A stretch of DNA of 43,920 nt, filler included, from Jimgerdemannia flammicorona (Eukaryota), in the NCBI GenBank assembly GCA_003990765.1. It is 2 parts of 2 records of this genome, joined end to end, with 100 filler letters (N's around TTAATTAATTAA, not from the genome) between each part and the next. Parts side by side here need not be neighbours in the genome. Positions count along the whole stretch, not along the records: positions 1 to 21,912 come from RBNJ01001366.1; 1 more part is not named here. One strand, given 5' to 3'. This document shows, one piece after another, positions 1-43,920 of the stretch (position 1 is its first letter; each line of letters begins with the position of its first letter). Made by a program: the position numbers and the translations under genes. A model generated the notes under the pieces. It was not told where the DNA came from, made no database searches, and saw only the letters and a list, made by a program, of their open reading frames with translations.

Positions 1-347
1 GCAGGCTTACTAGTTCCTTTGCTATCTCTTTGCTTTTGAACTATTTCGATCTGAGGTTTATTCACTCGAAGATACTGGGTTATTTATACAAGTTTGCTAG
101 CTATGAGAGGGTGGCTAAGTAATAAATGAGTCATTTGGACTTTGTCGAAACATTTGGACAATGTCTAAATGCTATACTAAATCGGGGTATTCGATTTGGA
201 TAATATCTAAAATTTAGACAATGTCTAAGAAATTAGACAATGTTGAAATCGAGGACTGCTAACTATAATACTATACTACTTTGGAAATGGGTGTGATTAA
301 GTGTCTATTCCCTATTTCCTTCTTCCAAATCTGGCTGTACCGTCACA
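1..347 (-). repeat. 3' LTR of E1 (partial)
   Basis: Matches 6258-6604 without gaps (offset 6257); minus strand begins TGTGAC right after a purine tract. Confidence 0.95.
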
Positions 348-357
348 ACTTCCTCCT
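348..357 (-). promoter_or_regulatory. Polypurine tract of E1
   Basis: Minus strand AGGAGGAAGT directly abuts the LTR start TGTGACG. Confidence 0.8.
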
Positions 358-384
358 GAATGGATGGTCTCGTCCCTGAGGCAT

Positions 385-846
385 CTATTCAAACTCCCAG
401 GCTTCAACGGTCTGTATGGTCTTGTACTGTGTAATTTGCTGCATAACTGTTTCCCAATGATGTCTTCTCACTTTCTTGAAGTCGGTAGGGATTACTCCTC
501 TCAGGTGGTCTATCGCTGCTTCATCTTCTCGGAATAACTTGTGGATCCTTTTGGCAACAGTGATCTGTGAGTGGGAGAGTTGACACTCGGCAATCCAGTC
601 CTCCTTGGTCTTTGCTGGATCCTGATTGAGCACCTGTCCAAGCTTGAAGTACTCTTGGAATTCTGCATGATATTGATAGGCTCTAAAGTGTGAGATCTAA
701 GAGAGATGAGTCTGCACAATACTCTAAATATCCTCGTAGAATGGCTCTATGGTCGGAGGCTCAGTGGTGTGCCATTGTCTTTCGATGGCTCTTTGGGCAG
801 CACTAGTGATCTTGAGTGCCATCGCAGTACTTTTGTTACTGGCCAT
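385..846 (-). pseudogene. Accessory ORF3 of E1 (~153 aa, two in-frame TAG stops), unknown function
   Basis: ATG at 846 overlaps the end of pol. Manual translation MASNKSTAMALKITSAAQRAIER...EFQEYFKLGQVL...QLSHSQITVAKRIHKLF...; similar to the LTR ORF of E3. Confidence 0.8.
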
Positions 847-3800
847 GGTATTTCTTGAGTCGGTTTCGGTGAATGGTGGTGGGGATTATTGTGCCTGAGG
901 GTTTTCGCAGCCAAAAGGTGGTTCCTTTTATATCTTGCACAAGGTAAGGTCCTTCCCACTTGGGCTCCAGTTTTCGTGACCATGAAGCTTCAACCATATT
1001 CCGATACACCAGGACTTTGTCTCCTATCTTGATGATCTCCAAGGGTTTGTGGGTCTTTTCCGCATTTCTCTGTTGTAGTGTCTGTGCCTTGGTTATGTAA
1101 TCCTCAGCCTTCTTCCTGATTTGGTGTAGTCTCCATATTTCCGTGTCCACATGTTTCCATATGACATCTCCATTGGATGATAGGGTTCCTTGAGAATATT
1201 CTTCTCCAAACAGCATTTCTCGAGGGGTAAAGCAGGTGCTTTGTGATCGGATATCCCGGAGAGCAGATAATGCTATTGGTAGATAGTGATCCCAGTTCTC
1301 GTAGTTATCACAGATCTTGGCGATAACATTCTTGAGGGTTTTGTTGGTCCTTTCTACTTGTCCGTTTCCTTGAGGGTGATAGGCTGTGGTCCGAATGTGC
1401 TGGATCTTGTATTTCTTATAGAGAACTTCGAAGAACTGGTTCACGAATTCGGTTCCTCTATTTGTAGTTACTTGTGTTGGGGTCTTGAACTGGCAGATGA
1501 TTTCCTTGTGGAAGAAATCAGCAATTGACTGTACATTGGCTTCCATAAGGGGTCCTGCTTCTATCCACTTCATAAAAAGGTCTACGATGACAATGATGTA
1601 TCAGTTGCCAGTCAAAGTCAAGGGTAGGGGGCTGATTACATCCATTGCAATGTGGGCGAATGGTACTGGTTCTATGTGTACTAATCCTGGGGCCTGATTT
1701 CGTTGGTCTTGTTTCTGTTTCTGGCATTTGTTGCAGGTCTTGACAAATTGTCTGATATCTTCCTCCATCCCTGGCCACCATATTGTTCTCCTTGCCTTGT
1801 CGTATGTATTTGTTCCTCCTAGATGGCCAAGTTCATATACTGATTTCATTGCTTACTCCTTCTTGTGTTCTGGTATGACTAGTAGTTTTCCTTTCTTCAG
1901 TGTTTCTCCATCGGTTTCAAATTGTTTCCATGTCCTGTTGATAATCGTTTGTGTCCATTCTTCCAGATGTTGGGGCATCTTTCGCTGTCTCAGGTATGTG
2001 ATGATTTCATAGTAGAGCTCCTTATTTATGATTGATTTGTTGGTTGGAGGTAGTTTGAGGTGTCCATGAGAGAACATCTGCATTGGAATTTGTTCTTCCA
2101 GGGTGGTGCATGATGGTTACATCATAGGCTTGTAACTTCATTATCCATCTGGCATAGATTCCCTTGGATTGTCCGGTTGTCAGTAGCCAGGTGAGAGCTG
2201 AGTGGTCTGTCTGGATGGTGAAGTGTCTTCCAGCCAGATAGTAGTGGAACTTTTCCACAGCCCAGATGACTGCAAGGCATTCCAACTTGTAGGACTCATA
2301 TTCTTTTTCAGCTCCTCGGGTTCCGCGGCTAAGATATGCAATAACATACTCTTTTCTGTCTTCTTTTTGAGCCAGGATAGCTCCTAGTCCTTGTGCACTT
2401 GCATCTGTCTGAAGGATAAATTCTTGGGTCCAATTGGGTCGTCTGAGGATGGGTACCTGAGTTAGTCTGACCTTGAGTTCGTCAAATGCTTTTTGTTGTC
2501 TGCCAGTCCACTGGAACTTGATATCCTTCTTGTTGAGTTCGTAGATTGGGCCTGCGATGTTGGAGAATTCTCTAATGAATCTGCAATAGTAGGAGGCAAG
2601 TCCCATGAAGGCTTGGGCTTCTGTAATGGTAGTAGGCCTTGGGTATGCTGCTACTGCTTGTATTTTGAGGGGGTCCGTGTGTGTTCCATCTCGATTGATG
2701 ATATGGCCAAGATAGGAGAACTCGATTTCCACAAACTTACATTTCTTGGGTTTGATATAAAGGCCATGTTGTCTTAGTCTCTCCATTATCTGCTGTATGT
2801 GCTGCAGATGTTCCTCGGCCGTCTTGCTGTAGATGATTACATCATCAATATAGACCATCATCCATCTTCCCATATTGTAGCGGAAGATTTTGTTCATCAT
2901 TCGCTGAAAGCTTGCTGGTGCATTGCACATTCCGAATGGCATTCGTAGGTAGATGTAGGTTCCGTCTGGGGTAATGAAGGCTGACTTTTCACTTGCCATT
3001 TCTGTGAGTCCGATTTGGTGGAATTCTGAGTATAAGTCCAGGGTGCTGTAGTACTGTGCTTCGTCTCCCAGTGTTATAAGGATATCACTGATGAGCGGCA
3101 GTGGTTGGCGATCCTTCTTGGTGACTGCATTGAGCTTTCTGTAGTCGATACAGAGCCTTGGGGCGAATTCTCCAGGTTTGCTTCCTTTTTTCGGGGCTAG
3201 TACAACTGGTGAAGACCAGGGGCTACTGGCTTCTTTGATGATGCCGGCTTCTTCCATCTGCTTGATTTCTTCTCTGAGCCATTCTTGGTAGGCTGGCGGG
3301 ACAGGTCTTGCTTTCTGGTAAATTGGTTTGGTGTCTCCAGTATCTACCTCATGATAGTAGTATGGGGTCTTTCCCTTGATATCCTTGAAATCCGTGGCAA
3401 GGACATCCTCGAATTTGTAGAGTATTTTCTTGAGTTTCTCCTTGAGTGGGAATTCGTCTCCAATGGTGTAACTGTGCTTGCTTGTGTTTTCCTCCTTCTT
3501 ATGCTCGAGTTCAGTGATCTTGGTGCTGGAAAATACTCCTCTTCCTGTGGATCCGAATCCTTTCTTTCTTCTTTTCGTTTCCTCCAGATTCTTGACTTCT
3601 ATGATCCTTGGCTGTATGATTGGGAAGATCAATATCTGTGCTAATCGGTCCTTCTTTTTGACTGGGAATGGAATTGTAGAATTGTGGTTCCTAGCAATAA
3701 GTAGAATTTCTCCCATATAGTCTGAATCAATGACTCCTCCTTCGATTGTGATTTCGCTTCTAGCCAGACTGCTTCTTGTCTTGAGAATCCCGACTTGATC

Positions 3801-4964
3801 CTTTGGGATGGTCATCTCCAGTCCAGTTGCGAGTAGGGTGGTTGTCTGGGGTTCCAGTACAGTTTCTTCTACTGTAGCAATGTCCATTCCGGCTGCATTT
3901 TCTGACTTGTAATCTGGCAAGACTGTATCAGGGTGGATCCTTCGGATCTTGACCTTGATTTCTTCTTCATCGTCACTGTCCTCCAGGAGGGCTGGTGGTT
4001 CATCATCTTCCTCCTTCTCTTCTTCTCTGATCTGTTTTTCGAGAGCTTTCTGGCTTCTTTCCTGGTAGATCTTCCTGATTCCGATAGTGCACTGGTAGCA
4101 ATCGTTGACATGCTCTATACAGTACATCTTGATTCCATGAGGACAGACTCCTTGTGGGGTATAGCCTTCGGCAATCTTCTTGCACCATTCTTCTTCACTC
4201 ATCCATCCAACTTTCTTCTTCTTTGGGGTAGTCACCATATAAGCTTCCTCTTGCTCACTCTCTTCTTCCTCCATATTGGGCAGAACTCTTTTGTTGACAT
4301 TGATGGGAATTCGTATCTTCTGTCCCTGATAAGTGATTTGTATCTTCTGGGTGTTGAGATCGATTACCGCCTTGGCTTTGTGAAGCCATTGATTGCCGAT
4401 GAGGATGTCATAGTTGGTGGCATTGGTTATGATTATATCTACTGGGATTGTTGCTCCTCCGATCTTGATGGGGACATCTCAGATCTTTCCCAGAGGTGTG
4501 GCTCTTGTGCCATCGGCTGTGACAAATACTAGCTTGGTTGCTTCTTCCACATCCCAACCTAGGCGGTCTGCTGCTTTCTTACTGAGGAGACATCCTCCTG
4601 CTCCTGTATCAATGATGGCCTCGAAGACTTGATCCTCAATTTGGCATGTTGCATAAGCGGAGGTTTTGCAATTGTTCTCACTTTCTTCTCCTGAGTCCTC
4701 TTGAACATTATTGGCCTCGGTTATCTTCCATCCTTGTTCCTTGGTTGTTTTGGCAAGTCCAAACCTCATTTGCTATCTGAATGTTGGGATTTCTGCGAGC
4801 TGACCAAAGGTTGCATTGACCTTTTGTTGACTGAGATCCTTGAAGATATCATACTTGAAGGTCTTGGTCTTGCAAAGCTTCTTTTCTTTTTCTCCTTCAC
4901 TGGCTGGAGTGGTTCCTCGGATGATATCTTGAACTGCTTGCTCTAGCTTGATATCCTGGTCCAT
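836..4964 (-). pseudogene. pol: pol of E1: aspartic protease, dUTPase, RT, RNase H, integrase (stops plus one frameshift near 2050-2080)
   Basis: AIIDTGAG (ORF 4479-4769); RLCIDYRKLN, YLRMPFG, VYIDD, LQTDAS, IQTDH (ORF 2022-4274); GHLG..WWPGM..CNKCQ (1601-1849); TAYHPQGNGQVER and WEGPY (836-1573). Confidence 0.97.
3543..3959 (-). other. dUTPase domain in E1 pol, between PR and RT
   Basis: Five trimeric dUTPase motifs: AGMDI, RSSLA, GVIDSDYMGEI, RLAQ, RRKKGFGSTG. Confidence 0.95.
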
Positions 4965-6013
4965 CTCTTTGGCTTAACTTTCTGTGGCAGTTTCCATCTG
5001 CTTTTCCACTGGGTTCTTCTTGGGTCTTCCTGGCAGTCTCTTGTAGGGTTCTTTGCGAACATCCTTCTTGGTGGTCTGAGCAGATAGGCCTCCCATTCTT
5101 CTTCATCAGAATCTCCGATCTCCTTGAAGGTAATTATATTGGCCTGCTCCTTGTTTCATATGGCATTGCTTGGTTGAGCCTTGCATTTGGTTTCACTCAT
5201 ACATTCATAGGAGTAGTGGCCTTCTTCTCCACAGCTGTAGTAGGTGCCTTTCTTCTTGTCTGAGGTGGCAGCAAACTTCTGAACAGGGCAGCGATCTCTT
5301 TCTCAGATTTCCTTTACCACATCTCCCAGGTGGGCAGTCATTTCAGCAAACCTTTTGGCAAGTTCCTCCATAGGGTCGCTGTTCTTTTGCTGCTCAGTAG
5401 CTTTTGGCTGAGGTGTGTTTCGATTGATCATTGTGGTGGGGATCACACTAGTTGCCTTGGGTGCCTCGATTCTGACTCCTGTAACTCTTTCCATTGTATG
5501 GTCTTGTGGGTGTCTGGCTGTCCAGTATCGCTGAGCATAGGTGACCCTCTGTAGTAGATCCAGAATCACTGGTGATGAGCGGATGGCCATGGCTATTTCT
5601 GGATGGACTCCTTTCATGAAGGTTGCTTCAGCTACTTGATCTTGGGTAGCAGCAGCATAATCTGCAAGAATTATCTGATATCGAATTCTGGTATAGAATG
5701 TATTTGGATCCTCACTCATTCCTTGGTACATTGTGTTGAGCTGATCCTTCAGGGCTTGCTTGATCTTGTCTGTGTAATATGTGTTTTGGAGCCAGGTCTT
5801 CTGTGCTGTCAGTACAGCATCGGCATCATTTCCTGCATGGGTTGCGGCTGTGAATACTGCTCTGGCAGGGCCTCATAGGCTAAAGGGCATGAGGGCTACT
5901 TGCTGTGCTGCTGTCAGAGTCCTTACGGCAGCATACTGCTCAAAATCATCAATGAAGGTGATGATTGATTCATCTGAGGTATATCCATGGAATACTGGCA
6001 GTCTCATATCCAT
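4945..6013 (-). pseudogene. gag: gag of E1
   Basis: RLPVFHG...FIDDFE capsid-like start, QG..E....FY.R motif, FMKGV, and degenerate zinc knuckle YYSCGEEGHYSYEC (~5200-5245). Boundaries approximate. Confidence 0.85.
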
Positions 6014-6110
6014 CTTGTCTGGATATTGGAGCTCGGTTTGTATAGTTGTTCGGGTAGTGGCGGTTGTTCATTGTTCAGCTTGAAAGTGAGGGATTCATCT
6101 TGAATCACCA

Positions 6111-6124
6111 GCCAATGGGCACCA
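6111..6124 (-). promoter_or_regulatory. Primer-binding site of E1
   Basis: Minus strand ...TTACA-ACT-TGGTGCCCATTGGC: TGG begins 3 nt after the 5' LTR. Cognate tRNA not assigned. Confidence 0.75.
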
Positions 6125-6127
6125 AGT

Positions 6128-6604
6128 TGTAACGTAGTGGATACTTACTCTTGAAAGTACATTGGATTTCTGTATCTTGAAAACTTGACTGTTCTGACTC
6201 TCGCAGAGTTTCTTGAAGTTGCAGGGGAGGGTGGGTGAGTTCGAAGTGTATCTGCTCGCAGGCTTACTAGTTCCTTTGCTATCTCTTTGCTTTTGAACTA
6301 TTTCGATCTGAGGTTTATTCACTTAAAGATACTGGGTTATTTATACAAGTTTGCTAGCTATGAGAAGGTGGCTAAGTAATAAATGAGTCATTTGGACTTT
6401 GTCGAAATATTTGGACAATGTCTAAATACTATACTAAATCGGGGTATTCGATTTGGATAATGTCTAAAATTTAGACAATATCTAAGAAATTAGACAATAT
6501 TGAAATTGAGGACTGCTAACTATAATGCTATACTACTTTGGGAATGGGTGCAATCAAGTGTCTATTCCCTATTTCCTTCTTCCAAATCTGGCTGTATTGT
6601 CACA
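6128..6604 (-). repeat. 5' LTR of E1 (477 bp)
   Basis: TGT...ACA termini; minus-strand TATAAATA (~6338-6345) and AATAAA (~6314-6319). Confidence 0.93.
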
Positions 6605-7460
6605 ATATTCAAAATACTTATAAAATATAATATATATAATCTACTTATAAATAAGAGATATTAATATATATATGTAAATATAATATAGTAAGGGAGACTT
6701 TTGAAAGCCTGAAAAATATCTTATAATCAACTGCTAGACTTTGTCAAAATATAGATATAGAGGGCATATTATTTTATAATATTTAAAAAAGTCTTATTTC
6801 TTTAATATATTGCTCAAACTTTAGCTTTAGAGAGTTTTTATATATAAGTAAATCAGTGATCATGTACTCTGTAGAGATATATTCTAAATATATAGTAACA
6901 TTTTCTATATATTTCTATATAAAATTATATTATATATCAATATATTTTATTCTACTATAATGTACTAAGTTCTTAGCAAATGTTATTATTGACTAATTAT
7001 CTTGTTTAATTAGTATAGAGTTCTTTTGAGTGAAGTTGAGCTCTTTTAATAATTCATAGAGCTATATATAGCTTCTTTTATTACTATTGGTAATATCTAA
7101 TACTTTGTCTATATTGATAATATTGTTATAAAACTCTACTTATATATCTACTATAAGATGACAGATCTTTTACTGATATGGAAGAGGTACCTACTTATAG
7201 ATTAGTGATTATTAAGATTATCTACCCAATTGATATTATATATATCAAATAGCTAGATGTCATTTCTCTTATTATTTCTCTTACTTAATCTAATATTACT
7301 ATCATTCAATATAAGTATATAGTATATTATACTTTTAAGATATCTAAATATTCTCTTAATATATAGTACTCCAATGTAAATTATTATAGTAAAAGAAATA
7401 CTATACTATTTTATTCATAACATATAATATATTGGGCCTTATTTCTAGTATAAGATATAT
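6605..7460. other. Very AT-rich, CpG-free stretch, probably a heavily mutated TE relic
   Basis: TpA-rich with no ORFs; family not recognisable. Confidence 0.45.
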
Positions 7461-7699
7461 AAGGGAACTGATCCAATCTTTCTCTGATAACATTCAGGTT
7501 ATACAACCTTCTAATAATACTCATAACATAGTTTTTAGAGAGAAGATACTAGTAATATAGTGAGCAATAAGTATTTTGAGATACATACTGGGTAGGGAGA
7601 CCTAAGTACATTCAACTGACAATATGTAGGAAGGGGCCCTGGCTTGGAAGTAGTACTCTGAACAAGTTAATTTGAATCAAATCTGGATTCAATTTGTCA

Positions 7700-7955
7700 C
7701 ATAACAGTTTGATCTGAATCTCAAATCTGAAGCCATCCAAATCATCCCATCCAAATCACCCATCTGAACTACTCTAATCTGAATTACTCAATCTGAATTA
7801 CTCAATCTGAATCACTCAATCTGAATCACTCAATTCCAATTACTCAATCTGAATCCTCCAATTTGAATCCTCCAATTTGAATTCTCCAATTCAAATCCTT
7901 TAATCTGAATTCTCATCTGAATCCTTCAACCAAATCCTCTAATCCAAATCCTCCA
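7700..7955. repeat. hAT subterminal tandem repeats (~14-bp unit CTCAATCTGAATYA)
   Basis: Many imperfect copies; related ATCTGG/ATCC motifs at 13930-14045. Confidence 0.85.
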
Positions 7956-8149
7956 CATGACTCATATATCAGATGCATCCACAATACAGTACACACATAT
8001 ATACATATACATGTATATGTAAACATGCAAACATACATGTCAACAGATCAGTCTTCAACAGTTCACAGTACCAATGATGCTTTAAGTCAAACATCCCTGA
8101 TAGCTCCACACCTTCTACACAATCCTTGCTCTGAAATCTAGCAATATTG

Positions 8150-10620
8150 TGCTAAGATAGGATATGATGTTGTTTGTAATTATTGCAGGTAAAAAATTAA
8201 GATGCACCTATTGATACTTTTTGTTTATTTTGATACATACATGATATTGTTTCATCTACCCCCATGAACTGCATCAGCCAGAAGTTCAAAATACTTGGGG
8301 GTATAACTTTGAACATGAATCAATACATAAAAGACAAGCACTCTGACAAAATCAAAAAGAACACAAAGACAAATAAAATTGACATCCAAGCTGTGATGGG
8401 TATGTTTATCTGATTGCCCGACCATTTCTGTATCAACAATGCTGTTTAATCAAAAATATTTAGCCATACTCTTCAAAATCAGCTCATTCGCTAGATTGTG
8501 TATACAGACCAGCCATTCACAACCATTGAGAGTGATCAATTGTATAGCATCTTTGGCCTCCTCAAGCATGATTTATATTTGCCAAGTACCAATACTATTT
8601 GCAAAGATGTCCTAGAGGCCTATAGGAAGGAGTATGACAATCTCCACCAGATACTTCAGATAAAATAAGAGCAGTACCATGACCTTTATAAGCTGAATTA
8701 TATAAAAGAGCTCACCAATTTAACCTCATATTCCATAAGCAGAATTTGGCAGACAAAATTTTGTTTACAATCGATACATGGACATCCCCCAATGCAATTT
8801 TGTTTCTGAGTATTACTGGTCATTTGATTGACCTCAATTGATAGCTTAAATCTCTCACCCTTGACTTTGTCAAACTTGCTGGCTCTCATTCTGGAGACAA
8901 CATCATAGATACTTTTATTAGTTGTATCCAGGAGCTTGGGATTACCACCAAGGTAAAAAAGGGGGGCTTGCTGCAGGTTGGCATTTTGAGAGAGGTCCTA
9001 AACCAAATCAGATTTTATTGGTTATTTATTTTCACATAAATTCACTGACTGAATATTTCAAGTACAGATTTTGGCCATTATGATGGATAATACCACAAAT
9101 AACTCAACATTTTTCAAAGTTTTAGTGGCCAGCCTCAAACAGGAAAATGTGGCCTTTGGTGCAGAAAGCTGCCATGTGCAATGCTAGGCCCACATACTGA
9201 ATCTCACTGTTTAGGACTATCTTATATACATAGACAAAACATCTGAGAGAGGAGGGGCCCTGAGTATAATTTTCAAGCTGTACAACCTGGTTATGTCAGT
9301 CTGATCATCCCCACAATGATGAGACAAATTCACTGCACAGTGTAGGGCAATCAGTTTAGCCCTGAAAGAGCTTATATTGGATATCTATATGTATTGGAAC
9401 TCAACATTTGCAATGATCTAGCATGTGCTGGAGTTTGCTGTAGTATATATCCTTTTTTTCTTCAGTCAGCTGAAGTAACTTGTTTCAAATGATTGAAGAT
9501 TTATTTAAAAAAAAAAAAAAAAAAAAAGCCAATAGATTCAACAGTGGCTGCCAATAAGGAAATATAGGCCAAGGCTCTAGGTGAAAGTGAGTGGGATGTA
9601 CTTAGAAATATTGTCAGAGTTTTGGAAGTAAGTGGTGATTACTCTGGCTCTACACTTATTTTGTTAGCCTCTATACTTGTTTTGTCTGCCTCTGCACAAT
9701 GCAACACCTCACCACATATAACTGCCAGTGTTTCAATGATTGTATGAAGGATATAGTCAAACAAATGATCCTGACAATAAGCTCAGCAATACCAGTATAT
9801 AACCTTCTGATTGACCGGCTAGAGAACAAGCTCAAGGACAGGCTGAAGGATTGCAATGATTTACGGTTGAGCCTGGATCAGAGAGATGTCATAGATATTG
9901 CTCTTAGCAAGCTCAGAAAGTACTACTCCCAAACAGATACTGCTGTATACTCAATCAGTACAGGTATATCGATGTCGATGTCAGTATGTAGCCATTGCCC
10001 CTTCCAAAACAGAGAAACCCTCACAAAAACTCACTCTCTCCTCTCTTTCGAACAGTGCTGGACCCATGCTTAAAGCTACAATACTATAAAGATCAGGGCT
10101 GGGAGCAGTACTTCATTGAGAGAACTAAGCAGGCCATAATCGAAGTGTACTGGAAAAACTATGTGCCACCACAAGGTTCTGGCTGAAGTCTGGATGAATA
10201 TGCTAAGAGATCCCTCCTGTCCCACATTTACTTCAGCAGAAAGAGAAAGAGGGAGCCATCAGTAGAAGAGCTGCCATCAATAGACAAACTTACCATTTAC
10301 CTTGCCAGCGACCATATAATCCTGCTGGAGGGTGCAGAGGTGCTCAACTGGTGGAAGGTAGATTGTCAGGTGGGCATTGGGCCAATTTAACCCCCCAATC
10401 TAACCACTGCTCTACCTACCGGAGCATGCAGCTGTGTCAAATGGACTTCCCCAGCCTGTGTAGCATGGCTCAGGACTACCTGGCAATTCCTGCCTCCAGC
10501 GCTCCTGTCGAGTGAGTGTTCTCAGGTAGGGTGGACCTTGTTGCCCCAAAGAGGTGTGCGCTGAATGCTGAGACAATCTGGGTGTATATGTGTCTGAAGT
10601 CTTGGTGGGGCTTGGGCCGC
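8150..10620 (+). pseudogene. hAT transposase, multi-exon, decayed
   Basis: Manual translation: CNYC (BED-like), QPFTTIE, IDTWTS, GSHSGDNI, DNTTNN, C*AHILNL, YWNST, KLRKYY, VLDP, LNWWK, and DYLAIPASSAPVE*VFS (hAT dimerisation region). Segments separated by GT-AG introns; ends approximate. Confidence 0.93.
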
Positions 10621-10779
10621 TAAAATTCAGTAGGTCCTGGGGGTTCATGGATAAGTTGGTTGGCCTTGTGGAATATTTAATATCTTTCAAAATAATAAAA
10701 AGGTAAAAAACCCTGAGAACTCAGCCCAGAGTTTGTGGCCCAAGTGGGCAGCAGTCAGCAGGGTTGGCGGTGGCAGCAG

Positions 10780-11400
10780 AGAGAGTGCACAATGTTTGCA
10801 GCCCTCTGCCAGTAGCAAGGAGCAGCCCCAAGCTATCAGTGCCTGGGTTGGTGGGCAGATCAGCAGAGAGAGCATATAAAATTTGTGGCCCTCCGCTGGC
10901 AGCAAGGGGCAGCCCTAAGCCGCAAGTGTCCCAGTTGGGGGGGTTGGTGGAGGGAGCATGCAAAACTTGCAGTCCTCCATCAGTAGTGAGGGGCAGCCCC
11001 AAGCTGTCAGCACTCAGGTCAGTGGGCAGGGTCAGTCAGCAGGGTTGGTGGGTGTGGGGTCGGTGGAGGGAGTACACAAAATTTGCAGCCCTTCACTGGC
11101 AGCAAGGGGCAGCCCCAAGCTGCAAGTGTCCAGGATGGGTGGGGCAGGTGGAGGGAGCATGCAAAATTTGTAGCTCTCTGCCAGCAGCGAGGGGCAGCCC
11201 CAAGCTATCAGCACCTGGGTCAGTAGGCAGGGTTGGTGGGTGCAGGGTCAGCAAGAGAGCATGCAAAATTTGCAACCCTCTGCCAGCAGCAAGGGGCAGC
11301 CCCAAGCTGCAAGTATCTGGGACAGGTGGGGCAGGTAGAGGGAGTATGCAAAATTTGCAGCCCTCTGCCAGTAGTGTAGGGGCAGCCCCAAGCCACCAAG
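10780..11400. repeat. Imperfect tandem array, 7 copies of core GCAAAATTTGCAGCCCTCTGCCAGCAGCAAGGGGCAGCCCCAAGCT
   Basis: Cores near 10790, 10875, 10960, 11075, 11160, 11262 and 11347, with G-rich linkers of two related types. Confidence 0.9.
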
Positions 11401-11629
11401 GAGTCTGGAGTAGAGGGTGCTTCTGGCAGTTAGAGGGTACTTCTGGCAGTCAGAGGGCATTTCCAGCAGTCAAAGTCTACCGCAGATTCAGGTCCCGTCA
11501 CCAGTTCAGGTCCCATAGGCACCCTGGCCCTATACTGCAGCACTGTACCAGCAGTACTGTAGAGTAGGGCCAAGGGGCCGGTAGGGCCCTGAATAATGGC
11601 TAAACTAGTGCTACAGAAGAGGTATCTGG

Positions 11630-11735
11630 CCCAACCCCCTACAAAAGACTGCCCAACCTATATAAAATGACTGCCTAACCCTCACAAAAGACTGCCTATC
11701 CCTTACGAAAGATTGCCTAACCCTCACAAAAACTG
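11630..11735. repeat. ~21-bp tandem repeat (CCCTCACAAAAGACTGCCTAA) x5
   Basis: Directly visible just past the cargo-gene stop. Confidence 0.85.
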
Positions 11736-11750
11736 CTCCACCTGCCAGTC

Positions 11751-12990
11751 TCAGGCCTTGATGAGCCTATCATCTATTGTGAGTATGACAACTGTTATGT
11801 CTGAGCTCTCCTTGAAGGTAATGGTATCATGGTAATCATGTAGTTGGAAGAGGATAGCCATGTTGGCTGCAAACAGGACCCTGAAACCATAGATGAGGTC
11901 ATACCAGACTCCACTGCTATCCTTCCAGGTTGGGCCCTTCCTTTCCAGAATGTAAAACATTACTGAGGTGACATTGTTATCTGTGTGTATGAGTAGAGAA
12001 AGGTTGTGCCTGACATATCCTGATGTGATGTAAGCATATGGTTGAGTGAACCCTTGGCCCAGGACCTCATACTGCTAGGCTGTGCTGGTGGGTACCTACT
12101 CCTGGTCCAGCCCCAGGAGCCCTGGCTTGGAAACCTGCCAAAACGGACAGCAACTGATCAGTCCTTTTTGCATGTGGGGGGGCAGAAGCCTCCCGGACCA
12201 CAGAATCCCCCCAGGCCACAGAAACCCCCCAGGCTGCAGCACTCCAAAAAAGTGGAGCTCCTCACCTCATATGGTACACTAAATTGTGCCAAGAATGTAT
12301 GTACAGCTATACCGAGATCACCACCAAGCTGGCCTGCCATATGCTCTACCAATCTACTCAAAGAACCCCAGATCATAGCCACCATCACCACACAGGCTAT
12401 GTCATGCTTGCACACAGTTTGCTCTTCGATAGCACTTCTAAAGTTCTGGTAGGGGTACAGAATCTTATGTATCCCTAGATTTGTATCAAAAAGAGTATAT
12501 CAGCGAAGAGTGTGATTTATCTGGGGAGGAGTAAAAAAAAAGGGAGATGAGTGTGGGGGATTTCAGAACTCTGGAACCCACCCTTTGCCAGTGTTGCAGT
12601 ATATCCAATTCCCATCCAAATCCCCTCTCCTTACTTTTTTCACCCCCTCTTTCCTGCTACCTAGTATTTGATGCAATCCTTGCAAATCTCATTGATGTGG
12701 TGGTGAAGCTCATTGCTGTAGAGGTTTCTTACCACCATTGCAACCACCTCTCCATATTCATTAATAAAGATATGATTCTCTTCATTGTTGGTTACTCCTG
12801 CTGGCCAATGGACCCCTTGGTCGAGAACAATTAGCTCTGATTTGAATGTAGACCTCCAAGTCTTGATGACAATGCTGGTACTGCTCATGCTGAACATCTT
12901 GCCCTCAAATTTCTCTATTTGATCAGATGCCAGATATGGTTGAACTTGGGTAACTTTGAACTCTCCTTTCCAATGGAACTGAGTCCTGAT
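11751..12990 (-). pseudogene. TET/JBP-like Fe(II) dioxygenase cargo gene; core exons 12990-12661, 12520-12266, 12134-11751; further 5' exons possible up to ~13750
   Basis: GT-AG phase-0 introns join three exons in frame, with four stops revertible to CAG/CGA. HxD (HTD at 11987-11979), distal His (11831-11829) and double-stranded-beta-helix-like strand pattern. Family assigned by recalled motif similarity only. Confidence 0.72.
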
Positions 12991-13014
12991 CTGAGAGATC
13001 GAGATAAGTGTACA

Positions 13015-13095
13015 GATAGGTTATATGCAGATGGGTTGTGTGTGGACAGGTTACATGCAGATGGGTTACATGCAGGTGGGTTGTATGCAGGTGTG
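13015..13095. repeat. 15-bp tandem repeat (GGGTTACATGCAGAT-like) x5, in a probable intron
   Basis: Directly visible. Confidence 0.75.
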
Positions 13096-15195
13096 GGTGT
13101 TTTTTAGGGGGAGACCATGTAAAAAATGAAATTAAATAAAACATAGAGATGGGTATTTCAGAAAAAGAGCATGAGTGAGTGAGTGAGTGAGCTGCATACC
13201 AACGAGTTGCATGCTGATGAGTTGCACAAGATTGCTCATAAAGGCTTACTTTTGTTCCTTTTGAGATCTCTGCCATATGATGCATTGACTCAACAGCTCA
13301 GCCACCAAAGGTATGCCCCGCAATATCCTCCAACCTTTCTTCATCTTGACCAGATGTTGCGAATAAAGTCAGCAGATCTCGCCATAGAGCTATAGACCCT
13401 AAGAAGAGCATGAGGTGAATTGGGTCATGCTGGGGGAATTTAAACAAGTAGCAGCAGAAAAGAGCAACCTATATCTACTACCAGCTGCTCCAAAAAGGCT
13501 GCTGTATACATAGCTGTGAGGTCTGTGAATTCCGAGGTCCGAAGGGCCACTGTGAGTTGTTGCTGGAATTCACCCTCATCCCCACCATCACTATCGCCAT
13601 TGCATTGCCATTGTCACCACTGTTGCCCCTTTGGCTCTCGATGAGCAGCTTGTGTACTGCCCATATGAGAAAAAATCTAACATTGTCAGCAGAGAGTATA
13701 TTTCTACCTCGAATACTCCCTCTTTTAATGATCATTGCAGGGTGAAAAATGAGTAGACTGGACCAATATACAAATTAAGGGCTGCTGTTTTGTTTACTCA
13801 TGATGCAGCAGGAAAGAACAAAGAACAAAGAAAAAAGAGGAAACAAAGGAAAGAGTAATGTCACCAAAGTGTGACAGGAAAAAAAAAACAAGAGTGAAAT
13901 GAACAAAAGAAAGGGTGATGTTACTAAAGATTTCAATCCAGATGGATCAATCTGGATTATCCAGATCAGATCACAAGACCAATCTGAGTTGATTCGAATC
14001 CATCACATAATGAACCTAAATTGAATCTCATCCAGATCAACTCCATTTGTTTGGAGTACTACTTGGAAGGAAGCATGAGAGACTTGCTGGCAGGAAGATA
14101 TAGTAGGAGAGAGAGCAGTATTGGAGGACAGAGGATTGGGAAGGCAAGCTTTATAGATAAGATAAAGGAGAGATAGCTGACAACTAGACTAGAGAGTTAG
14201 CTGAGGAGGGGCAAGAAGACAATAAAGAATATAGGACAGCAGCTACAGGGGGGAGTCTCTCTGGGGGGTCAGAGTAGTGGGGCTAGCAGTATAGTAGCTG
14301 AGGGGTAACTGCTAATGGAAGTATGACAGGTAATCTGGAAAAAAAATCTAGATAGAACTACTGATGGTAGACCAAGTTGTGGGAGAGATATAAGACCTAG
14401 TAACCTAGCTAATAGTGTAATAGGCCTAGTAGTAGTATCATTACTCAAGAAGTCAATCTCAGAGTTCATAGTTATCTTATACTTCTGGAGCTTAATAGTA
14501 ATGGCAAAAATGGTCCTGAGGCTGATTGTAAAGCAGATGAATAGTGTGATATCTATTAAGTTCCTAAGGGGTCTGGAAGGAGTAAAGATGAGCTTTAAGG
14601 AGGTTGGGTTATTAGAGGATGCACTGAAGACTAGGTTGATGATTAGGGAGATATGTATCCTAATGGCACACTGCTTGAGGTGGAATTCTAGAGTGGTATA
14701 GCTCCTAGTAAAAGGGATTCCTATAATGACTGCTGTAGAGATAAGGAGGAGAGTTGAGGAAGTCATGACCAAGTACAGAGAGGTGGTTGATGTCAGGTTC
14801 AGGGTCTGAAAAGGGATCTCCTTCTAGATAGAGAATGTTGACATTCAGATTCAGTTAGCAGGGAGAGAGGCTACTGAGAAAGCTTGTGATTGGCCTTCTG
14901 TAATAGTGTGGAGAGTCTTCATGTATAAGGTAATAAGAGTGAAGAGGAGTAAGGAGAAGAAAGAGGACCTGTTGGAAGTGCTGGAGGAGCTGAGTGATAT
15001 AGTAAAGTAGAGGACAAAGACTTAGAAGGCATATGTAGAGTCAATGTACTTGGAGATTATTGGTAGAAAGTACATCTATATTAATAAGAGGCTATAGAAG
15101 ATATCTCAAGGATATAAGTGACAGAGAGAGTTGCTGGTGAAACTAGAGAGAGAGGTGAAGAGGGCTGGTGGTAGTAGTGAGGATACTGGAGATGC

Positions 15196-17527
15196 CTCCC
15201 CTGGGATTTCTGGAAGCGAATGGTTGGAGTCCCAGGCATATTGGGGGAGTTGATGGCAATGTGTGACTCTATATTGCAGTCAGAGAGATGGGTGGGGGAG
15301 CAAGACCTTGGGCTGGTGACGCTGCTCTATAAGAACAAGGGAAGGCAAGAGGATTGGAGGAACTGGTGGCTGATAATACTGTTAGATATGGACAGGAAGT
15401 TGGTGACTAAGGTGGTGGTCGCAAGGCTACAGAAGGTGGCCCAGCAGATTGTGGGTATTGAACAGAGGGGCTTCATTGGGGGTCAGCTCATTAGAGATGG
15501 CATGGCCTGGGTGCATGGAGTTATTGAAGGTGTTCGAGCCTGTGGACTAGATGGGCGTCTTGTCTTCTTGGATCAGGAGAAGGCTTATGACTGGGTATGG
15601 CAGGTCTAGCTGGTGAAAGTATTAGATAGAATTGGAGTTCCGGCCTCATTTCGGTTGGTGATGGTCAGTCTACTGGAAAGGAGTAGGGCTGCGCTGGTGT
15701 ACAATGGACATCAAGGGGTGGCCTTCCCTCTGGGCAGGGGAGTGCCCCAGGGGGACCCACTGTCCCCCATTTTGTATGCTCTTTCCTTGGAACCTCTCAT
15801 GGACAGGATTCGGCAGAGGATCGTGGGGCTATCTATCTATGGAGTTGGCTGGAAGGTTGGAGCCTTTGTGGACGATATGGTGGTTGGTTTGGGGGTGACT
15901 GCGGATGTCGAGGAGCTCCAGAAGACAGTGGAGTGGTATGAGGCGAACTCTGGGGCAAAGCTGAATTGGTACAAGTGTGAGACAATGGTGCTAGGCAATG
16001 GCTTGGTGGGTGGGGAAGTCATTGGAACAATTGTCCCCACCGGAGAGGCAGTGCGGTACTTGGGCATCTATTTGTCAGTCTATGGGTCTGTTTTGCCCAG
16101 GCTGTGGTGGGAGCAGAGGATTGGAATTTGGGAGGAAGACCTGCGGGGTTGGGGAGGTAGACACTTCTCTCTGGCAGGAAGGATCTCGATTTTGAATGTT
16201 TACTGGCTGCCGAAGCTGTGGTATTTGGCCTACCATCTGGACTTCCCAGCCTGGGTGGTGAAGAGATTGGTGAAGGTGGCCAAGGGATGGATTTGGGCTG
16301 GCAGACAGAGTCAGATTGGTTGGGAGACTCTGTCCCTACCAGTGACAAGAGGTGGTCTTGGGCTGGTGGACTTCCCCAAAAGACTACACTGCTTGCAGGC
16401 ATGGTGGCTGAGGAGGGCGGTGGAGTTGCATGGAGGGGGCTGGGTCCCCTTGCTGCAGAAGATATGGGAGGGGAGGACATCACCTAGAGGCTCGACTGGC
16501 GATCTCCTTTCATTGGTTGGGCTTCCGAACACTGCGTAACTGAGATATAAAGGCTTCTGGTGGGGTATAGCTGAGGGGGCACACCGCATTGGTATTCGCT
16601 GGCAAGGGGATGAGAGGGAGAGGGCTTGGGGCCCAGCGATGTGGAGATGGGATTGCATTCTTCTGGAGGGCGTGCCTTTACTGGAGTTCAACATTAGTGA
16701 TGGCGTCGAATGCCAAAGGGGACCAGACCAGGATCTGTGGCCTAGTGGTTGGCAAGGAGTTGGAATTGGTGAGGAGTGGGACTGGCATGGGGTTTGGACC
16801 TGGAGTGCTGCAGTGAAAAATTGGATGCCGCTGAAGTACTGGATAGTCTGGTGGCGTGTGCTGAGGAGGAATGTGATGCTTAACTTCCGCTCAGGACACC
16901 TTGTGGTCGGAGGCTGCTTTGACTGCGAGGAGTGCCATAATGTAGGGCAGGAAGGGGGATTGGTACAGACGCCAGAACATTGGCTAGGGGAGTGTGAGGT
17001 GTTGGGAGACTTTTGGTGGGCCATTGGGGACCGCTTGGGGGTAAGGCGTAGGGGTGATGATGTACGGGGGAGGTGGGAGGACCTGAGGGATCGATTGATA
17101 GGAGGGGTAGGGGAAGAGTGGATTATGCTAGGCTGGACATTGGCTATTTGGGTTGGGCTGGCCGGACACTGACTATTTGTATTTGAGGAGGAGAAGCGAC
17201 AGAGCTTGGGGAGCAGGTTAGCAAGGTGGCAGTTCCTTATGGAGGATACCTTGATGGGATGGTGGCTTGGCTGGGGGCTGCAGGGGGGCCGGAGATACTG
17301 CTTAGTGGTGAAAATCTGTGGTCAGAGTGGTGGGAGAGTTGGAGTTATTGGTGAGAGGGTGGTCTTTATATGTGAGGAGGTGGGGTGGGGCCCCTCGATG
17401 GGGATTGGTTAGTGGGTGGTTATATTGTATACTTATTTATAGACTGGTAATAAAGACAGAGTCCAAGAGACTATAAAAATAAAAAAAAATAAAAAAAAAA
17501 AAAAAAAAAAAAAAATAAAAAAAAAAA
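15196..17527 (+). mobile_element. 5'-truncated L1/Tx1-like LINE (LINE-B) with poly(A) tail
   Basis: 15-bp TSD GGATACTGGAGATGC (15181-15195, 17528-17542); AATAAA at ~17449; A-tail 17473-17527. Confidence 0.95.
15220..17412 (+). pseudogene. LINE-B ORF2 (RT and C-terminal Cys/His region)
   Basis: DQEKAYD, GVPQGDPLSP, FVDD, YLGI, GGLG, C..C...TPEHWLGEC; several in-frame stops. Confidence 0.95.
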
Positions 17528-17897
17528 GGATACTGGAGATGCTAAAGTAAGTGTCTGGACCAGCAGAAGTAGAGAGAAAGTGGAGGTGGGTCTGGAGGAG
17601 GCCAGGAAGACACTGAGTAAGGACCTATATAAGGATGATATGTTTGAAGTCTAGGAGGATACCCCTCCTTCTCTTATCAGGTGGAGACCAACTATAAGAA
17701 GTCAGACAGTAGAGGATATACTAATGTATAGTACTCAGCAAGTACACTTTGGAGTTCCTGAGGTGGTGAAGGAGGGACAGATAGTAGCAGTTAGTAAGGA
17801 TGAACTAGTGGATATCTCAGAAGAGGAGTGAGATAAGACTATGAGTACAGAGACAGATACCTCAATACTGGGTAGAGGAAGACCAGTGACTCCAGAG

Positions 17898-18321
17898 TAG
17901 TACTCTCAATGAATTGAATTGAATCGAATTTGGCCCAAACTCAATTTGATTTGATCAAATCAAGGGTCTAATTTGATTCAATTCGAATCAAATCAAAGGT
18001 CCAATTTGATTTAAAGTTCGATTCAAACCTTAATTTTCAAAATGTAATAACTCAACGAAAACTCATCCAAATTTAACATATTTTAGCTTGTTAGATTCAC
18101 TGTATTAATGTGATTCTAACAAGCTAAAGTATGTTAGATTTGGATGAGTTTATGCTGAGTTATTGCATTTTGAAATTTAGGATTCGAATCAGACTTTCAA
18201 TTTAATTTGACTTTTGATTTGATTCGAATTGATTCGAATTGAAAAATCCCCAATTCGATTCAACTCATTTAACCCTTAATTCAATTCGATTCAAATTGAT
18301 TCAACTCATTTGGGAGCACTA
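17898..18321. mobile_element. Non-autonomous hAT-type MITE (424 bp)
   Basis: TIRs TAGTACTCTCAATGA / TCATTTGGGAGCACTA; 8-bp TSD CTCCAGAG / CTCTAGAG (one transition); internal hairpin and ATTCGA-type repeats. Confidence 0.9.
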
Positions 18322-18767
18322 CTCTAGAGAGAAAGAAGGTGAGAAACCTACTATAGATATGCTGAATGATAAACAACTTTGTAGCTGAAGAGCTGAGAGC
18401 AGTGGACCTAGATGAGAATTAGGTAAGGATTATATATAGCAATAGAGTAGTAGAGGCATTGAAGACAGAGATACTTGCAGTTTTTCTAGAGAAAGAAGGA
18501 TATGAGGTTGATAAGGAGAGAGAGGCCAAGCTAGCAGTTGCTGCTGGTGAGCAGGCTGCCTTCTGTTGGGTAGAGTATTATAAATTACAGCTCTGGCAGA
18601 AGGCCTGCCTAGAGTATCATGAGAATTTTGAAAAAAAGGAGGATGGAAAACTAACTGAACTTCTGATTAGATTAGAGGTAAGGAGAGTTGAAGAGGAGGA
18701 GATGGATGTGGAATACAACTTGGACTTGGCACAGGAAGAAATAGATATAGAGTTATAGAGGGTGAGT

Positions 18768-21577
18768 ATGACTCTTAATATTATTTCTTATAAATAGTAC
18801 AATAAATATTTTTTCTTTGAATGTAAATGAGCTGTGGAGTTCAGTTAGGTATTGGAATATTTTTACTTGGTTAAAGAGCTTGGAGGCTGATCTCTTTCTT
18901 CTGCAGGATATTAGATGTGAAGATGACTTGAATAGACTGAAATAGGCAATAGAATGGAGAGGTGCAGTAGTTTGGAAGAGTAAGGTTGGGATTCTGATAT
19001 AGAGAGGTAGAGGGAAGTTATAAGATATGAGAAGCTGGAGGGATAGGCTGGTCTAGAGAGAGTGGATTAGACCAGGTTGGAAGCCAGTTGTAGTGGGGTC
19101 CTACTACTGCTCTACTATATGCAGTAAAAGAGTGGATTGGGTGAAGGGACTCCTGGAAAGTAGGACCCTCATGGGGGCTAAAGTGGACATTCTTGAAGGG
19201 GACTTTAATATAGTCCAGGAGGCATTGGTGGATAGGACTGATAGAGGGTAGGAAACTAGAGGCAGAAGTGGGGAGTTAGAGATATGAGAGGAAGTAGAGA
19301 GACTGAGTACTCTAATAGATACTAACAGGGGGTTTTGGGGGGATCAGAGGGTATATATATACTGGACAAATAGTCTGGACATGAGGATTGACTAGATGCT
19401 AATGGTGGACTGCTGGGGCTTAGATATTTAGAAGTCACTAGAGGCTGAGTGGTGTCTGTAGTCTGATCACTAGAGACTATTAGGACAGGGATATTTCAGA
19501 GAGAGTGAGGATAGACTTGGACATTGGTACCTCAATTCCTCTTTATTGGATGAGAAGAGTCTGTGGGACAAGTAGGCAGAGGACATTTGGCAGAGAATGG
19601 AGGGCTGGGTACAAGAGGGGGCTATGATTAGTATCTGGTAGATGAGGTTGAAGGAGGCTGCTAGGGTTTATTGAAGTAAAGCTGGTAAAGTGACAGGAGG
19701 ATAGAGGAGGAGAAGGGTGACCTGGGCTTCTGCTAGATTGGCTAGGCTTTTGGAAGACTGGGCTAGACTCTTGGTCCAGGAGGAGATAGAGGACTGGGGG
19801 GTGATACAGGTGAGGCTAGAGGTTGTGGAGTCACAACAGATATTGAGGGAGGAGGAGGAGATGAGAGTGTAGAGTTTGGCTGCACAATTACACTGGTAGA
19901 GATTGGAGGAGAGAAAGAGGCCCTCTAGGTATCTTTCAAGGACTCTTTGGGTGAGAAGAGTGAAACAGTGATAGGAAGGGGTTCTTGATTCTGGTAGTCT
20001 ATTGGTGTATAGTTTATAAGACATTCTGGACTCATTGAAGAAGAGGTGGAGTGGTTTGTAGAGTGAGGAGGAGGGTGGGACTGATGCTGCCACCATTGAA
20101 CATACTTTGGAGAAATGGAACTCACTGTAGATTGATGGGCTGGATGGCTTGGTGGTACCAGTTCAGGAGGAGGAAATTTGCCAGGTTCTTACATACTGTA
20201 ACTATACTAAGCATGGTACTAGGAGAGAATGGTCTGCCCTGAGACTTTTGGAAGAAGATGGTAGATGTCCCTGAAGTGATGGGGGAGTTGATGACACTTT
20301 GTAACTTAGTACTATAGTCTGAGAGATGGGTGGGGGAGCAGGATCTGGAGCTAGTGGCTCTGCTCTTTAAGGACAAGGATAGGAGGGAGGACTGGAGGAA
20401 CTGGTAGCCCATCATGCTACTGGACATGGACAGGAAGTTGGTCACTAAGATAGTGGTAGTGTGGCTGCAGAAGGTGGTCCAGTAAGTCTTGGGTGAGGAG
20501 CAGTGAGGTTTTATAGAGAGTCAGCTCATTAGAGATAGTATAGTCTGAGTATACAGTATTATTGAAGAGACTCAAGCCTGTGGACTGGATGGAAGATTGG
20601 TCTTCTTGGATCAAGAGAAAGCATATGATTGTGTGTAGTGAGTCTGGCTGATGAAGATTCTGGACAGAATTGGTGTCCTGCAGCAGTTCTGAGTTATAAT
20701 AATCAGTCTACTGGAAGGAAGTAGAGTAGTGCTCATGTACAATAAGCATAGAGGGGTAGTATTTCCTCTGAGGAGGGGCATTCCCCAGGGGGACCTGCTT
20801 TTCCCTATCTTGTCTACTCTATTCTTGGAGCCATTGATAGATAGGATTAGACAGAAGATTGTAGGGCTCTCTATATTCAGCATTGTATAGAAGGTTGGAG
20901 CCTTTGCAGATAATATAGTAGTTAGTCTGGAATCAATTGCTGATGTCAAGGAACTCAGAGAAATAGTGGAGTAATATGAGGCACACTCTGAGGCTAAACT
21001 TAACTGATATAAGTATGAAATAATAATATTAGATAATAGCCTGGTGGGAGGAGATATCATTGAAACAATTGTTTCTGCTGAAGAGACTGTGAGGTACTTA
21101 GACATCTATCTCTCTGTATATGGGTTAGTCCTGCCATGACCTTGGTGGAAGTGATGAGTGGTCATATGGGGGGAGATCTTGTGAGATTGGAGTGGCTGCT
21201 ACATTTCTTTGGCAGAGTACATTACAATTTTGAATATCTACTGGCTACTGAAGATGTGGTATTTAGTATACTATCTGGACTTTCTAGCCTGGGTAGTGAA
21301 GAGGCTATTGAAGCTGGTCAAAGATTGGATCTGGGCTAGGCAGAGGAGTCAGATTAGCTGGGATATCTTATTACTGCCTATGGCTAGAGAAGGTCTAAGG
21401 CTGGTGGACTTTCCAAAGAGGTTGTATTATCTAAGAGCATAATAGTTGAAGAGAGTAGTCGAACTGAGGAGTAGTAGCTGGGTTCCTCTGATAAAGAAGG
21501 TCTGAAAGATAAAGTGCTCACTAAGAGAAATTACTGGGAATTTACTATCCTTAGTTAGGCTTCCAGATAGTGGGTAT
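18768..21577 (+). pseudogene. LINE-A ORF2 relic (AP endonuclease and RT)
   Basis: LNVN.L, ADLFLLQD, GDFN, RID, SDH, WYLN, DQEKAYD, GIPQGD, FAD; very many stops. Confidence 0.88.
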
Positions 21578-21912
21578 ATGAGCGTGACCATCTCTCTCCA
21601 CTACAATTCACATTACACGCACTTTTCAACACACTTTCGAAGCGTTTATTGGAGAAAAGATACTAAGGCAATGTCAACCAGCAAGCAAGCCGACGCATGT
21701 ACTAGGTCGGGTGGACCTGGGGCCTTCGACTGGCAGACTGTCGGGAGAGGGTATGGATTGGGGATGGGGTCCTTCGGTGGCTCGAGTGGGCAGGGTGGCT
21801 CCGGCAGTGGAAGTGGCACTGGAGGGGGGGCTGGAGAGAAGCAGGGGAGGAGCTTTGCGGACACGCTGAGGGGTGGGGGCTGGCCATTGGGCACTCGTGG
21901 TGGACCGGCGGG
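21578..21912 (+). mobile_element. 5' end of a younger LINE (LINE-C): 5' UTR and Gly-rich ORF1 start, cut by the gap
   Basis: MSTSK...AFDWQTVGRG matches LINE-D ORF1 start AFGWQQVGRRG; retains many CpGs. Confidence 0.75.
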
Positions 21913-22012
21913 NNNNNNNNNNNNNNNNNNNNNNNNNNNNNNNNNNNNNNNNNNNNTTAATTAATTAANNNNNNNNNNNNNNNNNNNNNNNNNNNNNNNN
22001 NNNNNNNNNNNN
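21913..22012. other. Assembly gap with artificial linker (44 N + TTAATTAATTAA + 44 N)
   Basis: Exactly 100 bp and symmetric; the linker puts stops in all six frames. Confidence 0.97.
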
Positions 22013-24271
22013 CCCCCATCCCTTTCTGAACAAGAATACCCACTTTCCCCCTCCAAACTGCTGCACCCCCCCATTCCTTAGTCCAATCCTGTAAATCGAC
22101 ATCGGCCTCATACCGAACATCCTATAATAAGAAGAGGTCCGCATCCAGATCCCGAAGCCAACCAAAAATGTACTTCCTCCTAGCCACCCCCCGTAGCCCA
22201 TTAACATTCAATGAGAATATCCTGGTTGTACTGTTTATATTGGGTAGATATTGTAGAAGAGACCTCAACCTATAATTCCATGCTCATCTCATCCCTCACC
22301 AAGTCCAAGAGCCGCTCAGCTTCCAATTCACCCTCCACAATATCCCGAGCATCCAGTGCCGCCAAGATTTCCTGACACTCCACCCTGTCCACCTTCTCTA
22401 TATCTGCCCTGTAGTCCAAGCAGACTGTGCGCCACTTCTCCAGTCCCTTCCTCAAGTTCCACAAGACAAGTGCTCTGTTGCTCACAATCCTTCTAAGCTC
22501 CTCCTAATGCTGATCATCAACCTGACACTCAACAGACTCCAGGAGGACAGCTAGGATCTCATTCCTCATCTTCCTCGGCACCTCTTCCCCATGTAGAATC
22601 TCTTCCCAATGCCTCTCCTCCATCACCCTGAAGTCCTCACCCCCCAACTCCTCAGCCGCTACCCCTTCCAGGGTCTTCCACATCCACTTCTCCTCATCTA
22701 CCACCTCTGCCGCCCCCTGAGCAATTTGTCCCCCATCCACCTCAGGGTCCACCAGCACACTCCTCCTCACTGACTCATCCCACTCTTCATCCGGCACATC
22801 CATCAACTCCTCCTCGCCTCCTGCCCTATTCGGAACACTATACTGAGGGCGCCCACCTTCGCCCATCTCAGCATCCACCTCCAAGTTATCCTCCCTCACT
22901 CCCCGACTTCAATCTGAGCCCCGCCCTGGGCCATCTCACCCCCGTCAGCCCAGGTGCTCTCCTGCAACCCTGCAGCCCCCTCCCTGGGGCTTCCACCAGT
23001 TCTACCCCCGCCCATCTTCGCCAACAACTCCTTCTGGATCCTCCTCCCCTGCATCTTCTCCCAAGCCCCCTTCTCCATCTGAACCCTCTTTCCATCCACC
23101 TCCCCCACCACTGTCCTGGCCTCAAACTCCTTCCAGGCTAATCTCCTCCTCGCAACTGCCCCTTCTAGGTCCTCCAGCGCCTCCAACAAGTCCTCTTCCT
23201 CCTCCTGAGTCCCCTTCACCCTAGTGACCTTACACTCCACCGGTCCCCACCTCAGCACCGCCGGCCAGTCCCTCGACTTCCCTGTATTCTCCTTTCCAAC
23301 CAGTCTCACCCTGACATCAACGTCTCCAGTCCTAAGCTCTGTGCCCTCCCAGACCTTGAACCCCACATCCACAATCTCACCATACTCCTTGATTGCCTCC
23401 ACCACCAACTCCCTGGTCCTTTCCTTCAACACTGTGGGAAGGTCCAACACTGTCAACTGCACCACCCGGGGGTCCCAGTGTATACACCGGGCCATAGGGA
23501 CCACAACTCTACCAACCATCACCTCCTTCTCCATGGCTGCCAACAAGGCGTCCTCCTCCTCAAACCCCACCTCAACCCCTTCCTTTCCTCTCAAGAACTT
23601 CACCGACGCTGCTCCCTTAGCCTCCTGCGCCACCAGCCCCAACATCATCCTCGCCATCACTGCCAAGCCCTGGAAGCACATCATGACCATGAATTCAGAC
23701 CTCAACTTCTTGAGTAACAGGGCTGACACCATGCCCGTCACCCCATCCGCCAGGTCTCCGGGCCTCGTGCCCACTCCAAGTCCCGAATTGCCAACTGCCA
23801 TCACATCTGGATTTTTTGCCAGATCCCCAGTCACAGCCCCATCGGCAGTCACATCTCCAGCCCCTACTCTGGCCCCTTCCCTACCACCAGAAGTACTCTG
23901 GGGTGCACCCCCCTGACCCCCAGCAGTAGCCATCGATGCCTTCCCCAGGCCCAGCCAACTTTCCAGCCCAGAAGCCATCTTCCCCAACCTGACCTTGTCA
24001 GCAAAGGTCGTCCTCTCCCCTCCTCTTTGTCACAGACCTCCCCTTCCTCCGCTGCTGGGGCCACGGCTAGCCATTGAGGCCCCTGGCATCCCCAAACCAT
24101 CTCCCCTCCTCCCCACCTGCTGCCAGCCAAAGGCGCTGTTACTCCCCTGGCCAGTACGCTCACCAGATCAGTTGTTGCCATCCATGTTGTTAGTCATCAG
24201 ATACTAAAAACGTTGTAGAAAGTATTGTCTGAGTCTTGTATCACCCGAATGTTACAGGTGAAAGGCGCCCG
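22013..24271 (-). mobile_element. LINE-D: 5' UTR, ORF1 and start of ORF2 endonuclease, cut by the gap; interrupts Gypsy E2
   Basis: ORF2 start NVNGLRG...DADLFLL at ~22210-22013; the E2 RT stops abruptly at 24272. Confidence 0.88.
22270..24185 (-). pseudogene. LINE-D ORF1 (RRM-like core), with stops and one frameshift
   Basis: VQLTVLDLP...EYGEIVDVG...RTGDVDVRV...WPAVL pattern typical of L1/Tx1 ORF1; homologous to the LINE-A ORF1 relic. Confidence 0.8.
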
Positions 24272-27200
24272 TCAGATGACTCCATTGTCTAAGAGTTCTT
24301 GAATGTGCTCTTTTTCGAATATTTTCAAGTAATGGGGTATTCTATAGGGTTTCTGCCAGATGAGTGTTGCACTTCCTGTATTTATACTGTGGTGATATAA
24401 TGGGTTATATGGCAGGTTGCCATAATCAGTGGTAAAGATATCTTGATATTTATTGAGAAGTTCTACTAGTTGTTGCTGCTGTTGAGGTGTCAATTCTTCT
24501 CCAATGTTGGTGGAAGGGTTCACTGTCTCCTGGGTCGCAGAGGGGCCTTTCCTTTCTTCTGGGACCTTTTGCTATTTCCCAATAGGTTTAGTTCATCAAA
24601 TTCCCTATAAGTTTGGTTGAGAAAGGGCACCAGATGTCCTATGATGGTTCCTTTTGATAAGATGATGGTTTCCCAACTTTGGTTGGTTGCTCAGGAGTGT
24701 ACAGGGTTTATCTTGTCAGAGAATGTGTGTCCTTCTATGTCCAGGTGGGGAATATCTTCTTTGGGTTCAAAGAAAAGATTTCTGGGGTCGGGTGGTGCAA
24801 AGATTTTGAAGGTTGTTTGCTCTCTGGGCTCCAGGATAAGATTCTTGTGCAGTCTGACTGGTTGCCAGTACACTTGCTGGGGAACATTTCTCTTGAGGTG
24901 GTTGACTTGAAGGAGGTGTACTTTCTTCCTGTCTGAACTTCCAAATCTCTTGACTTGTCTTGTTCCTTCAGTTAGTTCAGACACTTCTTGTAACTGTGGG
25001 GTCTTGACTTTCATGAAGACTGCTTGGGCAATGTTCTGTCTCCTAATGATTCAGTGCTATTCTGCACTGCTGTTGTGTAGGATGACCTTGATTTTGCCTA
25101 TATATCCTGGGTCAATGGTTCCTCCTTCCACAGTTATTCCTTGTCTGGCAAGTCTGAACCTTGAGGTCAGTTGAATATAAGCTCCTTGGGGTGGCTGCAT
25201 GGCTAATCTGGTTCTGACCATAAAGGTTTTTCCAGACTTGATAGATTCATCCTCCAGGCCATGAAGATCATATCCTATATCCTCTGGGTGGGCTTTGGTC
25301 GGGAGTTTGGCCTTGGGGTGCAGCAGGGCATACTGGGCAATATTCTTGCTGAGTTCAGGCTTTCCTAAGGCTGAAGCTCCACTAGTGGAAAGCCTCCAAG
25401 CTCTAAGATTGAGGTGTGGCCAACTGGCTCCAGTAGAGGGGTCTTGGAGGTAGTTGATTCCCCTCCTTCCTGTAGGGTCAAGGGCTTCCATGAAGTTGGT
25501 GGCATCTTCTGCCCATCCTTGGCGAGTTGTATGTCTGATGAGAGCTAGAATGTCTTCTCCCAAATTATAGATCTTGAGGATTCTTTTTCCAGGCTTCTTA
25601 GTCTGGCTTTTTCGAATCTGGCTTTTTCAAATCTGGCTTCAGTTATCTCCTTTCTTCAAAGTGTATACTGCAACATCATAACTGAGGTGAATCTTCTGGT
25701 GTCTGCAGTCTCAGCAGTCAGAGTGTCTCCTATGGTTGCAATATCCCATTATCCAAAAATGATGTTCCCAGCTATTTATCTCTTATTGTCTTGGGAATCA
25801 GTATCCATCTTGATCATAGGTTGGGAGAAGGATAGATAAGGGGTATATTTCTGTTTGGGTGAAGAAGCCTTGTCCCCTAAATCAACTTTGTAATCTTGTG
25901 GTGACTTCTTGAAAGGTGGTGGACTGAATAAGAGTAGTTGGGGGTTCTGGTCTCTGGGGTCTCTGTCTTTCTTACTGGTCCAACAGATGACACTGATAGC
26001 AGTAGTCTCGGGGAGAGTGAAAGACCATTTGGTGTAGACATCTTCCTAGCCGAAAAGCTTTCTCTTGATGGGTTTCTTTCTTGAGGATAATGGTGATTAT
26101 ACTGGGTCCTTCTTCTATATTCCAAGGATCATTATCTTCGGGTAGTGTCCAGCAAGGCTCATCCCAGGGGATGAGTTCAGGGACCTCTTCTTCTTCAGCT
26201 GCTTCTTGTTCAGGAACTTCTTGGTAAGAAGTTTTTTCTTCCTTGGATAATTCTTAGCCCCAAATTGCTTGTACTTCTGCAGCTTCAGTTGCAGGTATTT
26301 CTGGAATATGTCTGTATTTCTTCTTCTTCCTTCTGCACTCTGGGTAGGCTGTGTCAGGCGATTTCCTTGTTTCCATGATCTTGGTGGAGTGCTCAGAACA
26401 CTTGTGTCTCTTGAGGCATGTAGGACATCCTTTGGCTTCTCCTGCAATAGCTCCAATGGTAATAGGGATAGTGTTCTTGGCCCATACATTATCTTCTGGT
26501 CAGTCATCCACCAGATTGATTTGGGGATTGAGTCTGGAATCATTTCCATCTTCAGATTCTTCCTCTTCTTCTGTGGTAGATTCTTCACTGCTGGCATACT
26601 CTTCCTGAATAGTGACCTTCTTCTTCTACTTTGATTGCTCATAGCTGGTCACCTTAACTCTATACTTCTTGCCTCAGTAATCAAACTTGAGTACTTGTTG
26701 GCTGATATCAACAACTGCATTCATTTCCTTCATCCAGTTGGTGCCAAGAATTATGTCATAGATGATAGCTTTGGTGACAACAGCTTTAGGGATGGAGAAC
26801 TGAATGTGTCCAAGGGAGATAGTGATATTTTGTACTTCTCTAAGGGGTTGGGTTCAGGCTCCATCTGCTACTATAATGCTGAGGTTGGATAGTCCATCAA
26901 TGGGCCATTGAAGGGTGTCCAAGAACCATTTGGCAATGATACAGATAGCTGCTCCTGTGTCTATAAGGATCTTCACCTTTTGTCCTCCAATATCTCCATG
27001 TAGGTAGGTGCTGACATGTCTTTCAGCTGCCTGAACAGGAATGGGGACTGGTTCTTGCTGTAGGATTGGGACTCAGCCAGTGCTAGACCTGGTGGTTCTC
27101 AGCAATTTGTTTCAGACTCCAGCTGGTGTCAGTTGCAAGAACTGCAAGAGAGGGACTTCCATCTTGACTTCTTGAATCTTCTGCCAGGCTTCATTGTAAA

Positions 27201-28172
27201 TGTCTCTAGGTATGGTCTTTGGAGTATACTTCTTCTTAGGCTTTGGAGAAGCAGGTTCCTGTTCTTCTTGTTCTATTTCTTCATCTTCTGGTAGCAACTC
27301 ATTTGTCTCAGGAACAAAAGGTGAGGGAGTTTGGGGAGGTGTTTCTACTTGTTCTTCATCTTCTTCTTGAATGATTCTTCTGCTGGTGTTCCTGGATGGC
27401 CTTCCTACAGGTCTCTTTCTCTTTTCTGCTGGGTAGACTATCTTTCGGGTAGTAACCTTGGTAGGGTATAAGTTTAGGTCACTGTAATCTTCACTGTTGC
27501 TTGCTTCCTCAAAATCTTCAACAGGATGGGCTTCAGTCTTCTTATACTGGGTATCATTCCTTCAGTTTAGTGGTTCTGAGTCTCTTCGGTCACTTCTTTT
27601 GTTATCACATTCAGTGGCATAGTGTCCAAATTGTCCACAGTGAAAACATTGAACTTGGGCTCTGTCTCAGGCAAGGTACCTTCTTTCTTCTTGCTGGTAA
27701 TTCCTGTTATCTCTTGGTGGATAACCTTGGCTCCTCTGTGGTGGGTACCCTCTGTTGTTTTGGTAGTCCCGATTTTCATGTATGGTGAGTTTTTCAATCT
27801 GTCCAACCAATCAGTCTAACTTAGAGCTGAGGTCTTGGATTTCACTTCTTCCTTCCTTGGCTGGCCTTCTTTCCTCAGATCTTTCTTGTCCTTGAAGGAG
27901 TCCTTGCAGGGCTTTGACCAGGATATCTTCTTTATCTTCCTTCTTGTCATGATTGCTCCAGGTAGTTCCTTACCTGATATCAAAGAATCCTTGGGCTGCA
28001 TCTACTTGCTCTTCAGACCTTCTGATACCTAGGGTGCAGATATGCTGGGCAATATTTGGGGGAATTCCATTCATGAAGGTCATTGGACCTATGATGTCTT
28101 GGTTGGTAGCATTGAATCTGGCAGAATGCATTCTTTTCTGGATTCTTGTGAAGAAGGCTCTGGGTGGGGAAA
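24272..28172 (-). mobile_element. Truncated Ty3/Gypsy element E2 (gag C-terminus, PR, long spacer, dUTPase, RT N-terminus); no LTR seen
   Basis: ILIDTGAAI at ~26945-26970; dUTPase ORF 25057-25563; HHSINTG...QKPYRIP...LLDNGVI at 24272-24523. Confidence 0.9.
24931..25342 (-). other. dUTPase domain of E2, between PR and RT; one stop
   Basis: AKLPTKAH..DIGYDL, RFRLA, GGTIDPGYIGKI, IAQ, RQVKRFGSSD. Confidence 0.93.
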
Positions 28173-28748
28173 ACTGCGGTCATGCAATCAGAGAACTTAG
28201 TAGTCAGTTTGAGCTTAGTTCCTTTCAGATCTCTTATGCAATCTTAGCTTAGTTTTTCCCGCCACACCGTCTCTTATGCAATCCTAACTTAGTGTCAGTT
28301 CCCCTGCACCGGTCTTTCAGGATAGCGCCAGCTCTAAGCAGTAACAGTTAGCATTGTTTCAGTAGGCATTATACGTAGTATCTCCGTGCGCACAGACTAC
28401 GCCAGTAACTTGGTTAGTCTCTGCAATCGGTTTATACAGCCCCTCCCGCCCTTCCTTCACCAAAACCCATCGATCCAGCGTTCATGAGCTCCTGATTTAG
28501 TACAACCCGCCTCACATACATTTTCATGCGAAAGACACTGCACCCAGTTGAGCATAACCCACAACACGTACAATTTTACGCGAAGGATACTTTGCTAATA
28601 TTAATTATTCTGAGCCACATATTTTCTAAAATTCTGAAATCCTCTATTTGTAAATTCTATCTATAATTTTGTTAATATGAACTCCAAAATTTGAAAAAGA
28701 GCAAAATATGTTTTTGTTTTTATAAGCCAATCAATAATGTTGATGACT

Positions 28749-28749
<1 letters not shown>

Positions 28750-28821
<72 letters not shown>
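28750..28821. repeat. ~72-bp poly(T) tract
   Basis: Directly visible. Confidence 0.95.
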
Positions 28822-28825
<4 letters not shown>

Positions 28826-28928
28826 CTATTTGTTGAAAAGTAGTAAAGTGTCAACCTTCGGAAAGAAGAAGTGACCTATTCCATTTCTGAAATCAATCTC
28901 TAAATCTATATATCAGTAGTGTAGTCTT

Positions 28929-29384
28929 CTACAGATTTTTCAAAACTCCTTTGATCAAATCTCCCTTGCCCAACAACAATTTCAACTGATATTTCACATT
29001 CTCCAACAAAGATGTTATGCCCTTGATCTCGGCGTCTGTCATCACACTTCCGGTCGAATCACAGTGCTTCTTGATGTAATCCAGATGCGCCTGGAGTACG
29101 TGCAAAAATTTGAAAAAAGCGGAAGTCGCGGTCGCGGACGCCAATTCACTGTCGCCACCATCATAATTGAGCGAGTAGTGGTGGTTCGACAACGACTGGA
29201 TGGCCGTGGGGTCAACGAAAGCCAGATTTGAGTAAATTTCTGTTTTGACGGACGCGAGAATGTCGCTCAGGCTGTCGAGGATTGGGGTGTATTCGCAGGC
29301 GGGGTAGGGGTTGGGAAAGTAATTGCCGTTGACAACCGAGGTGGCGGAAGCGCAGAGCGCGAGGATGGAGAGGGTGAATTTCAT
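28929..29384 (-). CDS. Small secreted protein, 151 aa, unknown function
   Basis: Intact intronless ORF with signal peptide MKFTLSILALCASATSVVNG; two Cys in the mature part; CpG-rich unmutated sequence; good start context ACAATG; upstream TATA. Confidence 0.88.
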   Translation of the reverse strand: MKFTLSILALCASATSVVNGNYFPNPYPACEYTPILDSLSDILASVKTEIYSNLAFVDPTAIQSLSNHHYSLNYDGGDSELASATATSAFFKFLHVLQAHLDYIKKHCDSTGSVMTDAEIKGITSLLENVKYQLKLLLGKGDLIKGVLKNL

Positions 29385-29473
29385 TGTGTGGATGTGTTTT
29401 GGATTCTTGTAGGGAGGTTTTTTTTGTGAATCTTAACTGATGGTGGACTTTAAAAGGTGGGGTTATATGTGGT

Positions 29474-29480
29474 TTATATA
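29474..29480 (-). promoter_or_regulatory. Putative TATA box of the secreted-protein gene
   Basis: Minus strand CTCTATATAAACC about 90 bp upstream of the ATG. Confidence 0.55.
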
Positions 29481-31606
29481 GAGTGTAATCAAACGAAAAA
29501 CCAACGTCATTTCGTTTTTGTTTTGAACAGACACATTGAAGCTCGGCTTACCCAGCTGCAGATTTGGTTACGATCAAAGATCAAAACTCGCACAGTGATA
29601 CAACAGGTCTTTTTGGTCCGCCTTACCCTCTGCTGGAAAGTATCCCTTTTGCGGAATATTCATACGTCATGGATGTTTACAGCACAAAAATGCGAGAGTT
29701 ACCCATGCACGTGTCGGACCTTTCTTACATGCACGCCACGTTCCAAGAAAGGGTTGTGCCTGGTTTATCACAATATAGGGGGTTTTCAGATGTCATTACC
29801 TGTAAATGCATTCCGATACTGCAACGCGGTTTTGGTGATAATTCGAATAGAAGGGGGATGCTGGCAATGTTTTTGACCTCACGCTGAGGGGCCAGCTCTG
29901 CTTCACCGTGTCGATTTATTTTCCTAAACTCAGCATTACCCTATTAAGTTCGTCAGCGTTCCTATGATGACTTGGAATATAATAACATGCTTTCTCGCAC
30001 GCCGTATACTTGGCCACAATCCAGGGATACCCAGGATCGTTAAATATCGGTAGGTGAACCTATTTCGCCCATATCTCATATCGAGCAATTGCAGTGTGCA
30101 GTGTCCAGCCTTTTGTCTCTACGGCATGCCATTTAACAGCTAAAAATTACTCTATACGCATATGTCATACAGTTTACCGACGCTTTACAATCTCTAACGT
30201 AACAACAGTGCTTCACAGCCTTTACGACCTCCAAACGTGGGTCCAAACATTGATGTGCAGATTGACGTTCCAATTATTTTTTCTCTCACAATGTAATAAA
30301 ACCTTGCAATAAAATTCTCGTATTTCGTATACAATTATGCGCCTTTTTACACATACGAAATGGATGAAAGCAATTCAAACCTGGAAGATAGCCTGATATA
30401 TCTATCACGTATATAAATGGCGCGGGCGGAAGACGCGTGTGTGCATCAATCTGCGAATTTTGTGAAGGAGTGTCATGCTGGACGCACTGAAATCGTTCGT
30501 GTTGTCAGTGACGATGTCTGTGAAATGTTGACATAGTATTACCGATGCTTTGGTTTGTGTATATAGCCATGTTGCTTAACGGGAATGACAAATTTTTTTG
30601 CGTAAAATAACCTGTAGTCTCAAGCAACCCAACACCTAACCTTAGTAAGGCCAAGATGGCTAGAGCCTGGTTCTCTCTACTCTGAGCTACTCTTACCCTC
30701 CCCTTCTTGCCAATAAAATGCCTCCACCAAGGCCACAATTGGCCCTCTCATATAAATAATATATATAGTTGTAAAGTAAAAAAGGAAGTGGCATGCAGGC
30801 CTGAGAAATTCCCAACAATGAGTTACTCTACCCCACCTTTGCTACCCAGTGTCAATCTATATACTTAATGAATAGATCTGCCATCTGACCACTACTCTCT
30901 CTACCCAGCTTTGAGTCAGAAGTTACCATCTGGCTTGTGACACCAGTACCTCAAGTAGCACTGCCATCATACCTGGTCTTGCCCCAAAGGGCTACTGGAC
31001 ATGACCCCAGTACCTCAAGTATCCCTACAGTACTGCACCTGATCTATCAGCTCTCTACTCTCCAAAGCAGCAAAGTAGTTACTCTGCTGATCTTCTTGCT
31101 GATCAACATACCATCACTGGCCAATTGCCAGACCTGATCATTACTGCCATCTTATATTATACCATCTGATATCTACCAATCACTAGTTGCTATTACACTA
31201 TGTATCAAATCACCTCATCTGCTTTGGCCAATTATCAGCTATATCTTCCAAAATCTTCTAAGTGCCTTCTGAAATCTCCCAATACACCTCTATATCTTGA
31301 AGATATAGTGAGAGTCCCCCCAGAATGAAAGAAAGCCCCAGGGCCTGACCCATATCCCCCAGCCTGCCAGAGTATATCAGTAAGTTGAATGCTCACCATG
31401 AAGCCAGCTATGCTGTTAGAAGAAAGACACCTCTTCTCCTTGAGTAGTTGCTAGTGACTCCCAGAGCCTGCATTACACCATCTGGCCCTCAAAATAACAA
31501 AACTCTTAAATTCTTGAAAACTATAGCTTTGAGGTTAGGGCAACTTGACACAATTGAACTCCTCTTCTCTTGCCACTTCTGATACACCCAATCTTGGAGC
31601 ACTAAT

Positions 31607-33666
31607 TGTAAGAGAGTTACTTTTTAGAGTAACCATTACATAGTTCTGGAAAGGTTTTTCTGGATATTCTGGATATTCTGGAAGACTGTTTTCTTATGGT
31701 CAAGATCAATTTCATATGGAGTATGTCCTCTATGCTTATTGATTTCAAGATCGGATTGACATCTCAACCAAAGTCCTTATTTGGACTAGTTCTGGATGTT
31801 CAGGATTTTCCATATTTCAGGAAGTTCAAGAAACTAAGACCAGCTTAGTTGAATTGGCATATCGCTGCAGACAATACCCAATTAGGAAATTTCATGAGGG
31901 GGTTAGGAGTGGGACCTAATGGAGAGCGGATTTACATAAGAGTAGTTTGTGGGTTAAGAAATAGGTTTATTTGCTATTCATGATATTGCTATACTAGGAG
32001 TAGTTGTGTGAAGGGATATTGTGGGGAAGTATTCAGGAATGTTCTTGTGTGTTCGAGTCTGAGATTCTGAGGTCTGGGGGAGGGGGTATTTATACTAGTG
32101 AGGGGCTATCTGGACTATGCTGGATATGGATGTAGCACTAAGTGCCTTGCTGAGTTGGAATGCAGTCACATAGTACAAGTGCGATCTGACATATCAAGAG
32201 ATCATCTGACTGCTGAGTCAGTTCACAGTCACATCATACAAGGCTAATCTAACTATATTATGACTGCTAGGCTATTTATGGGTTTAGGCACTATCTGGGT
32301 AGTCTTCGATGACATCACCATCGATTGCATCATCTCTGATGAAGTAGTCATCTAGGAATAATGGTTTGCGGATTACTTCTCCTTGTTTGCTGAGGTAATA
32401 ATACATTGGAACTTTGTCTCCATCCCACAAGATGGCATCATCAGTCTCATATGCTGGATAAGGTGTTGGTGGGCAAAGGAGGGGTACATCATTTTCACTT
32501 TCATTGGATTCACTGTCTGCATACCTTCTGTAGATTACAGCACTATAAGTTGCAGGGTTATAGTATGCTGGTGGCTGTGGTTCATGTCGCTCATACTCAG
32601 GTGGTGGAGTGGTTGGTTCAATCTCGAGGGTTATCTGAAGATACAGATTGTGTTCTCCGGTCTCTTCATTGTAGTTGAAGTAATCAGGGGTAAATGCAGA
32701 TTGGTATTCATGCCAGTAGTCATTGTCCCAATAAGTCTCGTATGCAGTTATGAACTGTTGTAAGTTCATCGGCAAGGTTGATGGTGTGATCAGAGTTGGC
32801 AGAGATCCTTGGCTAGAGGTCATGTTGGTGTCAGAGGGATCATTATCTTCTGCTTCATCTTCATTGAAGTGGATTATATCATAGATGTCCTTCATGGCAT
32901 ATCCAACTTGGGGCATTTGCAGGATGTGATCATTGGGGTGGGGGAAGGTTTGGTCTGTGGTTTTGACGTACTCGAGGTACTTCTGGTTGAGTTCTTGTAT
33001 CATATCATTGATTTGACCATAGGACAGGGTAGCAACCATCACTGGTAGTAACTCAGAGGTGGGGAATAAAGGTGCTATACTCATAGAAGAGTTCTTGATG
33101 TTTGCAGGCGATGAGCTTCTGGTGTTGAGACATCTGGATAATGTCTGTATCATGGTAGTATTCAACCATGTCTTCCAGGAGGTGGCCGATCTGGTAGTAG
33201 CTTGAGATTTGTCCGATTCGGTGGGCCTCGCTAAGCATGTTCAGAGCATTCCATTGGGCTTCCACGAAGTAGAGGGGTGCCAGGCTATGGATATTCATGA
33301 GGGGCAGAGGGGGTGTAGCTCGGTTGACAATGGCATTCCAAATGTCAGCACAGATACAGTTATAGATCTCAGTGGTCATATTTGTGTATTTGGAAGTTGT
33401 GGTTGTTGTTTGTTTTGGTTCTCTGATTCGACACATCTTGGTGCTCAGTATATATGCATTTGGTCCTGATTGGTAAGATTCCATTTGTGTAAACCTTGTG
33501 TTCTGTGACTTCATATTGACTCAGCTTTGTGTGCTGTGACTTCGGTTTGACTCAGCTTCATGATCAAGCAGGTGATTTCCAGATTTGTTCAGGGTCATGT
33601 ATGATTTCAGTGGCTTGTTCAGAGGGTGACATGTAATTCCAGTGGCTTGGAGGTTGTGTGCTTACA
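31607..33666 (-). repeat. 3' LTR of E3 (2060 bp)
   Basis: Collinear with 39974-42035; minus-strand TATAAATA (~32086-32093) and AATAAA (~31966-31971). Confidence 0.97.
32284..33379 (-). pseudogene. LTR(U3)-encoded ORF, ~365 aa ancestrally; frameshifted by a 2-bp deletion near 33040 in this copy
   Basis: ORFs 33053-33514 and 32284-33165 are one frame in the other LTR; the ATG of MTTEIY is conserved in both copies. Confidence 0.85.
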
Positions 33667-33680
33667 ACTCTCCCCTTCTT
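33667..33680 (-). promoter_or_regulatory. Polypurine tract of E3
   Basis: Minus strand AAGAAGGGGAGAGT abuts the 3' LTR. Confidence 0.9.
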
Positions 33681-33879
33681 AGCTTTCGACGTCCTCATCG
33701 GGGCCTTCTAATTTTGTTCAGTGGTATAGGGAGAATAGGCTTGCTTTCAGTTTTGCCATTTCTCCAGAGGGTCAGTGTTTTTGTCTTGTTTTGCTGAGTT
33801 CTTGGTCTGGTTTGCAATAATTATAATGTTCAGGAGGATAATATATAGTGTATACTAATAGGTGCGGAGTATTTGGTTC

Positions 33880-36800
33880 TAGTTATTCAAGGAATCATAT
33901 TCCTGAACTAGGTCAGTAGCATTCTAGAGATTGGTCTTGGGTTCCCAGGTTGCATCATGGATTGGGTAACCTTTCCATTTGACAAGGTACTCAGGGTGGC
34001 TCTTGTTGCCACGTTTGTTGAGGATTTGTTCAACTTCATACTCTTCTTGGTCATTAATAATGACAGATGCAGGTGGTTTGGTGGTCCGGTTTGGAAATAG
34101 CTTGTCATCATTCTCATTATATCACTTGAGATGTTGGACATTAAAGACTGGGTGAATCTTAATGGTGTCAGATAGTGCCAGTTTGTAGGAGGTTGGAGAG
34201 ACTTGTGTGATGACTTCAAATGGTCCAATGAACTTGCTGTTCAGCTTTATAGATAGTCTGTGCTTGAGGTTGTCAACTCGGTATCCTCTGATGTCTAGTA
34301 GGACTTTTTCTCCAATATCAAAAGTTTCTTCTTGGCAGTGTTGGTTAATATACTGTGATTGTTGTTCTTGAGCTCGCGATAAATTCTCGATAGCAATCTG
34401 GCTTAAATTGCGCATTCAAAGTAAGAATTCTTCAATGGCTTTGACTGTGGAGGGTTCTTCAGTGATTCAGATAAGTGTCAAAGGGGTGTTTGGATTTTGT
34501 CCAGTGTTGGCGAAGAATGGGGTCATTCCAAGAGAGGCTTGCTTGCTATTGTTATAAGCAAACTCAACTGCAGTAAGGTATTCATGCCAATCATCTTGTC
34601 TATAGGAAACATAGTTCCTTAGTATTTGTTCCAGAGTTTGGTTCATTCTTTCAGTTTGACCATCAGTTTCTGGGTGAAAGGCTGTGGATAGTGCAAGTTT
34701 TGTTCCAAGGTATGCATGGAGGGCTTTCCAAAAATGGCTAGTGAATTTCGGATCTTGGTCACTAACAATGATCTTAGAAAGACCATGATAGCGGAAGATA
34801 TTGTCAAATAAGAGTGTGGCTATGTCTGGTGCTGTTGCAGTAGTGGTAGTAGACACAAAGTGGGCTTGTTTGCTGAGATAGTCTACAAAGACAATAATTG
34901 CATCTTTCCCATTCTTGGTTCGGGGTAGTTGTATAATGAAGTCCATAGAGATTTGTTCCCAATTTGTGAATGGTACTGGGATAGGGTGGAGTAAACCAGG
35001 TTTTGCTAGTGTTGAGGACTTGTTTTGTTTGCAGACATCATATGAAGTAATATAGGTTTTGAGCTGATCTGCCATTCGGGGCCAATAGAAGTTCTGGGAG
35101 ATAACTTCATAGCATTTGTCAAATCCTAAATGTCCAGCTGTAGGGGCATCATGATATTCGAATAGGATAGTCCTTCGGAGGTCTCAGTTGTTTGGGATAT
35201 ACAATCTGTCCTTGTAGTAGATAGCATTGTCCTTGAGTTGGTATTGATTGTACTGGGTATGCTTGTCAGCATTATCATTGTTCAGGATTTCTTGGAGTGC
35301 TTGAGCTTCTTTATCATCAACACATGCTGCAATGATTTGTTCCATGATAGTGTTGGTAACCAAGGTCAGAGTTTGGATAACCTCTTCGATTGGTGGTCTG
35401 GAGATTGTATTGGCAACAATATTTTCCTTGCCAGAGTGGTACTGGGTTTCATAGTCAAAGTTGGTGAGGACTTTCATCCATCTGGCTTGTTTTCAAGAAA
35501 GGGTAGCCTGTGTCTTGATGTTGACTAATGACTTGTGGTCAGTCAATACAGTGAAGTGTACTCCTTTTAGGTATGGTCGCCATTTGATCAGAGTGTCTAC
35601 GATGGTTAGTATTTCCTTCTCATGAGTTGCGTAGTTGATTTCGGCATCGTTGAACTTGCAGGAGTGATAGGCCACAGGGTGTCCTTCTTGCATGAGCACT
35701 GCTCCAAGGGCTAGGTCAGAGGCATCAGTAGTGACTTCATATAGTAGGGCAGGATTTGCTGCTTGAAGTACTGGAGTGGTTATCAGGACATCTTTCAGTG
35801 CTTGAAAGGCGGTATCTTGTTCGGGTCCCCAAGTTACAAGATTGTTGAAGTCTTTCTCTTGTTTCATGGTCCAGGGTTGTTCTTGTTTCTTGCTGTGCTT
35901 GTTCATTTGGGTGAGGGCAGTAGCAATTTTAGCAAAGTTGGCAACAAATCATCTGTAATAGTTTGCTAATCCCAGGAATGACTGGAGGTCTTTTAGCTTC
36001 TTGGGTGTGGGCCAATCTTTGATTGCAGAGATTTTGCTGGGGTCCACTTTGATTCTATTTGGAGTGACAATGTGTCCAAGGAATTGAATTTCTTTCAGAA
36101 GAAATTTGCACTTGCTGAGTTTTGTAAAGAGTTGGTTTTCTCGGAGTTTCAGTAGTACTAGTTTAAGGTGTTCAAGATATTCCTTTAGGGTTTTGCTGAA
36201 GACTAGGATGTCATCAATGTAAACAACACCGAATTTGTCCAGGTATGGATATAGAATGGTATTCATTAGTGTCTGGAAGATTTCTGGAGCATTAGTTAAG
36301 CCAAAGGGCATAACCAGAAACTCGAAGTGTCTATAGCGAGTTCGGAAAGCTGTCTTGTAGATGTCTTCTTCTTTCATGGCAATTTGCCAGTAACCATTTT
36401 ACAGATCAAAAGAGCTCATGAATTGTGGGTTAGTGAGCCTATCGAATATTTCATCGATCCTTGGTAGTGGGCAATAGTTCTTGATGGTCTGTTCATTGAG
36501 ATCGTAGTAGTCAATACACATTCGCAGATCTCCTCCTTTCTTGACAACAAAGAGGACTGGTGTACCATAGGGTGATATGCTGGGTCTGATGAATCCTTAT
36601 TCTAGGAGTTCATCAATTTCTTTCTTGAGTGCATTGATTTCTCTTGGAGACATATGGTAGATTGACTTGAAGACTGGTTTGGCATCTGGGATAGTCTTGA
36701 TTGCGTGGTCTACTGCTCATTTGGAAGGTAGGCCTTTCGGGAGCTTCTTTGGGAATATATCTTGGAATTTCTGGAGTAGTGGTCTGACACAGCTGTCAAC

Positions 36801-39800
36801 TTTGGAAAAATCTTCTTCAGAGTTCTCGGGTTCTCCTTTGGATGGTTGGATGGAGATGGCAAAGAGAGGGCATTTCTTGGCCAATTTCTTGAGTTGTAGC
36901 TTATTGATGTAGGTGATCTTTGGTCCAGGGTCACTAGAATTAAGTGGGTCCTTTTCGCCTTGCAGTTTGAAGTTGTGGCATCCTTTCTTGATGGTCAGAG
37001 AATGGTTTACCCAATCAATCATGGGGTTCTCTTGTTTCAACCATGGAGTTCCAAGGATGATTTCATTGTCAGGGAGTGGTATGATCTGGAGAGTAACATG
37101 TACTTGATAGTCACCAATTTGGAAGGGTAGGTTGCGGACTTCTTTGCTAATAACATGTGAGATTCCATCAGCTGTAGCAACTGCTTGAGTTTGCTATACT
37201 GGAGAGGTAAAGACCTTGAGTCTGTTAGCTGTCTCTTCATTGATGAAGTTGCCTGAGGTGCCACTGTCTATCGTAATCTTGACAGATGCTCTGTTGATAA
37301 AAGCCTTAATGGTTAGCAGTTTGTCTGATCCAATGGTGGTGATTTCAGTTGTAGGAGCTTTCCTTCTATTGGTTCTTCTTTGAGCCAGTTCATTGACACA
37401 AGAGAAGCAATCATCAATCATTCGGGAAGAGTACATTCCAATGCCATGAGGGCATCAGCCACTTGGTACATATCCATCTTCGATCTTCTTGTAGAATTAT
37501 TCTTCTTTGCTCATAGTAGGTTGGGCTGGGGCCTTGTTTGATGAGCCAAATCCTTTGGATCCTTGGATGGTAGGCAGTAATTCAGGGACTTCCTTGACTA
37601 TCAGAGTTGACTCGATTTTTTTGAATAGGATCTGGGTGATGCAGAAGCCAATAGGGATCTTGAAGGGTGTCCAACTGTGGTTTCGGATGAGGACAATGAT
37701 TTCGCCTGTGAAATCTTCATCAATGACTCCTCCTTCTACTGAGAGTCCTTTTAGTACTAGGCTACTGTGACAGCATATTCTTCCAACATGTCCTTCAGGG
37801 ATTTGGATACTGATTCCTGTGTAGACTTGTTTGACTTCTCAGTTGGAAACTGTAGCTTCTTTGGCTGCATACAGGTCATATCCAGCTGCTTTTTGACTTC
37901 CTTTGGTTGGGGCCTTCTCAGTTTGTCTTAAATTGACAATGTCCAGTGTTCTGGTGGTCACATTGTTGAGGTGGTGCAGAGTGGTAACAGTTGCTTGTGT
38001 TGCTGTTTGGGGTTTTTGGTTAGGGCAGGCACTGGCCATATGTCCTGTCTTTTGGCAATAGAAGCATGCTCCACTTCTTCGAAGTTCATTCCTTTCGCCT
38101 TCAGTAAGTTTCTTGAAGGTACTGGGCTGGGTGGGTTCAGGATTTCTGAGTGTCTAAGAGGTGGATGTGGAGGGAGCTCGAGATGCTTCATGCTTGGGTT
38201 CTTCTTTCTTGGTCCAAGTCTTTTCCTTATTGTTGAATTGCCTTTGGGGCAGAATTGGTCTGGCTGTTAGAATTCGCTTGACCATGGTCTTGATTCTTGT
38301 CAGGCACCATTGTTGGTGATCACAACCAACTGGGTGGCCTTGTTCTCGGATTTTTCTAGTAAGCCATTCAGGCAGGGCATCAAATAAATGGTCTGCTCTT
38401 GTACCATTTCATGCTTCATCGTTGGTGATGTATCCTAGGCCCACAGTGTTCAGGAGTGACTTGAGTTTTGTACAGAAGGTTTTGAATTCTTCTTTGCCAT
38501 ATACATCAAATTTGAGGTTGCGGAGTTTTACTCGAGATTCAGCAATCATGGTTTCGCTGCGGTATTGAGCAATCATGAGTTGTTTGAGTCCAGGAGCTGC
38601 AGGATGGGCTCCATATCCTGGGGCATTGTTCGCTGCATTCTGAGAAACTACTGCAGGTCAAGTATCCTATGTGAGGGGTTTTTCAAGAAGGGTTCACCAC
38701 CATTCTTCGGCAGGTCCTCAGAAGAATGTAATAACTCAGTGGACATAGGCTGTAGTGGTAGCAAAGAGTTGTTCCAGAGTGTGGTCTTAATTGTTTGTCA
38801 CAATGCGGTCAGCAACTCGCTCATTGGTCCATTGATTGGCTTCAAAGTTGGTGTCAACTACACTAATGAAGCTTTGGACTTCTTGTGCAGTGCCATTGAA
38901 GGTAGGTAGGCTCAGATTTTTGGTAGGTTGGGTCTGTTCAGCTAAGGCAGTAATGGTTGCTGCCATTATAGCTACTTGGGCTGTGAGGTCTAGAATCTGT
39001 TGGTTCACCATGTTGTTTACTGGAGGTGCTTGGACTGCTTGTAGTGGTATTACTGGTACTACTTGAGGTACTGGCGCAGAGTGTGATGGGGTTCTTTGGG
39101 TCTGTGTAAGTTGCTGGAGTAGTAGTTGTGGATCTGGAGTGAGGGCTTGATAGATAACTATTTGTTGCTGTGTAGGTGTATTCTGTCCTGATGGAGGTAC
39201 TTCTCCTTCAGTGGTATATCTGGGATTGAATTCACTGAGATACTCCTTCTCTTCTTTGGTTTGGTCCCCATGTAATTGAGTTTGCTCAGCATCAAAGTAG
39301 ACAGAATCAGTTGTATATCTGATTTCAGACAGACTTAATTCAAAGTCAAGTTCAGGTTCGGTATTGGTTTCAGATTCAGGTAGGGCTGTAGCAGGGCCTG
39401 CTTCAGGTTCAGGGTCAGGTAGTTGATGAAGGGTTTCTCTTGCTTCTTCTTTAAGAATATGGTAGGCCTTACTGTTCTGGAATCGGTAGTATAATATGGT
39501 CTTAGTCCTGGTGCGGTGAAAGTTGGTAGAGTTGAGCCACTTGGCTACAGAGGCTTGGGCTTTGTGAGGAACTAAGGCTAGAAAGACTGCTGCTGGTTGT
39601 CCTAGGTCACTCGGATTTGTGGAGCTGACAAAACTCTTGTTGAGGAGAGTAAAGAAGGCTTCAATAAGACCTTCTTTGTCTTGACTTGCTGGGTGTAGTG
39701 CAAGGAGTTCGGTGAATAGGGTTTCGCCTATTTGCTGGTTTAACCTGAGTACTTCTTTCTTTGAATGAAGTTTGTCCCACTTGTTGCAGGTGTGGAGGTC

Positions 39801-39809
39801 AAATTGTCC
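33880..39809 (-). pseudogene. gag-pol: E3 gag-pol: CA, CCHC knuckle, dUTPase, PR, RT, RH, IN, chromodomain (one frame, many stops)
   Basis: All ORF fragments share one frame: LPTFNG, CFYCQKTGHMASAC (38025-38066), [50 protein letters not shown]...[13 protein letters not shown]. Confidence 0.96.
37537..37945 (-). other. dUTPase domain of E3, between nucleocapsid and PR
   Basis: APTKGSQKAAGYDL, HSSL, GGVIDEDFTGEI, ITQ, QGSKGFGSS. Confidence 0.93.
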
Positions 39810-39956
39810 TTATACGTCAGATTCAATTCTCTCCAGATTGTCAGATGGTTCAGGATAAATTCTGGTTCAGAGGTTGGGCTTTATACCAACTTGTAGGAAT
39901 CCTCAGAAGGGTTTGTAGCAGGATGAGGAAGTATCTTGAAGTGGAATTGGATTGTA

Positions 39957-39970
39957 AACCACTGCTACCA
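39957..39970 (-). promoter_or_regulatory. Primer-binding site of E3, probably initiator tRNA-Met
   Basis: Minus strand TTACA-ACT-TGGTAGCAGTGGTT; TGGTAGC is complementary to eukaryotic tRNAi-Met 3' ends. Confidence 0.8.
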
Positions 39971-39973
39971 AGT

Positions 39974-42035
39974 TGTAAGAGGGTTACTTTTTAGGGTAAC
40001 CATTATGTAGTTCTGAAAAGGTTTTTCTGGATATTCTAGATGTTCTGGAAGACCGTTTTCTTATGGTCAAGATCAATTTCATATGGAGTACATCCTCTAT
40101 GCTTATTGATTTCAAGATCAGGTTGACGTCTCAACCAAAGTCCTTTTTTGGACTAGTTCTAGATGTTCAGAATTTTCCATACTTCAGGAAGTTCAAGAAA
40201 CTAAGACCAGGTTAGTTGAATTGGCATATTGCTGCAGACAATACCCAATTAGGAAATTTCGTGAGGGGGTTAGGAGTGGGACCTAACAGGGAGCAGATTT
40301 ACTTAAGAGTGGTTTGTGGGTTAAGGAATAGGTTTATTTGCTATTCATGATATTGCTATACTAGGAGTAGTTGTGTGAAGAAATATTGTGGGAAAGTATT
40401 CAGGAATGTTCTTGTGTATTTGAGTCTGAGATTCTGAGGTCTGGGGGAGGGGGTATTTATACTAGTGAGGAGCTATCTGGACTATGCTGGATATAGATGT
40501 AGCACTAAGTGCCTTGCTGAGTTGGAATGCAGTCATGTAGTACAAGTGTGATCTGATATATCAAGAGATCATCTGACTGCTGAGTCAGTTCACAGTCACA
40601 TCGTACACAGCTAATCTAACTATATTATAACTGCTAGGCTATTTATGGGTTTAGGCGCTGTCTGGGTAGTCTTCGATGACATCACCATCGATTGCATTAT
40701 CTCTGATGAAGTAGTCATCTAGGAATAATGGTTCGCGGATTACTTCTCCTTGTTCACTGAGGTAATAATACATTGGAACTTCGTCTCCGTCCAACAAGAT
40801 GGCATCATCAGTCTCATATGCTGGATAAGGTGTTGGTGGGCAAAGGAGGGGTACATCGTTTTCACTTTCATCAGATTCACTGTCTGCATACCTTCTGTAG
40901 GTTACAGTGCTATGAGTCACAGGGTTATAGTATGCTGGTGGCTGTGGTTCATGTTGCTCATACTCAGGTGGTGGAGTGGTTGGTTCAATCTCGAGGGTTG
41001 TCTGAAGGTACAGGTTGTGTTCTCCAGTCTCTTAATTGTAGTTGAAGTAATCGGGAGTGAATGCAGGTTGGTATTCGTGCCAGTGGTCATTGTCCCAATA
41101 AGTCTCGTATGCAGTTATGAACTATTGTAAGTTCATTGGCAAGGTTGGCAGTGTGATCAGGGTTGGCAGAGATCCTTGGCTAGAGGTCATGTTGGTGTCA
41201 GAGGGATCATTGTCTTCTGCTTTATCTTCATTGAAGTAGATTATATAGTAGATATCCTTCATGGCATATCCAACTTGGAGCATTTGCAGGATGTGATCAT
41301 TGGGGTGGGGGAAGGTTTGGTCTGTGGTTTTGATGTACTCAAGGTACTTCTGGTTGAGTTCTTGTATCATGTCATCGATTTGACCATAGGATAGAGTAGC
41401 AACCATTTTGCTGGTAGTAACTCGGAGGTGGGGAATAAAGGGGCTGTACTTGTAGAAGAGTTCTCGATGTTTGCGGGCAATGAGCTTCTGGTGTTGAGAC
41501 ATCTGGGTAATGTCTGTATTGTGGTGGTGTTCAACCATGTCTTCCAGGAGGCGGCCGATCTGGTAGTAGCTTGAGATTTGTCCAATTCAGTGGGCCTTGC
41601 TAAGCATGTTCAGAGCATTCCATTGGGCTTCCACGAAGTAGAGGGGTGCTAGGCTATGGATATTCATGAGGGGCAGAGGGGGTGTAGCTCGGTTGATAAT
41701 GGCATTCCAAATGTCAGCACGGATACGGTTGTAGATCTCAGTGGTCATGTTTGTATGTTTGGAAGTTGTGGTTGTTGTTTGTTTTGGTTCTCTGATTCGA
41801 TGCGTCTTGGTGCTCAGTATATATGCATTTGGTCCTGATTGGTAAGATTCTGTTTGTGTAAACCTTGTATTCTGTGACTTTGTATTGACTCAGCTTTGTG
41901 TGCTGTGACTTTGGTTTGACTCAGCTTCATGATCAAGCAGGTGATTTCCAGATTTGTTCAGGGTCGTGTGTGATTTCAGTGGCTTGTTCAGAGGGTAATA
42001 TGTAATTCCGGCAGCTTAGAGGTTGTGCGCTTACA
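39974..42035 (-). repeat. 5' LTR of E3 (2062 bp)
   Basis: Collinear with 31607-33666. Confidence 0.97.
40651..41748 (-). pseudogene. Second copy of the LTR ORF (365 codons, one frame, stops from CGA>TGA and CAG>TAG)
   Basis: ORFs 41122-41538 and 40651-40920 are in frame with ATG 41748. Confidence 0.85.
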
Positions 42036-42040
42036 CTAAT

Positions 42041-43899
42041 GGCCCCCCTTTCTCTATACCATAGAGATCCAATTTCTACTTGAGCCTTTTGACTGGTATG
42101 GTTTGAGAGAAAGATGTCTGTTACCCCACCTCCTGCCTACCACTAACTCTGGTAGATACTCCCCCAGCCATACCTCAATCTCTCTCCAAAAGTCACTCAT
42201 CACCTCATACTCTCCTAACCAATGTTCAGGAGTCTGCACCATCTCTCCCTCCTGCCTGACATTCAGATACTCCTCATACTCCTGGGTATCTCCTTCTACT
42301 AAGTAACTCATCTGGTAGTTCAACATAATATTATGCTATAGAAATCTCCACCATACTACTCAGAACTTGGGGAGGATCTATCTTGCCACCTGCTTGCTCT
42401 ACTGCTAAATACTATTCCAGTCCCACACCTCTCCAATCCCCACCCCCTGTCACACCTTAGGCCACAGATCTCTCCCATATTCCTGAAGGAACTCCATATC
42501 ATCCTCTAAGCAGAAATCATCCACCAGTACCCTACTCAATAGAATACAGTCTCACCTCTACATCTGGGGTCTCTATTTCTCCTCCCTCTCATCACCCTGC
42601 TATCAGAGACCAATATAGTGTATCCTATTAACCACTCTCTACCCGAATTCCCTATAATATATCCTCTGACTCTCCTCTAATGCCACCAGAGATAAATGAT
42701 CCCCAGTTATACCTTGGGGAGAGAATTGGGCCTCCCACACCTTCTACATAAGAGAAATCCACTCTCTACCCCTTAACTTGCTTGCTCACTTCAGCCACCA
42801 TAACTTCAAGCAGTAAAGATACTTGGGAAAATCCACCAGACCCAGGCCTCCTTAGTCCACTGGTTAGGTCAATACCTCTCAACCAATTTGACTCCATCAC
42901 TCTGCCCATAACTAGGTTCTAGCCACCTTTAACAATTCCTTGACCACCCACATCAAAAAGTCTAAGTGATACCCTAGATATCAAATAATAAACATTCAAT
43001 ACTATCACTCTTTCCAAGATATATAGTGACCACTCCACCCCAAGAAAGTGCTTCCCCACTCTGCCAACCACTACTCTTACTATCTATATAGCAGCAAAGA
43101 ACTATATACTAAGAAGTAGATCTCCAGATAGTCCACAGTCTCTCTCATAGAGACAATTGTTCTAATGATATCCCCACCTACTATCCCTCCTCCCAATACT
43201 AATGTCTCACACTTATACCAGTTTAGCTTGGCTCCTGAGCACTCCTCATACTACTCTACTATATCTTTTAGTGCTGAAATATCCTCAACTAACTCTAGTC
43301 TGATTGATGAAGGCTCCTACCTTTCAATTAACCCCCAGAATGTCCAACTCTCCCACCTTATACTATATCCTATTCAAAAGAGGCTCTAGGGACAGTGCAT
43401 ACAGAATTGGTAACTGTGGATCCTCCTGCAGCACTCCTCTGCTCAGAGAGAATGAAACCCCTCTATACTCATTTATTATAATTGCTGCCTGACTCCCTTC
43501 CAGCAGACCAACCAAGGCCCACCAGACTCTAGAGGAGACTCTAATGCACTTTAGCACTCCTTTCAACCATACTTACTAGACTCTATTATAGATCTTCTCT
43601 TTGTCTAAGAAAACTAGCTATCTATTTACTCCAGCAGCATGGACTCTCTTGATGACACTATGTACCCAGGCTGTCCTATCTCTAATCAGACATCCCCCTA
43701 TAAATCCTCTCTACTCAGCCCCCAGAACCTATTGAGCCACTCTCTATAGCCTAGTCACTAGGATCTTTGTGACCAGTTTATAATCTATATCCAGAAGTAT
43801 GATTGGCCTCCAATTCTTTCACTCCTCTCTCCTCCCCTTATTCTTAAACAGCAGAGCCACAAGACTCAAGCTCTGCCCCCCAATCCATACCCCTGAGCC
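42041..43899 (-). mobile_element. Decayed LINE ORF2 fragment (LINE-E), host of the E3 insertion; ends at a T-run that may be another LINE tail
   Basis: RGVLQEDPQLPILYALSLEPL and QTPEHWLGE match LINE-B ORF2. Confidence 0.88.
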
Positions 43900-43920
43900 T
43901 ATTTTTTTTTTTTTTTTATA

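Follow-up and report, generated by a model that had tools for sequence, protein, structure and literature searches.

Accessory genes distinguish complex retroviruses from simple retrotransposons. In foamy viruses, the small regulator gene encoding Tas (Bel1) sits at the 3' end, where it reaches or enters the U3 region, and is preceded by an internal TATA promoter in the adjoining coding region. Its mRNA is 3'-coterminal, and the protein has an acidic C-terminal part that comes after a folded N-terminal part. In MMTV, the open reading frame (ORF) sag lies in the U3 region of the long terminal repeat (LTR) and encodes a type II membrane glycoprotein. Very few accessory genes are known outside animals and plants, and to our knowledge almost none of them has a known function.

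Among retrotransposons, additional sense-strand ORFs that lie between pol and the 3' LTR (aORF-3S) have been described from plants and insects and are mostly env-like with transmembrane (TM) segments (PMC7264820). Fungal Gypsy elements have been drawn with an “add. ORF of unknown function” (PMC2864245). The protein CERV of the C. elegans element Cer1 is 517 aa long and comes from a spliced mRNA of five exons that overlaps gag; one of its three domains is G-protein-like (PMC10309623). The dUTPase-bearing LTR elements of bdelloid rotifers have ORF3s that are env-like or encode a GDSL esterase or a DEDDy exonuclease, and the chromodomain is reported absent from all rotifer lineages (PMC5408684). 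A dUTPase placed between protease (PR) and reverse transcriptase (RT) is recorded from basidiomycetes and bdelloid rotifers (PMC5408684; PMC2864245).

Here we describe an accessory ORF from a 43,920-nucleotide stretch of the genome of Jimgerdemannia flammicorona (GCA_003990765.1), composed of parts of two records joined by filler and referred to below as the window. The ORF is a new family within a known kind, the additional ORFs of LTR retrotransposons, and it occurs in two elements of the window, E1 and E3.

Two Ty3/Gypsy elements in the window

E1 is a Ty3/Gypsy element on the minus strand, and the window begins within its 3' LTR (Table 1). An earlier note on this DNA had placed an ORF after the E1 integrase, and its coordinates and strand were right: 846..385 on the minus strand reads as 153 codons. 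The gene lies directly after the integrase and before the polypurine tract, on the sense strand of gag-pol, with a gap of 27 nt between its stop codon and the tract, beyond which the 3' LTR follows. This copy is a pseudogene, with in-frame TAG codons at codons 41 (726..724) and 50 (699..697). At the other end of the element, the inner end of the 5' LTR near 6128 and the primer-binding-site-like sequence TGGTGCCC... from 6124 are by-eye readings.

E3 is a complete minus-strand insertion with the 5-bp target duplication ATTAG on both sides, and its two LTRs are 93.3% identical over 2,063 columns. The two elements had been called divergent, a description that agrees with the 33.6% identity of their RT-RNase H regions over 476 aa. 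The chromodomain was likewise correctly assigned to E3 and not to E1, in which there was no Pfam match to Chromo at an E of ≤1. Each E3 LTR contains a copy of the accessory gene. In the 3'-LTR copy, the homologous N-domain extends to about position 32980; there is a frame shift near 33040, after which runs an acidic, Pro/Tyr-rich tail containing PPEY and PPAY.

Between the two E3 LTRs there are a single 2-nt indel and 136 substitutions, including 128 transitions. Only the 3' copy has the frame shift and only the 5' copy has the three in-frame stops, and because each lesion is confined to one LTR, the E3 gene was whole at insertion. Divergence between the LTRs amounts to 6.8% in the ORF versus 7.3% and 6.2% in the flanking LTR; since the ORF diverged to the same extent as its flanks, the gene decayed neutrally after insertion. 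All three copies of the accessory gene in the window, the one in E1 and the two in E3, are dead. The remnant of a third dUTPase-bearing element (about 24.7 to 29.4 kb) contained no accessory-ORF remnant by profile search.

Table 1. Features of elements E1 and E3, in window coordinates
Feature	Position	Strand	Remarks
E1 3' LTR	1..348	minus	cut by window edge; 95.4% identical to 6258..6605
E1 polypurine tract AGGAGGAAG	357..349	minus	adjoins 3' LTR
E1 accessory ORF	385..846	minus	153 codons plus stop; start codon 846..844, stop codon 387..385
E1 integrase	836..1852	minus	Pfam rve; two frames, 1852..1601 and 1600..836
Invariant 49-nt block	853..901	minus	identical in E1 and L001; C/A-rich; between TATA-like box and accessory start codon
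Candidate internal promoter TATAAAAG	925..932	minus	86 nt upstream of accessory start codon, inside integrase coding region; consensus match
E1 protease, Cys/His-rich stretch, dUTPase, RT, RNase H	2022..4772	minus	Pfam RVP_2, dUTPase (1.9e-26), RVT_1, RT_RNaseH
E1 gag	5303..6067	minus	in-frame TGA 5875..5873, also in L001
E1 5' LTR	6128..6605	minus	repeat with 3' LTR seen for 6605..6258
E3 3' LTR	about 31606..33666	minus	2,060 bp, TGTAAG...CTTACA
E3 3' LTR AATAAA	31971	minus	LTR position 1696; consensus match
E3 3' LTR second TATA-like site	32094	minus	LTR position 1573; consensus match
E3 accessory ORF, 3'-LTR copy	32284..33379	minus	start codon 33379..33377 (LTR position 288), stop codon 32286..32284
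E3 3' LTR TATA-like site	33454	minus	TATATA, LTR position 213, 75 nt before ORF start; consensus match
E3 polypurine tract	about 33680..33667	minus	just outside 3' LTR
E3 gag zinc knuckle, dUTPase, protease, RT, RNase H, integrase, SH3, chromodomain	33927..38153	minus	Pfam; all fragmented
E3 chromodomain PF00385	34121..33927	minus	E 6.4e-15
E3 5' LTR	about 39973..42035	minus	2,062 bp, TGTAAG...CTTACA
E3 accessory ORF, 5'-LTR copy	40651..41748	minus	one frame; in-frame stops 41589..41587, 41124..41122, 41034..41032

A gene under purifying selection

A scan of metagenome contigs gave at least one locus of the same element type as E1, a 6,479-bp contig (L001) on which gag, PR-dUTPase-RT-RNase H, integrase, and the accessory ORF follow one another in the E1 order. 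The L001 ORF, at 5795-6253 right after the integrase, is intact. Over a 6.3-kb alignment, the DNA of the two elements is 74% identical overall. Comparison of the accessory ORFs across 151 codons gave a pN of 0.198 versus a pS of 0.82, with synonymous sites saturated; elsewhere in the elements, the pN/pS pairs were 0.175/0.772 for gag, 0.161/0.696 for PR-RT-RNase H, and 0.074/0.534 for the integrase. Differences at codon positions 1, 2, and 3 of the accessory ORF numbered 36, 26, and 88, respectively (Fisher P = 9e-28, synonymous versus nonsynonymous), and the remaining two frames contain 5 to 9 stops. Purifying selection, which had been proposed as a check on the gene, is found in this single DNA pair, E1 of the window versus L001, and the accessory ORF is a real gene whose selective constraint is comparable to that on gag.

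Among the matches listed from four contig runs, contig pieces related to positions 1 to 2000 of the window numbered in the hundreds, at 85 to 99% identity, and no joints were found in those pieces. DNA related to the window was present in soil and root metagenome runs. Given the dUTPase between PR and RT, recorded from basidiomycetes and rotifers, and the lack of chromodomains in rotifer lineages, a fungal host is the likelier one.

The protein family and its predicted fold

A word-indexed search of 5.8 billion proteins, which returned 10 candidates, identified six relatives of the E1 ORF at an E of ≤0.01, 62 to 80% identical to it, and cluster look-ups provided two further full-length relatives. 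Three intact relatives, P0005, P0012, and P0016, are each exactly 153 aa long. When 1.84 billion cluster representatives were searched exhaustively with a profile, five proteins reached an E of ≤0.001: three were of the E1 type, one belonged to a second subfamily, and the fifth, a repeat protein, is probably a spurious match; the search revealed no cellular family. It was the match to P0020 that led to the second subfamily, whose members have 165 to 169 aa and are known from metagenome proteins only; four of them, P0029, P0033, P0045, and P0053, are encoded on contigs of 5.9 to 8.0 kb. A profile-seeded search then returned 26 related proteins at an E of ≤0.1 among 620 candidates. EAWEFE forms the C terminus of the E1 type and ELDEWD[LV] that of the second type, giving a C-terminal [DE]-x-W-[DE]-hydrophobic motif, and the start Met falls in one alignment column in both subfamilies. 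Where source names are given for family members, they read “hypothetical protein.” Proteins of the E3 type were not found elsewhere at an E of ≤0.01 among 417 candidates, a scan of viral contigs produced 37 pattern matches with none confirmed, and the open-access literature that we searched contained no account of the accessory protein family. Three lineages contain homologues of the gene: the E1 type, the second type represented by metagenome proteins, and the E3 type, which has about 360 codons and is located in the LTR.

Common to all types is a helical domain of about 135 residues; after it comes a tail that is disordered, acidic, and aromatic and that varies in length. The best AlphaFold model, obtained with 31 aligned sequences, had a pLDDT of 74.5 and a pTM of 0.69 (the other four models had pLDDT values of 54 to 58, and an earlier model from 9 sequences had 50.5). 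In this model, helices are predicted at residues 6-18, 35-73, 88-101, 105-110, 116-120, and 124-135, and the tail, residues 137-167, has a pLDDT below 50. The tails have pI values of 4.05 to 5.0, with 0 to 2 basic residues and conserved C-terminal aromatic residues; that of E3 is much longer, acidic, and Pro/Tyr-rich. The folded domain has a pI of 6.2 to 9.2 and is not notably basic, so nucleic acid binding is not favored. Hydrophobic spacing resembling an export signal (NES) occurs in 7 of 14 tails; the pattern was dropped as a defining feature because it fits only these.

The protein had been judged not to be env, and this was upheld: there is no TM helix (maximum Kyte-Doolittle 19-residue mean, 0.19 to 0.86, calculated on the in-frame sequence of six proteins), and Pfam gave no env families for the window ORFs and their relatives, nor anything else above the cutoff. 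The suggested resemblance to helix-turn-helix (HTH), DUF3102, and DUF1016 patterns fared differently. Neither Pfam family was among the matches of 31 members (hmmscan, E of ≤10), which comprised eight families, the commonest being TBK1_ULD (7 of 31; best E, 0.016). The earlier note had proposed a check with AlphaFold and Foldseek, and with the pLDDT-74.5 model, nothing significant was found (best E against the PDB, 0.78). In a Foldseek search of BFVD, a DUF3102 phage protein appeared at rank 36 (E, 2.6; probability, 0.25; TMq, 0.38; rmsd, 8.9), a match so weak that the HTH idea is unsupported. The best Z for the same model in a VIA-align fold search was 3.7, and PDB sequences compared with the broad profile (A4, described below) gave a best E of 0.31. 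Searched member by member, PHROGs yielded nothing consistent, with 3 of 31 members matching an unnamed family (best E, 0.0083). The ESM Atlas returned no usable match for P0029 and, for P0005, unnamed mixed-taxa clusters together with one HTH_3-bearing cluster (15% of members) at 0.92, none of which provided a lead. As the note had supposed in calling the ORF uncharacterized, Pfam, PDB, PHROGs, and the fold searches contained no match to an already characterized retroelement protein.

Homology between the E1 and E3 genes

The pairwise alignment of the E1 and E3 ORFs, from which their relationship was originally argued, is weak when taken alone (BLASTP, 15/55 identities; E, 0.006 in a single comparison) but significant when relatives are included. 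Profile A4 was built from 20 relatives of both subfamilies, with no E3 sequence among them. Against 846 six-frame ORFs of the window, it matched the E3 5'-LTR copy with 24.1 bits (E, 1.2e-6), the best match of the profile, and the truncated 3'-LTR copy with 13.0 bits (E, 0.0032); the best unrelated window ORF had an E of 0.052. In the shuffled control that the earlier note had put forward, none of 2,000 composition-preserving shuffles reached the scores of the two copies (maxima, 8.0 and 11.4). Profile A2, made from the nine closest E1 relatives, gave marginal results with the E3 copies, at 8.5 bits (E, 0.091; 1 of 2,000 shuffles) and 4.8 bits (30 of 2,000 shuffles). The second subfamily alone, as a profile, finds E3 with 19.3 bits (E, 3.8e-5; 0 of 2,000 shuffles). 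Alignment of A4 to the two E3 copies by hhalign covers 140 columns (E, 5.8e-5; probability, 65.7%), with the start codons aligned, and the shared YYQIG is preceded by exactly 60 residues both in E3 and in the second subfamily. A weak profile match at +30058..30309 (E, 0.05 over 34 columns) was judged to be noise. The proposed homology of the E1 ORF with the N terminus of the E3 LTR ORF therefore extends, by the A4 profile, the shuffles, and hhalign, over about 135 to 140 residues, and these comparisons establish it at the level of a remote family.

The marginal A2 score, together with the gene sharing among unrelated retroelements reported for bdelloid rotifers (PMC5408684), is what might be expected if the ORF were a passenger, that is, a transduced host gene fragment spread by recombination and having no role, or if E1 and E3 resembled each other by chance. 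That reading is at odds with purifying selection acting across elements whose synonymous sites are saturated, with the same place of the gene in E1 and L001, with the finding of no cellular family and only five proteins at an E of ≤0.001 among 1.84 billion cluster representatives, and with the fact that no shuffle reached the real score of the broader profile, and we regard it as very improbable.

The region upstream of the start codon

Newly seen in this analysis are a conserved TATAAAAG and a 49-nt invariant block before the accessory start codon. The motif TATA[AT]A occurs at three sites on the 6,605-nt sense strand of E1, two in the LTRs and the third being TATAAAAG, which L001 has at an equal distance from the gene (5709, with the ATG at 5795). 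The 49-nt block is the longest perfect run in the E1-L001 alignment and overlaps the last integrase codons; the remaining long invariant runs are at the primer binding site, the LTR TATA region, and the junction of polypurine tract and LTR start, across which a run of 23 nt is identical in L001. Over the 170 nt preceding the ATG, E1 and L001 are 94% identical, versus 74% overall, and among 114 fifty-codon windows, synonymous divergence is lowest in the region before the ATG (0.367 versus a median of 0.685). The block folds worse than 197 of 200 shuffles (RNA fold z = +1.68) and is thus predicted to be unstructured; it is a candidate for the leader or a cis-element of an accessory mRNA. The start context TACCATGGC, containing ACCATGG, is common to E1 and L001. 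E3 has an A/C-rich leader in addition to its TATA-like box before the ATG.

These motifs are consistent with a model in which the gene would have its own 3'-coterminal mRNA. In E1 this mRNA would run from TATAAAAG through the 49-nt C/A-rich leader, in E3 it would start from the TATA-like box that U3 contains 75 nt before the start codon, and each E3 LTR would be a self-contained promoter-ORF-poly(A) unit. We hold this arrangement to be quite possible, with slightly more doubt than belief.

The mRNA might instead be a spliced subgenomic one, with its 3' splice site in the invariant block (AG at 855..854) and its product a nuclear RNA exporter like Rev or CERV. The CERV protein of the Ty3/Gypsy element Cer1 is made from a spliced mRNA and is required for genomic RNA export (PMC10309623). 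Although CAAG closes the C-rich block immediately ahead of the start codon, placing the AG 8 nt upstream, no conserved GTRNGT donor was seen by eye in the aligned leader region, and a branch-site consensus is not evident in the 49 nt. Although half of the tails (7 of 14) have the export-signal-like spacing, the protein is without an Arg-rich or zinc-finger RNA-binding motif, and the E3 gene, located in the LTR, has a TATA-like box of its own. Splicing is, in our estimation, unlikely.

Position of the gene relative to pol and the LTR

The accessory ATG at 846 is 8 nt upstream of the integrase-frame stop (838..836) in E1, and the integrase frame of L001 runs 44 nt past the ATG. Because the integrase stop overlaps the accessory start region, coupling to pol translation is possible. 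A stronger form of this idea would make the ORF a C-terminal extension of Pol, produced through a +1 frame change or termination-reinitiation and serving as an integrase tether in place of the chromodomain, which E1 does not have. In both E1 and L001 the start codon falls within the final part of the integrase frame, and the accessory frame also reads open through the 13 codons preceding it, but the distance from start codon to integrase stop is not conserved between them, and the start Met is kept in both subfamilies, in the ACCATGG context and aligned with the E3 start codon. The 49-nt block covers exactly this overlap, as double coding or a reinitiation element would explain. In E3, however, pol and the ORF are separated by the polypurine tract, the start of the LTR, and 287 nt of LTR, so that a pol-ORF fusion is impossible there, and E3 retains a chromodomain as well. 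We consider an extension of Pol improbable.

The gene had been described as kept across lineages and in different positions. The first part of that description stands, but the second does not: in both elements, the gene is the first sense-strand feature 3' of pol. What distinguishes them is the boundary of the LTR. The polypurine tract and the LTR start are downstream of the gene in E1 and upstream of it in E3, and the E3 gene is therefore contained in the LTR and duplicated along with it. Its stop codon is at about LTR position 1383, with the TATA (1573) and the AATAAA (1696) both downstream, and because this is the customary promoter/poly(A) pair and follows the ORF stop, we place the gene in the presumptive U3 region.

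Comparison with known systems

In layout, the accessory gene may be compared with that of foamy-virus Tas: it is a small gene at the 3' end, its product has an acidic C-terminal tail after a folded part, and a candidate internal TATA precedes it. The likeness is one of layout and composition, with no relation in sequence or fold seen, and the candidate promoter here is a conserved consensus match. The E3 gene resembles MMTV sag in that a long LTR contains all of it, upstream of what is presumably the genomic promoter (TATA 1573), and in that it is duplicated with the LTR; unlike sag, its product has no TM segment, and its assignment to U3 is by consensus motifs only.

In E1, L001, and E3, the gene occupies the gag-pol strand between pol and the promoter region of the 3' LTR, and it recurs across copies and lineages under selection (26 related proteins; pN 0.198 versus pS 0.82), as is the case for aORF-3S. 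The aORF-3S (PMC7264820) and the accessory ORF have the same place and strand, are conserved across copies, and provide no function that the basic gag-pol cycle needs. In contrast to the mostly env-like aORF-3S described there, the accessory protein is without a TM segment and matches no Pfam family.

By analogy, the protein may also be set beside CERV (PMC10309623): both are lineage-restricted Ty3/Gypsy accessory proteins with no known relatives, and CERV acts in trans on the RNA of its own element, as is proposed for the accessory protein. The accessory protein differs from CERV in its length of 153 to 169 aa (about 360 in E3), its location 3' of pol, and its single helical domain. The rotifer elements (PMC5408684) likewise have their dUTPase located between PR and RT, carry a third ORF behind pol, and share an ORF type among divergent retroelements. 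Unlike the rotifer ORF3s, the accessory ORF is nonenzymatic by all searches, and E3 has a chromodomain.

Function and significance

The best explanation of these findings is that the ORF is a genuine third gene of a set of Ty3/Gypsy retrotransposons, for which we infer a 3' mRNA of its own and an action in trans; we regard this explanation as a judgment that could fall either way. By analogy with the small regulators of complex retroviruses and with CERV of the nematode element Cer1, the function that we favor is that of a trans-acting regulator or adaptor, which might affect the expression or RNA handling of its own element. Target binding would then fall to the folded domain, and the acidic aromatic tail would bring in a host factor. 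We find this reading plausible but on balance doubtful; the trans-regulator or anti-silencing role suggested in the note is a possible one. A more far-reaching proposal, that these are “complex” retrotransposons having a trans-regulator with an internal promoter and no detectable fold relative, whose gene moved into the LTR in E3, appears rather unlikely to us. If it is true, every LTR of the E3 lineage, solo LTRs included, could supply the factor in trans family-wide.

The case offers a selected small gene in at least two Gypsy lineages (RT-RNase H, 34% identical), with a candidate promoter and an LTR-internal variant. If the protein is not a regulator, it is still a well-defined new family for transposon annotation, in which it is now called only “hypothetical protein.” If it is a regulator, a counter-silencing factor, or an RNA-handling factor, it would provide a tractable entry to how these elements control their own expression.

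Gag region of E1 and its sister element

The gag of the Gypsy element E1 carries an in-frame TGA (window 5873-5875, minus strand), which splits the gene after about 64 codons. A TGA at the equivalent position (771-773) interrupts the gag of L001, a metagenome contig holding a sister element 74% identical to E1; the site reads ...SL*GPAR.... Retention of the stop despite saturated synonymous divergence between the two speaks less for decay than for programmed read-through or a short, separate ORF upstream. The second-longest run that is invariant between E1 and L001, 42 nt at window 4832-4873 (minus strand), lies between gag and protease, contains ...KTKTFKYDIFKDL... and may represent another cis-element.

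dUTPase and PPxY motifs

A dUTPase is present in three separate Gypsy remnants of this one window, and the domain order differs among them. The order in E1 is protease, Cys/His-rich stretch, dUTPase and reverse transcriptase (RT); in the divergent Gypsy element E3 it is gag zinc knuckle, dUTPase, Cys/His-rich stretch, protease and RT.

Two PPxY motifs (PPEY and PPAY; window about 32600-32560, minus strand) lie in a stretch rich in Pro, Tyr and acidic residues within the C-terminal extension specific to the E3 ORF, the accessory-gene homologue inside each LTR of that element. PPxY is a binding motif for WW-domain proteins (Nedd4/Rsp5) and serves retroviral Gag as a late domain. Both motifs were found in 2/2 LTR copies, which does not amount to independent conservation, since the copies were one sequence at insertion.

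Other features of the window

Features located in the window, by position
Feature	Window position	Remarks
dUTPase remnant regions	3540-3920, 37500-37910, 24928-25626	all minus strand
Tandem array and hAT dimerisation-domain remnant	10743-11394 and 10207-10512	
Diverged RT-bearing repeats	15196-16382 and 20234-21420	72% identical to each other; in strand-asymmetric region
Inverted relative of these repeats	43098-43896	
GC-rich ORF, 377 codons	24029..22899	in strand-asymmetric region

Strand asymmetry is very strong across window 14000-24000, with a GC skew of +0.34 to +0.44 over 14-22 kb and of -0.51 over 22-24 kb; a Pfam search with the GC-rich ORF returned no match. Elsewhere, six G-rich units of 85-116 nt, 62-74% identical to the reference copy, form a tandem array adjoining the hAT remnant, itself a weak Pfam match under the cut-off (E 0.0008).

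Transition-biased decay

Transitions account for 128 of the 136 substitutions separating the E3 LTR pair (window 31606-33666 vs 39973-42035) and, among the matches listed, for nearly all variants of E1 in contigs. In both, the excess looks like decay by cytosine deamination, methylation- or RIP-like in character.

Follow-up and report, generated by a model that had tools for sequence, protein, structure and literature searches.

The window analyzed here is a 43,920-nucleotide stretch of DNA (filler included) from Jimgerdemannia flammicorona. Positions 7651 to 14061 of the window (6,411 bp) are occupied by a DNA transposon in which a transposase remnant on the plus strand and a second gene on the minus strand are arranged tail to tail. 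A minus-strand gene convergent with the transposase had been proposed in an earlier reading made from the sequence alone (the sequence-only reading), and our analysis confirmed it. The features are listed below; P0002 and P0006 are ENA metagenome fragments from two other samples, and run X1 is a soil metagenome.

7643–7650, no strand: left copy of the target site duplication (TSD), CTTGGAAG, same as 14062–14069
7651–7665, plus strand: left terminal inverted repeat (TIR), TAGTACTCTGAACAA (pair I2), with a 13/15 match to the right end
7733–7953, no strand: subterminal 14-bp tandem repeats, ATCTGAATTACTCA and variants (repeat family D5)
8252–10650, plus strand: decayed hAT transposase gene occupying three frames, with a Dimer_Tnp_hAT match and 18 in-frame stops
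10750–11400, no strand: G-rich tandem repeats between both genes, with units of ~85 to 187 bp (families D1 and D8)
11509–11588, no strand: imperfect palindrome between the 3' ends of the converging genes, with 37-nt arms that are 73% complementary (pair I1)
11629–11736, no strand: tandem repeats of 21/43 bp at the dioxygenase gene's 3' end (tandem-repeat search)
11730–12134, minus strand: last exon of the TET/JBP-like gene, with 71% identity to P0006 and 3 in-frame stops
12135–12265, minus strand: intron 2, GTGAGG...GGCAG, 131 nt, as in the sequence-only reading; the frame passes from 2 to 1 across it
12266–12520, minus strand: middle exon, frame 2, with one in-frame TGA at 12500–12502
12521–12581, minus strand: candidate intron 1, GTGGGT...polypyrimidine...CCCCAG, 61 nt, read from the sequence
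12582–12960, minus strand: first coding part, frame 0, with 36% ungapped identity to P0002 over 116 amino acids
12961–14046, minus strand: region upstream of the dioxygenase gene, a putative promoter/5' UTR, covered by run X1 contigs
14047–14061, minus strand: right TIR, reverse complement of TAGTACTCCAAACAA, pairing with the left TIR
14062–14069, no strand: right TSD copy, CTTGGAAG, same as 7643–7650

The limits drawn in the sequence-only reading hold. Identical 8-bp copies of CTTGGAAG adjoin both termini, and the imperfect 15-bp TIRs, with the consensus TAGTACTC(T/C)(G/A)AACAA, agree at 13 of 15 bases when the left end is compared with the reverse-complemented right end. Among the best 25 of 38 inverted pairs, the pair at 7651/14061 was the sole one framing the element, and nothing in the same set pointed to a TIR, TSD, or Helitron-like end inside the element around the second gene. 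The 3.4 kb from the transposase to the right TIR has no coding capacity besides the dioxygenase gene; a 286-amino-acid ORF at 10707 to 11567, which runs across the G-rich repeats, is probably a repeat artifact. Upstream of the second gene, the putative promoter/5' UTR contains 15-bp tandem repeats at 13013 to 13090, and no homology was found for this region (12961 to 14046, minus strand).

The element is a DNA transposon of the hAT superfamily, as had been proposed. A read-through of 10207 to 10650 matched the Pfam domain Dimer_Tnp_hAT (PF05699) with an E value of 4.9e-10 and a score of 39.5 bits (cut-off, 21.4), and the C-terminal hAT dimerization domain of the transposase lies at 10441 to 10605. 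Moreover, the TSD is 8 bp long, and the four best PDB matches, all weak (E values of 0.026 to 0.036), were to Hermes transposase. For 8692 to 9040 and 9053 to 9451, neither Pfam nor PDB gave a match to an RNase-H-like DDE core. The transposase also contains the motifs ..IDTWTS.., ..MMDNTTNN.., and ..C.AHILNL.., which we take to be hAT-like, and its 18 in-frame stops were counted across six frame segments read.

The second gene is interrupted by 7 in-frame stops over three reading frames (3, 1, and 3). All peptides quoted in the sequence-only reading were present in our translations, and its splice model was correct in part: GT and AG are found at the exon borders that it gave, but the end of exon 1 and the end of the gene were misplaced. 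Exon 1 had been ended at 12661, at an in-frame TAG (12661–12663), whereas homology to P0002 goes on ungapped for another 29 codons, to ~12574. Since the frame stays homologous to P0002 (tblastn, 12921 to 12574), at least the first 87 nt of what had been called intron 1 are coding, of which the first 79 belong to the first coding part as drawn here (12582 to 12960). The first coding part has two more stops, at 12640–12642 and 12631–12633; the latter, a TAA, is CAA in all six run X1 contigs at this site, which have G at position 12633. Candidate intron 1 is the sole short intron that can be proposed between frame 0 and frame 2, and it is 1 nt out of phase here. The middle exon (12266 to 12520) probably corresponds to the helical insert of the domain; its ..VAMIWGSLSRL...FL.. 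aligns, by eye and not by computation, with ..FALFWNMARKL...FL.. of the PE-type TET/JBP proteins discussed below. Homology to P0006 starts 9 nt past the intron 2 acceptor and extends to 11730. Thus, the product continues past 11751, where the gene had been thought to end, and the stop there (11751–11753) is W in P0006, which reads Q and W at the other two last-exon stops (12096–12098 and 12075–12077, respectively). With stops throughout both genes, this copy is incapable of any activity; it is dead, in agreement with the sequence-only reading, and no intact copy was encountered.

P0002 was the sole credible match to the second gene among 1.84 billion representatives, aligning ungapped with the first coding part at 42 of 116 residues (36%; E value of 4e-25). 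P0006 is 71% identical to the last exon over 132 amino acids, and the protein collections searched contained no free-standing full-length relative. The second gene is therefore real coding sequence, and it is conserved.

We located the HxD...H triad described in the sequence-only reading and found it kept in P0006. H-T-D is encoded at 11987 to 11979 and the distal His at 11831 to 11829, 52 residues apart. A further 21 residues past the distal His lies the Arg of ..DDRL.. (11768–11766), a putative 2-oxoglutarate-binding residue; ..RL.. is present in 7 of the 8 PE sequences extending to the domain C terminus. Both copies that span this part (the one in the window and P0006) retain the HxD, the distal His, and the ..RL Arg. 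The Tet_JBP profile search suggested as a check in the sequence-only reading returned nothing: no gene fragment, nor P0002 or P0006, had a relevant match to Tet_JBP (PF12851) or any other Pfam family at E values up to 10. In PDB sequence searches, neither single sequences nor two-row profiles retrieved a TET, CMD1, or any other 2OG enzyme, and AlphaFold2 models of two halves had mean pLDDT values of 33 and 41, too low for fold comparison. In the ESM-Atlas, 25 of the 30 nearest clusters were 2OG-FeII_Oxy_3 with a score of 0.91, a weak language-model lead, and the match shared 138 of 256 features, which is less than same-family hits typically share and could reflect distant kinship or chance. 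We based the TET/JBP assignment on this lead to 2OG-Fe(II) oxygenases and on colinear similarity by eye to PE-type proteins. The TET/JBP-like identity proposed earlier thus gains the PE-type colinearity but has no Pfam or PDB match behind it, and the second gene is best read as a TET/JBP-like dioxygenase.

For the PE comparison, the gene was aligned by eye to sequences in Table S1 of Kojima (2025, Biology 14:1741; PMC12730594), and PE-type proteins were the nearest protein likeness found, colinear by eye over the whole domain. By eye, GGIWYDLTYGFRVPFAANTAVLFQPHDLHGTVA of P0006 is identical to the matching block of EnSpm-22_AB at 17 of 33 positions, ungapped, and YGEVVAMVVRNL is identical to TGEIVAMVYRNF of Helitron-1_TuBo at 8 of 12. 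More colinear matches follow in the same order: N(Y/H)IF, INEI..(D/E)C, (I/M)GY(T/S)A, FD, (A/L)(M/L)(I/F)W, ..ER, and ..T..RL(I/V)K. The PE type and this gene have in common ..GE(I/V)VAMV.RN.., ..YG.R(V/I)...(A)N(T/S)......(Q/K)P.D.HGT.., and ..T..RL(I/V)K, and GG follows the HxD/E His at a distance of 24 residues in this gene and 23 in Helitron-1_MoIm. Ordinary profile searches miss this gene and, according to that paper, the PE-type proteins as well; the paper connects the PE type with TET/JBP solely through HHpred (E value of 1.4 to CMD1) and predicted-structure similarity (PMC12730594).

The two also differ. HxE, the hallmark of the PE type (PMC12730594), occurs in 10 of the 10 PE sequences compared, whereas this gene and P0006 have H-T-D. 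This gene has ~5 additional residues ahead of the HxD, and the PE segment ..RKGD.G.. is replaced by VAGKRG..GEG, which is ~3 residues longer; an Arg directly before the last strand, seen in some PE sequences, is absent. Furthermore, the carrier here is a hAT element, while the five PE carriers given in the available sections of the paper do not include hAT (PMC12730594). In Pezizales, the PE type is carried by Helitron1 and IS3EU (PMC12730594).

TET/JBP genes have been described on 11 DNA-transposon lineages, hAT included, and an anti-silencing role has been argued for them (PMC12730594). Among these are 20 TET+ hAT7 families in Puccinia (rusts), which have a 7-bp TSD and the PU type of the gene (PMC12730594). 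The statement in the sequence-only reading that no hAT-borne example was known is therefore out of date, and the same anti-silencing role has been proposed for TET+ hAT7. For PE-type genes, the sections available to us report no hAT carrier (PMC12730594). Like this element, hAT7 of Puccinia belongs to the hAT superfamily and has a TET/JBP-like dioxygenase gene beside the transposase (PMC12730594). The TSD is 7 bp in hAT7 and 8 bp here, where a 7-bp reading makes the ends unequal by one base, and hAT7-1_PGr (the one hAT7 end compared) begins with CAACGG, whereas the terminus is TAGTACTC in this element. In three hAT7 families of the same source, the TET gene lies upstream of the transposase in the same orientation; in this element, the gene lies downstream and converges with the transposase. 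The one PU-type sequence compared, beside hAT7-1_PGr (GGTMWADGWRK..., HFDSDANNWTLV...), is less like this gene than the PE sequences are. As for the canonical enzymes NgTET1, CcTET, CMD1, and human TET2, they have an HxD...H facial triad with a spacing of ~50 residues, similar to that of this gene, and this gene may share the chemistry on modified DNA bases proposed for canonical TET/JBP; sequence similarity between them and this gene, on the other hand, was undetectable in the Pfam and PDB searches.

Run X1 yielded 1829 contigs of ~150 to 220 nt at 80 to 100% identity, which covered all 30 element bins, and the transposon family is abundant in this one soil sample. Contigs per listed variant site numbered 2 to 18 in the transposase, 6 to 15 in the dioxygenase gene, and 3 to 14 in the right arm and terminus. 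Among the 15 of 16 joints listed, all were inside tandem-repeat tracts and none deleted the cargo; those listed in the inter-gene part all fell within 10710 to 11686, so tandem-repeat copy number varies between copies. Because run X1 contigs cover every part of the element, the dioxygenase gene is probably cargo of the family. Owing to their length, no contig joins the transposase to the dioxygenase gene.

We interpret 7651 to 14061 as a decayed copy of a once-autonomous hAT transposon carrying a convergent, intron-containing Fe(II)/2-oxoglutarate dioxygenase gene of the TET/JBP group, with a probability of roughly 0.72. In intact copies, the enzyme would oxidize 5-methylcytosine or another modified DNA base. 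Such oxidation could counter the methylation that silences transposons and, via deamination, erodes them in a CpG-depleted genome, to the benefit of its own transposon family and perhaps of other elements in trans; the element would in this sense be self-demethylating.

It is unlikely, though, that the second gene is instead a 2OG-Fe(II) oxygenase of another branch (e.g., prolyl-hydroxylase-like, PF13640), or not an oxygenase, with no DNA-modification role and a superficial PE likeness. The ESM-Atlas neighbors are indeed 2OG-FeII_Oxy_3 and not Tet_JBP, no relevant Pfam or PDB match was obtained, the AlphaFold2 models reached pLDDT values of only 33 and 41, and the published PE-type assignment is itself remote (PMC12730594). 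However, distant relatives or chance can also produce an ESM-Atlas score of 0.91 with 138 shared features. The PE match, made by eye, is colinear across the entire domain, includes the ungapped 17/33 block, and has the same metal-ligand spacing. In addition, a passenger gene on a DNA transposon is the setting of the published TET+ elements (PMC12730594).

Whether the gene belongs to the hAT element bears on the reading as well. A nested fragment of another element would suit the PE type, known from Helitron1 and IS3EU and with hAT not among its carriers in the available sections (PMC12730594), and, as with a one-off capture, variable tandem repeats lie between the two genes and no run X1 contig spans them. 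Nonetheless, we consider either origin improbable. Similar numbers of distinct run X1 contigs fell on the transposase, the dioxygenase gene, the right arm, and each terminus, and none of the listed joints skips the gene. In addition, the best 25 of 38 inverted pairs gave no sign of a TIR, TSD, or Helitron-like end inside the element around it, and the 3.4 kb leading from the transposase to the right TIR could code for nothing else. DNA transposons, hAT included, do pick up host gene fragments, and as this copy is dead, function is unreadable from it. A transduplicated host fragment that never functioned for the element is nevertheless very improbable, given that the whole domain, introns, and upstream region are present, that the protein collections searched held no free-standing full-length relative, and that the nearest described relatives are themselves transposon-borne (PMC12730594).

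Since the second gene of this hAT element resembles TET/JBP enzymes of fungal transposons, the element is a further example of an already published phenomenon, TET/JBP genes on fungal transposons. A transposon with its own DNA-demethylation enzyme is a striking counter-defense, and the idea of a transposon-borne demethylase, with its breadth across lineages including hAT, was published in December 2025 (PMC12730594). What is new here is the pairing of a PE-like type with an ordinary hAT having an 8-bp TSD. A sequence of this type that keeps HxD is useful to root the very divergent PE type. More tentatively, the gene could represent a fourth, hitherto undescribed, PE-like branch of transposon-borne TET/JBP with the ancestral HxD, possibly the source of the HxE PE type, on an 8-bp-TSD hAT whose family is abundant in a soil eukaryote, where intact, active copies may persist and shield themselves against cytosine methylation and the ensuing deamination.

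This copy displays the outcome that the enzyme would prevent: it is riddled with C>T/G>A changes, and CpG is strongly depleted in the region. CpG observed/expected in the element is 0.13. Between the window and P0006 there are 38 amino acid differences; 26 of them, among which are all 3 stops of that part, can be explained by C>T/G>A on the window's lineage, and 6 fit the same change in the P0006 lineage.

The element at 7651–14061 is best read as a decayed hAT copy carrying a TET/JBP-group dioxygenase gene convergent with its transposase, a reading to which we assign a probability of roughly 0.7. The limits proposed for it in the sequence-only reading were confirmed. An exact 8-bp direct repeat, CTTGGAAG, bounds the element (copies at 7643–7650 and 14062–14069), and its termini are inverted, matching at 13 of 15 bases: the left end reads TAGTACTCTGAACAA, and the right end is the reverse complement of TAGTACTCCAAACAA. 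Among the best 25 of 38 inverted pairs in the region, this pair was the only one framing the element; 14-bp subterminal tandem repeats lie just within the left end. The plus strand carries the remains of a transposase, which shows motifs that we take to be hAT-like:

~8250–10650, plus strand: transposase remnant in three frames, with 18 in-frame stops in six frame segments

The read-through of 10207–10650 matched Dimer_Tnp_hAT in Pfam (E 4.9e-10; 39.5 bits, cut-off 21.4), and its four best matches among PDB sequences were all Hermes transposase (E 0.026–0.036). The catalytic core gave no profile match in the Pfam and PDB sequence searches; a PDB match of the core to RNase H2B (E 0.11) was dismissed. 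Because the 8-bp TSD accompanies the transposase matches, we consider placement in the hAT superfamily, as originally claimed, to be sound. An imperfect palindrome with 37-nt arms (11509–11588) falls precisely where the transposase and dioxygenase genes converge, between their 3' ends, and may be a terminator that they share.

The dioxygenase gene had been drawn as three spliced exons:

12990–12661, minus strand: exon 1
12520–12266, minus strand: exon 2
12134–11751, minus strand: exon 3

All peptides quoted for this model are present in the minus-strand translations, and GT and AG were found at the named exon borders; however, the start of intron 1 and the end of the product were not upheld by alignments to two related protein fragments from metagenome contigs, P0002 (128 aa) and P0006 (136 aa). 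When 1.84 billion representatives were searched exhaustively by HMMER, with ORF 12661–13020 as the query, four proteins were returned. P0002 was the one credible match, and the remaining three (P0003 to P0005), which are bacterial NHL-repeat proteins, were set aside as repeat or composition artefacts. P0002 aligns to the window without gaps (42/116 identical, E 4e-25) across exon 1, its terminal TAG, and 29 more codons of what had been called intron 1; thus, those codons are coding. A plausible short intron is as follows:

12581–12521, minus strand: GTGGGT at 12581, a polypyrimidine tract, and CCCCAG at 12521; its phase is off by one base here

P0006, recovered by a word-based search with ORF 11751–12074, is 71% identical to the window over 132 aa and has Q, W, and W at the window stops 12096–98, 12075–77, and 11751–53, respectively. 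Since the last of these stops corresponds to a tryptophan, the protein continues beyond the end formerly placed at 11751. In the protein collections, nothing longer than a fragment was found for ORF 11751–12074 or for alignment A1, which together with A2 makes up the two-row alignments for the two halves of the protein. Scans of JGI metagenome contigs yielded 23 pattern matches for A1 and 507 for A2, none of which was confirmed. A 20-mer in intron 2 (12238–12257) resembles an inverted copy of the right TIR (85% complementarity) and was dismissed as being within the range of chance inverted pairs of the same list.

The copy is dead, as had been proposed, with 7 in-frame stops over the three frames of the dioxygenase gene and 18 in the transposase segments. 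The window and P0006 differ at 38 amino acids. C>T or G>A in the window lineage accounts for 26 of these differences, and such a change in the other lineage for 6; the remaining 6 fit neither. CpG is strongly depleted: its observed/expected ratio is 0.25 over the whole window, falls to 0.13 within the element, and lies at 0.21 to 0.37 outside it. TpG and CpA, but not TpA, are in excess. This pattern appears to fit methylated-CpG deamination better than classic CpA-directed RIP. Of 40 variant sites listed for X1, a soil-metagenome run, 31 are C>T/G>A changes specific to the window; the base that follows is A at 15, C at 13, and G at 3, in a selection that hides shared CpG sites.

X1 was the sole public sequencing run listed as holding 31-mers of the element, and no RNA run was listed; its Logan contigs contain 8% of these 31-mers. 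At 80% likeness, 1829 X1 contigs match the element and between them reach 30 of 30 bins (199 contigs at 99% or above, 448 at 95 to 99%, 785 at 90 to 95%, and 397 below 90%), and their differences are almost all transitions (538 places, against 21 for transversions). The numbers of distinct contigs at the 40 variant sites with the best support were similar along the element: 2 to 18 in the transposase, 6 to 15 in the dioxygenase gene, and 3 to 14 in the right arm and terminus. Furthermore, six of six contigs change the TAA stop at position 12633 to CAA, and seven of seven restore the Pro of P0006 at position 11992. The 15 of 16 X1 joints listed all fall within the tandem-repeat tracts 7776–7933 and 10710–11686, and none of them bypasses the dioxygenase gene. 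No internal TIR or TSD framing the gene emerged from the inverted-pair search of the region. X1 contigs, being only ~150 to 220 nt long, do not physically link the transposase with the dioxygenase gene and cannot prove other element forms absent. With moderate confidence, we regard the gene as cargo of the family. A 286-aa open frame at 10707–11567 crosses G-rich tandem repeats with units of ~85 to 187 bp and is probably not a gene; X1 has many joints in this interval, so repeat number differs among copies.

None of the computed searches tied the enzyme to TET/JBP. In Pfam, where a Tet_JBP match had been anticipated, no dioxygenase fragment had a relevant match up to E 10, and neither did P0002 or P0006; sub-threshold matches to YphA, LRR_2, NPCC, RPW8, and FBP_C were dismissed as noise. 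PDB sequence searches with the dioxygenase fragments, P0006, and the A1 and A2 profiles gave chance-level matches only (superoxide dismutase, nitrile hydratase, FUS, coatomer, and ribosomal P0). AlphaFold2 on A1 and A2 reached mean pLDDT values of 33 and 41, too low for fold matches to carry meaning. In the ESM Atlas, 25 of 30 matches of the C-terminal ORF were 2OG-FeII_Oxy_3 clusters (score 0.91; 138/256 features shared), a weak lead that would point to the 2OG-FeII superfamily rather than to TET/JBP; P0002 gave no usable feature match there, and every structure row had TM < 0.5.

Kojima 2025 (PMC12730594) describes TET/JBP genes on 11 fungal DNA-transposon lineages and sorts the proteins into PU, AG, and PE types. 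According to that paper, the PE type reaches CMD1 in HHpred with an E value of only 1.4, and its predicted structures match CMD1, NgTET, and CcTET; this remoteness accords with the blank profile searches here. We compared the window, P0002, and P0006 by eye with the Table S1 proteins of that paper, and the counts that follow come from this visual reading. Over the ungapped stretch that starts at the GG preceding the last strands and ends with the distal-His HGT, EnSpm-22_AB and P0006 agree at 17 of 33 positions; YGEVVAMVVRNL and TGEIVAMVYRNF, the latter from Helitron-1_TuBo, agree at 8 of 12. Smaller matches are colinear: N(Y/H)IF, INEI..(D/E)C, GY(T/S)A, and FD, as well as a ..(I/F)W....RL.. 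helix encoded by the middle exon, an ..ER that follows the HxD strand, and a closing ..T..RL(I/V)K. Moreover, 24 residues separate the first His from the GG in the gene here and 23 in Helitron-1_MoIm. On this comparison, we consider the gene very likely to be homologous to PE-type TET/JBP proteins. HxE, described as the hallmark of the type, occurs in 10 of 10 PE sequences compared; in contrast, the window and P0006 have H-T-D. The words HTDNN, NNVTLV, QPYAY, YGFRV, VAGRRG, and LVLRD do not occur in the available portion of the supplement of PMC12730594, and the TIR word TAGTACTC has a single, chance occurrence there, within a Kyakuja sequence. Because the protein words are absent and the TIR word is found only in Kyakuja, the families listed there appear to include no close relative, an indication that is weak for DNA given entries of at most 400 characters.

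An intact copy would be excised and reinserted by its transposase, and its convergent gene would encode an Fe(II)/2OG dioxygenase that might oxidise 5-methylcytosine or another modified base. Such oxidation could then ease silencing by methylation and slow the deamination of 5mC. The same anti-silencing role is proposed for all TET+ elements in Kojima 2025 (PMC12730594), which also reports 20 TET+ hAT7 families from six Puccinia species and thereby overturns the earlier statement that no hAT-borne example was known. hAT7 has a 7-bp TSD and PU-type enzymes, whereas the element here has an 8-bp TSD and a PE-like enzyme; in three named hAT7 families, the TET gene sits upstream of the transposase and shares its orientation, in contrast to the convergent arrangement here. 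Judged by their listings, none of the other papers located treats hAT-borne TET genes. What seems new is the pairing of a PE-like enzyme with an 8-bp-TSD hAT and an HxD within a PE-like sequence. Overall, the initial observation was partly confirmed and its interpretation partly supported.

The remainder of the window consists of nested Ty3/Gypsy elements that have dUTPase domains, including a minus-strand LTR retrotransposon at 1–6557:

836–1600: integrase of the Ty3/Gypsy element
2022–4478, minus strand: ORF with aspartyl protease, dUTPase domain (E 1.9e-26), RT, and RNase H

The putative LTRs of this element are direct repeats, 95% alike, that span 300 nt or more each (1–300 and 6258–6557). 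More Gypsy-type remains, at 25057–25626 and 34467–35183, comprise a second dUTPase fragment and an integrase with an H2C2 finger. These remains also include a pair of long direct repeats (31606–33341 and 39973–41710), which lie 8.37 kb apart and are 93 to 94% alike. Strand composition is very skewed in 14001–24000, with a GC skew of about +0.34 to +0.44 at 14 to 22 kb and −0.51 at 22 to 24 kb. Runs of ~50 A (17475–17527) and ~70 T (28750–28822), which form many "inverted repeat" pairs, may be the poly(A) tails of oppositely oriented retroposed copies.
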